DNA of 64,000 nucleotides from Candidatus Omnitrophota bacterium. GTDB lineage: Bacteria > Omnitrophota > Gorgyraeia > Zapsychrales > Zapsychraceae. Shown piece by piece: positions 1 through 64,000 of this stretch (the stretch's first letter is position 1; every line of letters begins with the position of its first letter). The DNA lies in contig JBFWOS010000001.1 of NCBI GenBank assembly GCA_050250375.1, forward strand, positions 407,090-471,089. The letters are read 5' to 3'. The position numbers were made by a program, and so were the translations under genes. A model generated the notes under the pieces. The model did no database searches, was not told where the DNA came from, and was given only the letters and a program-made list of their open reading frames with translations.

Positions 1-606
1 AATGAAATCTTCATCTTTCTGTCGGTAAATTTTGTCGAGTTCAATAATCTCTAAACTGAGTAATTTATAGGACTTGGCATCAAAAAAATACGGGCTTGGA
101 TAAACTCCGTTAAAAATTGTCTGTTCCCTCTGGGTCACGACCGGCGGTAACTGGTAAAGATCCCCGAAAAAAATCATCTGAACGCCTCCGAAGGGTTCGT
201 TCTTTTTCTTTCCATACATCCTTAAGAAGGCATCAATACAATCCAACAGATCAGACCGGACCATTGAAATCTCATCAATGACAATGGCGTCTAAACTTTC
301 ATAAAGTCTTTTTTGTGACCGATGAAGGCGTATAGAGAAAACATTATCGGGTGTAATATCGGGACGAAAACAGAAAAAGGAATGGATGGTTTGCCCTTTG
401 ATGTTGACAGCCGCCACTCCGGTCGGCGCCAATACAACGATTTTTTTGGTTGTGTGTTCCCGAAAATACTGAAGAAGTGTGGATTTCCCCGTCCCGGCTT
501 TCCCGGTGACAAAGATATTCCTGATGTCATTTTCAAGCAAGTTATAACAAAACGCGAACTTTTCGTTAAAATCAAGATTTTGTTTGTCTTCAAACGTAGA
601 AATCAT
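1..606 (-). CDS. PIF1/RecD-like P-loop DNA helicase, N-terminal part. The gene runs off the window start; start codon is at 604-606.
   Basis: Manual translation of the minus strand, in a frame that is not in the ORF track because there is no in-window stop. It gives MISTFEDKQ...VTGKAGTGKSTLL (Walker A)...VVLAPTGVAAVNIKGQTIHSFF...IVIDEISMV...GGVQMIFFGDLYQLPPV, which are typical PIF1/AAA_30 helicase motifs. The track ORF 291..593(-) is an overlapping out-of-frame artefact. Confidence 0.7.
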   Translation of the reverse strand, partial: MISTFEDKQNLDFNEKFAFCYNLLENDIRNIFVTGKAGTGKSTLLQYFREHTTKKIVVLAPTGVAAVNIKGQTIHSFFCFRPDITPDNVFSIRLHRSQKRLYESLDAIVIDEISMVRSDLLDCIDAFLRMYGKKKNEPFGGVQMIFFGDLYQLPPVVTQREQTIFNGVYPSPYFFDAKSYKLLSLEIIELDKIYRQKDEDFI

Positions 607-609
607 TTT

Positions 610-1119
610 TTAATAATCAAGTAAAATTAAAGTTGCCAGGTTCACAATATCCTTATGCGTAAGCATGCCGCAGACTTTCTTATTACCTTTGACAATCGGG
701 ATACAACCGGTATTATGCCGGGTCATCGTTAAAACAGCTTCCGCTATACTGTCTTCAGGACTTAATGTCAGCGGATTCAAATGCATAATATCCTTAAGAC
801 GAAAACTATCCAGCGTTGTTTTATCATAAAAGAAATTCCCATCAATGACCATTTCATTGGAATAACCCATATAATTACCGGCTATAACCTTCCTCGGGGC
901 CAGAGTCTTATAAAGGTATTTATGCGTGATAATCCCGATCAATTGATCCAGCCGATTGACAACCGGAAGATAATATATTCCTTGCTGTACAAACAATTCT
1001 TCAGCTCGGCTTACAGCCTCATATTCATAAATTTTAACCACCGGCACGGTCATTATTTCTTTAATTTTGGTTTCTTTGAGAAGACGCTGTATGTAAACAA
1101 CCTCGTTCTTGAATTTCAT
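610..1119 (-). CDS. Tandem CBS-domain protein
   Basis: 169 aa with two CBS-like repeats (…GIITHKYL…, …CGMLTHKDIV…). Its stop lies 1 nt upstream of the helicase start, which suggests an operon. Confidence 0.75.
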   Translation of the reverse strand: MKFKNEVVYIQRLLKETKIKEIMTVPVVKIYEYEAVSRAEELFVQQGIYYLPVVNRLDQLIGIITHKYLYKTLAPRKVIAGNYMGYSNEMVIDGNFFYDKTTLDSFRLKDIMHLNPLTLSPEDSIAEAVLTMTRHNTGCIPIVKGNKKVCGMLTHKDIVNLATLILLDY

Positions 1120-1132
1120 GTTATCCCCCAGA

Positions 1133-1540
1133 TTATTTCGAAACCCAATTTCCGTTCTCTAACTGAACCTTTTCCCCGGCTTGAGCCTTTTCCCGCTGAA
1201 CACTTGCAAAGACTTTTTCAATCTTATTGATAGCTCCGCCCAATTGATTCTGCGAAGCGATCGTTTCATAAATTACCTTTCGATCTCTGTTTTCGGCTTC
1301 TATGACATCGACGATTTCAACTTTATGCTTCAAAACAGAAATATAACCCTGATTATTCTCACCGATCAATCCTTGTTTTTTTAAATCCTGGATTTGATCA
1401 TAACGGGAACGTCTGTTTTCCAATGCAACCGTCACTTCAGGCGTCATTTGTTTAATATTGTAATCGGCCGCATATGAATTTACCGGAATTGTCCCTAAAA
1501 TTAAAATTGTGTACAAAAACAAGAATGTATGCCGAACCAT
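1133..1540 (-). CDS. ydbL: YdbL-like periplasmic protein (DUF1318)
   Basis: The C-terminal 135 aa of track ORF 1133..1723 start at MVRHTFLFLYTILILG (signal peptide). The motif GENNQGYISV…ENRDRKVIYETIA…GEKVQLENGNWVSK matches the YdbL family pattern. The N-terminal part of the track ORF is read-through into the upstream ynbE-like gene, in another frame. Confidence 0.6.
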   Translation of the reverse strand: MVRHTFLFLYTILILGTIPVNSYAADYNIKQMTPEVTVALENRRSRYDQIQDLKKQGLIGENNQGYISVLKHKVEIVDVIEAENRDRKVIYETIASQNQLGGAINKIEKVFASVQREKAQAGEKVQLENGNWVSK

Positions 1541-1550
1541 AAATTCCTCC

Positions 1551-1757
1551 TTAATTATTTTGTAAAGTGGTCTTTGGCTTTTCCCCACTGACATAATCTT
1601 CAATATTGGTGGCTGTTTTTTCAAGCCCTTTGATATCCAAAGTGATATGTGCGTTGATCGTGATCGGGCGGTCGGGATCACCGACCGCTTTAACTGTGCA
1701 GCCGTAAAATAACATGCATGCAAAAAACAAAGGCATTAACTTTTTACCTAGGAACAT
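1551..1757 (-). CDS. ynbE: YnbE-like small lipoprotein
   Basis: Lipobox LFYGC followed by the PITINAHITLDI motif. It lies between the ydbH-like and ydbL-like genes, as in the E. coli ydbH-ynbE-ydbL operon. The start is uncertain (M11 or M18 of track ORF 1551..1787). Confidence 0.5.
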   Translation of the reverse strand: MFLGKKLMPLFFACMLFYGCTVKAVGDPDRPITINAHITLDIKGLEKTATNIEDYVSGEKPKTTLQNN

Positions 1758-2808
1758 TAAACCCTCCCGTTTTAAGAAACCGTTCAATCCCTAAAAGTGA
1801 TTCTAACAAATCACGATCAATATTAATATCAAATGTGTAGTTTGGTTTGAGATTATATTTTCTGATTTTCATTTCGACTTTGGCTTCAATTACCTTTTGG
1901 TTGGCATTCTTAGCGTTCAAAATGATATAATCCGCCGTAAGAAATCTGTTTTGTTTGATGACATCCTTCAAATCTTTAGACAGCACCACCGAATACGCTG
2001 GCACAAAATCAATCATCCACCCGACCACCCATGCCTTAATTTCGGCCCCTGCCTCAGATTCCATCACTAACACAAAAGATTCTATATTCTGGGCATCCCC
2101 TGTTAATCTTAAAGTGCCGGATATTAGACCACGAAAATTGGAATAAAGTTCCCCATAAACTTCATTTAAGCGCTCTGAACTAATGTGGTCGAATCGCAGC
2201 CCAACTTGATATGGGAACGAGGAAATGTTTTCTAAAGATATTTCCCCGCCTAATTTCCCACCATAAAAAGATGCATCACTAAGGTCAAAATTAAGACGGT
2301 TTAAATCTCCTGAAATTTTAATATCGGCATCACTGATGAGGTATTCAAGTGCTTTACCTTGGCTTATAAATATTCTTCCTGTGAGACCGATTGTCTGGTC
2401 TCTTCTGTGAACGGCTGAGAATTCCAAATCCGAATAATTAATATCAAGATCTTCTGTTGAAAAAGAACGCACCGAGACCGAAACGTCGAGATGGCCGCGT
2501 TTCGCCAAAAACCGAACAATACCAATAAGGTCTAAGTTGATTAATCCAATTTCGTGCTTCTTATTCTGAAGCGTAACTGTTGTTTCAACATTCTTAAATT
2601 TAAATTGGTCGGGGAATTTATATTCCGCCCTGCCAACCCTCAATTCATCAATGTGTGTATTTGGATACAACGATTCAACAAGGCGCGGAACAATTATCTG
2701 ATAAAAATAGGGCCGATTCAAAAGAACATAAAGTAATCCGGCTATGACAAATGCCCCTAAGAATATGCCTAGCACGAATTTAAAGCAATTCTTAAAAAAA
2801 ACCGTCAT
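1744..2808 (-). CDS. Membrane-anchored protein, possibly a YdbH/AsmA-like partner of YnbE/YdbL
   Basis: 354 aa with an N-terminal TM helix (FKFVLGIFLGAFVIAGLLYVLL). It sits immediately upstream of the ynbE/ydbL-like genes. It is much shorter than E. coli YdbH, so the assignment rests on context only. Confidence 0.35.
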   Translation of the reverse strand: MTVFFKNCFKFVLGIFLGAFVIAGLLYVLLNRPYFYQIIVPRLVESLYPNTHIDELRVGRAEYKFPDQFKFKNVETTVTLQNKKHEIGLINLDLIGIVRFLAKRGHLDVSVSVRSFSTEDLDINYSDLEFSAVHRRDQTIGLTGRIFISQGKALEYLISDADIKISGDLNRLNFDLSDASFYGGKLGGEISLENISSFPYQVGLRFDHISSERLNEVYGELYSNFRGLISGTLRLTGDAQNIESFVLVMESEAGAEIKAWVVGWMIDFVPAYSVVLSKDLKDVIKQNRFLTADYIILNAKNANQKVIEAKVEMKIRKYNLKPNYTFDINIDRDLLESLLGIERFLKTGGFNVPR

Positions 2809-2813
2809 GCAGG

Positions 2814-4349
2814 TTAAAACCCATTATCTTTAGCTTTATCCCGGGCTTTATCAAAATCCGACATAACAGTGTCTTGACGGACTTTTTGTTTTTCTAGATC
2901 TGGCCGATTTATGGTCGCTTGAACATTAACATTCTTAGGCGTCGTCATCTTTTGCCCTACAGACTCCATTTGCTTAATTTCTTGGATTGGATTTTCCGGT
3001 TGAACAGCGACAGGCTCTTGCTTGGGAGCCACGACGACCTGTTGTTTCTGGTCCTGATAAATATCTTTAATACCGACCGTTCTGCGCCTTTCTTCAAGAC
3101 TGTATCTGTAGTTTAGATAATTAGCATTCAGATTAGCGGCATACACGCGGTCTTCAACGAGTTTCTTGATATCTACCTCTAATAAGGCGGCGACATTTCG
3201 AAGGAATGATCTGTATTCAAATGAACGATGTCGGGACATTTGTACCAACTGCTTGTCAATTTCTACCAACTGATCAAAATAAGTCTTTTTCTCTATCTTG
3301 TTTTCACCCAGAATAGCAAAAAAATCATTGAACTTGGCCAGTTTATTCTTGTCTATTTTCTCAATTAACTCGCTTAACTGTTGTTGTTCTTCTTCAATCC
3401 GCTGCGATAATCGCTGCGAATTGGTCTGAATATTTTCGAGGATTGTCCTCTCTTCAATTTGCAGCTCTTGGTGAAGCTGTATCAAATCATTCAGGTCTTT
3501 GGGTGTAATCTTGACAAGTTTCTGGACAAGATCATTATACTGCCTGCGAAAATATTCGTCCTGCTGTTCAACATACGTTTCATTGACATCACCGAATATG
3601 ACCTGCTCACTATTGACGCCTCTGGACTTTTGGACGATTTTAACGGCGTTGACAAATCGCGGCGTTAATTCTTGCTGAAAATCAATTAACACTTCGTTGA
3701 GAAATACCTGGGCTTGTTTTACATTCGCGGCAAGACACTCTTCATCAGACTGACAGTTGTTAATAGGAATCAGCCTTTTCTGGACAAATGTTTGATTAAT
3801 GAATTCGACCAACTCGGCTATATCTTTCTGGGACACGCCCCAATCTTTATTTCCGTTGAGAGCGTATATTTTTTCCTTAATCTTCTCATAATTCTTCTCA
3901 CGAATCATAAGATTATTGACATTATATGTTTCCGTCAACAGTTGTCCAAGCTGGTCTAGCTCCGGCTTATAAGCCGAGAACTCCTCCCGTTCCTTTTTGA
4001 TTTCCTCTGCAAATAATTCAGCTACCTTCAGTGCTTTATCCTCCAAACCAATTAGCTGGGATATAATCGCATTGCGTTCCTGGAGCAATTTTTGACGTTG
4101 ATCCTTAAACTCAGATAATTTATTCAATAATTGGGCTAAGTGAAACTCTGCACCTTCCTGGAAGGTTGCATATTTAGATACCGTGGTCTTGTTTGGGTCA
4201 ACAACATTCTCATTATTTCCCAAACCGCCATAGTCCAATAACCGTGAAATCGGGCTTTCCCCGGTCTTTTCAGTGATATACTGATCGTATGTAAAGACTC
4301 CAATAACTATAAAAATTATTAACAAAACTAATAAGGTTTTATCTCCCAT
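2814..4349 (-). CDS. Membrane-anchored long coiled-coil protein (hypothetical)
   Basis: 511 aa with an N-terminal TM helix (LLVLLIIFIVIGVFTY). The remainder is heptad-rich and E/K/Q-rich. A 6-nt gap separates it from the downstream ydbH-like gene. Confidence 0.55.
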   Translation of the reverse strand: MGDKTLLVLLIIFIVIGVFTYDQYITEKTGESPISRLLDYGGLGNNENVVDPNKTTVSKYATFQEGAEFHLAQLLNKLSEFKDQRQKLLQERNAIISQLIGLEDKALKVAELFAEEIKKEREEFSAYKPELDQLGQLLTETYNVNNLMIREKNYEKIKEKIYALNGNKDWGVSQKDIAELVEFINQTFVQKRLIPINNCQSDEECLAANVKQAQVFLNEVLIDFQQELTPRFVNAVKIVQKSRGVNSEQVIFGDVNETYVEQQDEYFRRQYNDLVQKLVKITPKDLNDLIQLHQELQIEERTILENIQTNSQRLSQRIEEEQQQLSELIEKIDKNKLAKFNDFFAILGENKIEKKTYFDQLVEIDKQLVQMSRHRSFEYRSFLRNVAALLEVDIKKLVEDRVYAANLNANYLNYRYSLEERRRTVGIKDIYQDQKQQVVVAPKQEPVAVQPENPIQEIKQMESVGQKMTTPKNVNVQATINRPDLEKQKVRQDTVMSDFDKARDKAKDNGF

Positions 4350-4529
4350 GTAAATTATTCCTATTAATAGTATTAGCGTTAAATTTTATAGATATTGTAC
4401 ATTACTTTATCGAATTCCTCAACCAATCAATATGACCCTCCCCCAAATATCCCGCTGCCATTTTATCCCTTTAATAAGAATGATTAATCTGTCTCTTACA
4501 ATTCGTTTGTGATCCCATGCACCTTAAAA

Positions 4530-5144
4530 TTAAAAAGACGCACCTGAAGATTTTAGAAATTCGATTTCCGTTGATGTTGAACGCCGTTTCAGCACATCAT
4601 TTCGGTGAGGGAATCGCTCAAATTTCAAAATGATATCATGATGACGTTTGGCAAAATCATATACATTGGTAAAATATTCAATATTCCGAGGATCTTGCGT
4701 TTGGGCAGCATCAACCAAATTCTTAAAATATATTATGGATTTTTTCTGAATCATTAAGTTTTCCGAATGCATCATCGGCATATAAAGAAATTGCCGCTGG
4801 ATTAAGCTTAATTCTTCATCATAACTGTCTTTAATCGCGATCAGACAACTCTCAAGGGCCTGGAGATCTGTATCAAAAGCCTTTTCGGATCCACGGAAAA
4901 TGTTCCTTGAAAGTTGATCCAAAAGAATAATCAGGGCGAGGGCCCCAACGGATGAATCCATCCAAGACGAACACTTTCCTTTGCGCGCTTTAGTTAAATC
5001 GGAATTGAATTTATTTTTGATTTCTCGATCAATCTCTTCATCCTTAGAGAACCATCGCGCTTTTACAGGTAAATCATCGGTTAAAACCGTTTCTTCCGTA
5101 ATCCCATCAAACCAATAATCTAGTATGGCTGCTACACGTTCCAT
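4530..5144 (-). CDS. DUF924 family protein
   Basis: 204 aa with ILDYWF…W…LDQLSRNIFRG…FLYMPMMHSE…FAKRHHDIILKFERFPHRNDVLKRRSTSTEIEFL, which is the characteristic DUF924 signature. Confidence 0.8.
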   Translation of the reverse strand: MERVAAILDYWFDGITEETVLTDDLPVKARWFSKDEEIDREIKNKFNSDLTKARKGKCSSWMDSSVGALALIILLDQLSRNIFRGSEKAFDTDLQALESCLIAIKDSYDEELSLIQRQFLYMPMMHSENLMIQKKSIIYFKNLVDAAQTQDPRNIEYFTNVYDFAKRHHDIILKFERFPHRNDVLKRRSTSTEIEFLKSSGASF

Positions 5145-5454
5145 TGTTGCTTCCTTCGTCTACATTTATTGTCGGGTTAATTTCAAATTTACAATAGTGT
5201 GGCACTAAATTACAAAAATGATATGAGCAAACCAACCTAGTTCGTAAGTCGTTACGAACACAGAATGTTCATTCTGGAGCCACCCGGCTTTAATTACAGT
5301 AACTAAATTCTTCCGGGCTGTCAACTCCGTTAGAATCAATCTCGCACTAATAATTTTTGATACACCCACAGAATGCCAGAGTTCTGTGTGAACGGACAAA
5401 CGGCAAAAAAAACATCCCCCCTGATCCACGAGTGATTCAAGAATTATTATCCAA

Positions 5455-5485
5455 AGATTTTAATACAGTGAAGATTTTTGTCAAG
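5455..5485 (-). promoter_or_regulatory. Candidate sigma70-like promoter (TTGACA-16-TAAAAT) driving a ~300-nt leader upstream of the DUF924 gene
   Basis: Minus-strand sequence TTGACAAAAATCTTCACTGTATTAAAAT. Confidence 0.3.
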
Positions 5486-5496
5486 TAAACCAAATA

Positions 5497-5520
5497 TGGG
5501 GCCGATATTGACATCGGCCC
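5497..5520 (-). terminator. Rho-independent terminator downstream of the 5541..5825 gene
   Basis: GGGGCCGAT-ATTGAC-ATCGGCCCC hairpin. On the minus strand it is followed by ATATTTGGTTT. Confidence 0.5.
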
Positions 5521-5540
5521 CGAGAAGGTTAGCAGACTCC

Positions 5541-5825
5541 CTAATCCATAGGGAATGTAACGATGTCCATTAAACCGCCTCCAATATCTTTGAGCATAAA
5601 AAACGGAGATTCAATCAACCCTTTGGTAAAACCAATGGTCGTTGAATGATGTTCATTCATTTCCGTTTTTGTATGGTCATAGATGGCCAGAGGTGATTTA
5701 ACGATTTTGACCACACCTGATGTAAGCTTTTCTACTGGAGCGGGTAAAGCAAAAGCAGGTGCAGCCACCATGAAAACAAACGCAAACGCGGTAAAAACTG
5801 ACAATACCTTTCTCATCCTCCTCAC
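5541..5825 (-). CDS. Small secreted protein (signal peptide), hypothetical
   Basis: 94 aa with an N-terminal signal peptide (VFTAFAFVFMVAAPAFA-LPAP). Confidence 0.55.
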   Translation of the reverse strand: MRRMRKVLSVFTAFAFVFMVAAPAFALPAPVEKLTSGVVKIVKSPLAIYDHTKTEMNEHHSTTIGFTKGLIESPFFMLKDIGGGLMDIVTFPMD

Positions 5826-6031
5826 CTCCTTTTTTGCATCAACTTATCCTGATTGGACAGGACAAATTGAGCTTAAAAAAAGACTTGGATCATCTAAAGT
5901 AAGTATGCCATATTTAAAGACTTAGAACCAAGAAATTGTTAATTAATTCTACAATTTTCTATTAAAATATGACTATATATAACATATCATGCCATTTGTT
6001 AACATTATATAAGTATTTATATAATTATACT

Positions 6032-7174
6032 TTATTGGCTGAACTGATTTAATATGGTCACGACCTTTTTAATTTCTTGGCCTGTATTGTAAATATGCGG
6101 GGAAAGTCGAATATTTCCTTTCCAGAGGGCAGGATGAATCTTATTAATTGCCAGCGCCTTAACAACAGCCTCGTTCTGAGTTGAGTCTCGGTGGGAAAAA
6201 ACAAACAGGTTCGTTCTTTTTTCAGGGGTAATCGGACTGATGATCCCATACTTTGATTGATCCAAATATTCAATCAGATAGTTGATCAAGAATTGGTTAT
6301 GCTCTTGAACCTGATTTAGGCCAATATCCAGCCAATATCGAATCGCGGCCGTTAGTGGAACAAAATTAAAAAAATTTGCTGTTCCAAAGGTATCATATTT
6401 TCTGGCTGAATCCTGCGCCTTAAAAGATATTGGCCCTTCACTTTTTAACTCCTCTTCAGACAGATATGAAGACCAATACGCTTGATTAGAATCCAATTGA
6501 CGCCGGAATTCATCTTTAATCCAACAAAATCCTGTGCCATATGGACCACATAACCACTTGTAACCCACTGCCACCACAGCATCAACATTCATAGCAGTTA
6601 CGTTCAGAGGCATATTCCCGAGCGACTGGACGATGTTTAAAACAAATCGAATGTTATTCTTTTGGCACAACTTAGAGACCCCTTCTACATCCAACTGATG
6701 CCCGCTAAAAGAATGCACATGTGATAAACAGATCAGACGGGTCTGAGGAGTAATCTCTCTTTGTATTTCCTCCGGAAACAGTATCCGTTCCTTTGGTTTG
6801 ATTTGCTTTACAATCACACCTTTTTGCTGCAAACCAAGCCAAGGAATTATATTGGATGGAAAATCATTCTGCATGACGAGCACCTCATCCCCTGCCTGCC
6901 ATTGAATGCCATTCGCCAAGATGTGCAGCCCATAGCTGGCACTCGACCCAAGTATCACGTCCCTGCTTTCAACATTGATTAATTCGGCGATATTCTTTTT
7001 TAATTCCAGAGGTACTTTGATAAATTTAGGAATATCCAGCTGATAGACTGCACTTTTCCAATAAATGGCCTCCTTTAAAGCCTCTTCGGCCACCTTTGGA
7101 AGCGGACCTTCGCTAGCCGCATTGAGCCAGATAACATCTTTAAAATCATAAAAATCATGTTTATATGAATTCAT
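6032..7174 (-). CDS. Class V aminotransferase (cysteine desulfurase / isopenicillin-N epimerase-like, PLP-dependent)
   Basis: 380 aa with a YKWLCGPYGTGF PLP-lysine region and the overall fold-type I pattern. Confidence 0.8.
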   Translation of the reverse strand: MNSYKHDFYDFKDVIWLNAASEGPLPKVAEEALKEAIYWKSAVYQLDIPKFIKVPLELKKNIAELINVESRDVILGSSASYGLHILANGIQWQAGDEVLVMQNDFPSNIIPWLGLQQKGVIVKQIKPKERILFPEEIQREITPQTRLICLSHVHSFSGHQLDVEGVSKLCQKNNIRFVLNIVQSLGNMPLNVTAMNVDAVVAVGYKWLCGPYGTGFCWIKDEFRRQLDSNQAYWSSYLSEEELKSEGPISFKAQDSARKYDTFGTANFFNFVPLTAAIRYWLDIGLNQVQEHNQFLINYLIEYLDQSKYGIISPITPEKRTNLFVFSHRDSTQNEAVVKALAINKIHPALWKGNIRLSPHIYNTGQEIKKVVTILNQFSQ

Positions 7175-7476
7175 TAGTTTTCTTCAACAATCTCAAGAGT
7201 AGTTTTGTTTAAATAATCGAGGAATCTTTTAAAAAAAATAAACCAGAGCGTCAGCAATATAATGTTAATTATGAAACGCATTCTTGGCTCATGGACCACG
7301 AACGTGTTAGTGACAATAAATAAAGCGATATAGATGCCTGGTCTTGTAATTTGTTTATACTCTGTAGGTTCATACCGCAATGATCCCCCACACTGCTGAC
7401 ATTCCAAGATTCCATTCATTAATTGTTTAACAGATAGGTTGGATTTACAACGGGGGCAAATAGCCATGCAGATCAA
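7174..7476 (-). CDS. Zinc-ribbon membrane protein (hypothetical)
   Basis: CPRC…CQQCGG zinc ribbon followed by two TM helices. It overlaps the aminotransferase start by 1 nt. Confidence 0.5.
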   Translation of the reverse strand: MICMAICPRCKSNLSVKQLMNGILECQQCGGSLRYEPTEYKQITRPGIYIALFIVTNTFVVHEPRMRFIINIILLTLWFIFFKRFLDYLNKTTLEIVEEN

Positions 7477-7509
7477 CAGCCTGATTTGATAGAATTAATG
7501 AGACAAAAG

Positions 7510-7788
7510 TTATTCATGTTCCATATTTTTATGATAAATACTTTCCGCCAGTTCACTGACGTCTGCCCGGGCCTTTTGTCTTGGTGTTTTGAAAATCCAA
7601 CGATAGACTTCTACAGCCAGATCCAGCTCACCTTCAATAATTAAACGACGGACATCAAACATGGTCGCCTTCCCTTTTTCCGGAAAAATACCTTTTCTCC
7701 GGGCCTGATTCAACGACCATATCCAGCGGGATCGTATTAAAATATAAAAACAGGCGGAAAGAATTAGCAACGCATATAATATAGTCAT
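7510..7788 (-). CDS. Small membrane protein (hypothetical)
   Basis: 92 aa with an N-terminal TM helix. It is tightly spaced within the response-regulator operon. Confidence 0.4.
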   Translation of the reverse strand: MTILYALLILSACFYILIRSRWIWSLNQARRKGIFPEKGKATMFDVRRLIIEGELDLAVEVYRWIFKTPRQKARADVSELAESIYHKNMEHE

Positions 7789-7797
7789 ATCATTTCC

Positions 7798-8166
7798 CTA
7801 CTGGTTGTCGCCCAGACATTCTTTTATCCGAATAACTAGCTGGCCGATATCAACGGGTTTGACGTAATATTGTTTTATCCCTTCCAACTTAAAAACCTGC
7901 TCCATCGTTTCATTGGCGGTAAGAATAATCACCGGTGTTTGTGAACATCCGTCCAGACTTTTCATTTCTTGCATAAATTCATACCCATTAAGCTTCGGAA
8001 GTCCGATATCCAAGACAACCAAATCCGGCTTATCTGACTTAAGCAGTTCTAATCCTATATCGCCGTCCGTGGCGGTAATAACATCATAATGATTGGCTGA
8101 TAATCCGAACTTAATTAATGATAAACTTACCCGTTCATCATCGACCACAAGTATTTTATGAGACAT
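7798..8166 (-). CDS. Single-domain response regulator (CheY-like receiver)
   Basis: ILVVDDE…VITATDG…PDLVVLDIGLP…PVIILTA…VKP. The acidic pocket, phospho-acceptor Asp and Thr/Lys are present. Confidence 0.85.
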   Translation of the reverse strand: MSHKILVVDDERVSLSLIKFGLSANHYDVITATDGDIGLELLKSDKPDLVVLDIGLPKLNGYEFMQEMKSLDGCSQTPVIILTANETMEQVFKLEGIKQYYVKPVDIGQLVIRIKECLGDNQ

Positions 8167-8281
8167 CTTCTTCCTTTGCTCAAATTCATTAACATTTTAT
8201 ACAAATCTTCAGGAACAAACCAGAGAAAAAAAACATTGCTTTCGCTTTTTCCTCAATTAGAATATCTTAAAGGAGAAAAAT

Positions 8282-8638
8282 ATGGTTTTTAAAGATTTCG
8301 TCCAAAAACTAAAATATCTTGATCACCTGGCAGCCCGCTGGCTGTTAAGACACTTTTATTTCACATTTTTCCAACTGGTTCTTCTTGTCATTTTCGTTTT
8401 CTGGTTCAAGAACCTCTTGAATGTTATTGATATCAATCTGCGACAGACGGATAAAACGTTCGTCGAGGCCATTTTAACCACCCAGAACGTAAATTCAACG
8501 ATTATTGTTGTTCTTCTGTTATTAAATTCTTTCTGGATGTTATATATATTGAATGCGATGCAACGATATGCAAATCTCCTCAAAGACATCAGTTACAACA
8601 TTAACCGCCTGAGAAATACACAAAAAAAGCCGCACTAA
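8282..8638 (+). CDS. Hypothetical membrane protein
   Basis: Strong RBS (AAAGGAGAAAAATATG) and two hydrophobic segments. It is convergent with ftsA and overlaps its stop. Confidence 0.5.
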   Translation: MVFKDFVQKLKYLDHLAARWLLRHFYFTFFQLVLLVIFVFWFKNLLNVIDINLRQTDKTFVEAILTTQNVNSTIIVVLLLLNSFWMLYILNAMQRYANLLKDISYNINRLRNTQKKPH

Positions 8639-9873
8639 AAATACTCGGTATATAATTCTTTGACCTTGGTAATCATTCTCTGACCTAAATTAATCTGACC
8701 TTTTCTATAATTATCATTTTCCTTTGAATCTTCAAAGCCTTTCTGGGCTAAACTAATCGCGGTTGAGAATAACGCCGAATTCGAGACATTTCTTTGGTTG
8801 ATATTATTTATTTGCGCCAGGGTCACCGCCAATTTGGTCTTTTCTTCAATCTTTTCAATCAGCCCTGTAAGTAACGCCCCTCCTCCGATCATTTTTACGC
8901 CCGCATATAAATCTTCATAAAACTCCGATCTCAATATGGACTGATAAATTTCTTCAACAAAATTATCAACCTGATTCAGAATTGCATTGTATATTTGGAT
9001 TCGTTTGATCGGCGTATATGCGCTTTCCCGTTTAACCAGTATTTCTTCATCCTCTTGAATTTGAGAAATAATCGCTGTCGCGTAGGACTTCTTGATTTCT
9101 TCCGCCAATTCAAACGATAAACTCAATGCCCGCGCTATCTCCTGCGTAAAATCATTCCCTCCCATTTCTAAGGTCTCAATATATTTAAGACGGCCTTCAT
9201 GGAACACAAGGACACTGGTGGTGTTGGCTCCCACATCAATCAAAACACATCCTTTATTGCGATGGTCATCCGTCAGTACAATCTCTGACGAGACATATGA
9301 TCCGAAGAAAAGATTCTTGACATCATACCCCGCGTGGTTAACCGACTTAAAAATATTCTTTACCCTGTCTACATTCGAAACAATAATCAAAGATTGGACC
9401 GCTAATTTTCGTCCGTAAAGACCCAGCGGATTTGTTGCGGAATTAACGTCATCGACTTGATAAATCTGGGGCATTTCATGCAAAACTTCATCCTCCATTT
9501 TTACCCCTAACAACCTGGCTTGCTTGTTCAACTTGCGTACATCTGTAGCCGCGATGACTTTATTGCCCCGATCCACCAGAGGAATAGCCGTAGACGTTTT
9601 GCGCACATCAATAAAACTGCCGTCTAACCCTATTTGAATTTCCTTCGTCCGTACTCCTGTCTTTTCTGCGAGTTCATTCAAGACGTGGTTGATACAATCG
9701 GCAAATTCGTTTAGGTCGCTGACAGATGAATCCTTAAAACCATAAATCGGGTGTTCAAACGCACCAAGAATTTCCGGTTTGGAATCTTTGATCTGGATCA
9801 AGCTGACTTTCAGCTTTTGGGACCCGATATCGAGTCCGCAGAATACTTTGTCTTTCATTACACGATTTAACAT
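8635..9873 (-). CDS. ftsA: Cell division protein FtsA
   Basis: Actin-like ATPase motifs (GLDIGSQKLKV…, …DVGANTTSV…, …GGGALL). It is the terminal gene of the dcw cluster. Confidence 0.9.
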   Translation of the reverse strand: MLNRVMKDKVFCGLDIGSQKLKVSLIQIKDSKPEILGAFEHPIYGFKDSSVSDLNEFADCINHVLNELAEKTGVRTKEIQIGLDGSFIDVRKTSTAIPLVDRGNKVIAATDVRKLNKQARLLGVKMEDEVLHEMPQIYQVDDVNSATNPLGLYGRKLAVQSLIIVSNVDRVKNIFKSVNHAGYDVKNLFFGSYVSSEIVLTDDHRNKGCVLIDVGANTTSVLVFHEGRLKYIETLEMGGNDFTQEIARALSLSFELAEEIKKSYATAIISQIQEDEEILVKRESAYTPIKRIQIYNAILNQVDNFVEEIYQSILRSEFYEDLYAGVKMIGGGALLTGLIEKIEEKTKLAVTLAQINNINQRNVSNSALFSTAISLAQKGFEDSKENDNYRKGQINLGQRMITKVKELYTEYF

Positions 9874-10637
9874 TATTTTTTCCCGATAATAGGTTCTTTA
9901 AACCTCAAATCAATATAATTGACTTCCTTTAAATTAAGGTTTCCCTGGGTTAGAACAATCCCAAGAACTTTGATTTTATAATTTATCCTTTGGTCATCAA
10001 TAATGGCTTTAATATCTCTGTCCAAATGAAGAAGAATTCTGGACAGCTGGTCAACATCCATATTCATTATTTTGTATGACGAAAGCGTAGTGTTCTCATT
10101 AAAAGATTTTATAATTTTTAACCCGGCCATAATCTCAACATTATTAACTTTCCCACCGGGGTTAATCGAATCAATCTTTATTTTAGGCCCGCCGATCGAA
10201 GGCAGCTCATTATCTTTGTTTTCAGACTCCGATAAAATGACACCTTCATCATCCAGCACTAAATATTTATTATTGTGTTCGAATTGTGCCAACCGTTTGC
10301 GTTTTTTAGCCAACAGATGAATCTGATTAGGAAATTTTTTCTCAACCCTCAATTCGGAAATCTGCGGATATTTCATTAAAAGGCCTTGTTCGACATCTTG
10401 TAAATCTATCTGGAAAATATTCTTCCCCTGGAGCCGAACCAAATCCCGTCGTTGAATAAACTGAAGAGTCGGGTCTATTACAATTGTCTGTACAGAAAAT
10501 CTCTCTGATTCATTAAAATAACTTGCGGTCCGGTCAAACAAAAACAAACATGCGGCCAGGGCGGCAATAATAATGACAACTATGACAGAGGACTTAATTA
10601 TCCACGATGGAAAAATTTTCTTTTTTCGTTTTGGCAT
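9873..10637 (-). CDS. ftsQ: Cell division protein FtsQ (POTRA)
   Basis: N-terminal TM helix followed by POTRA/FtsQ-like domains. It lies between ddl and ftsA. Confidence 0.75.
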   Translation of the reverse strand: MPKRKKKIFPSWIIKSSVIVVIIIAALAACLFLFDRTASYFNESERFSVQTIVIDPTLQFIQRRDLVRLQGKNIFQIDLQDVEQGLLMKYPQISELRVEKKFPNQIHLLAKKRKRLAQFEHNNKYLVLDDEGVILSESENKDNELPSIGGPKIKIDSINPGGKVNNVEIMAGLKIIKSFNENTTLSSYKIMNMDVDQLSRILLHLDRDIKAIIDDQRINYKIKVLGIVLTQGNLNLKEVNYIDLRFKEPIIGKK

Positions 10638-11571
10638 AAGCTAATTCCGTTAGGATGATGCATAATTGATCAAAATTTATTCCGGCGCATAAAGCCGCCT
10701 TCGGCAGCAAGCTCGTTTGGGTAAACCCCGGTATTGTGTTAATTTCCAAAACATACGGCCTAAAATTGTTATCCAATATAAAGTCGATGCGTGATAGATC
10801 CCTGCATCCGGCAAGCATATGGACTTTTAGGGCGGTTTCCTGCATTAGATGTTTTAATTCAACCGGCAATTCCGCCGGAACATTATACCTCGTCTGACCA
10901 CTCTCATATTTCGCAGAAAAATCAAAGAACCCGCCTTCCGTCAAGATCTCCACAACATCCAAGGGCTTGTCATCAAGAATTCCGACTGTTAATTCACGAC
11001 CTTCAATAAATTCCTCCACCAAAATTTCTCTACCAAAAGACTTGGCGTATTCTATGGCTTTAAGTAATGCGTCGGCGCTTTTGACCACATTAACTCCAAT
11101 ACTCGACCCCTCACAAGAAGGCTTAACGACCAAAGGAAACGTATTCAGCGTTTCGCTAACTTTTAGCAGATTGATTTCCTCGTCCTGAAAAAAAACTACC
11201 GATCCGGGCACAGTGATCCTGTTGTCTCTAAGCATTTTTTGAGTGGAAACCTTATTAAACGCCAATCGGCTAGATTTTGAGTCTGAACCGGTATAGGGAA
11301 TCTTGATTTCCTCACAAATGGACTGGATCTGACCATCTTCCCCAATTTTTCCATGCAAGGCAATGAAAACCAGATTAATTTCTTTTTCAAGCAGCAAATT
11401 CTTGATTTTCGTAGAATCATCATCCCGGATATCCAGGGCCAAAACATCTAATCCCTGGGAACTCAACGAATCATGCACCGCTTTTCCTGACTTAAGAGAA
11501 ATCTCCCTCTCCGTCGAACACCCCCCCATCACAACCCCGATTCTGCCAAATTTTTTGATTCGTTTAATCAT
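10594..11571 (-). CDS. ddl: D-alanine--D-alanine ligase
   Basis: ATP-grasp Ddl signature (…VVMGGCSTEREISLKSG…, …LHGKIGEDGQIQ…, …EINTIPGFT…). Confidence 0.9.
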   Translation of the reverse strand: MIKRIKKFGRIGVVMGGCSTEREISLKSGKAVHDSLSSQGLDVLALDIRDDDSTKIKNLLLEKEINLVFIALHGKIGEDGQIQSICEEIKIPYTGSDSKSSRLAFNKVSTQKMLRDNRITVPGSVVFFQDEEINLLKVSETLNTFPLVVKPSCEGSSIGVNVVKSADALLKAIEYAKSFGREILVEEFIEGRELTVGILDDKPLDVVEILTEGGFFDFSAKYESGQTRYNVPAELPVELKHLMQETALKVHMLAGCRDLSRIDFILDNNFRPYVLEINTIPGFTQTSLLPKAALCAGINFDQLCIILTELAYAKTKKENFSIVDN

Positions 11572-12955
11572 GGACTCTTTGAAGAACGTTCATATTTTTA
11601 TTTTGGAGTTTCTTGACCAGGTCATAACCAATCTGGTTTACATCTCCCGCCCCCAACGTAATCACAAGATCCTCCGGTTGTATAATCTTTAATAGGTGAC
11701 CGAGTATCTTTTCTTTTTTAATATAAAGGACTGTTTTGTCACATATCTTTTTAATTTCCTGGACGAATTTACTGCTATTAACACCTTCAATCGGGGATTC
11801 GCTCGCCTCATAAACATCCGTGACAATGAGGTAATCAATGCCTTTCAAACTATCCATAAACTCCCGCCAGAGCCCCTTAAATCGAGTATACCGGTGAGGT
11901 TGAAAAACCGCAATCACACGGCCGGTCGACAACTCACTGGCCGTTTGCAATGTCGCCGAAATTTCCGTAGGATGATGGGCATAATCGTCAATGACATATC
12001 CGCCGTCAAATTCCCCTAGGGTTTGAAACCGCCTCTGGACACCATTAAAGAGCCCTAAACTCTCAACAACAGCTCCAAAGTCAATGCACAATTCTTCACC
12101 TAGACTAATACAGGCCAAGGCATTGGCAATATTATGCCTGCCGGGAATATTTAACGTGACCGTGCCCTTTAAAACACCATTAATAACGCAATCAAAAGTC
12201 GACCTAAAACCATCCATGCGTATGTTGGTCGCAAATACCTGATCATCGGAAGAAAAACCATATGTCTTATATTTTCTAGAACTCTGTCGGATTAAGTCAC
12301 ATAGTCGTTTATCATCACCATACGCGAGAATAATTCCATCAGGAGTTGTCTTTTCAAAAAACTTTTGATAAGTATCCGCAATATTCTTCCAATTTTGATA
12401 ATAATCAAGATGCTCAAGATCCATGTTTGTAATAATAGAGTACTGTGGTGAGAAATAAAGAAATGAGCCGTCACTTTCATCAACTTCAGAAACAAAATAC
12501 TTTCCTAGTCCTAAAGTTGCGCTTGAACTCTTTCCGTTGACGATACCCCCTATGGCGGATGTTGGATTAAGCCCTGCATGGTTCAGCATCTGCCCGATCA
12601 TCGAAGTGGTTGTTGTTTTCCCGTGCGCTCCGGCAACGGTAATCCCGACATGTTCACGCATTAATTGCGCCAGAACCTGAGCTCTCTGAAGAACAGGGGT
12701 CCCCCGGCGATGAGCGGCTGTCAATTCACAGTTTGATTCTTTAATGGCTGAAGAATAAACAACGACATCCGCATCCGCGATATTCTCTGAATTGTGTCCG
12801 ATAGTGACGGCGGCACCCTTCTTCAACAGATGATGAACCATTGAATTTTCTTTCACATCCGAACCGCTAACCTTATGCCCCTTGTCTAATAACAACGAGG
12901 CAATCGTTCCCATCCCGATACCGCCTATTCCGATTAAATGATAATGTTTATTCAT
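11564..12955 (-). CDS. murC: UDP-N-acetylmuramate--L-alanine ligase
   Basis: HLIGIGGIGMG…GAHGKTTTTSM Mur ligase motifs and dcw context. Confidence 0.9.
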   Translation of the reverse strand: MNKHYHLIGIGGIGMGTIASLLLDKGHKVSGSDVKENSMVHHLLKKGAAVTIGHNSENIADADVVVYSSAIKESNCELTAAHRRGTPVLQRAQVLAQLMREHVGITVAGAHGKTTTTSMIGQMLNHAGLNPTSAIGGIVNGKSSSATLGLGKYFVSEVDESDGSFLYFSPQYSIITNMDLEHLDYYQNWKNIADTYQKFFEKTTPDGIILAYGDDKRLCDLIRQSSRKYKTYGFSSDDQVFATNIRMDGFRSTFDCVINGVLKGTVTLNIPGRHNIANALACISLGEELCIDFGAVVESLGLFNGVQRRFQTLGEFDGGYVIDDYAHHPTEISATLQTASELSTGRVIAVFQPHRYTRFKGLWREFMDSLKGIDYLIVTDVYEASESPIEGVNSSKFVQEIKKICDKTVLYIKKEKILGHLLKIIQPEDLVITLGAGDVNQIGYDLVKKLQNKNMNVLQRVHD

Positions 12956-13733
12956 TGTTTAAGTATCTCTCCCATGAATCATTTAACTTGTTAATATCCT
13001 TAAATCTGACATAGACCGAATCCAACGCCCAATTAAACGGCGAACCTTCCTTTAATTTCCGGCAAAAACGGACAAATTTGGCCTTTCCGTGCTCATCAAT
13101 AAGATATTTGACCACACTCGCTGATTCCGCATAAAACAAACTTATAACCGCCTCATCCGTCACAGGTGTAAGGCCTATCATTGTCAACTCGTCCAGCGGC
13201 ATAAACCGGCCGTTATGCATAGCCTGGCGGACAACATCATGTGAACCAAAACGCTTGGCCCGTTCCGCATACATCGCCACTCCTTCCTCAAACCATAACG
13301 GAATATTTGTTTTATAGCCAACGAAATCTCTAAAAACAATATGCCCCAGTTCGTGGGGAAGGGTTGAATCAAAAAAACCATGGGCCGTCGGGAACGTTCT
13401 GATCTTTTTCTGAGTCGGGGACGCTGATCCATGGGACCAACCGGCCTGTTTACCTGCATATACATAATCCTCCGAACTGTCATAAATATAAATCTTAACC
13501 CTGTTCTCATAAGACCAATTTTGAGTCCGGCCGAACCCGAGATTTTTGCTGATGTTATTATAATAAGTTTCCGTGGCTTCCTCAACGGCATCAACAAAAT
13601 CTTTGGGGGCATTATTATAATAGACAACCACATGTTTCCCGCGCAATTCTTTCCATTCGGCCGCATACGAGTATGACCCCCATAATATGAACAAACCAAG
13701 GGTCAAAACAATAAATCTGGGATTTAATTTCAT
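12948..13733 (-). CDS. Secreted HExxH zinc metallopeptidase-like protein (peptidase MA-type), inserted in the dcw cluster
   Basis: Signal peptide (LFILWGSYSYA-AEW). HELGH at about aa 128, with a downstream EEG (EEGVAMYAE) as a candidate third ligand. It overlaps both murG and murC. Confidence 0.6.
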   Translation of the reverse strand: MKLNPRFIVLTLGLFILWGSYSYAAEWKELRGKHVVVYYNNAPKDFVDAVEEATETYYNNISKNLGFGRTQNWSYENRVKIYIYDSSEDYVYAGKQAGWSHGSASPTQKKIRTFPTAHGFFDSTLPHELGHIVFRDFVGYKTNIPLWFEEGVAMYAERAKRFGSHDVVRQAMHNGRFMPLDELTMIGLTPVTDEAVISLFYAESASVVKYLIDEHGKAKFVRFCRKLKEGSPFNWALDSVYVRFKDINKLNDSWERYLNNE

Positions 13734-14803
13734 ACCGCGCTTGCTATCTCCCCGGCTAAAGATTTTGCCGCCCCGTTAATATTTAATTCTGCTATTAAGC
13801 GATCAAACAAAACCTCCGCAGGCGGGTGTTCCAGCAGATAAGATATGTCCTCCATCAGTCTGGTTGGGGTTAAATCGGCATCTTGAACAATCCTGGCTGT
13901 ATTCGATTCTACCAATACATCCGCATTTTCTTTTTGATGTCCCTGCGCGTATGGGTACGGCACCAGTATGGCCGGTTTTTTAAACCAAGTTAATTCTCCG
14001 ATCGTGGAAGCCCCCGAACGGGATATGACAACATCCGCCAATTGGTATAATTTTTCCATAGGTTCAAAAAATTCAAATAATACATGCGGTAGATTTAGAC
14101 CGTCGTACATATCCTTTACTTCTTCTAATTTTCCTTTACCGCTGATATGCATCACTTGTATTTTAAACCTACCCTGCAGATGTCTTAAAAATTCACAGAA
14201 AATTTGATTGATTCTCTGGCTCCCCTGACTTCCTCCAAACACCAGGATAATTTTGTCTGTTTTATTGAAACCAAATTCTGCAAGAGACTGCAAACGGTCG
14301 AAACGCTTTGACGAACGTGATATCGGACATCCCGTATGAACCAGCCGCTTACTTGTTAAATATTTCTTTGTATGTTTAAAACTAACCGCTACTTTCTTAA
14401 CAAAAAAACTTAAGAGTTTATTGGCTCTTCCTGGAACGACATTTTGCTCATGAATAATCGATGGAATTCCTAAAACCACGGCTGCACTGACAACAGGAAA
14501 AGCTCCATACCCTCCAAATCCTGCGACGACCTGCGGATTGATCTTTCTTAATTCCGTAATTGCCTGTATTGAAACTAGAAAAAGTTTAACAGCCGATTTA
14601 AAATCTGCCCAGCGGCTTTTCCCTTGAAGCCCTGTTGCCCGCAACTCGACCAAAGAAAAACCTTCACTAGTGATCCGGGTCTTGCCGGCACCCATGGCTC
14701 CTAAAAACACAACCTCATGACCATCCGTCCTTAAGCATTTAGCGGCTTCAATCGCAGGAAATAAATGCCCCGCTGAACCTCCCGTTGCCAATACGATTTT
14801 CAT
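13730..14803 (-). CDS. murG: UDP-GlcNAc:undecaprenyl-PP-MurNAc-pentapeptide GlcNAc transferase
   Basis: MKIVLATGGSAGHLFPAIE…GGSQGS MurG signature. Confidence 0.9.
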   Translation of the reverse strand: MKIVLATGGSAGHLFPAIEAAKCLRTDGHEVVFLGAMGAGKTRITSEGFSLVELRATGLQGKSRWADFKSAVKLFLVSIQAITELRKINPQVVAGFGGYGAFPVVSAAVVLGIPSIIHEQNVVPGRANKLLSFFVKKVAVSFKHTKKYLTSKRLVHTGCPISRSSKRFDRLQSLAEFGFNKTDKIILVFGGSQGSQRINQIFCEFLRHLQGRFKIQVMHISGKGKLEEVKDMYDGLNLPHVLFEFFEPMEKLYQLADVVISRSGASTIGELTWFKKPAILVPYPYAQGHQKENADVLVESNTARIVQDADLTPTRLMEDISYLLEHPPAEVLFDRLIAELNINGAAKSLAGEIASAV

Positions 14804-15897
14804 AGATCTTCAATACGTGATATATTCAACAACAGCCCGACAGCCACCATATTAAAAATCAAAGCAGACCCCCCGTAACTGATAAACGGCAACGGGAGTC
14901 CCTTTGTAGGAAACACCCCGATACTCACGCCGATATTGACTACCGCCTGAAGGCCAATGAGACAAACTAAACCTAAAGCCAAATAATACCCGAAAGGATT
15001 TTGGGTTCGTTTGGTGATCCGCGCACCTTGCCAAATAAAAACCGCAAATAACAAAACCGTAAAAACGGTTCCGATTAACCCCAATTCTTCCCCAATAATT
15101 GACAAGATAAAATCCGTATGGGCCGCCGGCAAATAAAACAACTTTTGCATACTTTTCCCGAGTCCGACGCCGAATATGCCGCCTGATCCCAGTGCAATCT
15201 GAGATTGGGAAAGCTGAAACCCTACACCCTGACTATCCTGCCAGGGGTCAAGAAACGCTACAATTCTGCGCATTCGATACGGTTCGCTGACAACCAGATA
15301 AACCAAAGCCGGTAAAGCCGCCAGCGCTAAGCCGGTTAAATATATTATTTTTGTCCCGGCAACGAATAACATAATGAAGATAATTGAAGCAATCAGGACT
15401 GAACTCCCTAAATCAGGCTGTTTAACAATAAGTAAACAGACACTCCCCATTATAATCAATAACGGCAGAAATCCCTCTACAAAATTGGTTATTTTTAACT
15501 GTTTCCTGGAAAGGAAATCAGCCGCATAGACCATAATCGCAATCTTGGTAAACTCTGAAGGTTGAAAACTGACCGGGCCAAGTTTAAACCAGCGCCTTGC
15601 TCCATAACTCGTTGACCCGATTCCAGGGATCAATACAATGACCAAAAGTATAAAGGCCGCTAACATTAAAAATTTGGAATATTTTTGCAGCAATCGGTAA
15701 TCAATAGCCATGGACATAAACATGACCAGACTGCCCAAAACCAGAAAAATTAAATGGCGCTTAAGGAAATACGTTCGATCTCCCAAGTTTTCTGCGGCAT
15801 AAACACCGCTGGATGAATAAATCATGATAATACCCAAACAGATCAGAACCGTTACAACAGCCGTAATCGATATTCGTAAATTTCGCATATTCTCCAA
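14800..15897 (-). CDS. ftsW: SEDS-family peptidoglycan glycosyltransferase FtsW
   Basis: 10-TM SEDS protein located between murD and murG. Confidence 0.85.
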   Translation of the reverse strand: MENMRNLRISITAVVTVLICLGIIMIYSSSGVYAAENLGDRTYFLKRHLIFLVLGSLVMFMSMAIDYRLLQKYSKFLMLAAFILLVIVLIPGIGSTSYGARRWFKLGPVSFQPSEFTKIAIMVYAADFLSRKQLKITNFVEGFLPLLIIMGSVCLLIVKQPDLGSSVLIASIIFIMLFVAGTKIIYLTGLALAALPALVYLVVSEPYRMRRIVAFLDPWQDSQGVGFQLSQSQIALGSGGIFGVGLGKSMQKLFYLPAAHTDFILSIIGEELGLIGTVFTVLLFAVFIWQGARITKRTQNPFGYYLALGLVCLIGLQAVVNIGVSIGVFPTKGLPLPFISYGGSALIFNMVAVGLLLNISRIEDL

Positions 15898-15909
15898 AAT
15901 TTAATAAAA

Positions 15910-17205
15910 TTATAAATTATTGACGATACTTTTATAGATCCGGCCGCGGTCTTCATAATCTTTAAACATGTCAAAACTTGCGCACATCGGGCTTAATAAA
16001 ACACAATCCCCGTGATCGGCTTGATTCTTGGCTGACCTTACGGCCTCCTCAAGTTTTTGACATTCCTCGATTTGAACAAATCCGCGAAATGAATTTTTTA
16101 TTTTTTCTTTAGCTTCACCAATCACAAACATTTTTTTAACTTTTTTCCGGACAATCTCCGCTAAAACCGTAAAATCAATATTCTTATCTTTTCCTCCGCA
16201 GATCATCATGACCGGTCTTTGCATCTGGCTCAAGGCCCAATTACCGGCTTCTGCGGTGGTTGATTTCGAATCATTGATGAAATCAACCCCGTCTAAAGTT
16301 CGGACCAATTCCATCCGGTGCTCGACTCCTTTGAAATTATGAATTACCTCATTAAAGCCTTCTTCGCTGACACCCAGAATATCAGCAACTTTACGTACAG
16401 CTAAAAAATTGGGATTAAGTCCGGCAACATTTTCGGCTTGATTAAACCAATGGATGGTCGAATCTATTTTTTTTGTCAGGTCACGAATCAGCGCGCTGCT
16501 ATGGTTCAGAACAGCATGGTCATCGGCCGTCTGGTTATAAAATATTTTCTGTTTGGCTTCAAAATATTCTGCAATATCTTTATGCCGGTCCAAATGATTC
16601 TGGCTGAAATTTAATAAGACAGCAATGAACGGCCTGAAGCCTTTTACCCGACCATCTTTCCTCAAAGAATTATCCTTATCAATCAGGGATTCCAATTGAA
16701 ATGAGCTGAGCTCCAGAACAAAAAAATCATATTCATTTCCATCAATACAATAATCTGAAAACGGAAAACCGACATTGCCGCATAGCCTAGACTTATACCC
16801 GGCCTGTGTAAGAACTTTATTGATGAGCGTCACTACGGTCGTTTTTCCATTGCTTCCGGTGACGGCTATAATGGGAGACTGACAAAACTGATAAGCAAAT
16901 TCGATTTCTCCGAATACCGGGATAGACATTTCTTTCGCCCACTGAACGGGAATCGAATCAAAACGAACCCCCGGACTCAAAACCAAAAAATCGCTCCCGC
17001 TTATAAACTCCCTGGTATGTATGTTGTTTTCCAATCTAATCCCGCGTTGATTAATCCAGTCCAAATCATCTTTGGACATCTGTTCAACAGCCTGTGAATC
17101 GGAAATCCTTAGCTGTCCGTTTAAACGCAAGACTAACCGGGCCAAAGCTAATCCGCTTCGTTTTGCCCCAATAATCGTGACTATTTTACCTTCTAAATTC
17201 AGCAT
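15910..17205 (-). CDS. murD: UDP-N-acetylmuramoylalanine--D-glutamate ligase
   Basis: TGSNGKTT Mur ligase P-loop, an N-terminal Rossmann domain, and dcw position. Confidence 0.9.
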   Translation of the reverse strand: MLNLEGKIVTIIGAKRSGLALARLVLRLNGQLRISDSQAVEQMSKDDLDWINQRGIRLENNIHTREFISGSDFLVLSPGVRFDSIPVQWAKEMSIPVFGEIEFAYQFCQSPIIAVTGSNGKTTVVTLINKVLTQAGYKSRLCGNVGFPFSDYCIDGNEYDFFVLELSSFQLESLIDKDNSLRKDGRVKGFRPFIAVLLNFSQNHLDRHKDIAEYFEAKQKIFYNQTADDHAVLNHSSALIRDLTKKIDSTIHWFNQAENVAGLNPNFLAVRKVADILGVSEEGFNEVIHNFKGVEHRMELVRTLDGVDFINDSKSTTAEAGNWALSQMQRPVMMICGGKDKNIDFTVLAEIVRKKVKKMFVIGEAKEKIKNSFRGFVQIEECQKLEEAVRSAKNQADHGDCVLLSPMCASFDMFKDYEDRGRIYKSIVNNL

Positions 17206-17206
17206 T

Positions 17207-18295
17207 TTATCTGATTTTCAATGTTGTCAATGCCACTAATGCCAAGATAACTCCCAATATCCAGAGCCGAATTATAATCTTTGACTCTTCCCATCCGGAC
17301 ATTTGCAAGTGGTGATGAAAAGGTGCCATTTTGAATATTCTTTTTCCCAAAACCCGAAAAGAGAAAACCTGTAATATAACCGATAACGCTTCAATTACAA
17401 ATACGCCCCCGATGATGACAAGCAATAATTCTTTCTTAATGAGTACCGCCATAACCCCCAATGTCCCCCCCAATGACAGAGATCCCGTATCCCCCATAAA
17501 AACAGTGGCCGGATGACAATTAAACCACAAAAATCCCAAACTAGCTCCAACCATAGCGGAACAAAAAACCGTGAGCTCAGCGGCCTCGGCAACATATGGA
17601 ATAAATAAATATTGGCTGATCGTAAGATGCCCCGTGATATAACTTAAGATCGCTAACGTCATACTAACAACCAGAACACACCCGATGGCCAAGCCATCCA
17701 AACCATCGGTTAAATTGACCGCATTCGATGTCCCAATGACAATTAACGCGACGAACGGCACATATAAAATACCCAGGTCAATTATAGTATCCTTCAAGAA
17801 AGGCAAATCCAATTGTGTCGATGTCCCGGGGTTAAAAAAAACATATGATCCGATAAAGCACCCCAGTAGAATCTCCCAAATCAATTTAGTTCTTTTTGTC
17901 AATCCTCGATTCCGGCCTAATTTCTTTAATTTTCGATAATCGTCGACCCAGCCTAAAACAGCAAGATAAACACAGGTCAATAACGTCAACAAAACAAAAG
18001 GATTAGTCAAATTCCCCCATAACAACACCGAAACAACGATACTGCCGATAACAAATAATCCTCCCATCGTGGGCGTACCTTCTTTCTTGCCATGAAACTT
18101 ATCCAGATCCGGGCAATCATCCCTCTTTGCAATTTCACCGATTTTCATCATCCTGAGTTTACGGATAAAATACGGGCCGAATACCACACAAATCAAAAAC
18201 GTGGTAAATGCCGCCATACCGGTGCGAAAAGTAATATATTTGAAAATATTAAACCCGAAATGCAACTCGCGAAATTGGGATAAAAAGTAGAACAT
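17207..18295 (-). CDS. mraY: Phospho-N-acetylmuramoyl-pentapeptide transferase
   Basis: Polytopic protein with NAVNLTDGLDGLA and HHH motifs. Confidence 0.9.
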   Translation of the reverse strand: MFYFLSQFRELHFGFNIFKYITFRTGMAAFTTFLICVVFGPYFIRKLRMMKIGEIAKRDDCPDLDKFHGKKEGTPTMGGLFVIGSIVVSVLLWGNLTNPFVLLTLLTCVYLAVLGWVDDYRKLKKLGRNRGLTKRTKLIWEILLGCFIGSYVFFNPGTSTQLDLPFLKDTIIDLGILYVPFVALIVIGTSNAVNLTDGLDGLAIGCVLVVSMTLAILSYITGHLTISQYLFIPYVAEAAELTVFCSAMVGASLGFLWFNCHPATVFMGDTGSLSLGGTLGVMAVLIKKELLLVIIGGVFVIEALSVILQVFSFRVLGKRIFKMAPFHHHLQMSGWEESKIIIRLWILGVILALVALTTLKIR

Positions 18296-18298
18296 ATT

Positions 18299-19663
18299 TT
18301 AGGAGGTGTGAATTTTTTTTAAGAAATCGACCGTCAATTCCATGTTCATTGATCTTGAACCTTTGACAAGAATTGTATCACCCGGACGGCAGAATTGTTT
18401 TAATTTTTTATGTAATTCATTTCTGGTGTCAAAGTGAAACGCGGGTACGATTTTTGTTAAGTTCTGAAATGTCCGTACAGTTATTTTTGATTCCTGGCCT
18501 AAAGTCAGCAACAAATCAATGTCCGCCTTGAATATTTCTTCGGCCATTTTCTGATGCAGAACTTTGGACGATGCCCCCAGCTCCCGCATATCACCGCTCA
18601 CAACAATCTTTTTGCCTTTGACGTTTAAATTCCTGATAACGTCCAACGCGCTTTTAAAGGACAACGGATTAGAATTATAGGTATCATTGTAAATCCTGAT
18701 CTTCCCATACTTTTTTAATTCCCCTCGGTTCGGATCAGGCCTAAATTTAGAAATTTGAGCCTGAACATCTTCCTTCTTAACTCCAAAACATTCCGCACAT
18801 GAAATTGCCGCCAGCGCATTATAGATGTGATGCCGGCCCGGATTCGCCAAAGCATATTTTTTCTTGTTGACCTTAAAACGGACCCTGTTGTCTTGGTCCA
18901 TAATAATTGACTCGGCCTGATAGGCTGATTGAGTATTGATTGAAAACGCTAGTTTCCGAAACGGCAACCCTAAACTTTTGATTCTCCGCAAATAGTCATC
19001 ATCTCCGTTATATAGGATAACTCCCCCTTTTTTTAGACCTTTGGCGAGATTAACCTTTTCTTTGAAAACTCCGGCCTTATTCTTCAACCCTTCAAGATGT
19101 GACTCCCCGATATTCGTAAAGACCGCGAAGTCAGGTTCGGTAATTTCGGTCAGCCATGCGATATCCCCTTTTTGATTTGTCCCTAATTCCAAAACCGCAA
19201 TGGAATGGGATTTCTTCAATTTTAATAATGTCAGAGGAACGCCAATCCAATTGTTTTCTGAACGTTCATTCTTCAACACCTTAAACTTGGAACCCAAAAC
19301 GCTTGAAACCAAATTCTTCGTTGTTGTTTTCCCGGCACTGCCTGTGATCGCAACGACAGGGATGTCAAACTGAGAACGGTAAAAGTGAGCTATTTGCCCG
19401 AGGGCCTTAACTGTATCCTTTACACGAATTACACTAATTCCTTTGAGTTTCATTTTCTTAGAAACAAGAACGGCAACAGCACCCTGTTGGATGGCCTTCC
19501 TGACGAATGTGTGTCCATCATGATTGATCCCTTTGATGGCGACGTATAACGCCCCCTGCCCCAGCGCACGGGTATTGATAGAAACCGATTTCAAACTTAC
19601 AGCCGGATCACCGTTTTCCAGTCGGCCATTCGTTGCCTGAATAATTTGTTCTACAGTTAACAT
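18299..19663 (-). CDS. murF: UDP-MurNAc-tripeptide--D-Ala-D-Ala ligase
   Basis: ITGSAGKTTTK Mur ligase signature and dcw order. Confidence 0.9.
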   Translation of the reverse strand: MLTVEQIIQATNGRLENGDPAVSLKSVSINTRALGQGALYVAIKGINHDGHTFVRKAIQQGAVAVLVSKKMKLKGISVIRVKDTVKALGQIAHFYRSQFDIPVVAITGSAGKTTTKNLVSSVLGSKFKVLKNERSENNWIGVPLTLLKLKKSHSIAVLELGTNQKGDIAWLTEITEPDFAVFTNIGESHLEGLKNKAGVFKEKVNLAKGLKKGGVILYNGDDDYLRRIKSLGLPFRKLAFSINTQSAYQAESIIMDQDNRVRFKVNKKKYALANPGRHHIYNALAAISCAECFGVKKEDVQAQISKFRPDPNRGELKKYGKIRIYNDTYNSNPLSFKSALDVIRNLNVKGKKIVVSGDMRELGASSKVLHQKMAEEIFKADIDLLLTLGQESKITVRTFQNLTKIVPAFHFDTRNELHKKLKQFCRPGDTILVKGSRSMNMELTVDFLKKIHTS

Positions 19664-21114
19664 CGCAAATATTGCCTTACAACAGTTCTTTCATCAAATT
19701 TAATGGTACGGTCCTTAAATATCTGATAATCTTCATGGCCTTTACCCGCAATCAGCACAACATCCCCTTCATCCGCAATATTTAACGCCTTAATAATGGC
19801 TTGTTCACGATCAACCTCCACAATATAGTTTTCACCTTCCATGCCTTTGATAATTTCGTCAATAATTGCTTTCGGTTCTTCATTCCTGGGGTTATCGCTG
19901 GTCACCACACAATAATCCGCGAGTCGGCTGGCAACAAGCCCCATGGCCGGGCGTTTTGTTCTGTCGCGGTTGCCTCCGCATCCGAATACCAATATAATTC
20001 TTCCCTTGGTTACAGACTTTAACGTGGTCAATACGTTTTCTAAAGCGTCTTGGGTATGCGCATAATCAATGAGGATCGAATAGCCTTGCTGGCAGTCAAT
20101 TCGTTCAAGCCTGCCGGGGACATATTTGAGACTCTCCACTCCCCGCCGTATATTCTCCAGGCTTATTCCTTCTTTTAAACTGACCGCCGCCGCTGCAAGG
20201 ATATTGTATATGTTATACTGCCCCAGCAGACTGGTCCGGATAACAACATCTCCCTGCGAAGTTACGAGTTTAAATTGCGTCTGTTCTATTTCGAGTTTAA
20301 TTTCGCGGGCCATTACATCTGCATTATGACGAATTCCATAAGTCACCCGGGTGCCTGCGGATTGTGAAACTAACTTTTGTCCGAATTCGTCATCAATATT
20401 AATAACAGAACATCCTTCAGGACTAACCATTTTAAACAGTTTGGCTTTGGCATTAAAATATTCCTGTCTTGTTTTGTGATAATCCAAATGATCACTGGTC
20501 AGATTGGTAAAGACCGCTGCTTTGAAATGAATCAAATCAACCCTGTTTTGATCTAACGCGTGCGAAGAGACTTCCATAACGCAATACTCAACACCGTCGC
20601 TAACTAAACCATATAATAACTTCTGATTTTCGAGAAATCCCGGCGTAGTGTTTACGGAAGGTAACATTCTCTCACCGACCCTATAATTCACCGTGCCGAT
20701 AACGCCGCAAGTCTTGTCATCCCCATGCAAAATTGATTCAATCAAATAAGTAATGGTCGTCTTTCCGTTTGTTCCCGTTATTCCGATCACCTTTATTTTC
20801 TCCGAAGGCTGTTGGTAAAACCGTTTTGTAATCAATTTTAAAAATGTGACGGGGTCATCCGTCTGCAGAAAACAAACGCCGGGATATCCTTCTTCAGGAA
20901 AAGGCTTGTCAGCCACAACGACAACGGCACCCTTGGTGATTGCATCATGGATGTATTCATAACCATCAAAACTGCTTCCCTTTAATGCAACAAACAAACT
21001 ATCCTTTTCAACAGATCTTGAATCACAACTTAAGGATTTGATAGGACGATTCCAAGATTTCAGATCTATTTTGCCGTCATAAATATCTGCAAGCAATTCT
21101 TCTAAGGTCATCAT
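19657..21114 (-). CDS. murE: UDP-MurNAc-L-Ala-D-Glu--2,6-diaminopimelate ligase
   Basis: GITGTNGKTTITY…DNPR motifs and dcw order. Confidence 0.9.
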   Translation of the reverse strand: MMTLEELLADIYDGKIDLKSWNRPIKSLSCDSRSVEKDSLFVALKGSSFDGYEYIHDAITKGAVVVVADKPFPEEGYPGVCFLQTDDPVTFLKLITKRFYQQPSEKIKVIGITGTNGKTTITYLIESILHGDDKTCGVIGTVNYRVGERMLPSVNTTPGFLENQKLLYGLVSDGVEYCVMEVSSHALDQNRVDLIHFKAAVFTNLTSDHLDYHKTRQEYFNAKAKLFKMVSPEGCSVINIDDEFGQKLVSQSAGTRVTYGIRHNADVMAREIKLEIEQTQFKLVTSQGDVVIRTSLLGQYNIYNILAAAAVSLKEGISLENIRRGVESLKYVPGRLERIDCQQGYSILIDYAHTQDALENVLTTLKSVTKGRIILVFGCGGNRDRTKRPAMGLVASRLADYCVVTSDNPRNEEPKAIIDEIIKGMEGENYIVEVDREQAIIKALNIADEGDVVLIAGKGHEDYQIFKDRTIKFDERTVVRQYLRC

Positions 21115-22808
21115 AAATTGTTTGGTTTTGATAGTTCTGCTGTTTGTAAATATTTTAATGCGTTCTCCAGGACTTCTTTGGCGACCGGCGCTGCGACGGT
21201 CCCACCGAAATAACTGGGATGTGGTTCATCAACAATAACTACACAGGCGAGCTGAGGATCATCAGCCGGAGCAAATGCAAAAAATGAAGCGACAAATTTA
21301 CTATGCGAATATAACCCATCCACGACTTTTTGTGACGTCCCTGTTTTTCCAGCAACCCGCATTCCGTCAATTTTTGCTTTTTTTGCCGTTCCATTTTCGG
21401 TGACACCAACCAGAATGTCGCGAACCCGGCGGGCCGTATGTTCACTTATGACCCTGTCGATGATCTCAGGCTGCACCGCTTTGATAATTTGATTCTGCTT
21501 ATCTTTGATATATTTTAGGATGTGCGGCCGCATATAATAACCATCATTCGCGATCACCGAAATAGCCCCTATGAGCTGAAGCGGTGTCACCGTAACTTCA
21601 TGGCCAATCGGTATCGCGCCAATTGTTGTTTTAGACCACTCAGAAGGTTTTTTCAGCCAGCCGTCCACTTCGCCTTTCAACTCAATATTGGTCAACAGTC
21701 CAAACCTAAACCGCCGCGCATAATTATAAATCACATCCGGCCCCATTTTCTGAGCTATTTTTGTAACGCCGATATTGCTTGAAACTTCAAAGACCTGTTG
21801 AAACGTAAGCTTGCCATGCGGACGATGATCATGCAGGGTATGGTTGGCCACGCGGTATTCTCCATTTTCACAAAATATTTCGTCTGATTCAACAAAATAG
21901 TCTTCTTCTAAAGCCGCGGCGGCTGCAACAATTTTAAAAACAGAACCGGGTTCCAAAACAAAGCTAACCGCCCGATTAGTACGATTTTCTACATCGCTTT
22001 GGCCTACCAGTTCAAGATTATAGGTCGGCCTGTTCGCGAGGGCTAAAATCTCCCCTGTTTTGGGATTAGAAACAATGATTGTTGCTGACTTAGCGTTGTG
22101 TTGAACAAAGGCTTTTTCAAGGGCCCTCTCTGCGATATACTGAATGGTTTCATCAATTGTCAGCACAACATCCAATCCATCTTGCGGCGATATAAAACTC
22201 TTCTCCAACAAGAGTTCCCGTTGCTTCGCATCTCTGATAAACAACGCCTTACCTGATTTACCTTTGAGAAACCGATCAAAAACTAACTCCACACCTTCTA
22301 ACCCTCTATTGTCTATATCAGCAAAGCCAATGACATGCGCCGCCAATTCACCATTGGGGTAATACCGCTTGCTCTCATCGATAAAAGATAAACCCCTGAT
22401 CCGATATGACTTAATAACATTTGCCAATTCCAAGGGTAATTTTCGTTTAAGCCAGACAAAATATTTTTTTCTATTAAGCCTACTTTCGATAAGCGATTTA
22501 TCAATCCCCAATAAATAGGGTAAGACCTCCAAAGCCTTTTTTTTGTCGTCTTCAGACATCTCATTTGGATTCGCGTATAAAGAATGAACCGAAACATTTA
22601 AGGCTAATGGCCTAGAATTTCTGTCAAAGATAGTCCCTCTGACGGGCTCAAGTTCAATTAATTGATTGTGCTGTTTATTAGCTAAATTGGCTAAATGGTC
22701 GGCTTTAAAAACTTGGATAAGAACTAAATTTACAATAAAAATACAAAGACAAGTTATTAGAAATAAAATGACCAAGCTGAATCTGAGTTCATGTTTTCTG
22801 TTTTGCAC
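21111..22808 (-). CDS. ftsI: Class B penicillin-binding protein (peptidoglycan transpeptidase) FtsI
   Basis: SVFK (SxxK), SSN and KTGT motifs. There is an N-terminal TM helix. Confidence 0.85.
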   Translation of the reverse strand: MQNRKHELRFSLVILFLITCLCIFIVNLVLIQVFKADHLANLANKQHNQLIELEPVRGTIFDRNSRPLALNVSVHSLYANPNEMSEDDKKKALEVLPYLLGIDKSLIESRLNRKKYFVWLKRKLPLELANVIKSYRIRGLSFIDESKRYYPNGELAAHVIGFADIDNRGLEGVELVFDRFLKGKSGKALFIRDAKQRELLLEKSFISPQDGLDVVLTIDETIQYIAERALEKAFVQHNAKSATIIVSNPKTGEILALANRPTYNLELVGQSDVENRTNRAVSFVLEPGSVFKIVAAAAALEEDYFVESDEIFCENGEYRVANHTLHDHRPHGKLTFQQVFEVSSNIGVTKIAQKMGPDVIYNYARRFRFGLLTNIELKGEVDGWLKKPSEWSKTTIGAIPIGHEVTVTPLQLIGAISVIANDGYYMRPHILKYIKDKQNQIIKAVQPEIIDRVISEHTARRVRDILVGVTENGTAKKAKIDGMRVAGKTGTSQKVVDGLYSHSKFVASFFAFAPADDPQLACVVIVDEPHPSYFGGTVAAPVAKEVLENALKYLQTAELSKPNNL

Positions 22809-22839
22809 TGCTGATACATTACCATTTTATTAGGCTGGA

Positions 22840-23223
22840 TTATTCCTTGATTCTTGCTTCAGCGCGCGACGCAAAGGATATAATACTTGTTAAAGGATTC
22901 GCATTGGCTGAAGACAACTGGGTGCTGTTAACATCCTGTTCATCCACCAACTTCTGGGTCGAAGAAATGTGGATGATGTTGTTCGGATTAACAAACTGCA
23001 TCCCGGACTTATCACCCAACATCTCAAATCCCAGATTATTGGCCGATTTTATTCTCAAAATTGCGTATGTTAAATTCTGGTTTTGTTGATTTAATTGATA
23101 AATCATTTTTTCCTTATCTTTACCCAAATAGGCCAAATCAAAAATCTGCATTTGCATATGGATATACGTTAAAGATAAAAGGGTTATTACTCCCATTGTT
23201 TTAATAAAAGTAAATAATTTCAT
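22840..23223 (-). CDS. ftsL: FtsL-like division protein (small bitopic coiled-coil)
   Basis: 127 aa with an N-terminal TM helix and a coiled coil. It lies between rsmH and ftsI. Confidence 0.55.
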   Translation of the reverse strand: MKLFTFIKTMGVITLLSLTYIHMQMQIFDLAYLGKDKEKMIYQLNQQNQNLTYAILRIKSANNLGFEMLGDKSGMQFVNPNNIIHISSTQKLVDEQDVNSTQLSSANANPLTSIISFASRAEARIKE

Positions 23224-24161
23224 CCATTCCTCTCTATGATTCGAAATCTTGCACTGCGGGATCTTGGGTTTATCGATATTTCTTTTTCTGAAGGTCTTAA
23301 CGGTTTCTTAACCAAACAGCGCACTAAATTTGCCTTGGCAAACATTTTAAATTTGTTTTTAACAATCCGATCTTCCAATGAATGAAAGGATATTATCCCT
23401 AATCGCCCTTGAGGCTTTAAAAGTGAAATGCATTTATCAATCGCTATTTCAAGGGTTTCCAGCTCACGGTTCACCGCAATCCTAAAGGCCTGAAATGTCC
23501 GGGTAGCCGGATGGATGCGTTGGGGTTTTCCCTTCATGGGTATAGCTTTTTGAACAATTCTGGATAAATCGTCTGTAAATTCTATCGGATGCTTTGAGCG
23601 TTCAGACACGATCAAACGAGCAATTCGATTTGACCATCTCTCCTCTCCAAAATCCTTGAGAATGATAGCAATCTCCTTTTCTGATAATGAATTGACCAGA
23701 TCATAAGCCGAAATCGGCGCATTCTGATCCATCCTCATATCCAATGGACCGGCTTGTCTAAGACTAAAACCCCTTTCAGGATTATCAAGCTGGTAACTAG
23801 AGATCCCTAAATCGAGAAATATGCCATCGACCTTGTGTATATTCAAATCGTTAAGAACATCATCAATAAAACGAAAATCTTTATGAACAAAATGACACTG
23901 GTGTAAATGCGCCCCCAAAGAAATAGTGGCTTTCTTCAATGATTCTTCATCCCTATCCAACCCAATTAACAAGCCTTTGGAACCAATCCGTTGTAAAAAT
24001 CTTAACGCATGCCCCCCCATACCTAAGGTGCCATCGACGAATACCTCATTCGATTTCGGATCCATAAAATCCAGCACTTCATCAGGCATAACCGGAAGAT
24101 GGTCATGCGGGCTTTGGTCAAAAATGTTCTGAGTTTCGGTCATCATTAACGATTTGATCAT
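23220..24161 (-). CDS. rsmH: 16S rRNA (cytosine1402-N4)-methyltransferase RsmH/MraW
   Basis: VDGTLGMGGH…DLGISSYQLD…SFHSLEDRIVK signature. Confidence 0.9.
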   Translation of the reverse strand: MIKSLMMTETQNIFDQSPHDHLPVMPDEVLDFMDPKSNEVFVDGTLGMGGHALRFLQRIGSKGLLIGLDRDEESLKKATISLGAHLHQCHFVHKDFRFIDDVLNDLNIHKVDGIFLDLGISSYQLDNPERGFSLRQAGPLDMRMDQNAPISAYDLVNSLSEKEIAIILKDFGEERWSNRIARLIVSERSKHPIEFTDDLSRIVQKAIPMKGKPQRIHPATRTFQAFRIAVNRELETLEIAIDKCISLLKPQGRLGIISFHSLEDRIVKNKFKMFAKANLVRCLVKKPLRPSEKEISINPRSRSARFRIIERNG

Positions 24162-24178
24162 TTAGATCCCACTCCCCT

Positions 24179-24442
24179 TTACGCTGAAAAACAGGGAACT
24201 TTTTGCTCATGGACTGCTCGACTAAAACGATCCATTACAAGTTGGTATTGCGGTTTATCCTTCAATTCATCCCACGTGTCTTTTGATCCGTTGCGTATGT
24301 AAATTCGATCCCGCTGCCTAAAAACTAGAAAAAGTCTTGTTCGACCCGTAGCCGTCTCCACCGTGGAACAAAAAATGCAGTCACAATTTGGTAAATCAAT
24401 GAGATGCTGAAATACAATACTTGCTGCGTCAAATTGCTCCAT
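24179..24442 (-). CDS. Small Cys-containing hypothetical protein inserted between mraZ and rsmH
   Basis: 87-aa ORF that fills the only sizeable gap in the operon. A G-rich SD (AGGGGGG) lies 4 nt upstream of the ATG. It contains CDCIFC. Confidence 0.4.
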   Translation of the reverse strand: MEQFDAASIVFQHLIDLPNCDCIFCSTVETATGRTRLFLVFRQRDRIYIRNGSKDTWDELKDKPQYQLVMDRFSRAVHEQKVPCFSA

Positions 24443-24487
24443 TGTACCCCCCTAATTTTGATGGTGAATACAAACTTGTGGTCTAGG

Positions 24488-24925
24488 CTAAATATCCAAC
24501 AAGTTTTCAGAAATCTCTTCAAACGTACCGCTGGAACCTGAATAGTATGTTTCCCAGCTTTTTTTGTCCCAAATTTCAATACGGTTGGAAACCCCAATCA
24601 AAATGGTTTCACGCTTAATAACGGCATAATCTTTAAGATAATTCGGTATGATAAACCGCCCTTGTTTATCGGGAGTGACATCAATAGCCCCCGCAAAAAA
24701 CATCCGGTTAAAACTCCGCGTTTCTTTTCGAGTAAACGGCATATTCTTGAATTTTTGTTCTTGTGCCCGCCATTCGTCTTCAGCAAACATAAATATGCAT
24801 TTATCAAGCCCGCGTGTAAGGAAAAACCGTTCTATTGAATACTCCTTGCAGGTTTCTCGGAACTTCGCCGGCAGTATCAACCTTCCCTTACGATCTAAAT
24901 TATGTAGAAATTCACCATAGAACAT
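24488..24925 (-). CDS. mraZ: Transcriptional regulator MraZ
   Basis: MFYGEFLHNLDRKGRLILPAKFR…DKQGRFIIP duplicated MraZ repeats. Confidence 0.9.
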   Translation of the reverse strand: MFYGEFLHNLDRKGRLILPAKFRETCKEYSIERFFLTRGLDKCIFMFAEDEWRAQEQKFKNMPFTRKETRSFNRMFFAGAIDVTPDKQGRFIIPNYLKDYAVIKRETILIGVSNRIEIWDKKSWETYYSGSSGTFEEISENLLDI

Positions 24926-24940
24926 GTTTCAACCTATTAT

Positions 24941-25003
24941 CCACATCACTCCACTTTCCTCCACTATGTTGAACATTTTAACTACACAAATGGGCCATGT
25001 CAA
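24941..25003 (-). promoter_or_regulatory. Pmra-like promoter (TTGACA-17-TAAAAT) followed by three GTGG direct repeats at 10-bp spacing (MraZ-box-like operator)
   Basis: Minus strand reads TTGACATGGCCCATTTGTGTAGTTAAAAT. Then AGTGGAG / AAAGTGGAG / TGATGTGGAT follow, with CCAC at + 24941, 24951 and 24961. Confidence 0.45.
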
Positions 25004-25182
25004 TCGAAAAATACCACATTTTTAACGTAAACCAATAAAATACAATAATTTGTACTCAAAACAAGCTTGCATACAATATTTAGTTGTTTTTTTGACTAAA
25101 TTACACGCTGTAAAGCTTGGCTTGTAACGAAATAGTTAAACTTTCATCTTTTTGATTAATCTAACGCAGGTTAACAATAGGA

Positions 25183-26115
25183 TTAAAATTTGGAAAGAAT
25201 TTGTTCGGAAAGGATTGCATCTTTTTCTAAGCGGGCGATTAAAAGATTTTTATCACGAAACATTTCTTCTTCACGAATTTTCTCAATAAATTCGACTAAA
25301 ACTTCCTTTTGATATATATACTGACTGAAATTAAATATATGGACTTCTAATGTGATAGGACTGGTGACGCTTTTAAAGGATGGACGACGACCAACGTTGG
25401 CCATCGCCTTAAATTGTTGCCCGTCAATCTTTACTAAAGCCGCGTATACACCAACAGGGGGAAGCACTTCGCCATTCAATGTTATGTTTGCCGTCGGGAA
25501 ACCCAATCCACTCCCTCTTCCGTCTCCTTTACAAACCTTGCCAAGAATGGAGACAAAACGCCCCAAATGTCGGGCTGCTTCAGCAATTTGTCCCGCCGCT
25601 ATTAATTTTCTGATGCTGGTGCTTCCGATCTTTCCATCCTCGCTGTTGACCGGTTTCATGGGGGAAACCACAAATCCATATTTCAAACCCGCCTCTCTAA
25701 ACGTGTCGATAGTTCCTTTGCGGTCACGTCCGAAACGAAACTCCTCACCGACGAGAATCTCCTCAGGACGTATGCGATCCACCAGATATCGCTTGATAAA
25801 ATTTTCAGGTGTAAGATTTGCAAAACGGCTTGTAAAATGGACGACAACACAGACCGACACCCCTAAACTTTCGATCAATCTCAATCGATGCGGGATCGTT
25901 ATGATGTACGGCATATAAATTTCAGGCTTGAGTACTTTTACAGGGTGCGGGACAAATGTCATGACGATCGCCTGGCCATTTTTTAATTGGGCCTTCTTTA
26001 CAGTTTTTGTAATCAGCTCCTGATGACCCAAATGCACCCCATCAAATACTCCAATGGCGAGAACGGATTTCTTGTAACTTTTCTTAACCTTCCCAATTCC
26101 GTATATGACCTTCAT
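25183..26115 (-). CDS. ribF: Bifunctional riboflavin kinase / FMN adenylyltransferase
   Basis: AIGVFDGVHLGHQ…FGRDRKG…GFPTANI signature. Confidence 0.9.
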   Translation of the reverse strand: MKVIYGIGKVKKSYKKSVLAIGVFDGVHLGHQELITKTVKKAQLKNGQAIVMTFVPHPVKVLKPEIYMPYIITIPHRLRLIESLGVSVCVVVHFTSRFANLTPENFIKRYLVDRIRPEEILVGEEFRFGRDRKGTIDTFREAGLKYGFVVSPMKPVNSEDGKIGSTSIRKLIAAGQIAEAARHLGRFVSILGKVCKGDGRGSGLGFPTANITLNGEVLPPVGVYAALVKIDGQQFKAMANVGRRPSFKSVTSPITLEVHIFNFSQYIYQKEVLVEFIEKIREEEMFRDKNLLIARLEKDAILSEQILSKF

Positions 26116-26749
26116 TCAAATCCTCAATCATTACTGCCTCTTCTAATTTAAATTTTCCTACTTTTGTCCTCTGAATTTGAGATATACATGCTCCGCAGCC
26201 GAGTAAATCGCCTATATCTGCCGCTAATTGCCGAATGTATGTGCCTTTAGAACAGTCCACATAAATCTTTATATAGGGGAGATTGATATCTTCAACTTTT
26301 ATACAATCAATCCTCACAGTTCTTGGCTTTCGTTCAATGACAATTCCTTGACGCGCCAATTCATACAACCTCTGCCCATTATGTTTCACCGCCGAAACCA
26401 TGGGGGGAACTTGTTCAAATTCTCCCTGAAAACTTGAGACTGCTTTTAAGATTTGTTCATTCGTCACATGCTTAAATGGATTTTGTGCAATGATTTTTCC
26501 CTGGATGTCGGCCGAATCGGTCACGGTACCCAACATCACTGTCGCACGATAACTTTTATCGAACGTTATAAATTGGCTCGATAACTTTGTGGATTTTCCC
26601 AATAAGACAACCAAAACTCCGGTTGCCAATGGATCAAGCGTCCCGGCATGACCAACTTTCTTCATCTTAAATCTTCGCCTTACCCTAAAAACCACATCAT
26701 GGGAAGTGATCCCCTGAGGCTTGTTAACAATGAGAATCCCTTCGATCAT
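26084..26749 (-). CDS. truB: tRNA pseudouridine55 synthase
   Basis: GILIVNKPQGITSHDVV…GHAGTLDPLATGVL. Confidence 0.9.
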   Translation of the reverse strand: MIEGILIVNKPQGITSHDVVFRVRRRFKMKKVGHAGTLDPLATGVLVVLLGKSTKLSSQFITFDKSYRATVMLGTVTDSADIQGKIIAQNPFKHVTNEQILKAVSSFQGEFEQVPPMVSAVKHNGQRLYELARQGIVIERKPRTVRIDCIKVEDINLPYIKIYVDCSKGTYIRQLAADIGDLLGCGACISQIQRTKVGKFKLEEAVMIEDLNEGHIRNWEG

Positions 26750-27708
26750 AATGCCTTACTCAGCTCTTTTAAAATAATTGCCTTTGCCTCGGACATCTTC
26801 TTCTTAACGACACATCCACTAGCCCGTTTGTGTCCTCCTCCGTCAAACCTATGCGCAATTGTAGCGACATCCACAAAACTTGTTGAACGAAAATTAACTC
26901 TTATTTCCTTCCTTTTGATTTCAGTAAGAATAAAGATTACTTCAACCCCCAATATTGATCTCAAGAATTTGAAGATCGCATCCCTCAAATCAAAATCTTC
27001 TGAAATCTTTTCAATCCACTTCCTCTTTAATTCTACACAAATGATTCGGCCTTGACTGTAAGTTTCAAAACTATCAAGAATTTGAGTGAATACTTTCAAA
27101 TCATGCTGTGGAATCGTCTCGTAGATCTTATGATATAATTCATTAACATTAATGTTATACTTCAAAAGTTCAGCCACCGCAGAGTGAGTGTTCGAAGAAG
27201 TATTTTCATAACGAAACGAACCAGTATCAGTCATCATCCCGCAGTAGAGATTTGTTGCCAAACTTTTGTTCAGATTGCATCTCACATATTTTAGAAAATC
27301 AAAAATTACCTCAGCCGTAGAAGACGCCTCAATATCAATCAGATTGATAGTTCCAAAACGATCATTTGTAACATGATGATCGATATTAACCATAATTCTT
27401 TCCGGATTCAATACGCCCTTTACTTTTCCGATTCGGCCTAAATCACCGCAATCCAGGATAAAAGCCACATCATAAGGAACAGTTTTTACCGTCTTTAAAC
27501 TCTTGATAGATTTGGAACCTGGAAAAAACTCAAATCGTTTGGCCAAAACACCCTCATTAACAATGTGTACTTTTTTCCCCAGTGATCGAAGGTACTCCGA
27601 CAAAGCCAGCTCAGAACATAATGCATCCGGATCAGGGTTAACATGTGTCGAGATTAAAAATATCCGGTTTTTCTTAATTACATCACTAATCTCTTTCTTG
27701 ATCATCAT
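26746..27708 (-). CDS. nrnA: DHH-family phosphoesterase (NrnA-like oligoribonuclease/pAp phosphatase)
   Basis: HVNPDPDALCS…DCGD…DHH motifs and a DHHA1-like C-terminus. Confidence 0.8.
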   Translation of the reverse strand: MMIKKEISDVIKKNRIFLISTHVNPDPDALCSELALSEYLRSLGKKVHIVNEGVLAKRFEFFPGSKSIKSLKTVKTVPYDVAFILDCGDLGRIGKVKGVLNPERIMVNIDHHVTNDRFGTINLIDIEASSTAEVIFDFLKYVRCNLNKSLATNLYCGMMTDTGSFRYENTSSNTHSAVAELLKYNINVNELYHKIYETIPQHDLKVFTQILDSFETYSQGRIICVELKRKWIEKISEDFDLRDAIFKFLRSILGVEVIFILTEIKRKEIRVNFRSTSFVDVATIAHRFDGGGHKRASGCVVKKKMSEAKAIILKELSKAL

Positions 27709-28036
27709 TGATTTCCTTTATGGTTTCTTCAATCTTTGCGTTAATGCTAACCGACTGATCATAAATAAAATGAATTTCAGGAGTATGCCTGATTTGTACA
27801 CGCTGGCTAACCATATGCCTGATTAATCCGCGGGCATTATTTAGCACCAAACCCGCATCTTTTATATTGTTAGCATCCCCCAGCACACTAAAATAAACCT
27901 TGGCATTCTTTAAATCTGGACTGACATCAACATGAGTAACGGTAATCAATGACATCCGGGGGTCCCCTAGCTCCTGATGAATAATCGTACTTATTTCCCG
28001 TCTCATCTGATTATTGACTTTCTCCATCCTTCCCAT
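27686..28036 (-). CDS. rbfA: Ribosome-binding factor A
   Basis: RMEKVNNQMRREISTII…LITVTHVDVSPDLKNAKVYFSV. Confidence 0.85.
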   Translation of the reverse strand: MGRMEKVNNQMRREISTIIHQELGDPRMSLITVTHVDVSPDLKNAKVYFSVLGDANNIKDAGLVLNNARGLIRHMVSQRVQIRHTPEIHFIYDQSVSINAKIEETIKEINDDQERD

Positions 28037-28048
28037 ATCAATCTCTCC

Positions 28049-29305
28049 TTAATTGCTTTCAATTAAAAACTTTGCCACACCTATCTCTTGCTTGCGGGTT
28101 TTGATACTCCGGTCAATCTTTTGAAGAAAAATTGTATTCATAATTTCTCCAATCTGCCGGCCGGATCGAGCCCCCATCTTTTTGATATCTTCGCCTTTAA
28201 TGCTAAGCCGAACATCCCGATCACATAAAAACTGTTTCAATCTTACTCGGATATTCTCTTTTGACGATCGACACCAAATATAGCAGAGCACTTCTTCTGT
28301 CAATCCACTCAACAATTGGAAATTTTCTGAGGGCTTTCTTGAGTCATTCGTCAATTTCTTTAAAATTAATGACGTATCATTGATTTGCAACAAACTCTTT
28401 CTCTTTTCTTTTCCAAGATTAAAACGAATTCCTATGCTATCGAGAACCCCCTGCTCATTACCTTCCAGCATACCCATGAAACATAAAAACCAGATAGACG
28501 CCCCTAATTTTTTAATCCTAGACTTTTCCTCGGCCACATTGCGCTGAATCAGTCGAAGCACAGGTAAGTTAATATCCAATTCTTCATTAACGGACAACAA
28601 AATGTTCAATTCGTCCAGCCGTTTAACAATAGGACACACATCTCCCTCATTTAATATTTTCTTTAATTCATTGAGAAACCGGTCCTTTGAAATTTCGTTA
28701 AATATATTTAATTTCAAAGCCTTCTTTAAAAGTGTCAGTGTTTTCCGCTCGATACTGAACCCCAACCGTTGCTCATACCTCACCGCTCTAAGGATACGCG
28801 TTGGATCGTCCAAGAAACTTTTCTCATGGAGAACCCTGATTTTCCGCTTCTTCAAATCTTCATATCCGTTAAATAAATCAATCAACTCACCTTTACCTGA
28901 GTTGTTAATATTCAGAGCCATCGCATTAATCGAGAAGTCCCGGCGGAACAAATCATCCTTCAAACTTCCACGACTTATAATGGGAAGCGCCCCCTTTTTC
29001 CGGTAATACTCTTTACGGGAACTGGCAAAATCAATGCGTTGACCCGACTTTAAAAACAACGTTGCTGTTTTAAATTCAGGATATGCGACTAACCGAAGCC
29101 TCTCTTTCTTAGCGAATTCTTTGGCAAAAACGATCGCATCTGACTCTACCACAATATCCAAATCGCAATTCATCTTTTTTAAAATTGTATCTCTAACTAT
29201 TCCTCCCGCCAGATAAATACCGATGCCTTGCGATGCCGCCTCGCGAACAATTCTATTTAGAATCGTTGCTGTTTGACGATTCAACTTAGGTAAAGACAAA
29301 AACAT
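28049..29305 (-). CDS. CCA-adding tRNA nucleotidyltransferase / poly(A) polymerase family protein
   Basis: GIYLAGGIVRDTIL…DLDIVV head-domain motifs. Confidence 0.75.
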   Translation of the reverse strand: MFLSLPKLNRQTATILNRIVREAASQGIGIYLAGGIVRDTILKKMNCDLDIVVESDAIVFAKEFAKKERLRLVAYPEFKTATLFLKSGQRIDFASSRKEYYRKKGALPIISRGSLKDDLFRRDFSINAMALNINNSGKGELIDLFNGYEDLKKRKIRVLHEKSFLDDPTRILRAVRYEQRLGFSIERKTLTLLKKALKLNIFNEISKDRFLNELKKILNEGDVCPIVKRLDELNILLSVNEELDINLPVLRLIQRNVAEEKSRIKKLGASIWFLCFMGMLEGNEQGVLDSIGIRFNLGKEKRKSLLQINDTSLILKKLTNDSRKPSENFQLLSGLTEEVLCYIWCRSSKENIRVRLKQFLCDRDVRLSIKGEDIKKMGARSGRQIGEIMNTIFLQKIDRSIKTRKQEIGVAKFLIESN

Positions 29306-29308
29306 AAT

Positions 29309-30200
29309 TTATCCTCGCGGATGAAACTCCCGATGAACTGACTTTAGTCTTTCTTTGTCAACATGAGTATAAATCTGTGTCGTCGAAATATCCGCGTGCC
29401 CCAACATCTCCTGAACAGACCTTAAGTCGGCACCATTCTCCAATAAATGAGTAGCAAAGGAGTGTCTTAACGTATGCGGTTTAATTTCCTTCTTGATATT
29501 GGCCTTCTTCGCATGTTGTTTGATAATCTTCCAGATACTTTGCCGGCTGATTCTTTTTCCTAATCGGCTTAAAAACAATTGAACGGGCATTGCATTCTTG
29601 GCAAGCTTCACCCGAACGTTTTCACAATAATTAATTACCGCCTCTTTGGATCGTCGACCGATAGGTATAATTCGTTCTTTGTTTCCTTTTCCGATGCACC
29701 GGACAAAACCGACACTTAAGTCTATATTTTCTAGCTTCAAGTTCGACAATTCAGACACCCGCATACCACTCGCATAAAACAACTCTAAAATGGCTTTATC
29801 ACGAACGGCCTGCCACCCTTTCCCTTTAGAAACGTTGATCATAGATTCAATTTCCGAGGCTGTCAGCACATCCGGAATACGTTTCCAAAGTTTCGGTGTT
29901 TCCACTAAGTTGGTGGGATCTTCTTTGGCTAAACGCTCTCTGACCAAAAACCGGTGAAACGTCTTTATTGCCGCCAATGCTCTACAAATAGAGTTGGTTG
30001 ATAACTTCTTCTCCTTTTGATCGTACATAAAGTCTGTCACATGCTTTCTAACGACTGAATCCGCCTGAAAAACACCATTCCTCTTTAGAAATTGGGCGTA
30101 CTTCAACAAGTCCCTCCGGTATGCCAATAGAGTATTATTGGCTAACCCTCTTTCAACCGCAAGATAGTTTATAAATTCTTCAATATTCTTTATGAGCATC

Positions 30201-30220
<20 letters not shown>
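29309..30220 (-). CDS. Tyrosine recombinase XerC/XerD
   Basis: C-terminal R…HxxR…Y catalytic region (LRHSFATHLLENGADLRSVQEMLGHADISTTQIYTHV). It is chromosomal-type, and ftsK is nearby. Confidence 0.85.
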
Positions 30221-32986
<2,766 letters not shown>

Positions 32987-33125
32987 CATTATGGAATAAA
33001 CTGTTGTAGTTAACAATAAAACAAGTTAGTAGTTTATCATTAATTAATAACGACGTCAAACATTTGGGTTTTACAACCACAACGTAAGACATTATGGGGT
33101 AATTACTTATGAAGTTTCTATGATT

Positions 33126-33560
33126 TTAATTTTCTTTAATCCCAAAACCAATTTCCGCTTCAGATACCAGTTTATCACGGACGAAGGCTTTGGTTTTCAA
33201 GAAACCTGCCTTGGGAAGGAGTTTTATACCCGTTACTTCAATCCTAAGCTGGTCCCCGGGTACGACCGGAGCAATAAACTTAGAAGTAACTTTGGCTAAA
33301 TAATAGATCAAATCTTTACCCTGCATATTTTTGCTGTAATAAAAATAAATACATCCAGCCTGGGCCATGGCTTCAATAATCAATACACCCGGCATCACTT
33401 TTTCTTCAGGAAAATGTCCGACAAAATAATTTTCATTGATGGATACGTTCTTGATGGCCACGAGTTTTTCATTAGGAACCAATTCGGTCACTTTATCAAT
33501 CATTAAAAATGGAAAACGATGGGGGATGATCTTTTGTATTTCTCGTATGTCTAACTGCAT
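33126..33560 (-). CDS. fabZ: 3-hydroxyacyl-ACP dehydratase FabZ-like
   Basis: HRFPFLMIDKV…GHFPEEKVMPGVLIIEAMAQ hot-dog fold signature. Confidence 0.85.
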   Translation of the reverse strand: MQLDIREIQKIIPHRFPFLMIDKVTELVPNEKLVAIKNVSINENYFVGHFPEEKVMPGVLIIEAMAQAGCIYFYYSKNMQGKDLIYYLAKVTSKFIAPVVPGDQLRIEVTGIKLLPKAGFLKTKAFVRDKLVSEAEIGFGIKEN

Positions 33561-33588
33561 TATAATATTTCCTCTCTCAAAAATTATG

Positions 33589-34341
33589 TTACCTCATGGC
33601 TAAACCACCGTCAACGACAATTACTTGTCCCGTTATATATCCGGCGGCTTCACTCAAAAGAAAGGCAACGCAATTTGAAACATCTTCCGGCGTTCCAATT
33701 CGCCCTAGTGGTATTTCTTGTTTAAATTGCACCATCTGTTCTTCTGTAAACTTGGATAAAATCTCTGTCTGGATAAAACCCGGGGCGATTGCATTGACCT
33801 TCACATTAAACCGCGCAACTTCCTTGGCCAATGCTTTAGTAAATGCGTTCATTCCCCCCTTGCTTGCAGAATAATTAGTCTGTCCAACCAGTCCAATCAC
33901 ACCGCTGATTGACGAAATATTAATAATATCCCCCTGTTTCTGTTTCATAAATGAAACAATGCAATGCCGGCATACATTAAACATCCCGTTGAGATTGGTA
34001 TCTATAACCTTGTGCCACTGTTCCGGCGCCATCATCATTAAGGCCTTATCGTCAATAACACCGGCATTGTTGACCAGAATGTGAAATTCCCCGAATTCCT
34101 GTTTAATTTCATCAATCCATGTTTTTACGGCACCATAATCCGCGATATTTACAGATTTTTTATGGCAACGGACACCCTTTTCCTCCACGAGATCATAGAG
34201 CGTTTGTGCCTCGGACTCACTGGTTAAATAATTAAAGGCGATGTTGCAACCCAAAGAAGCTAATTTAATAACAATATCCCGGCCGATTCCCCGGCTCGCA
34301 CCGGTAACGATGGCCACTTTTCCATTTAAATTATGATTCAT
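33589..34341 (-). CDS. fabG: 3-oxoacyl-ACP reductase (SDR) FabG-like
   Basis: TGASRGIG…NNAG…S…YSASK catalytic tetrad. Confidence 0.8.
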   Translation of the reverse strand: MNHNLNGKVAIVTGASRGIGRDIVIKLASLGCNIAFNYLTSESEAQTLYDLVEEKGVRCHKKSVNIADYGAVKTWIDEIKQEFGEFHILVNNAGVIDDKALMMMAPEQWHKVIDTNLNGMFNVCRHCIVSFMKQKQGDIINISSISGVIGLVGQTNYSASKGGMNAFTKALAKEVARFNVKVNAIAPGFIQTEILSKFTEEQMVQFKQEIPLGRIGTPEDVSNCVAFLLSEAAGYITGQVIVVDGGLAMR

Positions 34342-35575
34342 ATTTTCCTAAGACCATACAGGCATGGTTTCCGCTGGGGCCAAATGAATTGATTAAAATA
34401 TTTCTTACTTTTGACTCCCGCGATTGGTTTGGCACATAATCAAGGTCACATTCCGGATCGATCTCTTGAAAATTTGTGGTAGGAGGAATAAACTCATTCA
34501 CCAGAGAACCCACACAAGCCGCTGTAGCAAATGCCCCTCCGGCGCTGTATGTCTCCCCGACCATGGATTTTATTGAACTAACCGGGATATGCATACTCCT
34601 TTGACCAAAAACCTCTTTTATTGCTTTTGTTTCAATTTGATCTGCCGATAAGGTAGAATTGGCATTCGCGCATATGTAATCAATATCGTGGATTCCGATT
34701 TTTGCATCATTCAAGGCATCCTTCATTGCCTCAATCATTCCGACTCCACGCGGGTTAAATTTATTGAGACGGTACGGATCAAAATAATAACCGAAGCCGA
34801 GAATTTCAGCCATGATCACCGCATTCCGCTCGAGGGCATGATCAAGTTCTTCAAAAGCTAACAAACAGGCCCCCTCACCAAACGTTATCCCGTTTCTACG
34901 GCGGTCAAACGGACAACTGATATACCGGCTCCCCTCTACGGAACCCGATAAATACTGCAAGGCGTGAAACCCGAGAAAAGTCGGTTCACATAATTCCTCA
35001 ACACTTCCGGTATAAACCATTTTAACCCTGCCCATCTTAATAAAATCGCAGGCGTAACTCATGGCATCAAGGCTGGCCGTGAATCCGGTAGAAATAGTTG
35101 TATTAAATCCCTGAATATTATTCCAAATCGAAACCTGGCTTGCCGGTGAATTAATTACCGTGTTCGGAAAATGGGCCGGATTTGTATACCTGGGACCTTC
35201 CGTTAACGTCACTTTATCAAAGTCACTGATACTTTTCAAACTTCCAAACGTCGTTCCAACGGAGACACCAACATCATCCGTATTTTGTTCGGTGATCACG
35301 TATCGACTGTCATCAATGCAAAGCCTGGCCGCAGAACATAATAATTTTGTACTGCGATCCAATGAACGCAGCCCTTTCTGCCCCATATAAATTGTTGGAT
35401 CAAAATCACTGATTTCTCCGGCGATATTGACCCTAAACCGCTCATCAACGTCAAAGAGCGTGATCGGTTTAAAACCGTCCTGACCGTTTCTAAGAGCTTG
35501 CCAAAATTCTTCCTTGCCTTTGCCATTACAAGCTAAAACACCTACCCCGGTGATCACTACGCGCTTATCCATCAT
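34331..35575 (-). CDS. Beta-ketoacyl-ACP synthase II (FabF) homolog lacking the Cys-His-His catalytic triad (predicted non-condensing)
   Basis: Full-length KAS fold (VVITGVGVL…, SSIKSM…, NSFGPSGNHA). When aligned to E. coli FabF, C163 becomes F (ISTGFTAS), H303 becomes N (YICANANST) and H340 becomes E (SMVGETYS). Confidence 0.75.
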   Translation of the reverse strand: MMDKRVVITGVGVLACNGKGKEEFWQALRNGQDGFKPITLFDVDERFRVNIAGEISDFDPTIYMGQKGLRSLDRSTKLLCSAARLCIDDSRYVITEQNTDDVGVSVGTTFGSLKSISDFDKVTLTEGPRYTNPAHFPNTVINSPASQVSIWNNIQGFNTTISTGFTASLDAMSYACDFIKMGRVKMVYTGSVEELCEPTFLGFHALQYLSGSVEGSRYISCPFDRRRNGITFGEGACLLAFEELDHALERNAVIMAEILGFGYYFDPYRLNKFNPRGVGMIEAMKDALNDAKIGIHDIDYICANANSTLSADQIETKAIKEVFGQRSMHIPVSSIKSMVGETYSAGGAFATAACVGSLVNEFIPPTTNFQEIDPECDLDYVPNQSRESKVRNILINSFGPSGNHACMVLGKYES

Positions 35576-36165
35576 CTTCTATCCGCCATCTGCCTTTCTA
35601 TATACCTAGCCAGAATATCTACCTCGATATTAACCGACATTTGTTCTTTGAGTAATCCCAAATTGGTTTCTTTTTCCGTCAAAGGAATGATATAAACTGA
35701 AAAATATTCCTTAGTGACCGCCCCAACTGTCAAACTCACTCCATTTATACAAATTGACCCTTTAGGAGCAATAAATCTTGCAATTAAATGATCCAGGGAG
35801 AATCGCAACTCAAGATAATTCTCTTTTGCAATTCTTTTTATCAACATCGAAACTTGATCCACATGCCCTGTAACAATATGCCCATCCAAACGTCCGCTGG
35901 ATTTTACAGCCCTTTCCAGGTTAACTTTGTCACCGCTCTTGAGCTTGCCCAATGTCGTTTTTTCCAATGTCTCAGCCATGGCATCAAATATCAGATTCTT
36001 TTCTTCGACGGCCGTTACAGTCAAACAAACCCCGTTAACACAAATGCTGCTCCCCAATCTAACGCCTTTACTAATTTTAGTCGCTTGAACGACTAAAATA
36101 GCCAAGTTTTCTTTGCTGACAAGCCTCTTAACGGTCCCTATCTCTTCAACGATTCCTGTGAACAT
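35572..36165 (-). CDS. ribE: Riboflavin synthase alpha subunit
   Basis: MFTGIVEEIGTV… duplicated lumazine-binding repeats. Confidence 0.85.
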   Translation of the reverse strand: MFTGIVEEIGTVKRLVSKENLAILVVQATKISKGVRLGSSICVNGVCLTVTAVEEKNLIFDAMAETLEKTTLGKLKSGDKVNLERAVKSSGRLDGHIVTGHVDQVSMLIKRIAKENYLELRFSLDHLIARFIAPKGSICINGVSLTVGAVTKEYFSVYIIPLTEKETNLGLLKEQMSVNIEVDILARYIERQMADRR

Positions 36166-36823
36166 CGGCCACCACCAAAATGTCTTTATTAAATTTTCTT
36201 ATTTTCCGAATCTTCAATATACAGGTTTTCTTAATACTTTTAATCAACAAACCATCAATGGAATTTTTTGCCATGGAATCACCCACTATTTTGGGCGCAA
36301 TATAAATATGCATTTGATGGATAATTTTTTCTTTAAGAGCAGCGCCAATGATGGTAGCTCCCCCTTCAATAAGCAACTTCTTTATACCTTTATCTAAAAG
36401 CATCCTGGATAAATAATTCAAATCTACTCTTTTATTCTTTGCCGGACATTGAATCACCTGAACCTTCAAATCTTCTAATTTTCTTTTCTTACTTAACGAC
36501 GCATTTCTGGTTGTTGCGACAATCCATCTATGACCTGACTTGAACAGCCTTGCTTTTGTCGATATACGTAATGAAGAATCAACAACAATCTTCTGAAGAT
36601 TTTTATTTCTTATTCCTGTCAATCGCGGATCGTCTTTGATAACCGTATCAATTCCTACCAGGATCGCGTCAAAACGGTCCCGTTGCTTCCGGGCATATTT
36701 TCTGGTGTCACCGGAAGTAATCCATTTGGACTGGCCGGTTCTGGTTGCAATCTTACCATCAATCGTCTGGGCACATTTCGCAACGACGAATAAAGATTCC
36801 GACCTATTCTTACCCATTTGCAA
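36146..36823 (-). CDS. ribD: RibD-type 5-amino-6-(5-phosphoribosylamino)uracil reductase domain protein (stand-alone, no deaminase domain)
   Basis: AQTIDGKIA…SKWITSG… and LLIEGGATI RibD_C pattern. Confidence 0.75.
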   Translation of the reverse strand: MQMGKNRSESLFVVAKCAQTIDGKIATRTGQSKWITSGDTRKYARKQRDRFDAILVGIDTVIKDDPRLTGIRNKNLQKIVVDSSLRISTKARLFKSGHRWIVATTRNASLSKKRKLEDLKVQVIQCPAKNKRVDLNYLSRMLLDKGIKKLLIEGGATIIGAALKEKIIHQMHIYIAPKIVGDSMAKNSIDGLLIKSIKKTCILKIRKIRKFNKDILVVADVHRNR

Positions 36824-37634
36824 CTGCCTTTAGTTTTTCTACTATTTCATAGGGAATTGTAACTTTCCCCAAATATGTATTCTTCTTTGCATCACCATGC
36901 GCATCCGAACCGCCTGTTGCGACCAAATTGTACTTGTCTGCCAAATTCGCATAAAACTCGATTGTAGCCGGCATACAATTCGGATAATAAACCTCTATCC
37001 CTTTTAGACCCGCGTCAACCAGACCTGGGATAAGTTCATCGACCATAGTAAACATTGGATGGGCCAATACCGGCACACCGCCATATTTTAGGATCAATTC
37101 TATCCCTTCGGTCGGAGTTAATTTCAACTTGGGGGCGTAAGCAGGTTTATCATCCGCCAGATACCGGTCAAACGCAGCCTTGATGTTCGGGACAATCCCG
37201 TGTTTTACCATCACCGCGGCCAAATGCGGCCGGCCAACAGCGTTGCTTTCTGTCAAGGCGCAGACTTCATCAAAATCAATGTTTCCAACCCCAAGGTCAT
37301 TTAACTTACTAATCATTAATTTCATTCTTTCAAGCCGGGAATACTGCAACCGATTTAAACTTTCAATCAGATTAGAATTCTTATAAGAAATCAGATACCC
37401 TAAAATGTGAACATCTTTATTATTGGCTTGAGTAGAAAGTTCGATTCCAGGGATTACTTCTATGCCGTATTGTGCGGCCGCCACCATAGTCGGCGCAATC
37501 CCTTCAACTATATCGTGATCGGTTATTGCTATACACTGGATTCCTAACTGGTATGCTTTTTCTACGACTTCCTGGGGAGAAGATGTACTATCGGAATAGT
37601 GGGTATGAATGTGCAGATCGGCTATTTTAGCCAT
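36810..37634 (-). CDS. PHP-domain phosphoesterase (TrpH/YciV-like)
   Basis: ADLHIHTHYSD…AITDHD…GGSDAHG PHP metal-binding motifs. Confidence 0.8.
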   Translation of the reverse strand: MAKIADLHIHTHYSDSTSSPQEVVEKAYQLGIQCIAITDHDIVEGIAPTMVAAAQYGIEVIPGIELSTQANNKDVHILGYLISYKNSNLIESLNRLQYSRLERMKLMISKLNDLGVGNIDFDEVCALTESNAVGRPHLAAVMVKHGIVPNIKAAFDRYLADDKPAYAPKLKLTPTEGIELILKYGGVPVLAHPMFTMVDELIPGLVDAGLKGIEVYYPNCMPATIEFYANLADKYNLVATGGSDAHGDAKKNTYLGKVTIPYEIVEKLKAVANG

Positions 37635-37635
37635 A

Positions 37636-38058
37636 TCAAGATTTTTTTTCGGCCATTTCAGTTTTATGAATTTTGTCTAGAATTCCATTGACGAACTTGC
37701 TGGACTCCACGTCTCCATACTTTTTGGCTAACTCGACCGCTTCGTTGATTGAAACCTTCGGAGGAATATCTTCGGCATATAACAGTTCATAGACACCCAT
37801 GCGTAAAATATTTCGATCAATAATAGCCATCCGCTTCAATTGCCAATTGGTCGCGTATTTGGAAATCTTCTCATCAATGATTGTAATATTACTTTCCACC
37901 CCTAATACGATTCGGTCTGAAAAGTTATGTACGGTCTGATCAAACTTTTCTTTCTGGACCCAATAATTCTCGTTCGCTGCCGTTATGGTCCTTTTTGTTA
38001 CCTCGGCCTGATAAAGTATTTTTAAAGACTCTTCTCGCCCTTTACTTCTCTTTCGCAT
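37636..38058 (-). CDS. nusB: Transcription antitermination factor NusB
   Basis: NusB fold signature (…[12 protein letters not shown]…), embedded in the rib operon as in many bacteria. Confidence 0.85.
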
Positions 38059-38093
38059 TTAATTTTTCCTCGTCGGTTATGTAATCCTGACAA

Positions 38094-38558
38094 TTAAATT
38101 TCTGGCAGTAAATTGACCATTTCAACCGCTGTTTCCGCGGCATCCCGCCCCTTGTTGTGACCTTTTGGTTGGGAACGCTTATCAATCAATTTAACTGATT
38201 TAGCTGCTAAAATCTCAAATATTACCGGCTTCTGCGACTGTAGCGATACCTGCATAATGCCACTTGCCACATTATCTGTAACTAATCGATAATGCTCCGT
38301 TTGCCCCTCAATGACGGCCCCCAAACATATAACCGCATTGATATCTTTCTTAGTAGCATATTTAAGGGCGATTAAGGGGATTTCAAATGCCCCCGGAACC
38401 CAAGCAACCTTAATATCCTTTTGAGAAACACCCAGCTTAGACAGTTGATCCAAACAACCGTTCAGTAAACGCCGGGTAATAGTTTCATTAAAACGTGAAA
38501 CCACAATCGCTATTCTGATTCCCTTACCAGAATTTTTCTTTACGGTCTGCATTTTCAT
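38094..38558 (-). CDS. ribH: 6,7-dimethyl-8-ribityllumazine synthase
   Basis: IAIVVSRFNE…WVPGAFEIP…ICLGAVI. Confidence 0.9.
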   Translation of the reverse strand: MKMQTVKKNSGKGIRIAIVVSRFNETITRRLLNGCLDQLSKLGVSQKDIKVAWVPGAFEIPLIALKYATKKDINAVICLGAVIEGQTEHYRLVTDNVASGIMQVSLQSQKPVIFEILAAKSVKLIDKRSQPKGHNKGRDAAETAVEMVNLLPEI

Positions 38559-38621
38559 CGAAAAAACTATAGAATCCTCTTTAAAAAATTTTATCCGAAC
38601 TTCAAATGCCGATTATCTAAA

Positions 38622-39770
38622 TCAAACTTTCGTCTTTTGCGACGAAAACACAGATAAGGGTACACGTTCCGTGACAGACAATCCAAAACCTTCTAAACCA
38701 ACTATCTTTCGGGGATTATTCGTAAGTAATCGTATATTCTTGACACCCAAATCAACGAGTATTTGTGCCCCTAACCCATAATGCCTTAAATCCGGCAATA
38801 GGGAAAATTCTTCCTGAGAATCCTGCTTTACAGCATTATTCTTTAAGCCGTTCAATTTATCAAAATTCAATCGAGGCATTGACTGTCTCATATAAATGAC
38901 AACGCCAGAACCATTTTCATTAATCATTTTAAAAGCGGTGGCTAAAGCACCCGAACTTTTTAACCCCTTGGCCTGAAACACATCGTTAAGTATATTCTCG
39001 GCATGAACACGGACAAGAGTCGGTTCATTAGTCTGGATATCCCCATAAACCAAAGCAATATGCTCCAGATCATCAACTTGGGAATGGTATTTAATAACCT
39101 TAAAATCACCATATTCTGTCGATAGGACGTTTTCATCACCACGTTCAACCAACTTCTGATATTTCGTTAAATATTCAATTAGACTGTCGATGGTACAAAT
39201 CTTAATTGAATGTTTTTTTGAAAACTCGATCAGGTCGTTGGTTCGGGCCATTGTTCCGTCTTCATTCATTATCTCACAGATAACACCAGCCGGATATAAA
39301 CCAGCCAAACGAGTCAAATCCACAGATGCCTCTGTATGTCCAGCCCGGACTAATACCCCGCCTCTCTGGGCACGAAGAGGAAAAAGGTGGCCAGGAGTTA
39401 TAATATCCGTTGGTTTTGTTTTTTGTTCAATGAGAAGTTTCACCGTGTATGCCCTGTCAGCAGCAGAAATGCCGGTCGTTATTCCTTTGGCCGCATCAAC
39501 TGAAATGGCCCATCCGGTATCGCATTTTTGATGCTTTCGGCTATGATCAATTTTCATGGGGTGAAGATCCAATTCATCCAAACGGGTCGCTTCCATCGGA
39601 ACGCAGACTAAACCCCGCGCCTCTTTCGCCATAAAATTAATAATTTCAGGCGTAATGTATTCAGCGGCGCATAATAAATCGCCTTCATTTTCACGACCTT
39701 CATCATCCATAACGATGATCATTTTTCCAGTTTTTAGATCTTCAAGAACTTCCCCGATAGTGTTAAACAT
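38622..39770 (-). CDS. ribBA: Bifunctional DHBP synthase / GTP cyclohydrolase II
   Basis: N-terminal DHBP synthase (DDEGRENEGDL) and C-terminal GCH II domains. Confidence 0.9.
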   Translation of the reverse strand: MFNTIGEVLEDLKTGKMIIVMDDEGRENEGDLLCAAEYITPEIINFMAKEARGLVCVPMEATRLDELDLHPMKIDHSRKHQKCDTGWAISVDAAKGITTGISAADRAYTVKLLIEQKTKPTDIITPGHLFPLRAQRGGVLVRAGHTEASVDLTRLAGLYPAGVICEIMNEDGTMARTNDLIEFSKKHSIKICTIDSLIEYLTKYQKLVERGDENVLSTEYGDFKVIKYHSQVDDLEHIALVYGDIQTNEPTLVRVHAENILNDVFQAKGLKSSGALATAFKMINENGSGVVIYMRQSMPRLNFDKLNGLKNNAVKQDSQEEFSLLPDLRHYGLGAQILVDLGVKNIRLLTNNPRKIVGLEGFGLSVTERVPLSVFSSQKTKV

Positions 39771-39802
39771 GACTTTCCCTCTCTGATGGTTATCCTATGA
39801 TA

Positions 39803-39830
39803 TAAAAAAATCCCACTCAACCGTTGGGAT
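39803..39830 (-). terminator. Terminator-like hairpin plus U-tract in the ribBA leader, about 35 nt upstream of the start codon. It may be an attenuator.
   Basis: Minus strand reads AATCCCAACGGTTGAGTGGGATTTTTTTAT. Confidence 0.3.
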
Positions 39831-39935
39831 TAGTATTATATTATTACTATAAATAATATAGTCCTTTTTTGGTTTGTACTATATTCGAAATGATTAAACT
39901 TGTCAAGGAATTTGTCCTGCCCTATAATACCTTTT

Positions 39936-40403
39936 ATGACGAATGAAATGAAAGTTGCTCAAAAGCTTAAAGTTAGGAAGAAAACCCTGGCTCTGGCCGA
40001 ATCTTGCAGCGGAGGGTTGCTTTCCCACCGTTTGACCAATATCCCGGGCAGTTCACAATTCTTTTTTGGAGGGGTCGTCTGCTACAGCAACACATCCAAA
40101 ACCAAACTTCTTGGCATTCCTAATATGATCATCAAGTCCAAGGGTGCCGTCTCAAGTGATGTTGCTATATTGATGGCCAAAAATGTGAGGAAATTATTTA
40201 AGTCTGATTATGGCGTTGGAATAACGGGGATCGCCGGTCCGGATGGAGGCTCAAAATCAAAACCAGTCGGACTCACTTTTGTTGCTGTAGCCTCCTTAAA
40301 CGAAGTCCTTTGCATCAAATGCCAATTTCAAACAAACCGTGCCTCCAACAAACAACATGCCACAACGCAAGCATTAAAATTACTAGATGAAATTATTCTT
40401 TAG
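39936..40403 (+). CDS. CinA C-terminal domain protein (NMN deamidase PncC-like)
   Basis: LALAESCSGGLLSHRLTNIPGSS…GGVVCYSN…GITGIAGP. Start is taken at the ATG (MTNEMKV); the track begins at an upstream CTG. Confidence 0.8.
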   Translation: MTNEMKVAQKLKVRKKTLALAESCSGGLLSHRLTNIPGSSQFFFGGVVCYSNTSKTKLLGIPNMIIKSKGAVSSDVAILMAKNVRKLFKSDYGVGITGIAGPDGGSKSKPVGLTFVAVASLNEVLCIKCQFQTNRASNKQHATTQALKLLDEIIL

Positions 40404-40417
40404 GCCTGCTAACTCAC

Positions 40418-42769
40418 TTGAAAAATCCTCTTGATTATAACAAACTACCGCACCCAAAAGAAAAACACCTATTTCTTTTAATAGTAATCCTCGAATTTCT
40501 TCAACTAATCTATTGCGTAATGTCTAACCGCCTGGTTGTTCACGACACATTTTTCCGTTTTTATATGCAATATTATTATCTCAACACCTATGTTAACTAT
40601 TTGGAATTTCCTTTTTGGATTCCTTACTTGACACATGGCACACTCGCGACTCCATGGCAAGGACTTGTAGGAATCCATGGGATCTTTAACAACACACTTT
40701 TTCTAACCGGAAATATTCTGAAATATGTTAATTTTTTACCCATATTCTATATGGGCGTTTTCTTTGACCGGTTAGTCCTGTTACTCGGAACATGGTATTT
40801 TTCAAAACGTTTATACAACTCCCCCCTAGTGTCATTCTTTGTTACTACCAGCATTTTAATTTCAAGCGTTTGGGCAAGTCAAATTCATCTCAATTTTCTT
40901 TTTTACTATGCAATCCCTCTCATCATTTATTTATTCCATCGTTTTCTCGAAACACAAAAATGGCGATATTGTTTTTTAGCGCTGAATCTTTTCAGCCTTC
41001 AATGTGTTGATAAACTGTTCTATTTCTTACCGGTTGTCAGTTTGACCATCTCATTGTATTTCTTTTTTTATGCCCTTCTTAATTTCCAGGAAGTGTCCAG
41101 CCACATAAAAAAAATTAAATTTAATTTGAATGGAATATTCTGTCTAGCTCTAGTTCTAACATCCGCGCTTGTCGTCTTTTATTTGGTTAAAATAGGCATG
41201 GCTGGCGATATCGTTAAAAATGTTTTTCAAAGAAATGAAGACGGTAGTGTTAATTTGAATATATTCCTCACTTACTCCCAAGATAATAGTCTAACGAAAT
41301 GGGCAGAACTTCTGCTTGGACTATCGATTAAGAACGACACCACTCTTTATTGCGGACTATTAATCCCACTAATGGCCTTATTTGCCCTCTCATTTAATTT
41401 AAACCGGAAAAGCCTCCCTTTGATTCTAACCGGTTTCACTCTTTTCTTATTTAGTCTTGGCTCAATCGTTTCCATATTCTTTTATCATAGCTGGCCGACC
41501 ATGAAATTTTATAGACACATATTCCAAATCGTTTCAATCGTTCGACTTTTTTTGTGTTTATTTTCCGGCTTCGGGTTCTTGAAATTATTTGAGTTTATCT
41601 TTTCGCAAACGCGCTCCCGTCTAGAATGTATATGGCTAGCAACTACCTCTCTTGGCGTTCTAATCGCTGGTTTGATTTTCTTCAATCAGGCAGGAAACAG
41701 CACCTACATTGTTGAATTCATCAAGCCCTTAACTTACGACACAGATTTAAACCTACTTGCTGGTAATAGCAGCCATTACTATTCATATTTTCGATTCTTA
41801 GGGATTAAGTATATTCTTTGTTCTTTACTGGTATCTTCGTTGTTATTCTTGAACAGGCCATCGAGAAAATGGGTTGTTTTTCTTTTAATTATATTTCATT
41901 TATTAGATGGATACATCTATACTCTAAAAGAATTTAATAACAGAACTGTAGCTATATCCCCCAAACAACTTTCACTTACCCAATTTCAACCAATAATTTA
42001 TAATAATAGGCGTTCTCAAGATGAGTTTTCATTATTTAACAGTCGTTTTGATCTGTTAACACCGGAGTTACTGTCCAAAAGCATGCTCAGCTGGAATATC
42101 CATGCGCTCATGTTTAATGACCCCTTTTATTCACAGCTAAGAACAGACCATTGGTTAAAACCGTATGATCAGTATACTACTATTGACCCGCTTGGATTAA
42201 AGAATGCAACAAAGAAAAAGTCTGGAATAACGGAAAATAAAATCCAATTCTTCCGGCAAGCATACTGCTCGGATAGCACCAAGACATCAAGAGTCATGGC
42301 CCTCCCAGAAAACGATGGCAACAATTTATTTCTCGAGTGTTTACCCGACGAACCTCCAACAAATCTTCTCAGCAAAGATTGGGAGGTACAATCAGCATTG
42401 AGATCAAATGACAGACTTTCTCTTTCCCCCATTATAAATTTTTTCAGTTCTAACAGAATTGAAATTGAAGTTTATAATCCGAGTAAACAACCCATCTGGC
42501 TCTTTTATAGTGATGTTTGGCACCCGTTTTGGAAAGTACAAGTCAATCATAAGGATTCACCTCTTTACAAAGCGGATATAGCATACAAAGCTGTTTTACT
42601 TGTTCCTGGGACTAATAAAGTCCTTTTCTATTTCTCTGCATCCACTTGGAGACTTCTAACCTTTTTAATTATTCTTAATTCTTTTTTTTGGTTCTGTTAT
42701 ATAATTTATTTATTAAAGTCTACAATTTTCCAAAATGACTCTGAAAAGGCAAAAAAATTACATCTGTGA
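40418..42769 (+). CDS. Large polytopic membrane protein, YfhO-like (GT-C-type) candidate glycosyltransferase
   Basis: 783 aa. About 13 TM helices fill the first ~480 aa, followed by a ~250-aa soluble domain ending …WHPFWKVQVNHKDSPLYKADIAYKAVLLVPGTNKVLFYF, then a final TM helix. This is the YfhO-family architecture. Confidence 0.45.
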   Translation: MKNPLDYNKLPHPKEKHLFLLIVILEFLQLIYCVMSNRLVVHDTFFRFYMQYYYLNTYVNYLEFPFWIPYLTHGTLATPWQGLVGIHGIFNNTLFLTGNILKYVNFLPIFYMGVFFDRLVLLLGTWYFSKRLYNSPLVSFFVTTSILISSVWASQIHLNFLFYYAIPLIIYLFHRFLETQKWRYCFLALNLFSLQCVDKLFYFLPVVSLTISLYFFFYALLNFQEVSSHIKKIKFNLNGIFCLALVLTSALVVFYLVKIGMAGDIVKNVFQRNEDGSVNLNIFLTYSQDNSLTKWAELLLGLSIKNDTTLYCGLLIPLMALFALSFNLNRKSLPLILTGFTLFLFSLGSIVSIFFYHSWPTMKFYRHIFQIVSIVRLFLCLFSGFGFLKLFEFIFSQTRSRLECIWLATTSLGVLIAGLIFFNQAGNSTYIVEFIKPLTYDTDLNLLAGNSSHYYSYFRFLGIKYILCSLLVSSLLFLNRPSRKWVVFLLIIFHLLDGYIYTLKEFNNRTVAISPKQLSLTQFQPIIYNNRRSQDEFSLFNSRFDLLTPELLSKSMLSWNIHALMFNDPFYSQLRTDHWLKPYDQYTTIDPLGLKNATKKKSGITENKIQFFRQAYCSDSTKTSRVMALPENDGNNLFLECLPDEPPTNLLSKDWEVQSALRSNDRLSLSPIINFFSSNRIEIEVYNPSKQPIWLFYSDVWHPFWKVQVNHKDSPLYKADIAYKAVLLVPGTNKVLFYFSASTWRLLTFLIILNSFFWFCYIIYLLKSTIFQNDSEKAKKLHL

Positions 42770-43482
42770 ATAATATGAATTTCCTTCAAATCACTAAACG
42801 CATCTTACTGTTGAGCGGAATAATATTATTTTCTATTACAGTCGTTACATTGTACTTTAGCATGACCATAAATGTTCCCCCGATCCTACTTATCAAAACC
42901 TTTGTAAATCAAGGTTATGTTTTGCACCATAACCTGGTACGCCCCTGCTCTGCATTTACTTTAAATTTTAATATTTATATATATTTTGTTTTGTTCTTTT
43001 CTACAGCTATTGCATTCATTTTCCAAAAAACTATTGTCAGAAATCTTGAGTTCACCTTTCAACAATTTATTTTTTGTATAATAAGCGTCTTATTCACTTT
43101 AGTATCTATGAACCAACTGTTTAACTTTCAATATTATTTTAAGTTCGAACAACAATTATTCGGAAACAAATCTCTTAGGGAAAAAAATTCTAATCTTTAT
43201 GAGGGAATTGTTTACAGATACTCCATCTTTTGTCATAATTTTATAAATGGCGCCCAAAATGCTCAACTAATTACTGATCTGGATCTGAACCGAGAACCCG
43301 GCATGCTGGATCACCGGATGCTGGCGTATTACCTATATCCGATCGACATCCGTAATGTCCGAAGAAAAGCCCCCGACTACCTGCTATTCTTTATGAAAAG
43401 AAACGCCAGCGATCATGTCCCTGATAACTTTAAAATAATCGCTGTGATAAATAAGGATAATTTGATCGCAAAAAGAAAATAA
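42766..43482 (+). CDS. Cassette 1 small subunit: 3-TM protein with the conserved C-terminal 'DPGML-HR…YYLYPIDIRN' domain
   Basis: Paralogous to 45786..46586 and 48130..48870. The track start is a GTG; the first ATG is at 42775. It is translationally coupled to the following gene. Confidence 0.5.
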   Translation: MNNMNFLQITKRILLLSGIILFSITVVTLYFSMTINVPPILLIKTFVNQGYVLHHNLVRPCSAFTLNFNIYIYFVLFFSTAIAFIFQKTIVRNLEFTFQQFIFCIISVLFTLVSMNQLFNFQYYFKFEQQLFGNKSLREKNSNLYEGIVYRYSIFCHNFINGAQNAQLITDLDLNREPGMLDHRMLAYYLYPIDIRNVRRKAPDYLLFFMKRNASDHVPDNFKIIAVINKDNLIAKRK

Positions 43483-43485
43483 AGC

Positions 43486-44871
43486 ATGGAAACGTTCATC
43501 CTAATACTGAATACATTAATCTTCCCAACGGTCTTCGGCTATTACCTCATCTGTTTATTGGATAACAACCAACCCTTCCCCTTCTCAGTCAAAATTGCTA
43601 TTGGATACGGCCTTGGTTTAGGTTGCCTTACCCAGTGGATGTTAATTTTATGCACCCTAAATATCCCTTTATCTTTTACAGTAGTTATTTCTCCCTTATC
43701 AATTCTCCTAATGTTTGTCTTCATAAAAATTAAATGCAAAAAAAGAATCTTGGGACCAACGGACGAACAATCTCAGGGGCTAAAATTAAATTTCTTATCA
43801 ATTCTACTCACAACCTATATACTTTTGTGTCTTGTATTTATTTTCTGGAGGACTTTCAACATACCTTTGTCTACGTGGGATGCATTTTCGTATAATGGCT
43901 TTGTCGCAAAAGCCATTTATTTTGAAAAATCATTATATTACTTGCCTAATATGCCTCATTACGAATACCCCCTGCATGCCCCTTTTATGCAAGTCTGGGC
44001 GTCCTTGTGTCTGGGGGAGTGGAACGATCTCTTTATCAATATTTTCTTCCCCTTTTATCTTCTCTTTTTCTTGGTTTTCTTATTTTATTTCTTAATTCAA
44101 TTTACTAGCCGTACATGGGCACTTCTCGGCCTAGCGCTTATTGTTTCTTCAAACTTATTGGTTCAACACGCTAGTATCGCGTATCGAGACATCCCGTTAA
44201 TGTACTACGTTAATATTTCGTTGTTGCTTTTAATTCTCGCCAATAAAGACGACGGATCGCGGAAAAAATTATTTTTATCCGGATTAATGGCGGGTATCGC
44301 TACTTCTGTCAAATTGGACGCTACAGGATATATCGTGGTGTTAACCTTTATCTTGTTATTCATGCTCTTTCTGAATAACTCAACCGCCACAAAACAAAAG
44401 ATTATTAATTTCCTTCTTTTTACTGTTCCTTGTTATTCGATCTTACTTTTCTTCAATATATATAAAATTCTAGTTGTGGAACCCAAAGCGCCTCAAATAA
44501 CTGGAGAAAAATTGAGCTTTGATCTTTATTCAGTCAAACTCAAATTCGGTGTTGAAGCACTAACACGATTTAATACCGTTGTAGCGAGAATCATGGACAA
44601 CTTATTCTTAAGCGGGAATTGGGGAATTGTTTGGATAATCTTCTTTTTTAGCTTGGTCCATTTACAAAAGGCAGAAAAATCGCTTGAAATAAGAATACTG
44701 TTAGTGGCGTTAATTGCCTTTTTCGGTTTACAAATAGTCGGGTATACGTTTACCCAATATTATTATTGGATTGCCGACACACATACGTCATTATCCCGGC
44801 ATTTACTCAGCCAGTTTCCTATTGTTGTTGCTCTAATTATACTTTTAAATGGACAAAAAATACAACCATAA
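43486..44871 (+). CDS. Cassette 1 large subunit: ~12-TM polytopic membrane protein (GT-C-like candidate)
   Basis: Conserved motifs shared with its two paralogs: FGYYLI, WDAFSY…AKAIYFEKS…YP, HASIAYRDIPLMYY, LSGNWGIVW. Confidence 0.55.
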   Translation: METFILILNTLIFPTVFGYYLICLLDNNQPFPFSVKIAIGYGLGLGCLTQWMLILCTLNIPLSFTVVISPLSILLMFVFIKIKCKKRILGPTDEQSQGLKLNFLSILLTTYILLCLVFIFWRTFNIPLSTWDAFSYNGFVAKAIYFEKSLYYLPNMPHYEYPLHAPFMQVWASLCLGEWNDLFINIFFPFYLLFFLVFLFYFLIQFTSRTWALLGLALIVSSNLLVQHASIAYRDIPLMYYVNISLLLLILANKDDGSRKKLFLSGLMAGIATSVKLDATGYIVVLTFILLFMLFLNNSTATKQKIINFLLFTVPCYSILLFFNIYKILVVEPKAPQITGEKLSFDLYSVKLKFGVEALTRFNTVVARIMDNLFLSGNWGIVWIIFFFSLVHLQKAEKSLEIRILLVALIAFFGLQIVGYTFTQYYYWIADTHTSLSRHLLSQFPIVVALIILLNGQKIQP

Positions 44872-44876
44872 CTCGA

Positions 44877-45752
44877 TTAAGACTTTACCAACAATAAATT
44901 CACATACCTTTCGCCGCGACACATTTCAATAATCTCTTCATTTTTGCATTGCCCGATGGTTCGTTCATGATCGTTGATTACAGAAATCTTAAATCCATGC
45001 TCCTCGATCAATTTAAGAAACTCAATCGGTTTAGACCGATAATGCGTAAAAACATCCGGAAAAAACTCGCAGAAAATAACTAAACTCTTATGACGGCTTA
45101 AAAAACTTTTCATCCCTTCGAATGCCAAAGGTTCCGCCCCTTGAATATCCATCTTGATTACATCGTATCGTTCATCAGTTTTAAAAAACTCGTCTAATTT
45201 TATTGACTGCACAGTAAAGGATGTCCTCTGATCACCCGAATCAAAAATTCGATGATCCCCTCTATTCTCTTCACAAAAATATAACTTTAACTCCCCCTTT
45301 AAATTTGATACCGCGCCCTGAAATACAGTCACATTTGCACATAAGTTTACATCTATATTTTTCTGAAGCAACCGATAGTTTTCCGGGTCCGGCTCAAACG
45401 CTGTTACGTGGCCTTCTTTACCAACCCATTTGGAAATTTGTAACGTATGATATCCTATGTTGGCTCCAATATCCAATACCTTCATGCCCGGCTTTATATG
45501 TTCTTTCATTAATGTTGTTTCATAGTCCTCTAGGGTGGCATATTTCCAAAATAACATGGCTGCTATTCGGTCCATTGTGTTTCCGTACATTATTTGTCCA
45601 CGGACAACGACCGCTAGATCTTTCCTTCGTTTCAATATTTTGGCGAGCATTCTTAGAAAAGGCCTAAACCAAGCTTGACGGGACAAAACATACAAGACCC
45701 TGAGGATAAAATAGACTGTCGACTTAAAGATGTATGCGCCGGTTATTTTCAC
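44877..45752 (-). CDS. FkbM-family SAM-dependent methyltransferase
   Basis: MKVLDIGANIGYHTL…AFEPDP…IKMDIQGAE. Confidence 0.8.
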   Translation of the reverse strand: MKITGAYIFKSTVYFILRVLYVLSRQAWFRPFLRMLAKILKRRKDLAVVVRGQIMYGNTMDRIAAMLFWKYATLEDYETTLMKEHIKPGMKVLDIGANIGYHTLQISKWVGKEGHVTAFEPDPENYRLLQKNIDVNLCANVTVFQGAVSNLKGELKLYFCEENRGDHRIFDSGDQRTSFTVQSIKLDEFFKTDERYDVIKMDIQGAEPLAFEGMKSFLSRHKSLVIFCEFFPDVFTHYRSKPIEFLKLIEEHGFKISVINDHERTIGQCKNEEIIEMCRGERYVNLLLVKS

Positions 45753-45785
45753 TGAATAGGAGAATGATAGATCTTTGTTAATTGA

Positions 45786-46586
45786 ATGCGCTGTACTATA
45801 TTGGAAATGATAACCCTTGTCAATAAAATTGTGCTGGCCTATAATGATTTAAATCGTATTAAAAACAAAGAAAGCATGAACAGATCCATTCTAAAATATT
45901 ATATTGCCCTCAATATACTTACTTTTTATCTTTTATTGAGCGGCCTCGCATTATATATGAAACTTCCAGAAAAGCATCTATTTGGTTTTCTGACAGAAAC
46001 TTCGTTCAAGCCGCACCAAAATATAATGCTCTATGGACAATTAAATCATATCCCCTTTCCAATATTCTTGTATGTTGCCATATTTGTCTTAACCATCATC
46101 TTATGGGTTTTTAATCGAGTGATCCATTCTGCGAATCCGAACAACTATCCTCTCGACTGCGTTCGGACTTTTTTCCTAATAAGCACCCTGTCAGTATTCA
46201 CGTTTCTATTAATAATACAAACAATATGTATATCTAAGGTTTGGGGCAAGTCTTTCGAACTTTTCGCAAATAAGACGGAAGTTGAAAAATTTCATGGATC
46301 AACCGTACAACAAAGCTTAATTATGGCTGAATTCTGTAAAAAATTCGCTCCTGGCACACAAAAAGCCAAATTCGAGACTGACCTGGATATCACGGAAGAT
46401 CCGGGCATGTTAATTCACAGGAGCTTTGCCTTCTACCTCTATCCCATTGATATCCGAAATATTTACCGCGGCGAGCCAAATTTATGGATTGCATTTCAAA
46501 AAAAAGAGGCAATTCGACATGTCCCCCGCGGATACAAAGTCCTCGGCATATTGGATGACCAAAATATAATAGCCATGAAAGAATAA
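45786..46586 (+). CDS. Cassette 2 small subunit (paralog of 42766..43482)
   Basis: C-terminal DLDITEDPGMLIHRSFAFYLYPIDIRN. The stop overlaps the next start (TAATG). An alternative start at M31 is possible. Confidence 0.5.
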   Translation: MRCTILEMITLVNKIVLAYNDLNRIKNKESMNRSILKYYIALNILTFYLLLSGLALYMKLPEKHLFGFLTETSFKPHQNIMLYGQLNHIPFPIFLYVAIFVLTIILWVFNRVIHSANPNNYPLDCVRTFFLISTLSVFTFLLIIQTICISKVWGKSFELFANKTEVEKFHGSTVQQSLIMAEFCKKFAPGTQKAKFETDLDITEDPGMLIHRSFAFYLYPIDIRNIYRGEPNLWIAFQKKEAIRHVPRGYKVLGILDDQNIIAMKE

Positions 46587-47962
46587 TGGATTTGCTATCG
46601 GTTACATTGTATTTATTAATCCCAACCACGTTGGGGTATTTCCTCGTAACCCTGCTCAGTTGGAAAACCCCCCTTCCATTCTTCGTAAAATTTATGCTTG
46701 GATATGGCATTGGAGCTGGCCTTTTAACCCACTGGGCGGTTATTCTCAGTTATTTCAAAATACCTTTTTGTGCAGTGTCAATCAATGTTCCGATCTTAGC
46801 CGTTACTTTACTTCTCTTTTGCTTAATTGCCAGAATAAAAAACAAGCCAAACTTAAAATTACTCAAATACAAACTAAAATTCGATACTATAAATTCCATA
46901 TTTCTCTTATTCAGTATTTACATTATATGTTTTATTTTTTGGTCTGGCACAAATATACCTATATCCGAATGGGATACCTATTCCACATTGGGACTAAAAG
47001 CAAAAACCATTTATTACGACAAATCCTTGAATTATTTACCGTATATCGGAAAATTTAATTACCCCATTCACTTAGAATTAATGCTTGCCTGGCTTTCATC
47101 TTGCCTTGGATACTGGGACAACACTGTCATAAAATTCGTTTTCCCAATGTCCTGCCTGGCCTATCTGGTCATACAGTATTATTTCTTAAGGCACTTTACT
47201 TCTGCTCGTTGGGCCTTATTTAGCATCGTATTACTTTTGTCTTCAGCATTTGTCGTTTATCATTCTTATATTTCATACCGGGACATTACCATGATGTTTT
47301 ACAACTGCACAGCCATTCTCTTAATTATTCTTTGGTATAGTCAAAAGCAGAATATGTATCTTGTCTTGGGAGCATTATTCTCAGGAATGACATCATTTAT
47401 AAAATTGGAGGGCTTCGGATATCTTGGCATTCACAATCTTCTGGTTTGGATGCTTATGTATTACATAAATTTTATTGACACGAAAAAAAAGACTAAATTA
47501 ACCATCCTGTTTGGAACCATCAGCTTCGGGATGTATGCACTTTTCATGTTTTATCGAAAACTTTACATCCTTCCTTTTGTACCACCGGAATTGCTTAATT
47601 CCGAACATTTTAACCTTTCACACCTCACTTTAAACCTCTCTGCCGACACTTTGTTCAGGATAAAAATCGTTATGAGACGCTACATCACGAACTTCTACTT
47701 AACCGGTAATTGGTCACTTGTATGGTTGTTTTTTCTTATCAGCGTTCTCCAAATATCAAACAAAAGAATATCTATGGAAATTAAAGCGTTTTTCTTTGTT
47801 TTAGGATTATTCTTTGTGGTATATCTTTTTTCTTATATCTTTACACAACATTACTTGTGGGTTGCATTTAAAGCCGATGTATTATCCCGATCTTTGCTCC
47901 ATATTTTCCCACTCATCACCATTTTAATTCCTTTATTAAATGTCCCGGAAGAGGTGAATTAG
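46586..47962 (+). CDS. Cassette 2 large subunit (paralog of 43486..44871)
   Basis: LGYFLV, WDTYST…AKTIYYDKS…YP, HSYISYRDITMMFY, LTGNWSLVW. Confidence 0.55.
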   Translation: MDLLSVTLYLLIPTTLGYFLVTLLSWKTPLPFFVKFMLGYGIGAGLLTHWAVILSYFKIPFCAVSINVPILAVTLLLFCLIARIKNKPNLKLLKYKLKFDTINSIFLLFSIYIICFIFWSGTNIPISEWDTYSTLGLKAKTIYYDKSLNYLPYIGKFNYPIHLELMLAWLSSCLGYWDNTVIKFVFPMSCLAYLVIQYYFLRHFTSARWALFSIVLLLSSAFVVYHSYISYRDITMMFYNCTAILLIILWYSQKQNMYLVLGALFSGMTSFIKLEGFGYLGIHNLLVWMLMYYINFIDTKKKTKLTILFGTISFGMYALFMFYRKLYILPFVPPELLNSEHFNLSHLTLNLSADTLFRIKIVMRRYITNFYLTGNWSLVWLFFLISVLQISNKRISMEIKAFFFVLGLFFVVYLFSYIFTQHYLWVAFKADVLSRSLLHIFPLITILIPLLNVPEEVN

Positions 47963-48129
47963 GCCAATGGAGCGCCCCAATGAAACCTGGCCACCATTTT
48001 GCATCAGAAAAGTTAATTTCTTTACAAAATCTTGTTAACATAAATAATAGTGTTATAAAATTACCTTACAAATAATATCCAAAACCCAATACAAAAATAT
48101 TAAACCATAAAGAAATCCGGGACATCGAT

Positions 48130-48870
48130 ATGTTCAAAATAGAAAAAAAAGATATCCTACTCACTTGCGCAGCATTCTCACTCTTTCTACTGCCAATTAT
48201 TTGCATGATGTCTTTCGCACTCGATATTCCTATTTCGACCGCAGTAACATTGATTCAGGCCAAACTATACAGGCCACATTTCAACATTTTTGAAGTCTAC
48301 CAAATTGGCGACGTTCATCCATTAAAAGCCCTATATATCGTATTACTTCTAACTGCACTCATTCTCATACTTTTCTACAGGATATCTCTTCCTAACAAAC
48401 TTTCAAAATATGCCCCACAACTTATATTTCTTACATATCTTCTGGGAATTCTAACAGTTGCAACCTTAAACTTTGTCATGCGAATAAAATATTATAAACA
48501 TGACCTGAAACTTTATCATGGAAAAACCTTAGATGAAAAAAACTTTCTTTTAAACCATGAGCCTTATCTTTTTGTTGAAAAGGTCCGGAATGTACTATCC
48601 GGTCGTCATAGTGGAGAATTCATCACAACCGAAAATCTTCTAGAGGATCCCCACATGACAACACACCGGATACTGTCTTTTTACCTCTATCCCATTATTT
48701 CATTACGTCTAGACAACAATACCCCAAAAGACATATTTATCTACTATCATACTGATGATTCTCGACTAAGGATACCTAACGATCAGAAAATACTGACCAC
48801 TTCCAATGACCTTAGTCTTACATTAACAATCAAAAATAAGGATTCATCCATACGTGATATTAATTTCTAA
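48130..48870 (+). CDS. Cassette 3 small subunit (more diverged paralog)
   Basis: C-terminal LEDPHMTTHRILSFYLYPI. It overlaps the next gene by 17 nt. Confidence 0.45.
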   Translation: MFKIEKKDILLTCAAFSLFLLPIICMMSFALDIPISTAVTLIQAKLYRPHFNIFEVYQIGDVHPLKALYIVLLLTALILILFYRISLPNKLSKYAPQLIFLTYLLGILTVATLNFVMRIKYYKHDLKLYHGKTLDEKNFLLNHEPYLFVEKVRNVLSGRHSGEFITTENLLEDPHMTTHRILSFYLYPIISLRLDNNTPKDIFIYYHTDDSRLRIPNDQKILTTSNDLSLTLTIKNKDSSIRDINF

Positions 48871-50251
48871 TATTCTGATTAGTTTGCTTATACCCCTTTG
48901 CTTTGGGTATTTAATCTTACTTAAATTATGTAAGTTTAGATTGCCATTGCCTCTTGAACTATCCATTGGATTTGGAACTGGATTTGGACTGTTATCCATT
49001 TGGATGTTGTGCTTAGATATTCTTAATCTTCCGTTCAACCGCACGAACATTAGCGCACCAATATTGATCTTATCTTGTGTTCTTGCAATAAATGTAATGA
49101 AAAGCAAGAAAAACAAAGAAAAACCTCTCCTGTTTAACCAAGAAACTCCGATTACCAATCAATTATCTGATTTTTTTCAAATTACGATTATGGGCATTCT
49201 AATTACATATATCCTATTGAATATTTTCTATGTATATTGGAGAGCGTTGACGTTTCCTGTATACTGCTGGGATGAAATCTCAACTATTGCGTTTAAGGCC
49301 AAAGTTTTCTTCCACGAAAAATCTATCCCCGAATTGAACTTACTTCCCCATCAATCATATCCGCTTTTAACTCCTCTAGTCGAGTCTTGGACAGCTTTTA
49401 ACTTAGGCTATTGGAATGACAGTTTAATTAAGATAATTTTTCCTTTAATTTTCTCAGCGTACTTATGCACTCATTATTATTTCCTTTGTCTCAATACGAA
49501 TCGACGGTGGGCTATTTGGGGGGTAGCATTATTGCTCTCAAGCAACTTCTTTTTATTTCACGCAACAATCGCCTATCGAGATTTCATTCTCATGTATTAT
49601 ACGTGTTCAGCGATTATCTTGTTGTTGTTCTGGCGGCAAACTCGTTGCAATTCATTTCTTTTCCTATCGTCGCTATTCTCAGGATTTGCAACATTTACAA
49701 AACTTGAAGGAACAGCCTACATGTTAATCTTTCTGATTATTTTTCTAATAATAGAAGTTAAAAATCAAACGATCAAGGCAACCAGAAGAATTAAAAACGC
49801 ACTTATTTTCACAATTCCAAGTTTATCCTTAGCATCCTTATTTCATTTATATAAAATATTCCATAATGCCGAAAAAGATGGTCTCGGTCACATAGACAAA
49901 ACTCATTTTGAAGTTTCTTTTGATAAAGCCTCACTGACACCCCAAATCCTCAGCAGCTTTTCTGAAAATCTATTCCTTTCAGGCAATTGGAACCTGCTAT
50001 GGGGCGCTTTACTTATCACTCTTCTACTGTCCTTAAGAAGGCCAAAAACGTTTGAATCTAATATACTATTAACCAGTTTATTTTTATTTTTTGGGCTGCA
50101 TACCTGTGTCGCCGCCTTCTCTTCAAATTTCATCTGGATTGCTGGGGAATTAAATACCACCACGTTATCTAGACTAATCCTGCACTTCTTTCCGTTGGCA
50201 GTTTTGGCGATTATTCTAATCAATTTTTCTTTATTGAAAGACAGTGATTAG
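48854..50251 (+). CDS. Cassette 3 large subunit (paralog of 43486..44871)
   Basis: FGYLIL, WDEIST…AKVFFHEKS…YP, HATIAYRDFILMYY, LSGNWNLLW. Confidence 0.55.
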   Translation: MILISNILISLLIPLCFGYLILLKLCKFRLPLPLELSIGFGTGFGLLSIWMLCLDILNLPFNRTNISAPILILSCVLAINVMKSKKNKEKPLLFNQETPITNQLSDFFQITIMGILITYILLNIFYVYWRALTFPVYCWDEISTIAFKAKVFFHEKSIPELNLLPHQSYPLLTPLVESWTAFNLGYWNDSLIKIIFPLIFSAYLCTHYYFLCLNTNRRWAIWGVALLLSSNFFLFHATIAYRDFILMYYTCSAIILLLFWRQTRCNSFLFLSSLFSGFATFTKLEGTAYMLIFLIIFLIIEVKNQTIKATRRIKNALIFTIPSLSLASLFHLYKIFHNAEKDGLGHIDKTHFEVSFDKASLTPQILSSFSENLFLSGNWNLLWGALLITLLLSLRRPKTFESNILLTSLFLFFGLHTCVAAFSSNFIWIAGELNTTTLSRLILHFFPLAVLAIILINFSLLKDSD

Positions 50252-51030
50252 GTTGTTTTTTGAAGTTCAATTTTACAAAACATTCCCACCCACGAATTTA
50301 AAGGTGAAATTAGGACTTCAAGAAATTTAACCAAAGGATATGTGCATGACGGCACAAGTTGTCTCATTGAGACGCCACCACTGAGCAAATATCGAATAGG
50401 TGTATGATTTTGGTATGATTTAATCTTAAGAGAAGGATACTCTTGTTGAAATTTGGCGCGATCCCTAAAAAATATTATCCACGGGAGTGCTCCATTGGCA
50501 TCTGACATCGGGCCATCACCTTCAATATTCCACCCGGAGGCCGGATCAAATTGCTCGTGATGGAAATTCTGAAACACGAATCTGCTCCATATCGTATTCG
50601 CCGGCTCAATCATAACAATTCTTCCATTGACTTTAAGACAGCGGTCCATTTCGGTTAAAATTCTTCGAGGATTCTTTATGTGATGCAAAACATCAATCAT
50701 TAGAAATGCATCGACACTATTATTTCCAAACGGCATCGCCTCAGCGGAGAAACAAAGATCAATCCCCTTTAAATCAAGTACATCTGAGGTGAAAACTTTT
50801 GGATTGATTTCCTTTATAAACCCGCCCCCACTTCCTAATTCTATAAACTTTCCGTTAGGGAATTGTTGAATAATTTTCTTAAATATCAGATAATTTTCAT
50901 TATAGATTTTCGTTAGAAAGGGTTTATTTTTGATAATACGGGAATGTAATTCAGTGGTACGTGGATCATCCAGACTTGTTATCGTATCAACTTCTGGGAG
51001 TTTCAACCATTTTTTTAGGTGTTCAATCAT
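50248..51030 (-). CDS. Class I SAM-dependent methyltransferase
   Basis: ELGSGGG…VDAFLMIDVLHH…GRIVMIEP. Confidence 0.75.
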   Translation of the reverse strand: MIEHLKKWLKLPEVDTITSLDDPRTTELHSRIIKNKPFLTKIYNENYLIFKKIIQQFPNGKFIELGSGGGFIKEINPKVFTSDVLDLKGIDLCFSAEAMPFGNNSVDAFLMIDVLHHIKNPRRILTEMDRCLKVNGRIVMIEPANTIWSRFVFQNFHHEQFDPASGWNIEGDGPMSDANGALPWIIFFRDRAKFQQEYPSLKIKSYQNHTPIRYLLSGGVSMRQLVPSCTYPLVKFLEVLISPLNSWVGMFCKIELQKTT

Positions 51031-51098
51031 TACTTTATTATTGCTGTAGCTGGTTTTGTCAAGGACAACATTCTTGTTAATGCATAATATGTGAAAGA

Positions 51099-51833
51099 TT
51101 AATTCCCTTTCTTTTCAGCCGTTATATATAGTGAACCCGAAATCTCCTTAAGCAAGGCTGCCTTTTCCAAGACATTACCGAACTTGGAGACAATAGGAAT
51201 CAAGACTTCTGGTGTTAAGGGATGCAGAAAATCAAACGGTTGGATTCTAATATTTGTAAAATGACACTTTTCCAATAACCCTAATAATTGCCACCGCGAG
51301 AAAGCTGTTTCATCAGGGCTTACTCGCGCCAGCTTTCGAATAAATTTAAAACTTCGCTCCAAGAAAATTTGCGGATTCAATATATTGGGTTCAGTAAAAG
51401 AAATACCCCCTCCAGGTTTAAGAACCCGGTGGCATTCTATTAAAGCCTTTTCAATGTCCAAATGATGTAGAACCGAACTCCCTATAACAGCATCAAATTC
51501 CGCATCCCTATAAGACAATTCATAGGCGTTTTCAAGTTTAAAAGTGACATTTGAAGAAGTCACACGGTTCCGGGCGACCTCCAGAAGATCCGGTGAAATA
51601 TCATTTGCGATTATGTTCGCGCCGCTTTGCGCCAAATATTCTGTGAAATATCCAACACCACATCCCAATTCTAACACCGTCATACCTTTCAAAATATGCC
51701 TGGTGAGCATTTCAACACGTCTTTGTCTACGAATCTGTCCAGCTGGAGTTTCCCAATACCATAAGGTACCAGACCAGGATTCTTTCAATAGTTTTCCATG
51801 TTCAATTTCATTCTTAATGCGCTGATCAGACAT
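51099..51833 (-). CDS. Class I SAM-dependent methyltransferase
   Basis: VLELGCGVGYFT…FDAVIGSSVLHHL…LKPGG. Confidence 0.8.
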   Translation of the reverse strand: MSDQRIKNEIEHGKLLKESWSGTLWYWETPAGQIRRQRRVEMLTRHILKGMTVLELGCGVGYFTEYLAQSGANIIANDISPDLLEVARNRVTSSNVTFKLENAYELSYRDAEFDAVIGSSVLHHLDIEKALIECHRVLKPGGGISFTEPNILNPQIFLERSFKFIRKLARVSPDETAFSRWQLLGLLEKCHFTNIRIQPFDFLHPLTPEVLIPIVSKFGNVLEKAALLKEISGSLYITAEKKGN

Positions 51834-51840
51834 GGCAGGA

Positions 51841-53274
51841 CTAATCTTCTCTTTTAATATAGAATTCTCGGCGGGGAACCAAAATAAGTTCTCTAAATCC
51901 TCTTATACACGCTGCCAGCAAATGCATACCGTGCTTGAAAGATCTCATTTTTGATTCTCCGGAAACCCGTGATTTATAATGAACCGGGACTTCCATGATT
52001 TTACTTCCCAGTTTAGCAGCTCCAAATAACAGGTCAAAATCTCCCCACTTGTCTTTTCCCCACTTTATGCGTTTGAAATCTTTCTTATAAAGAGCTTTCG
52101 TTCCGCAAAGTGTATCTGTCAGATTCTGTTGAGTAATAAAACTCATAATCCAACCAAAAATTTTATTCCCGAATAAATTAATCATACGCATAGCCTGGTC
52201 TTCCATCGGATAGACAAGTCGTGTCCCATTCACAAATTGACAGAGCCCTTTGTTTAATGGGTTAAAAAATCGTGGGAGCTCTTCAGGCGGAGTTGAAATA
52301 TCGGCATCCAAGATCATGATTATTTCTTCCTCCGCAGCATCAAATCCGGCCTTAACAGCCTGGCCTTTCCCGCGATTCGGGCTATAATCAATTAGTTTTA
52401 AATTCGGAAATTCAGCCTGCAAGGACCGGACTTTAGCCGCTGTTCCGTCTTTACTTCCGTCATTGACAACAACAATCTCCGTTCGTTTACCCATATGAGG
52501 TACCCGTCGAATAGCATCCTCAATATTCCCTTCTTCATTATAACAAGGGATGATGACGGAACATCCACATCCCAAATCCGTTTTATTTTCAGGCTCAGGT
52601 TGGATCGTAAGATACTGGGTTGAAGAAAGCAAACTGAATGGCCATAACCGGATTCCTACCGAATTGGCTAAATATGATAAAAACGGAATATATTTTGGAA
52701 AAAGCAACAAGTGTCCATAATAACTGACAGAAAAATCCATTAACTCTATAACTTTAAAGAGACTGCGCCGTTCAATAAAGTTATGCGGACCTTCCGGCAT
52801 CTTTGCATTGATTTTTTCCATGAACATCAGGATCGGGTCCCACCATGGATTAATCGTTGTGAGAAAAATCTTGGTCGTTGGTTTACAAAACTTGTAGGCA
52901 CTTCGGAATACATCCATGACATCGTATACATGATCAACGATATCGACCATAATAATATAGTCAAACTTTTCATCCAAGTTAAAATCTTCCACCGGTGAAT
53001 GAATAAATTCATACTGGGGGAATTTCTTTCTGGCAACCTTGAGCATTTCTTCACTGAGATCCACCCCAACCCCCCTTGAAGGCTCCATATATGCCAAGAT
53101 TTCTCCCGTACCGCATCCAAATTCAAGAACGGAACTTCCTTTGGGAATCATCTGTGAAATAAAAGCCTTAAGGGTATTGTAATAATACGCATTTTTTTGC
53201 TTCCAATAGTCGTAATTCGGGGCAATTTTATCAAAATGTTGCCGGACTTCATCTTTGGTCATTATAGGTGTCAT
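51841..53274 (-). CDS. Fusion protein: N-terminal class I SAM methyltransferase plus C-terminal GT2 polyprenol-phosphate glycosyltransferase (DPM1/CsbB-like)
   Basis: N-terminal VLEFGCGTGE…DYIIMVDIVDHV. C-terminal SVIIPCYNEEGNI…VVNDGSKDGT…ILDADIS…DTLCGTKA. Confidence 0.75.
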   Translation of the reverse strand: MTPIMTKDEVRQHFDKIAPNYDYWKQKNAYYYNTLKAFISQMIPKGSSVLEFGCGTGEILAYMEPSRGVGVDLSEEMLKVARKKFPQYEFIHSPVEDFNLDEKFDYIIMVDIVDHVYDVMDVFRSAYKFCKPTTKIFLTTINPWWDPILMFMEKINAKMPEGPHNFIERRSLFKVIELMDFSVSYYGHLLLFPKYIPFLSYLANSVGIRLWPFSLLSSTQYLTIQPEPENKTDLGCGCSVIIPCYNEEGNIEDAIRRVPHMGKRTEIVVVNDGSKDGTAAKVRSLQAEFPNLKLIDYSPNRGKGQAVKAGFDAAEEEIIMILDADISTPPEELPRFFNPLNKGLCQFVNGTRLVYPMEDQAMRMINLFGNKIFGWIMSFITQQNLTDTLCGTKALYKKDFKRIKWGKDKWGDFDLLFGAAKLGSKIMEVPVHYKSRVSGESKMRSFKHGMHLLAACIRGFRELILVPRREFYIKRED

Positions 53275-53283
53275 ATTCGATCC

Positions 53284-54072
53284 TTACCGTCTATCCCGTA
53301 ATTTTGCCAACAATCTTAAAATTTCAATATAAAGCCATATAAGAGTTACCACCAGCCCGAAAGCCCCATACCACTCCATAAATTTTGGCAACCCGTTTCT
53401 TGAACCGTTCTCAATAAAATCAAAATCCAAAACTAAATTTAAAGCGGCAATGGTTACTACAACCAAACTGAATCCAATCCCTATGGGACCGCTTCCACGC
53501 ATGCTTGAAAACAAGTTTGATCCAAATAAACTGGCGATAAATACAACTAAATAAAATAAAGCAATCGCTCCGGTTGCCGCAATAATTCCCATTCGAAACT
53601 TGTGTGTCACCTTGATAAGTCCAGATTTATAGATAAGAAGCAAGGAGAATAAGGTCCCAAACGTCAATCCCACCGCCTGAATGACCAGTCCGGGATACTG
53701 AAGTTCAAAAAAAGCAGATATGCCGCCTATGGCGAGTCCCTCAAGTAATGCGTAAACAGGGGCTGTCACCGGAGACCATTCTCTCTTAAAACAGGTAATC
53801 AAGGCCACAATAAACCCGCCTATAATTCCGGCCATCATCGCCGTCATTACAACCCCCGGAACTTGGGCAGCGGCACCATCGGGCGCGCCTTCCAGAATCG
53901 GTGAAACATAAGAAGAAATTTTTCCCCACACCCACGTTGCACTCAACATCAATAACCCCAATAGGACAAATGTCTTATTCACGGTTCCTTGGATGGTCAT
54001 ACTTTGCCCCACACCAAAATTTCCGGACTGTTCAAAAGCCCGACTATTTAATACTGGATTTGAAGTTCTCAT
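53284..54072 (-). CDS. Bax-inhibitor-1/YccA-like 7-TM membrane protein (tentative)
   Basis: 262 aa with seven hydrophobic segments and a basic C-terminus (LAKLRDRR). Confidence 0.45.
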   Translation of the reverse strand: MRTSNPVLNSRAFEQSGNFGVGQSMTIQGTVNKTFVLLGLLMLSATWVWGKISSYVSPILEGAPDGAAAQVPGVVMTAMMAGIIGGFIVALITCFKREWSPVTAPVYALLEGLAIGGISAFFELQYPGLVIQAVGLTFGTLFSLLLIYKSGLIKVTHKFRMGIIAATGAIALFYLVVFIASLFGSNLFSSMRGSGPIGIGFSLVVVTIAALNLVLDFDFIENGSRNGLPKFMEWYGAFGLVVTLIWLYIEILRLLAKLRDRR

Positions 54073-54088
54073 TCTAATACTCCTCTCT

Positions 54089-54544
54089 TTAAATTATCCC
54101 GGCCCAGCGGATAGCGATATGCATAATGATATTAGTGTAGATCCCGGCGACAATGTCATCCATCATGATCCCCAGACCGCCTTCAAATTTCTCAAACTCA
54201 TTGACCGGATAAAGTTTGAACATATCCAGCGCTCTGAATAAAAAGAACGCGGTTATTAGCACCGGCCATTTCAAGGGGAGAAGAAAAAATGACAACATGA
54301 TTCCGGATATTTCGTCAATAACCACGCAGGAAGGATCTTTGCGCCCCAAGATATCTTCCATTGGACCGCTAACCAAAAGTCCGATAACAGTAACGCCGGC
54401 TAAAACCACCAGATAGAAAAGAATCGATTTGGACAAAATGATGCACAACAAGGCACCAGCCAGGCTGGCCAATGTTCCCGGCGCCAGCGGTACGTTCCCA
54501 ATATAAAAAAATGTGGATATTAACCTAATAAAACTGCTGGTCAT
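54089..54544 (-). CDS. pgpA: Phosphatidylglycerophosphatase A
   Basis: PGTLASLAG…VVIDEISG PgpA signature. Confidence 0.8.
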   Translation of the reverse strand: MTSSFIRLISTFFYIGNVPLAPGTLASLAGALLCIILSKSILFYLVVLAGVTVIGLLVSGPMEDILGRKDPSCVVIDEISGIMLSFFLLPLKWPVLITAFFLFRALDMFKLYPVNEFEKFEGGLGIMMDDIVAGIYTNIIMHIAIRWAGII

Positions 54545-55128
54545 GATACTCTGAATACTTTTTTGTTATTCATGTAATAGGATACCCCGGAGGCCAAAGT
54601 CATCAAGACTGCAACAAGAACAAGAAAATCGATAACATCATTCCATCGACTGATTGTCACGTCAGACCAGTTATCCGTAAAGCTAGCGGAACGAAGCACA
54701 ACATAAATGAGTATAAATCCCGATGCAATAAATTGTGAGACTGTTTTATACTTCCCGAACTGCTCGGCCGAAAGAACATATCCTTTTGTTTTGGCATAAA
54801 GCCGCATAAAAGTTATAAGCACCTCACGGCCAAAAATAATCAGAAAGACATAAACAGGAACAATGCCTATTTTAACAAAAACCAGAAAAGCCGAAAGCAT
54901 AAGAAATTTATCCGCAATCGGATCCATAATTTTTCCAAAATCGGAAATCAAATTATGTTTTTTGGCCATATAGCCGTCATAATAATCGGTGAATGAGGCC
55001 AAAAAAAATATTATCGCTCCAACAAGTTTAAAGAAAAAGCCATCTGCCATCATTAACAAAATAAAGAAAAACGTAAGCACGATTCTAGATAAAGTTAATG
55101 TGTTGGGTGTTAAAAACACGTGTTTCAT
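54541..55128 (-). CDS. pgsA: CDP-diacylglycerol--glycerol-3-phosphate 3-phosphatidyltransferase
   Basis: DGYMAKKHNLISDFGKIMDPIADK CDP-alcohol phosphatidyltransferase motif. Confidence 0.85.
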   Translation of the reverse strand: MKHVFLTPNTLTLSRIVLTFFFILLMMADGFFFKLVGAIIFFLASFTDYYDGYMAKKHNLISDFGKIMDPIADKFLMLSAFLVFVKIGIVPVYVFLIIFGREVLITFMRLYAKTKGYVLSAEQFGKYKTVSQFIASGFILIYVVLRSASFTDNWSDVTISRWNDVIDFLVLVAVLMTLASGVSYYMNNKKVFRVS

Positions 55129-56435
55129 ATCACCTCTCCTGATAAGTCATACGCCAATGCGTCGGTTATTTTGACTTGGACAAATTCTCCGGCTTTTAAC
55201 GGCTTCTGACTTCGAACGAAGACCACGCCATCTACATCCGGGGCATCATATTCACTTCGACCGATATAAGCATTGTCTTCATTTTCTTGTTTCTCATCAA
55301 TCAATACTTTAAGTATCCGCCCAATAAAATTTTCCTGTATTTCCTGGGAGATGGTTTGCTGGATTCTCATTAATTCATTCATGCGTTGTTTTTTTAGTTT
55401 ATCCGGAATTTGTTTAGGCATGCCCGCGGCAAGAGTGCCTTCTTCTTTTGAGTATAAAAATGTCCCAAGCTTTTCAAATCTTGTATTACTTACGAAATCG
55501 ACTAGATCGGTGAAATCCTGGTCTGTTTCACCAGGCAGTCCAAGGATAAAGGTAGTCCGTAAACTGCCGCTTGGCATTTGTTTACGAAATTTCTCCATCA
55601 GTTCAATCGTTCCCTGACGTGTTATATTCCGGTTCATTTCAGTGAGGATATGGTCACTTATATGCTGCAAGGGAATATCGATATATTTACAAATCTTTTC
55701 TTCCCGGGCCATGACATCAATCAATTCATCCGTCACATGGGCGGGAAAAGCATACAACAATCGAATCCATTGTATATTTTTTGTGACTTTGACAATCTCC
55801 TTAAGCAATTTTGCTAAACTTAACTCATGATACAGATCCATTCCGTACGCCGTAATATCTTGACCAATCAGATTGATTTCGACAACCCCCTGCTGATCAA
55901 GCCGTTTAATTTCGTCCAGGACAGATTCAATCGTGCGCGAGACAAATTTACCTTTCAGTTTTGGGATGATACAAAAGCTGCACTTATTATAACAACTCTC
56001 GCTGATCTTGACATAGGCAAAATGTTTTGGCGTAAGCAAATGGCTAGACGGTATGTCGTTGCGGTCTAATTTTTGAGTTCCGATAATCGCATCTATGCCT
56101 TTGAATTCCTCGCTTAATTCTTTATGGTAACGTTGGGCCAAGCACCCGGCAACAATAACTTTCTTTATCTTACCCTTCTTTTTCAATTCCAATAGATCGA
56201 TGATCGTATCAATTGATTCCTGTTTAGCCTCATCAATAAATGCACATGTATTCACTATCGCGATCTCAGAGTCATCAAAATCAACAATCCGGTGCCCTTT
56301 GCGTTTCAAATTACTTAATATCGTCTGAGAATCAACCAAATTACGGGCACACCCAAGATTAATGATTCCAACGTTCTTTCCTTGGGATTGGCGTTCTTTG
56401 TTAAAGTCTTTGGTTGTTTTTGTAGAATTTATCAT
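55125..56435 (-). CDS. rimO: Ribosomal protein uS12 methylthiotransferase RimO (radical SAM)
   Basis: LGCARNLVDSQ N-terminal MTTase domain, CYNKCSFC radical-SAM cluster and a C-terminal TRAM domain. Confidence 0.85.
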   Translation of the reverse strand: MINSTKTTKDFNKERQSQGKNVGIINLGCARNLVDSQTILSNLKRKGHRIVDFDDSEIAIVNTCAFIDEAKQESIDTIIDLLELKKKGKIKKVIVAGCLAQRYHKELSEEFKGIDAIIGTQKLDRNDIPSSHLLTPKHFAYVKISESCYNKCSFCIIPKLKGKFVSRTIESVLDEIKRLDQQGVVEINLIGQDITAYGMDLYHELSLAKLLKEIVKVTKNIQWIRLLYAFPAHVTDELIDVMAREEKICKYIDIPLQHISDHILTEMNRNITRQGTIELMEKFRKQMPSGSLRTTFILGLPGETDQDFTDLVDFVSNTRFEKLGTFLYSKEEGTLAAGMPKQIPDKLKKQRMNELMRIQQTISQEIQENFIGRILKVLIDEKQENEDNAYIGRSEYDAPDVDGVVFVRSQKPLKAGEFVQVKITDALAYDLSGEVI

Positions 56436-56475
56436 TATTAATTATTCTTCGTTTACCAAAATACGATCAAATCGA

Positions 56476-57465
56476 TCAATTCGTCACCGACAATCCATCT
56501 TTAGTAATTGTCACACTCTTGGCCTTCCGGTTTTTCCGGCCAAGTGCGCCAATTAACTTTCCGTTAACTTCAAATTCCAAATTTATAATATTTTTCCCGG
56601 TTATGACTATTTCCTTATCAGCATCCCAGGATTCAACAGAACCCTTATTTAAGGTTGACTGAAACACTATTTTCTCGTCAGCCTTAACTCTTAGCCAGCT
56701 GTCTTTCTGAGCCCGGATCGTCAATCTCACCTCTTTTTGTACAGGCTGTACGATTGGAATCACGGTCGGTTGTTTCTTGACAGCCACTTCAGGTTTCGGT
56801 TGCGGGGTCGGGACAACAGAAGTGGTAACAACAGGTTTCTCCACCTTAGGTTTAACCTCAATCTCACGAACTTTAGATTCAACTTTTTCCGCATCAATTG
56901 TATGAACTGACTTATTTATAATGTTTTCTTTTTTAACCGTTTGTTTTTTAGGTTTATTCCTCAAAGACTGGGATATAAAGACTATAACTTTGAAAAAAAT
57001 AAACAATACTATAAATATCCCGATAATGGCGGCTATCTGTTTTTTTCGTTGATGGGTCAGATATTTCTTAAGCGCTTGTTTAATATTAAATTCAAAATCT
57101 GTATCAACCTCTTGCTTAACAACCTTAGGCAGCTCCTCCTTATGATACTCTTCAATCACTTCCGTGACGTCTATGTTCAGATAACCTGCATAAATTTTGA
57201 GAAAGCCCTTAATATAAAATGGTGATAAAGTCCGAATCGTGTACCCTTCTTCTATAGCTTTTAGGGCATCTAACGGAATCTTGGTCGCCTCATGAACAGC
57301 TTCAAGACTTAACCCCTTTTCAATCCTTGTATTCTTCAAGAGTACCCCTTTTCTTACAGGACTCTCTTGGACCGATGGGTTTTGATTTCTTTTATCCGGC
57401 CCCTTATCTTTGTTCTCAGATTCTTCCATTTCTACCTCGACTTCTTGATTGCCGTCATTCATTGT
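56476..57465 (-). CDS. rodZ: RodZ-like cytoskeleton protein (HTH_XRE + TM + DUF4115)
   Basis: HTH (LKNTRIEKGLSLEAVHEATKIP), one TM helix, and C-terminal …SWLRVKADEKIVFQSTLNKG…. The start is probably at the internal MNDGNQ; the track ORF extends to 57546. Confidence 0.7.
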   Translation of the reverse strand, partial: TMNDGNQEVEVEMEESENKDKGPDKRNQNPSVQESPVRKGVLLKNTRIEKGLSLEAVHEATKIPLDALKAIEEGYTIRTLSPFYIKGFLKIYAGYLNIDVTEVIEEYHKEELPKVVKQEVDTDFEFNIKQALKKYLTHQRKKQIAAIIGIFIVLFIFFKVIVFISQSLRNKPKKQTVKKENIINKSVHTIDAEKVESKVREIEVKPKVEKPVVTTSVVPTPQPKPEVAVKKQPTVIPIVQPVQKEVRLTIRAQKDSWLRVKADEKIVFQSTLNKGSVESWDADKEIVITGKNIINLEFEVNGKLIGALGRKNRKAKSVTITKDGLSVTN

Positions 57466-59740
57466 CTTCACCCTGCATATTCTCCAAAAGCCATTGTTCC
57501 CGATCAACCAATATATCCCTTGGCTTGCTTCCGCAGTAAGGGCCAACGATGCCCGCCTGTTCCATCATATCAATTAGCCTTGCCGCTCTAGTATACCCCA
57601 ATCGCATACGCCTTTGTAAGATTGAAACGGAGGCCTGATTTGTTTCAATAACTAACTGGACCGCCTGGTCGTAATATTCATCCTTTTCTTCTCCTGCATT
57701 CACTGCTCCGGCTTTGTGGCTATTTAGAATATTCTCATCATAAGAAGGTGCTTGCTGGTCCTTAATAAACTGAATAACCTTACTGATCTCTTCGTCCTTT
57801 ACATAATTCCCCTGCCCACGGGTCGGCTTGGCATCACCGGGTTTAAGAAATAGCATATCCCCTTTCCCCAACAAGCTTTCAGCCCCATTCATGTCAAGAA
57901 CTGTTCGCGAATCTACTTTGGATGCAACTTTAAAGGAAATTCTGGCCGGAAAATTCGCTTTAATGACTCCTGTAATGACGTTAACCGAAGGCCGTTGCGT
58001 TGCCAAAATCAAATGTATCCCTACCGCTCTTGATAATTGTGCCAGCCGGGTGATGGAACCTTCCACTCCTTTGGCAGAAACTTGCATAAGATCAGCCAAC
58101 TCATCAATAATAACAACAATGTAATACATGTGATGGCCTTTTTCATTATAGGCCTTTATATTCTTAACTCCGGCTTTTGATAATCGTTTATAACGGCTTT
58201 CCATTTCTCCGACGACCCAATTCAATACCGCTGATGCCTTCTTTGGATCTGTTACCGTTGGAGCTAACAAATGAGGAATGTCATTGTATTGCGCCAACTC
58301 AACCATTTTCGGATCCACCATAACAAAACGAACTTCATCCGGAGAAGCATTAAGTAAAATTGATGTAATAATACCATTAACACAAACTGACTTTCCAGAA
58401 CCGGTCGTCCCGGCAATGAGTAAATGAGGCATATCCGCAAGATCGGCGACCATAGATTTTCCAGCAATATCTTTCCCCAAGGCAATGGTTAACTTTGAGC
58501 CTGAACTACGGAACTCTGGGCTGGTAAGTACGTCTTTTAAGTAGACCGAAGCCGAGGAATCATTAGGGACCTCAATTCCAACCCGACTTTTTCCGGGAAT
58601 TGGGGCAACAATCCTGACGGTTGGGGCTTTCATGGCCAATGCGATGTCGTTCGACAGTGTAGTAAATTTCTGAACCTTTACCCCAGGCCCCGGCTCAAGT
58701 TCATAGCGCGTAATGGCCGGCCCGCGTTCAATATCGACAACCCGTGCCCCGACCCCAAAACTAGCTAGCGTCTCTTCCAAACGTTTAGCATCGTTAATCA
58801 AGTTATTTTGAATCTTATTAGTTGATACTTTAGGTGGATCCTGCAATAAATCGAGACTAGGGATAGTAAATTCGCCGACAATTTGTGGCCCCTCATCCTG
58901 TTCATTTTTCTCTTCATTCGGTTGTGTAATCCGGATTTGAGGTTTTTTGGGCTTAGCAAATTTCTTTTCTATATCATTTTCAGCCGCTTTGACATCTTCC
59001 ATATCCTCTTCAAAATCACTGTCTTGATCGTCTTCAGATAACTCTGGCTCTTCGAAATCATCGTCTTCATCTTTCTTTGATTTCTCACCAACAATTTTCT
59101 TAGACTTAGTCTGCTTTGGGAGGATGGTCGATTGATTTAATTTAATTGATGGCTTAAATGCGGCAATACTGAAATTCCCTTCTTTTAATCCATCCCTAAA
59201 GGATTCAAAAAATGCGATACCGTTATTATAAATTCTAAGAAAAAAAGGAGTAACCAATACCTCCCCGGTTAATATCATGGCCAGAGAGCCCAAAGTAAAT
59301 AAAACAATGTATGTTCCCAACGTACCCAAATACTGATACAAAAAATCTGAAACGAATACACCAACCAGTCCAGCTCGCTGGAAACGATCAATGATATCCT
59401 GAGAACCATATAAACTAATCATCGAACTGATAACACAAAATAATACAATAAAGCTTAGAAATTTTGACACTGTAAAATGTATGTCCCGGGATGTAAACTT
59501 ATTCCAGCTCCAGAAAAGGAGAAACAAAACAAGTGCATAGGCACTATAGCCACATATAAATAAGATACTCCCGGCAATATAGGCTCCGCTAATCCTGATT
59601 AAATTCTTGGCAGGAACATTTGGTTCTGAGGTAAACCAGGAAAGATCATTGGGCGTGAATGATATTAAACTAGCGAATAAAATCATCCCTAAAGCAAGGA
59701 CAATTATCGCTTTGATTTCATTAATATGTTCTTCATTCAT
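57455..59740 (-). CDS. ftsK: DNA translocase FtsK/SpoIIIE
   Basis: N-terminal four TM helices, an acidic linker, the motor domain (GTTGSGKSV…) and a C-terminal gamma domain. Confidence 0.9.
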   Translation of the reverse strand: MNEEHINEIKAIIVLALGMILFASLISFTPNDLSWFTSEPNVPAKNLIRISGAYIAGSILFICGYSAYALVLFLLFWSWNKFTSRDIHFTVSKFLSFIVLFCVISSMISLYGSQDIIDRFQRAGLVGVFVSDFLYQYLGTLGTYIVLFTLGSLAMILTGEVLVTPFFLRIYNNGIAFFESFRDGLKEGNFSIAAFKPSIKLNQSTILPKQTKSKKIVGEKSKKDEDDDFEEPELSEDDQDSDFEEDMEDVKAAENDIEKKFAKPKKPQIRITQPNEEKNEQDEGPQIVGEFTIPSLDLLQDPPKVSTNKIQNNLINDAKRLEETLASFGVGARVVDIERGPAITRYELEPGPGVKVQKFTTLSNDIALAMKAPTVRIVAPIPGKSRVGIEVPNDSSASVYLKDVLTSPEFRSSGSKLTIALGKDIAGKSMVADLADMPHLLIAGTTGSGKSVCVNGIITSILLNASPDEVRFVMVDPKMVELAQYNDIPHLLAPTVTDPKKASAVLNWVVGEMESRYKRLSKAGVKNIKAYNEKGHHMYYIVVIIDELADLMQVSAKGVEGSITRLAQLSRAVGIHLILATQRPSVNVITGVIKANFPARISFKVASKVDSRTVLDMNGAESLLGKGDMLFLKPGDAKPTRGQGNYVKDEEISKVIQFIKDQQAPSYDENILNSHKAGAVNAGEEKDEYYDQAVQLVIETNQASVSILQRRMRLGYTRAARLIDMMEQAGIVGPYCGSKPRDILVDREQWLLENMQGEDNE

Positions 59741-59857
59741 CCTGATAGCGTATTTATTATTAGTATTATTAGGGCCTGGTAAATAAACAGGCAGGTTTTA
59801 TTCAAACCCACCTGGTTTATTGTATCATACCCGGCTAATTCTGGATGAGAATATAAA

Positions 59858-61972
59858 TTAATTTGATTCGGCCTGTTTCCGGCTGAGATTCATACGTTTC
59901 ATTTGGTCGATTTCAACCAGCTTTACTTTAAACTCATCGCCAACTTTTACGACCGAACTCACATCTTTTACATATTCGTCGGATAACTCAGAAACGTGAA
60001 CTAGTCCTTGACGACCTGGCAAAAATTCACAAAATGCACCAAAATTCGTCACTTTGGCCACTTTCGCATTATATATCTTACCGACTTCAGGAATCTCTAC
60101 TAGCCCATCAATGAATCTTTTAGCCTTATTTGCAGAGTCAGCTTTAGTCGCCGCAATTAAGACTTTACCATCGTCATCAATATCAATTGTTTCTGCACCG
60201 GTTTCTTCCATAATCCGTTTAATCATCTTCCCTCCCGGGCCGATGACTTCACCAATTTTGTCTTGAGGAACCATTGTCGTTACAATTTTCGGAGCATATT
60301 CATTCAATTCTTCTGCTGGTTTAGAAATAGTCGCCGACATATTATCAAGAATTTTTATTCGGGCTTCTTTTGCCTGGTGAATCCCTTTTGCCAATACATC
60401 TAACGGGACACCCTTTATTTTTAGATCCAACTGTATGGCTGTAATACCTTTTCGTGAGCCCGCAATTTTATAGTCCATATCTCCATGATGATCTTCAAGC
60501 CCCATAATATCGGTTAAGAGCCTAAAGTCTTTCGGATTATCGCCCATAAGCAGGCCAATGGATATACCGGCGACGGCATTCTTAATCGGAACACCCGCAG
60601 CCATTAAACTTAAACATCCGGCACAAACCGATGCCATACTTGAAGAACCATTAGATTCAAGGATTTCAGAAACCACCCTCACCGTGTACGGAAATTCTTC
60701 TTTTTTCGGCATAACCCCTTGAATTGCCTTTGCAGCCAAAGCACCATGCCCTATTTCCCGACGGCCAGGACCACGGCTTCCCTTTGCTTCGCCGACACTG
60801 AACGCAGGAAAATTATAATGTAGCATAAAATTGCTGTATGTAAGTTCCTGCAGACCTTCGACCATCTGCTCATCTCTTTTTGTGCCCAAAGTAACAACAG
60901 CCAGGCTTTGCGTCTGCCCGCGGGTAAAAAGAGCTGACCCGTGTGTGCGGGGCAGTAAATTGATCTCACTGGTCAATTCTCTCAGTTCATCGGTTTTTCG
61001 TCCGTCAGTTCTTTTATTGTGTTCAAAAATAGACTTCCTAACGACATCATATTCAACCTTATCAAACATCGCCAAAATATGACCAGCCGGAACTTCTTTT
61101 TCATTGTCTTTAAATTGTTCAAACGCCGCTGAATTGCCTAACAATTCATCTAACAATGTGCGTCGAGCTTCCTCACGCTGCATTTTATCGGCGATGGTAT
61201 AAACCTTTTCCAGTTTAACCTGTATTAGTTCAGAAACTTTTTTCTTTAAATCAGGATGAGGAATGAATAATTTTACCTCGGATTTAGCTTTACCTACCCG
61301 TTGTTTAAACTGATTTTGCAGATCAACCATTTCGCTCATTTTAGTTTGAGCAAAATTTAATCCATCAATCACAATCTCATCGGACACTTCATACCCTTCA
61401 CCTTCAATCATTACTATTCCGTCTTTTAATCCAACGACGAAAAGTTCGAGAACACATTTTTTTCGCTGTTCATACGTTGGATTCATAATAAATTCACCGT
61501 CAACTAACCCGACCCTTACCGCGCCTATTGGTCCATCAAAAGGTATATCAGATATATGCAACGCAGCTGATGCCCCGATAGTTGCCAAAACATCAGGATC
61601 GTTCTCGCCATCTGAACTAATTACGTTACAGGTCACAACTACGTCATTATAAAACCCTTCAGGAAACAAAGGCCGTATCGGACGGTCAATGATCCTGGCC
61701 GTCAACGTTTCTTTTTGAGTTGGACGCCCTTCTCTTTTAAAGAAACCTCCAGGGATCTTACCAGCCGCATATGCCTTTTCTTGATATTCGACCATTAACG
61801 GAAAGAAGTCTACATCTTCCCTCGCCTTTGACGTCATACAGGCAGCAACCAGGACGGTTGTTCCACCTACCGTAACAGTAACTGCCCCATTGGCTTGTTT
61901 CGCCAATTTCCCGGTTTCTAAAATAAGTTTTTGCGCCCCGAAGGCCATTTCAATAACTTCATTCTGAATCAT
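59858..61972 (-). CDS. pnp: Polynucleotide phosphorylase
   Basis: Two RNase PH domains plus KH and S1. The start is at MIQNEV, preceded by AGGGAGAAAAGA. The track ORF begins 18 codons upstream. Confidence 0.9.
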   Translation of the reverse strand: MIQNEVIEMAFGAQKLILETGKLAKQANGAVTVTVGGTTVLVAACMTSKAREDVDFFPLMVEYQEKAYAAGKIPGGFFKREGRPTQKETLTARIIDRPIRPLFPEGFYNDVVVTCNVISSDGENDPDVLATIGASAALHISDIPFDGPIGAVRVGLVDGEFIMNPTYEQRKKCVLELFVVGLKDGIVMIEGEGYEVSDEIVIDGLNFAQTKMSEMVDLQNQFKQRVGKAKSEVKLFIPHPDLKKKVSELIQVKLEKVYTIADKMQREEARRTLLDELLGNSAAFEQFKDNEKEVPAGHILAMFDKVEYDVVRKSIFEHNKRTDGRKTDELRELTSEINLLPRTHGSALFTRGQTQSLAVVTLGTKRDEQMVEGLQELTYSNFMLHYNFPAFSVGEAKGSRGPGRREIGHGALAAKAIQGVMPKKEEFPYTVRVVSEILESNGSSSMASVCAGCLSLMAAGVPIKNAVAGISIGLLMGDNPKDFRLLTDIMGLEDHHGDMDYKIAGSRKGITAIQLDLKIKGVPLDVLAKGIHQAKEARIKILDNMSATISKPAEELNEYAPKIVTTMVPQDKIGEVIGPGGKMIKRIMEETGAETIDIDDDGKVLIAATKADSANKAKRFIDGLVEIPEVGKIYNAKVAKVTNFGAFCEFLPGRQGLVHVSELSDEYVKDVSSVVKVGDEFKVKLVEIDQMKRMNLSRKQAESN

Positions 61973-62052
61973 TCTTTTCTCCCTTAAACACTGCATCAAC
62001 GCTATCAGTTTCAAGTCATGCCCCAAAAACTAAAAGCATGTATGTCTGGTCG

Positions 62053-62322
62053 CTATTTACGTAAATTGAGTTTAGATATTGTATCCTGATATTTTTGAGG
62101 ATCTTTTTTCTTTAGGTAGGCCAACAAGCGTCGTCTTTTACCAATCATCATTAAAAGACCACGACGAGAATGAAAATCCTTTTTGTGTGCTTGAAAATGC
62201 TCAGCTAAATAATTAATCCTTTCGGTTAGCAAAGCAATCTGGACTGCAGGTGAACCAGTGTCTTTAGAATGCGATTTAAAATCATCAATTACTTCTGTTT
62301 TTCTTTCCTTTAGTAATACCAC
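62053..62322 (-). CDS. rpsO: 30S ribosomal protein S15
   Basis: 89 aa with …[21 protein letters not shown]…[20 protein letters not shown]. Confidence 0.95.
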
Positions 62323-62536
62323 TTCACTCCTCCTTCACTATTTTTCATAAGGCACCCTAACCACATCACCTGTCCATACAGTGTGCTGCAGTCCCGGCAA
62401 AAATAAACCGGACGTTTACCTTCAGCTAAGGTCGCTATTATACTATCCCCCTTTATCGAAGTCAAGACATATACATGACGCCGAAAAAATTAAGACGCTT
62501 ACATTAAATCATCACATATATCAGCAAATAAACAAC

Positions 62537-62905
62537 TTAAGAAGATTTCGCAATCTTCTTTTTGGTGGATTTTTTCGTTTTATCCGTTGAGTTCTTGCGT
62601 TTAAGCTTTGTCTGCAAGGATTTTTGTTCCTGATCAATCCCCTTATACTCTTCCAATAACTTTTTTAATAGAGGGCTTGGACTTGCAGGGTTTCGCAATT
62701 TTACAAATTCTTTGCCAATTTGATAATAAAGCTTTTCTTTCTTAAGACCTGCCGTTGTGGCATCAAGTTGAATCTTACTTTGTTTTGTAATCTTAACTAA
62801 TTCAATCTCACCTTTTTTGACAAGTTCGGAGGCCTCTTTACCAAACTTGATTAATTGTTCCTTAGTTTTTTCCCATTCTGTCTTAACATCATAATTTTGA
62901 GCCAT
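62537..62905 (-). CDS. Lysine-rich hypothetical protein (coiled coil plus basic tail)
   Basis: 122 aa with C-terminal …KLKRKNSTDKTKKSTKKKIAKSS. A terminator-like hairpin (AAGAAGAT-TTCGCA-ATCTTCTT) overlaps the stop. Confidence 0.5.
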   Translation of the reverse strand: MAQNYDVKTEWEKTKEQLIKFGKEASELVKKGEIELVKITKQSKIQLDATTAGLKKEKLYYQIGKEFVKLRNPASPSPLLKKLLEEYKGIDQEQKSLQTKLKRKNSTDKTKKSTKKKIAKSS

Positions 62906-63054
62906 TGACCAACCTCCATATTTTCATTTAATAACTTAAATAATCTCAAATACTTAAGTTTATCATTATAACAAGCACATTTAGATTTATGCAATATTTT
63001 TATCAACCAAAGAATTAAGTTGAAAGCATTGATTATTAAAGTTATACTAAAATT

Positions 63055-63291
63055 ATGAAAGATGGACTGATGTTATTCGCTGGGATTGCACTTGTTTTCG
63101 GCTTGATTGTATACGGCATTTATAAATTCACACGAACGAATTATGATGCCCCGCAAAGAACGCAAGAAGAAATCAATCAAGCTTATGAAGAAAAAGTGTC
63201 TTATCAACAACAAATTGATGACGTAGAGCGCCGCAGAAAAGATCTTATGCGTCAACAGAAGCAACGCTTGCGCGATATGCAACGACACTAA
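63055..63291 (+). CDS. Small single-TM protein (hypothetical)
   Basis: 78 aa with TM helix LMLFAGIALVFGLIVYGIY and a charged coiled tail. Confidence 0.4.
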   Translation: MKDGLMLFAGIALVFGLIVYGIYKFTRTNYDAPQRTQEEINQAYEEKVSYQQQIDDVERRRKDLMRQQKQRLRDMQRH

Positions 63292-63309
63292 TTACAAACA
63301 ACTTGCAAT

Positions 63310-63765
63310 TTAGTGGTGTTCACGCGCGACAATAATCCTCCGCGTCATTTCCTCTTCATACAATTTAATGATATTATTTAATTCATTTTCACCCAAAAAA
63401 TGAACGATTGCTTTTTCTATGGCAACGAACCTGTATTTCATATATAGATAATCCTGCGAAAAAATTTTCTTGCCGTCTCCAGAATATTTCTTATTTTGCG
63501 CTTTATCGAATTTCTCAACCTTGTAATTCTCGAAATTTTGGATTAGATGTTTATACTCTTCATTCCCCGACACTGATTTATATTCTTTGGTATTGATTAA
63601 CTCTTCAAACAAATAGTCGTCAACAATCTTTTGTGTAGAATACCGATCAATTCGATCCAACGCCTCCTTAGTTGTCATATAACACCAAATCAAATAGCGT
63701 CGAATCAATTTTTTGTCGTTAACATTCGGATTATTATTCATTTTCTTAAAATCATTCTTTATCAA
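63310..63765 (-). CDS. Hypothetical protein
   Basis: 151-aa ORF with no recognised motif. Confidence 0.45.
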   Translation of the reverse strand: MIKNDFKKMNNNPNVNDKKLIRRYLIWCYMTTKEALDRIDRYSTQKIVDDYLFEELINTKEYKSVSGNEEYKHLIQNFENYKVEKFDKAQNKKYSGDGKKIFSQDYLYMKYRFVAIEKAIVHFLGENELNNIIKLYEEEMTRRIIVAREHH

Positions 63766-63891
63766 ATGTCACCGCTAAATGGCGCTCAATTGCCCTCTTT
63801 TAATCAGCCAACACACACTAGTATGCCTATTTCGATATTTAAAATTACGTCAGTCACCAAAATATATGTGAAGCATAGACTATAGGGACTT

Positions 63892-64000
63892 AACAATCCT
63901 CCGTGCATCCTCCGACAGTCTCACCAGGCTCACAACATCCATTACCACAAATAGACACACACCCTAATGTCGAATTAAAACAAGCAGTCTCAGCCATACA
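63892..64000 (-). CDS. Partial ORF encoding the C-terminus of a Cys-rich peptide (…CMAETACFNSTLGCVSICGNGCCEPGETVGGCTEDC*). It runs off the window end.
   Basis: Manual translation gives an open frame with no stop for 36 codons, in a region that is locally GC-richer, with 9 Cys in 36 aa. Confidence 0.25.

Follow-up and report, generated by a model that had tools for sequence, protein, structure and literature searches.

The S-L gene pairs and their neighborhood

The window, a 64,000-nucleotide stretch of DNA from an uncultured Omnitrophota bacterium, contains three paralogous plus-strand genes for the polytopic membrane proteins L1 (43486..44871; 461 aa), L2 (46586..47962; 458 aa), and L3 (48854..50251; 465 aa, with a GTG start). 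A preliminary description had reported three paralogs of ~460 aa, and we found these ORFs to be present, with 31-36% identity and BLASTP E-values of 1e-64 to 1e-84. In pairwise BLASTP, L1 and L2 are 35.7% identical over 448 aa (E 2e-84), L1 and L3 35.8% over 461 aa (E 8e-75), and L2 and L3 31.3% over 466 aa (E 6e-64), and this similarity between the protein sequences is far above chance. Because L1-L3 share no similarity at the nucleotide level, the duplications are old. The three proteins have in common (F/L)GY at residue 16-17, WD(A/T/E)xS at residues 131/129/139, and YP(L/I)(H/L) at residues 161/159/169 in L1/L2/L3, as well as (V/K)AK...(Y/F)x(E/D)KS, GxW(N/D)(D/N), HxxI(A/S)YRD, and L(S/T)GNW. 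The motifs listed in the preliminary description are thus present, albeit with small deviations from its wording (ISYRD, LTGNW, and GYWDN in L2; YPLL in L3), and LSR is an additional shared motif not on that list.

Each L gene is preceded by a paralogous gene, also on the plus strand and absent from the preliminary description, encoding a membrane protein of ~240-266 aa, here referred to as S. S1 (42766..43482; 238 aa) stops 3 nt ahead of the L1 start; the stop of S2 (45786..46586; 266 aa as the longest ORF, 261 aa as called by NCBI) shares 1 nt with the L2 start; and S3 (48130..48870; 246 aa) runs 17 nt into L3. S2 and S3 have 24-34% identity to S1 in a MAFFT alignment, and the BLASTP local identity among the paralogs is 24-30% (E 5e-31 to 8e-11). 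S1 is predicted to have three transmembrane (TM) helices followed by a periplasmic C-terminal domain of ~125 aa. It carries the motifs YxPxxN, TDLD, and LYPIDIR; N56 and the latter two are the conserved polar motifs of S. No sequence relative of the S family was found in Pfam, NCBIfam, or the PDB, and S is a partner protein family not previously described.

The surrounding neighborhood is a conserved housekeeping one, with cinA, riboflavin genes, BaxI, and pgpA/pgsA. Immediately upstream of S1, and overlapping it by 4 nt, lies a plus-strand gene for a polytopic membrane protein of 783 aa with a C-terminal soluble part (40418..42769). This protein has no match in a Pfam scan and resembles a DUF2079 protein weakly in BLASTP (E 5e-4 when just the two sequences are compared; 25% identity across 182 aa). 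Apart from the window, it was encountered only in L001, the closest relative. Possibly another GT-C-like enzyme, it is counted only tentatively as a member of the system described below. Four minus-strand genes encode proteins with methyltransferase domains. An FkbM-family SAM methyltransferase (44877..45752; PF05050 at 8.8e-21, TIGR01444 at 3e-28) is convergent with L1 and syntenic in L001, L002, and L045; a class I SAM methyltransferase of 260 aa (50248..51030; PF08241 at 2.4e-11) adjoins S-L genes in L008, L010, L022, L030, and L044; and another of 244 aa (51099..51833; PF08241 at 1.8e-25) is syntenic in L002, L005, L006, L010, L022, and L045. The fourth is a methyltransferase-GT2 fusion of 477 aa (51841..53274; PF00535 at 1.5e-29). 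Its NCBIfam matches, all under cut-off, are to AglJ, dolichyl-P-hexose transferase, and ArnC, and the nearest solved sequences to its GT2 domain are DPMS (5mlz), ArnC, and GtrB. Of the loci examined, about half have the fusion gene at most ~4.5 kb downstream of L; among S-L modules of other genomes, about half do not have it as a neighbor. Based on these sequence similarities, the fusion is probably a polyprenyl-phosphate sugar synthase and a candidate donor supplier for L1-L3.

S and L form a near-obligate pair

Among Omnitrophota genomes, S lies directly upstream of L for 32 of 34 L genes, at a spacing of -20 to +26 nt that is a 4-nt overlap in 14 of them. Conversely, in 19 metagenome loci retrieved by an S motif, L is directly downstream of S in all 19. 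The distance matrices of S and L are correlated (Mantel r 0.80, a value reached in 0 of 2000 permutations), and the S and L trees contain the same three clades. Moreover, two independent assemblies, with a shared CinA/riboflavin neighborhood, encode a natural S-L fusion of 720 aa (P0181; matched to S by hhalign at a probability of 99.6%), and the predicted topologies are compatible with such a fusion, as the S C-terminus and the L N-terminus are both outside. Distant relatives have shorter, one-TM partners encoded upstream; in two loci the genes overlap by 4 nt, and in a third they are 1 nt apart. Comparative genomics thus establishes S and L as a near-obligate pair.

Each of the three S-L copies of the window falls in an old clade different from the other two, and other Omnitrophota have orthologues in these clades. 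L2 is in a clade of its own with orthologues in L002, L010, and L007, while the L3 clade includes L010, L022, L008, L013, L015, and L019. In the paralog expansion noted previously, the unit that expanded is the two-gene S-L module and not L alone. That the clades are old and have orthologues elsewhere in the phylum fits the earlier idea of diverged specificities. Altogether, the locus holds three ancient copies of a GT-C module made up of two genes.

Predicted fold and putative active-site residues of the L proteins

An AlphaFold2 model of L1, built on a 64-sequence alignment (pLDDT 92.5, pTM 0.94), has an N-terminal extension with three TM helices and an ArnT/PMT-like core with 10 TM helices. 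In a Foldseek search of the PDB with this model, ranks 1-26 are all GT-C enzymes except for one GPI-transamidase chain, and include Pmt1/2, Pmt4, ArnT, ALG9/12, AftA/B, AglB, PglB, STT3, EmbB, and PimE. The probability is 1.00 at the top and the TM-score (query) 0.38-0.52; the E-values are modest, at 4.5e-3 and weaker, with none ≤1e-3. At the sequence level, L1-L3 have no match at E ≤0.1 in a Pfam/NCBIfam scan, and the L-family profile retrieved no GT-C enzyme from the PDB. The same profile reaches a protein named "glycosyltransferase family 39" by NCBI (2e-12), and hhalign aligns the L family to Escherichia coli ArnT (E 1.7e-3). PMT_2 is matched at E ≤1 by 14 of 35 L-family members; P0040, P0010, P0018, P0026, P0031, and P0046 score above its 26.1-bit gathering score, and P0019 and P0061 above the PMT cut-off. 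These similarities support the GT-C assignment made in the preliminary description, and it is very likely that L1-L3 are divergent glycosyltransferases of the ArnT/PMT type (GT-C).

The key residues of L1 are D132, Y161-P162, D235, K276, W379, and R438. Among 64 L-family members, D132, Y161, P162, and R438 are invariant, Y233, W379, and K276 (K or R) are nearly so, and D235 is Asp in 54. In the hhalign alignment, which pairs residues 197-313 of L1 with residues 97-208 of E. coli ArnT, D235 falls on D135 and K276 on K179; these correspond to D158 and K203 of CmArnT, a salt-bridged pair that binds acceptor/sugar (PMC7801869). Position 3 of the PMT_2 profile leads to P162 in L relatives and to P62 of the "EKP" in E. 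coli ArnT. The Asp-to-Pro spacing of 30 residues in L1 versus 31 in ArnT places D132 on ArnT D31 (CmArnT D55). R438, in the loop preceding the tenth core TM helix, has the same position as the phosphate-binding Arg of STT3/PglB/TMTC (PMC7801869). Conserved L residues coincide with known ArnT active-site positions (D132=D55, D235=D158, K276=K203). The positions D, YP, YRD, K, NW, and R are all kept in L2. The YFEKS of L, considered as the counterpart of ArnT YFEKP, was rejected; the invariant Y161-P162 corresponds instead, and EKS has no conserved Lys across the 64 members. Likewise, the Arg/Asp pair of YRD noted in the preliminary description gives way to D235 and K276 as the functionally meaningful pair. 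The Arg of YRD is kept in only 37 of the 64 members.

Applying the positive-inside rule to the AlphaFold2 helix boundaries, we found K/R-rich loops at 26-32, 85-102 (on average 5.6 K+R), 205-208, 255-258, 297-301, and 398-399, which places the WD, YRD, TKLEG, SGNW, and LSR motifs outside. By the same charge pattern, D132, D235, K276, and R438 face the periplasm. Together with the homology to residues in periplasmic loops of ArnT (PMC7801869), this argues that the motifs lie in extracytoplasmic and not in cytoplasmic loops.

L1-L3 share with ArnT the predicted GT-C fold, a first periplasmic loop with two juxtamembrane helices, the Asp of that loop, the conserved Pro at the same distance from this Asp, the Asp/Lys pair of periplasmic loops 2 and 3, and a nearby GT2 gene of the ArnC/DPMS/GtrB type. 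Unlike ArnT, they have ~100 extra N-terminal residues (the three TM helices), a core of just 10 TM helices without a C-terminal periplasmic domain, scores under the Pfam thresholds, a separate S partner encoded upstream, and a locus without Ara4N pathway genes. PMT/GT39 enzymes (Pmt1-Pmt2, 6p25; Pmt4, 9i5k) and TMTC-type PMT_2 proteins are the top Foldseek matches of L1; they use polyprenyl/dolichyl-P-sugar donors and have a catalytic Asp in loop 1, as L would by homology, and some relatives score above the PF02366/PF13231 thresholds. However, L is of bacterial origin and carries neither a MIR nor a TPR soluble domain, and a protein acceptor is not implied. Also, the "DE" motif of ArnT and PMT is usually cut to "D" in L, with the second acidic residue replaced by A in L1 and by T in L2.

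A proposed extracytoplasmic glycosylation system

We consider it likely, at about 70%, that the locus encodes a lipid-carrier-dependent extracytoplasmic glycosylation system comprising L1-L3 with their S partners and the methyltransferase-GT2 donor synthase. That L1-L3 are instead polysaccharide polymerases or ligases (Wzy, WaaL, or EpsG-like) or transporters, with a superficial likeness to GT-C motifs, would in principle be allowed by their size and polytopy without a Pfam match of their own, and by the weak Foldseek E-values. We regard it as highly improbable: no Wzy, WaaL, SEDS, or EpsG structure is among the Foldseek matches, the few transporter or channel chains have a probability of ≤0.12, none of the 35 L members matches Wzy_C/EpsG in Pfam, and the conserved residues fall on ArnT catalytic positions. 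Fold and profile similarity thus favor a GT-C enzyme.

A somewhat less unlikely, but still doubtful, reading keeps L1-L3 as GT-C enzymes and makes S the cognate acceptor, i.e., a membrane-anchored periplasmic protein that its L glycosylates, or else a factor for assembly or stability. Strict adjacency and co-divergence fit an enzyme-substrate or enzyme-chaperone pair equally well, and S is without similarity to any known GT domain; however, the S-L fusion and the closely spaced one-TM partners of distant relatives point to S as a stoichiometric partner and not as a substrate, and the conserved polar motifs of S typify a functional site, not a glycosylation target. It is even less probable that the three TM helices of S combine with the three-TM extension at the L N-terminus into a built-in polyprenyl-P-sugar flippase replacing one of the GtrA/SMR type. 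None of the scanned locus proteins or annotated neighbors in syntenic loci matches a flippase family, the extension weakly matches EmrE/SMR (E 0.05-0.08), and in Gtr and Arn systems, the flippase is proposed to be of the SMR type (PMC11127046). Yet, the EmrE match is not significant, E. coli ArnE is not matched, single-TM partners could not build such a unit, and a flippase gene could sit elsewhere in the genome.

The glycosylation system that we favor resembles an established three-component paradigm of polyprenyl-P-sugar synthase, flippase, and GT-C enzyme, in which multiple GT-C paralogs confer different specificities (PMC11127046, PMC8035078). As in the GtrA/GtrB/Gtr*, CsbB/GtcA/YfhO, and GT136 systems, a GT2-type synthase is encoded beside at least one GT-C gene. 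In contrast to these systems, the locus has no recognized GtrA, SMR, or MATE flippase gene, its GT2 enzyme carries a fused methyltransferase domain, each GT-C protein is paired with a small partner of its own, and the neighborhood is not a phage or O-antigen cluster. In our model, the methyltransferase-GT2 fusion would place a sugar, possibly methylated, on polyprenyl phosphate at the cytoplasmic face; a putative flippase would move it to the outer leaflet; and L1, L2, and L3 would each pass the sugar on to an acceptor in the envelope. The expected catalytic scheme is that of ArnT/PMT: by homology, D132, which opens the first periplasmic loop, would act on or position the acceptor, the D235/K276 pair would bind sugar and acceptor, and Y161-P162 and R438, just before the last TM helix, would hold the donor phosphate. 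Single-chain GT-C enzymes such as ArnT, PglB, and PMT bear their own soluble periplasmic domain. Each L would be paired in function with its own S, and we suggest that S most likely provides in trans the soluble periplasmic, acceptor-recognition domain missing from L. The three S-L pairs probably differ in acceptor site or linkage.

Three paralogous membrane proteins with a predicted GT-C fold

L1, L2 and L3 (43486-44871, 46586-47962 and 48854-50251, all on the + strand) are polytopic membrane proteins of ~460 aa, each encoded by the second gene of a two-gene unit. The first gene of each unit encodes a small membrane protein (S1, 42766-43482; S2, 45786-46586; S3, 48130-48870; all +). The preliminary description had regarded the three large proteins as paralogs and, consistently, they align end to end with 31-36% identity (BLASTP E 6e-64 to 2e-84). 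The motifs it listed were found in L1-L3 with small departures (ISYRD, LTGNW and GYWDN in L2; YPLL in L3), and its inventory of the three large proteins stands; the S genes upstream, themselves mutual paralogs (24-34% MAFFT identity to S1; BLASTP E 5e-31 to 8e-11), had gone unreported. No nucleotide-level similarity was detected among the three modules, arguing that the duplications are old and ruling out a recent tandem duplication.

An L1 sequence identical to that in the window is present in the MAG GCA_050181705.1. Of 29 related genomic loci, 28 come from MAGs titled Candidatus Omnitrophota/Omnitrophica or "uncultured Planctomycetales", and one is titled only "bacterium". A word-indexed search returned only 32-65 relatives of L; an exhaustive profile search with the broad family alignment A3 (50%-identity cluster representatives) returned 998 at E ≤ 1e-30 and 10,260 at E ≤ 1e-3. 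The L family is therefore sizeable, yet nearly all of it is metagenomic and without annotation, and the taxonomically identified members are overwhelmingly Omnitrophota. Locus scans were done with narrower alignments; A3 and a second broad alignment, A6, were too diverse.

None of L1, L2 and L3 has a Pfam or NCBIfam match at E ≤ 0.1, and all three fall short of the Pfam gathering thresholds of PMT_2 (PF13231) and PMT (PF02366). A PMT_2 match at E ≤ 1 was found in 14 of 35 relatives; several relatives, at 30-40% identity, lie only narrowly above the gathering thresholds (27-30 bits vs 26.1 for PMT_2; 29-35 bits vs 22.7 for PMT), and the family profile retrieved a protein named "glycosyltransferase family 39" (E 2e-12). 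An AF2 prediction for L1 from a 3-sequence alignment was unusable (pLDDT 40); the model used here was built on a 64-sequence alignment and reached a pLDDT of 92.5 and a pTM of 0.94. In this model, helices 131-147 and 164-176 lie between two TM helices, 103-125 and 183-204. The predicted protein has the polytopic domain, the juxtamembrane helices in the first extracytoplasmic loop and the similarity to solved GT-C enzymes that define the GT-C_A class (ArnT, PMT, STT3/PglB, Emb/Aft) structurally. Among Foldseek matches to the PDB, ranks 1-26 are all GT-C proteins except for one GPI-transamidase chain and include Pmt1/Pmt2, Pmt4, ArnT, ALG9, AftA, ALG12, AglB, AftB, PglB, STT3, EmbB and PimE; probabilities reach 1.00 and query TM-scores are 0.38-0.52, with modest E values (4.5e-3 at best). 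The L-family profile searched against PDB sequences found no GT-C enzyme and only a non-significant match to EmrE. Altogether, the structural model supports the earlier GT-C proposal, for which structure prediction and Foldseek had been suggested as checks, and places L as a divergent member of the known superfamily, of the ArnT/PMT kind.

The same description had named similarity to Wzy, EpsG or transporters, or a cytoplasmic location of the motifs, as outcomes that would speak against GT-C. Neither was observed. No Wzy, WaaL, EpsG or SEDS protein was found among the Foldseek PDB matches or the Pfam matches of 35 family members, and the few transporter or channel chains in the Foldseek list have probabilities ≤ 0.12. 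Based on AF2 helix boundaries and family-wide K+R counts, the predicted cytoplasmic loops of L are 26-32, 85-102 (mean 5.6 K+R), 205-208, 255-258, 297-301 and 398-399. The N-terminus, the WD/EL1 loop (126-182), YRD (231-234), TKLEG (273-278), the long loop 335-381 with SGNW and the LSR loop (423-443) are predicted to be periplasmic; therefore, the motifs are not predicted to lie in cytoplasmic loops.

L also differs from characterized relatives. Compared with ArnT, it carries ~100 extra N-terminal residues forming three TM helices, followed by ten core TM helices; the chain stops after the last of these without a soluble domain. In contrast, ArnT has a C-terminal periplasmic domain, PMTs have a MIR domain and TMTCs have TPRs. 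Of the "DE" acidic pair in loop 1 of ArnT and PMT, the second residue is not kept in L1 and L2, the residue after D132 being A in L1, T in L2 and E in L3. Because L1-L3 are below the Pfam thresholds and lack both the soluble extracytoplasmic domain and the "DE" pair, L is not a clean member of PMT_2/GT39/GT83. A further observation concerns its distant relatives P0050, P0052 and P0053, each of 641 aa: P0050, the one scanned, owes its additional length to a HAD-IIIA (GmhB-like) phosphatase domain joined C-terminally to the GT-C core, which may hint at the sugar pathway in that lineage.

Conserved residues shared with ArnT

Across 64 family sequences, D132, Y161, P162 and R438 are invariant, Y233, W379 and K276 are near-invariant (position 276 is K or R in all 64) and position 235 is Asp in 54. 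Based on hhalign (L1 197-313 against residues 97-208 of E. coli ArnT, EcArnT) and mapping of EcArnT to a second ArnT (CmArnT), D235 corresponds to EcArnT D135 (CmArnT D158) and K276 to EcArnT K179 (CmArnT K203). P162 corresponds to P62 in "YFEKP" of EcArnT, both occupying position 3 of the PMT_2 profile, and, judged by its distance from this Pro, D132 corresponds to EcArnT D31 (CmArnT D55; D77 in Pmt1), the Asp lying 30 residues before the Pro in L1 and 31 before it in ArnT. D55, in the CmArnT numbering of PMC7801869, is the universally conserved Asp of the GT-C catalytic loop, while D158 and K203 form a salt-bridged EL2/EL3 pair touching acceptor and sugar. By these correspondences, L possesses the invariant Asp that opens the first extracytoplasmic loop, in a loop predicted to be periplasmic, and the EL2 Asp and EL3 Lys of GT-C_A enzymes. 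In GT-C enzymes, the phosphate of the lipid-linked donor is bound by a conserved Arg in the loop before TM10 (PMC7801869); R438 may correspond to this phosphate-binding Arg of STT3/PglB/TMTC, going by its predicted periplasmic location in the loop just before the tenth core TM helix, not by residue-level alignment to a solved enzyme. We infer that these residues have the corresponding catalytic roles in L.

Two other candidate correspondences were set aside. The resemblance of "YFEKS" in L1 to "YFEKP" in ArnT is coincidental, as the profile coordinates put "EKP" on E160-Y161-P162, and "YFEKS" is not conserved in the family; of the Arg/Asp pair that had been proposed as conserved ("YRD"), the Arg is kept in only 37 of the 64 sequences. 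Together, the PMT_2 matches, Foldseek, the hhalign alignment to ArnT and the residue conservation contradict the idea that L is a polymerase, ligase or transporter, which we consider highly improbable.

A small membrane protein coupled to L

S has three hydrophobic segments and a C-terminal domain of ~125 aa; the charge distribution predicts that the N-terminus is inside and the C-terminal domain outside. Among its conserved features, loop 1 has YxPxxN, TM3 a Gln and the soluble domain TDLD...P...LYPIDIR. The S profile had no match above chance level in Pfam or among PDB sequences (e.g., TolQ, E 0.12), and hhalign found nothing between S and ArnT, the L family or the N-terminal domain of the long L relative P0058; hence, the idea that S arose as an ArnT-type periplasmic domain split off on its own, or as a copy of some stretch of L, has no sequence support.

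S and L are very strongly coupled, in three ways. In Omnitrophota genomes, S lies directly upstream of L in 32 of 34 cases, with a gap of −20 to +26 nt and a 4-nt overlap in 14; one exception (L005) arises from an L ORF that was extended too far, and in the other (L027) an S-like gene lies downstream of L, ahead of a DUF2079 protein. Conversely, in all 19 metagenome loci retrieved by the S motif [YF][YFH]LYPIDI, L is directly downstream. Pairwise distances of S and L are correlated (Mantel r 0.80, reached by 0 of 2000 permutations), and the three pairs in the window fall into the same three clades in the S and L trees, each with orthologues in other MAGs, arguing that the S-L pair was duplicated as a unit long ago. 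Finally, P0181 (720 aa) is a natural S-L fusion, with S over 46-222 (hhalign probability 99.6%) and L at 261-716. Two independent assemblies carry it, both times beside the same CinA/riboflavin genes, and it is compatible with the predicted topologies, in which the C-terminus of S and the N-terminus of L are both outside. In the tools and papers searched, we found no description of such a family, near-obligate to, co-evolving with and sometimes fused to L.

Variants of the module were also observed. In L027 (2307-4639), the S-like gene, of 176 aa, precedes the DUF2079 protein instead of L; in another locus (L015:8491-11398), two tandem S genes precede a single L; and in L059-L061 (e.g., L061:1500-6999), two tandem S-L modules lie beside a methyltransferase-GT2 fusion. 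In three distant relatives of L that fall outside the core clade, P0047 (metagenome), P0055 (Thermodesulfobacteriota) and P0062 (annotated as GT39), a gene for a 142-147-aa protein with one TM helix lies immediately upstream (L038:5573-6004, L040:4187-4615 and L042:468-911), overlapping L by 4 nt in two cases and separated by 1 nt in the third. None of these has a Pfam match, and one weakly matches the C-terminal half of S; a small partner may therefore be a general feature of the wider PMT_2-like clade.

The locus and a proposed pathway

The S-L modules are interspersed with and followed by genes on the − strand for an FkbM-family methyltransferase (44877-45752), two class I methyltransferases (50248-51030 and 51099-51833) and MT-GT2, a methyltransferase-GT2 fusion (51841-53274). 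The block is flanked upstream by a CinA-domain gene (39900-40403, +) and downstream by a gene for a Bax-inhibitor-like BaxI_1 membrane protein (53284-54072, −); these flanks recur in many Omnitrophota genomes, a surprisingly stable synteny. A gene on the + strand (40418-42769) that overlaps S1 by 4 nt encodes a 783-aa polytopic membrane protein with a soluble C-terminal part. It has no Pfam match, is unrelated to the L profile and was found elsewhere only in L001, the closest relative; its N-terminal TM region weakly resembles the DUF2079 (PF09852) protein at L027:2840-4639 (25% over 182 aa, E 5e-4 in two-sequence BLASTP), and it may be a fourth GT-C-like enzyme. Elsewhere in the window, a dcw division and cell-wall cluster (8635-22808, −) encodes FtsA, MurC-type and other Mur ligases, MurG and a PBP3-type transpeptidase, arguing that the organism makes peptidoglycan, and a 511-aa ORF (2814-4349) has no Pfam match.

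The MT-GT2 fusion is kept across many Omnitrophota loci; about half of the examined loci have it close to S-L. Among solved sequences, its GT2 domain comes closest to Pyrococcus dolichol-P-mannose synthase, ArnC and GtrB (E 2.5e-17 to 2e-12); among NCBIfam models, AglJ and dolichyl-P-hexose transferase score best for the fusion. All of these are polyprenyl-phosphate glycosyltransferases. Among solved sequences, the N-terminal methyltransferase domain is closest to the NDP-aminosugar N,N-dimethyltransferases TylM1 and DesVI, but at generic class I levels. We infer that the donor of L is a polyprenyl-phosphate-linked sugar used at the extracytoplasmic face. The arrangement resembles an established multi-component scheme, in which a synthase of the lipid-P-sugar is combined with a flippase and a GT-C enzyme (PMC11127046, PMC8035078). 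Compared with a Gtr-type three-component system, the locus has a GT2 synthase-like enzyme and the GT-C enzyme three times, while no flippase (GtrA/SMR/MATE) was recognised among the scanned locus proteins or the annotated neighbours in syntenic loci. Our preferred explanation, which we consider fairly likely, is that MT-GT2 would synthesize a polyprenyl-P-sugar, possibly methylated, that a flippase would bring it to the outer leaflet and that each S-L pair would transfer the sugar to a different presumed envelope acceptor or position, with S as the source of the periplasmic domain missing from L.

Other roles for S can be envisaged. The adjacency, co-divergence and fusion establish the coupling, and the function within the L enzyme that we suggest for S is putative; that S is instead a substrate or a chaperone is unlikely. 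A bolder version of the enzyme reading, which we judge quite improbable, is that S and L form a split, self-contained GT-C holoenzyme of a type undescribed in bacteria. Here, S would bring to the active centre, where L has only a single Asp, another acidic site (TDLD, DxD-like), as well as a periplasmic domain that recognises the acceptor. Channelling or flipping of the polyprenyl-P-sugar would fall to six extra TM helices, three in S and three at the N-terminus of L, two proteins thus doing the job of three in Gtr/Arn systems.

A further reading, to which we give even lower odds, is that S and the N-terminal extension of L serve as a built-in flippase. This extension (L1 residues ~15-90, window 43528-43755) has a conserved GYGLGLG motif; it and the family profile repeatedly resembled EmrE/SMR at non-significant levels (E 0.05-0.08), and hhalign of L against E. 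coli ArnE gave nothing. In Arn/Gtr systems, the flippases are proposed to be of the SMR type (PMC11127046), and the resemblance is therefore a lead only; the built-in flippase is proposed from it and from the lack of a recognised flippase gene.

Bacterial GT-C enzymes decide how the envelope (lipid A, O-antigens, teichoic acids, proteins) is decorated and, to our knowledge, are usually regarded as single-chain enzymes. Here, adjacency, co-divergence and a natural fusion link a large clade of L proteins, whose copies in the window neither Pfam nor NCBIfam detects, to an undescribed family of small membrane proteins. Should S prove to be a true subunit, multi-subunit GT-C enzymes could be studied in a simple bacterial model, and S would be a new domain family for annotation. 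An arrangement of three ancient S-L modules around MT-GT2 in a conserved Omnitrophota core locus was likewise undescribed in the tools and papers searched. Omnitrophota are believed to be ultra-small and to depend on hosts. The analysis gives a predicted function to a conserved core locus in this uncultured phylum, whose cell-surface biology is essentially unknown, and the annotation of these "hypothetical proteins" can be changed to PMT_2-like GT-C glycosyltransferases that have a partner.
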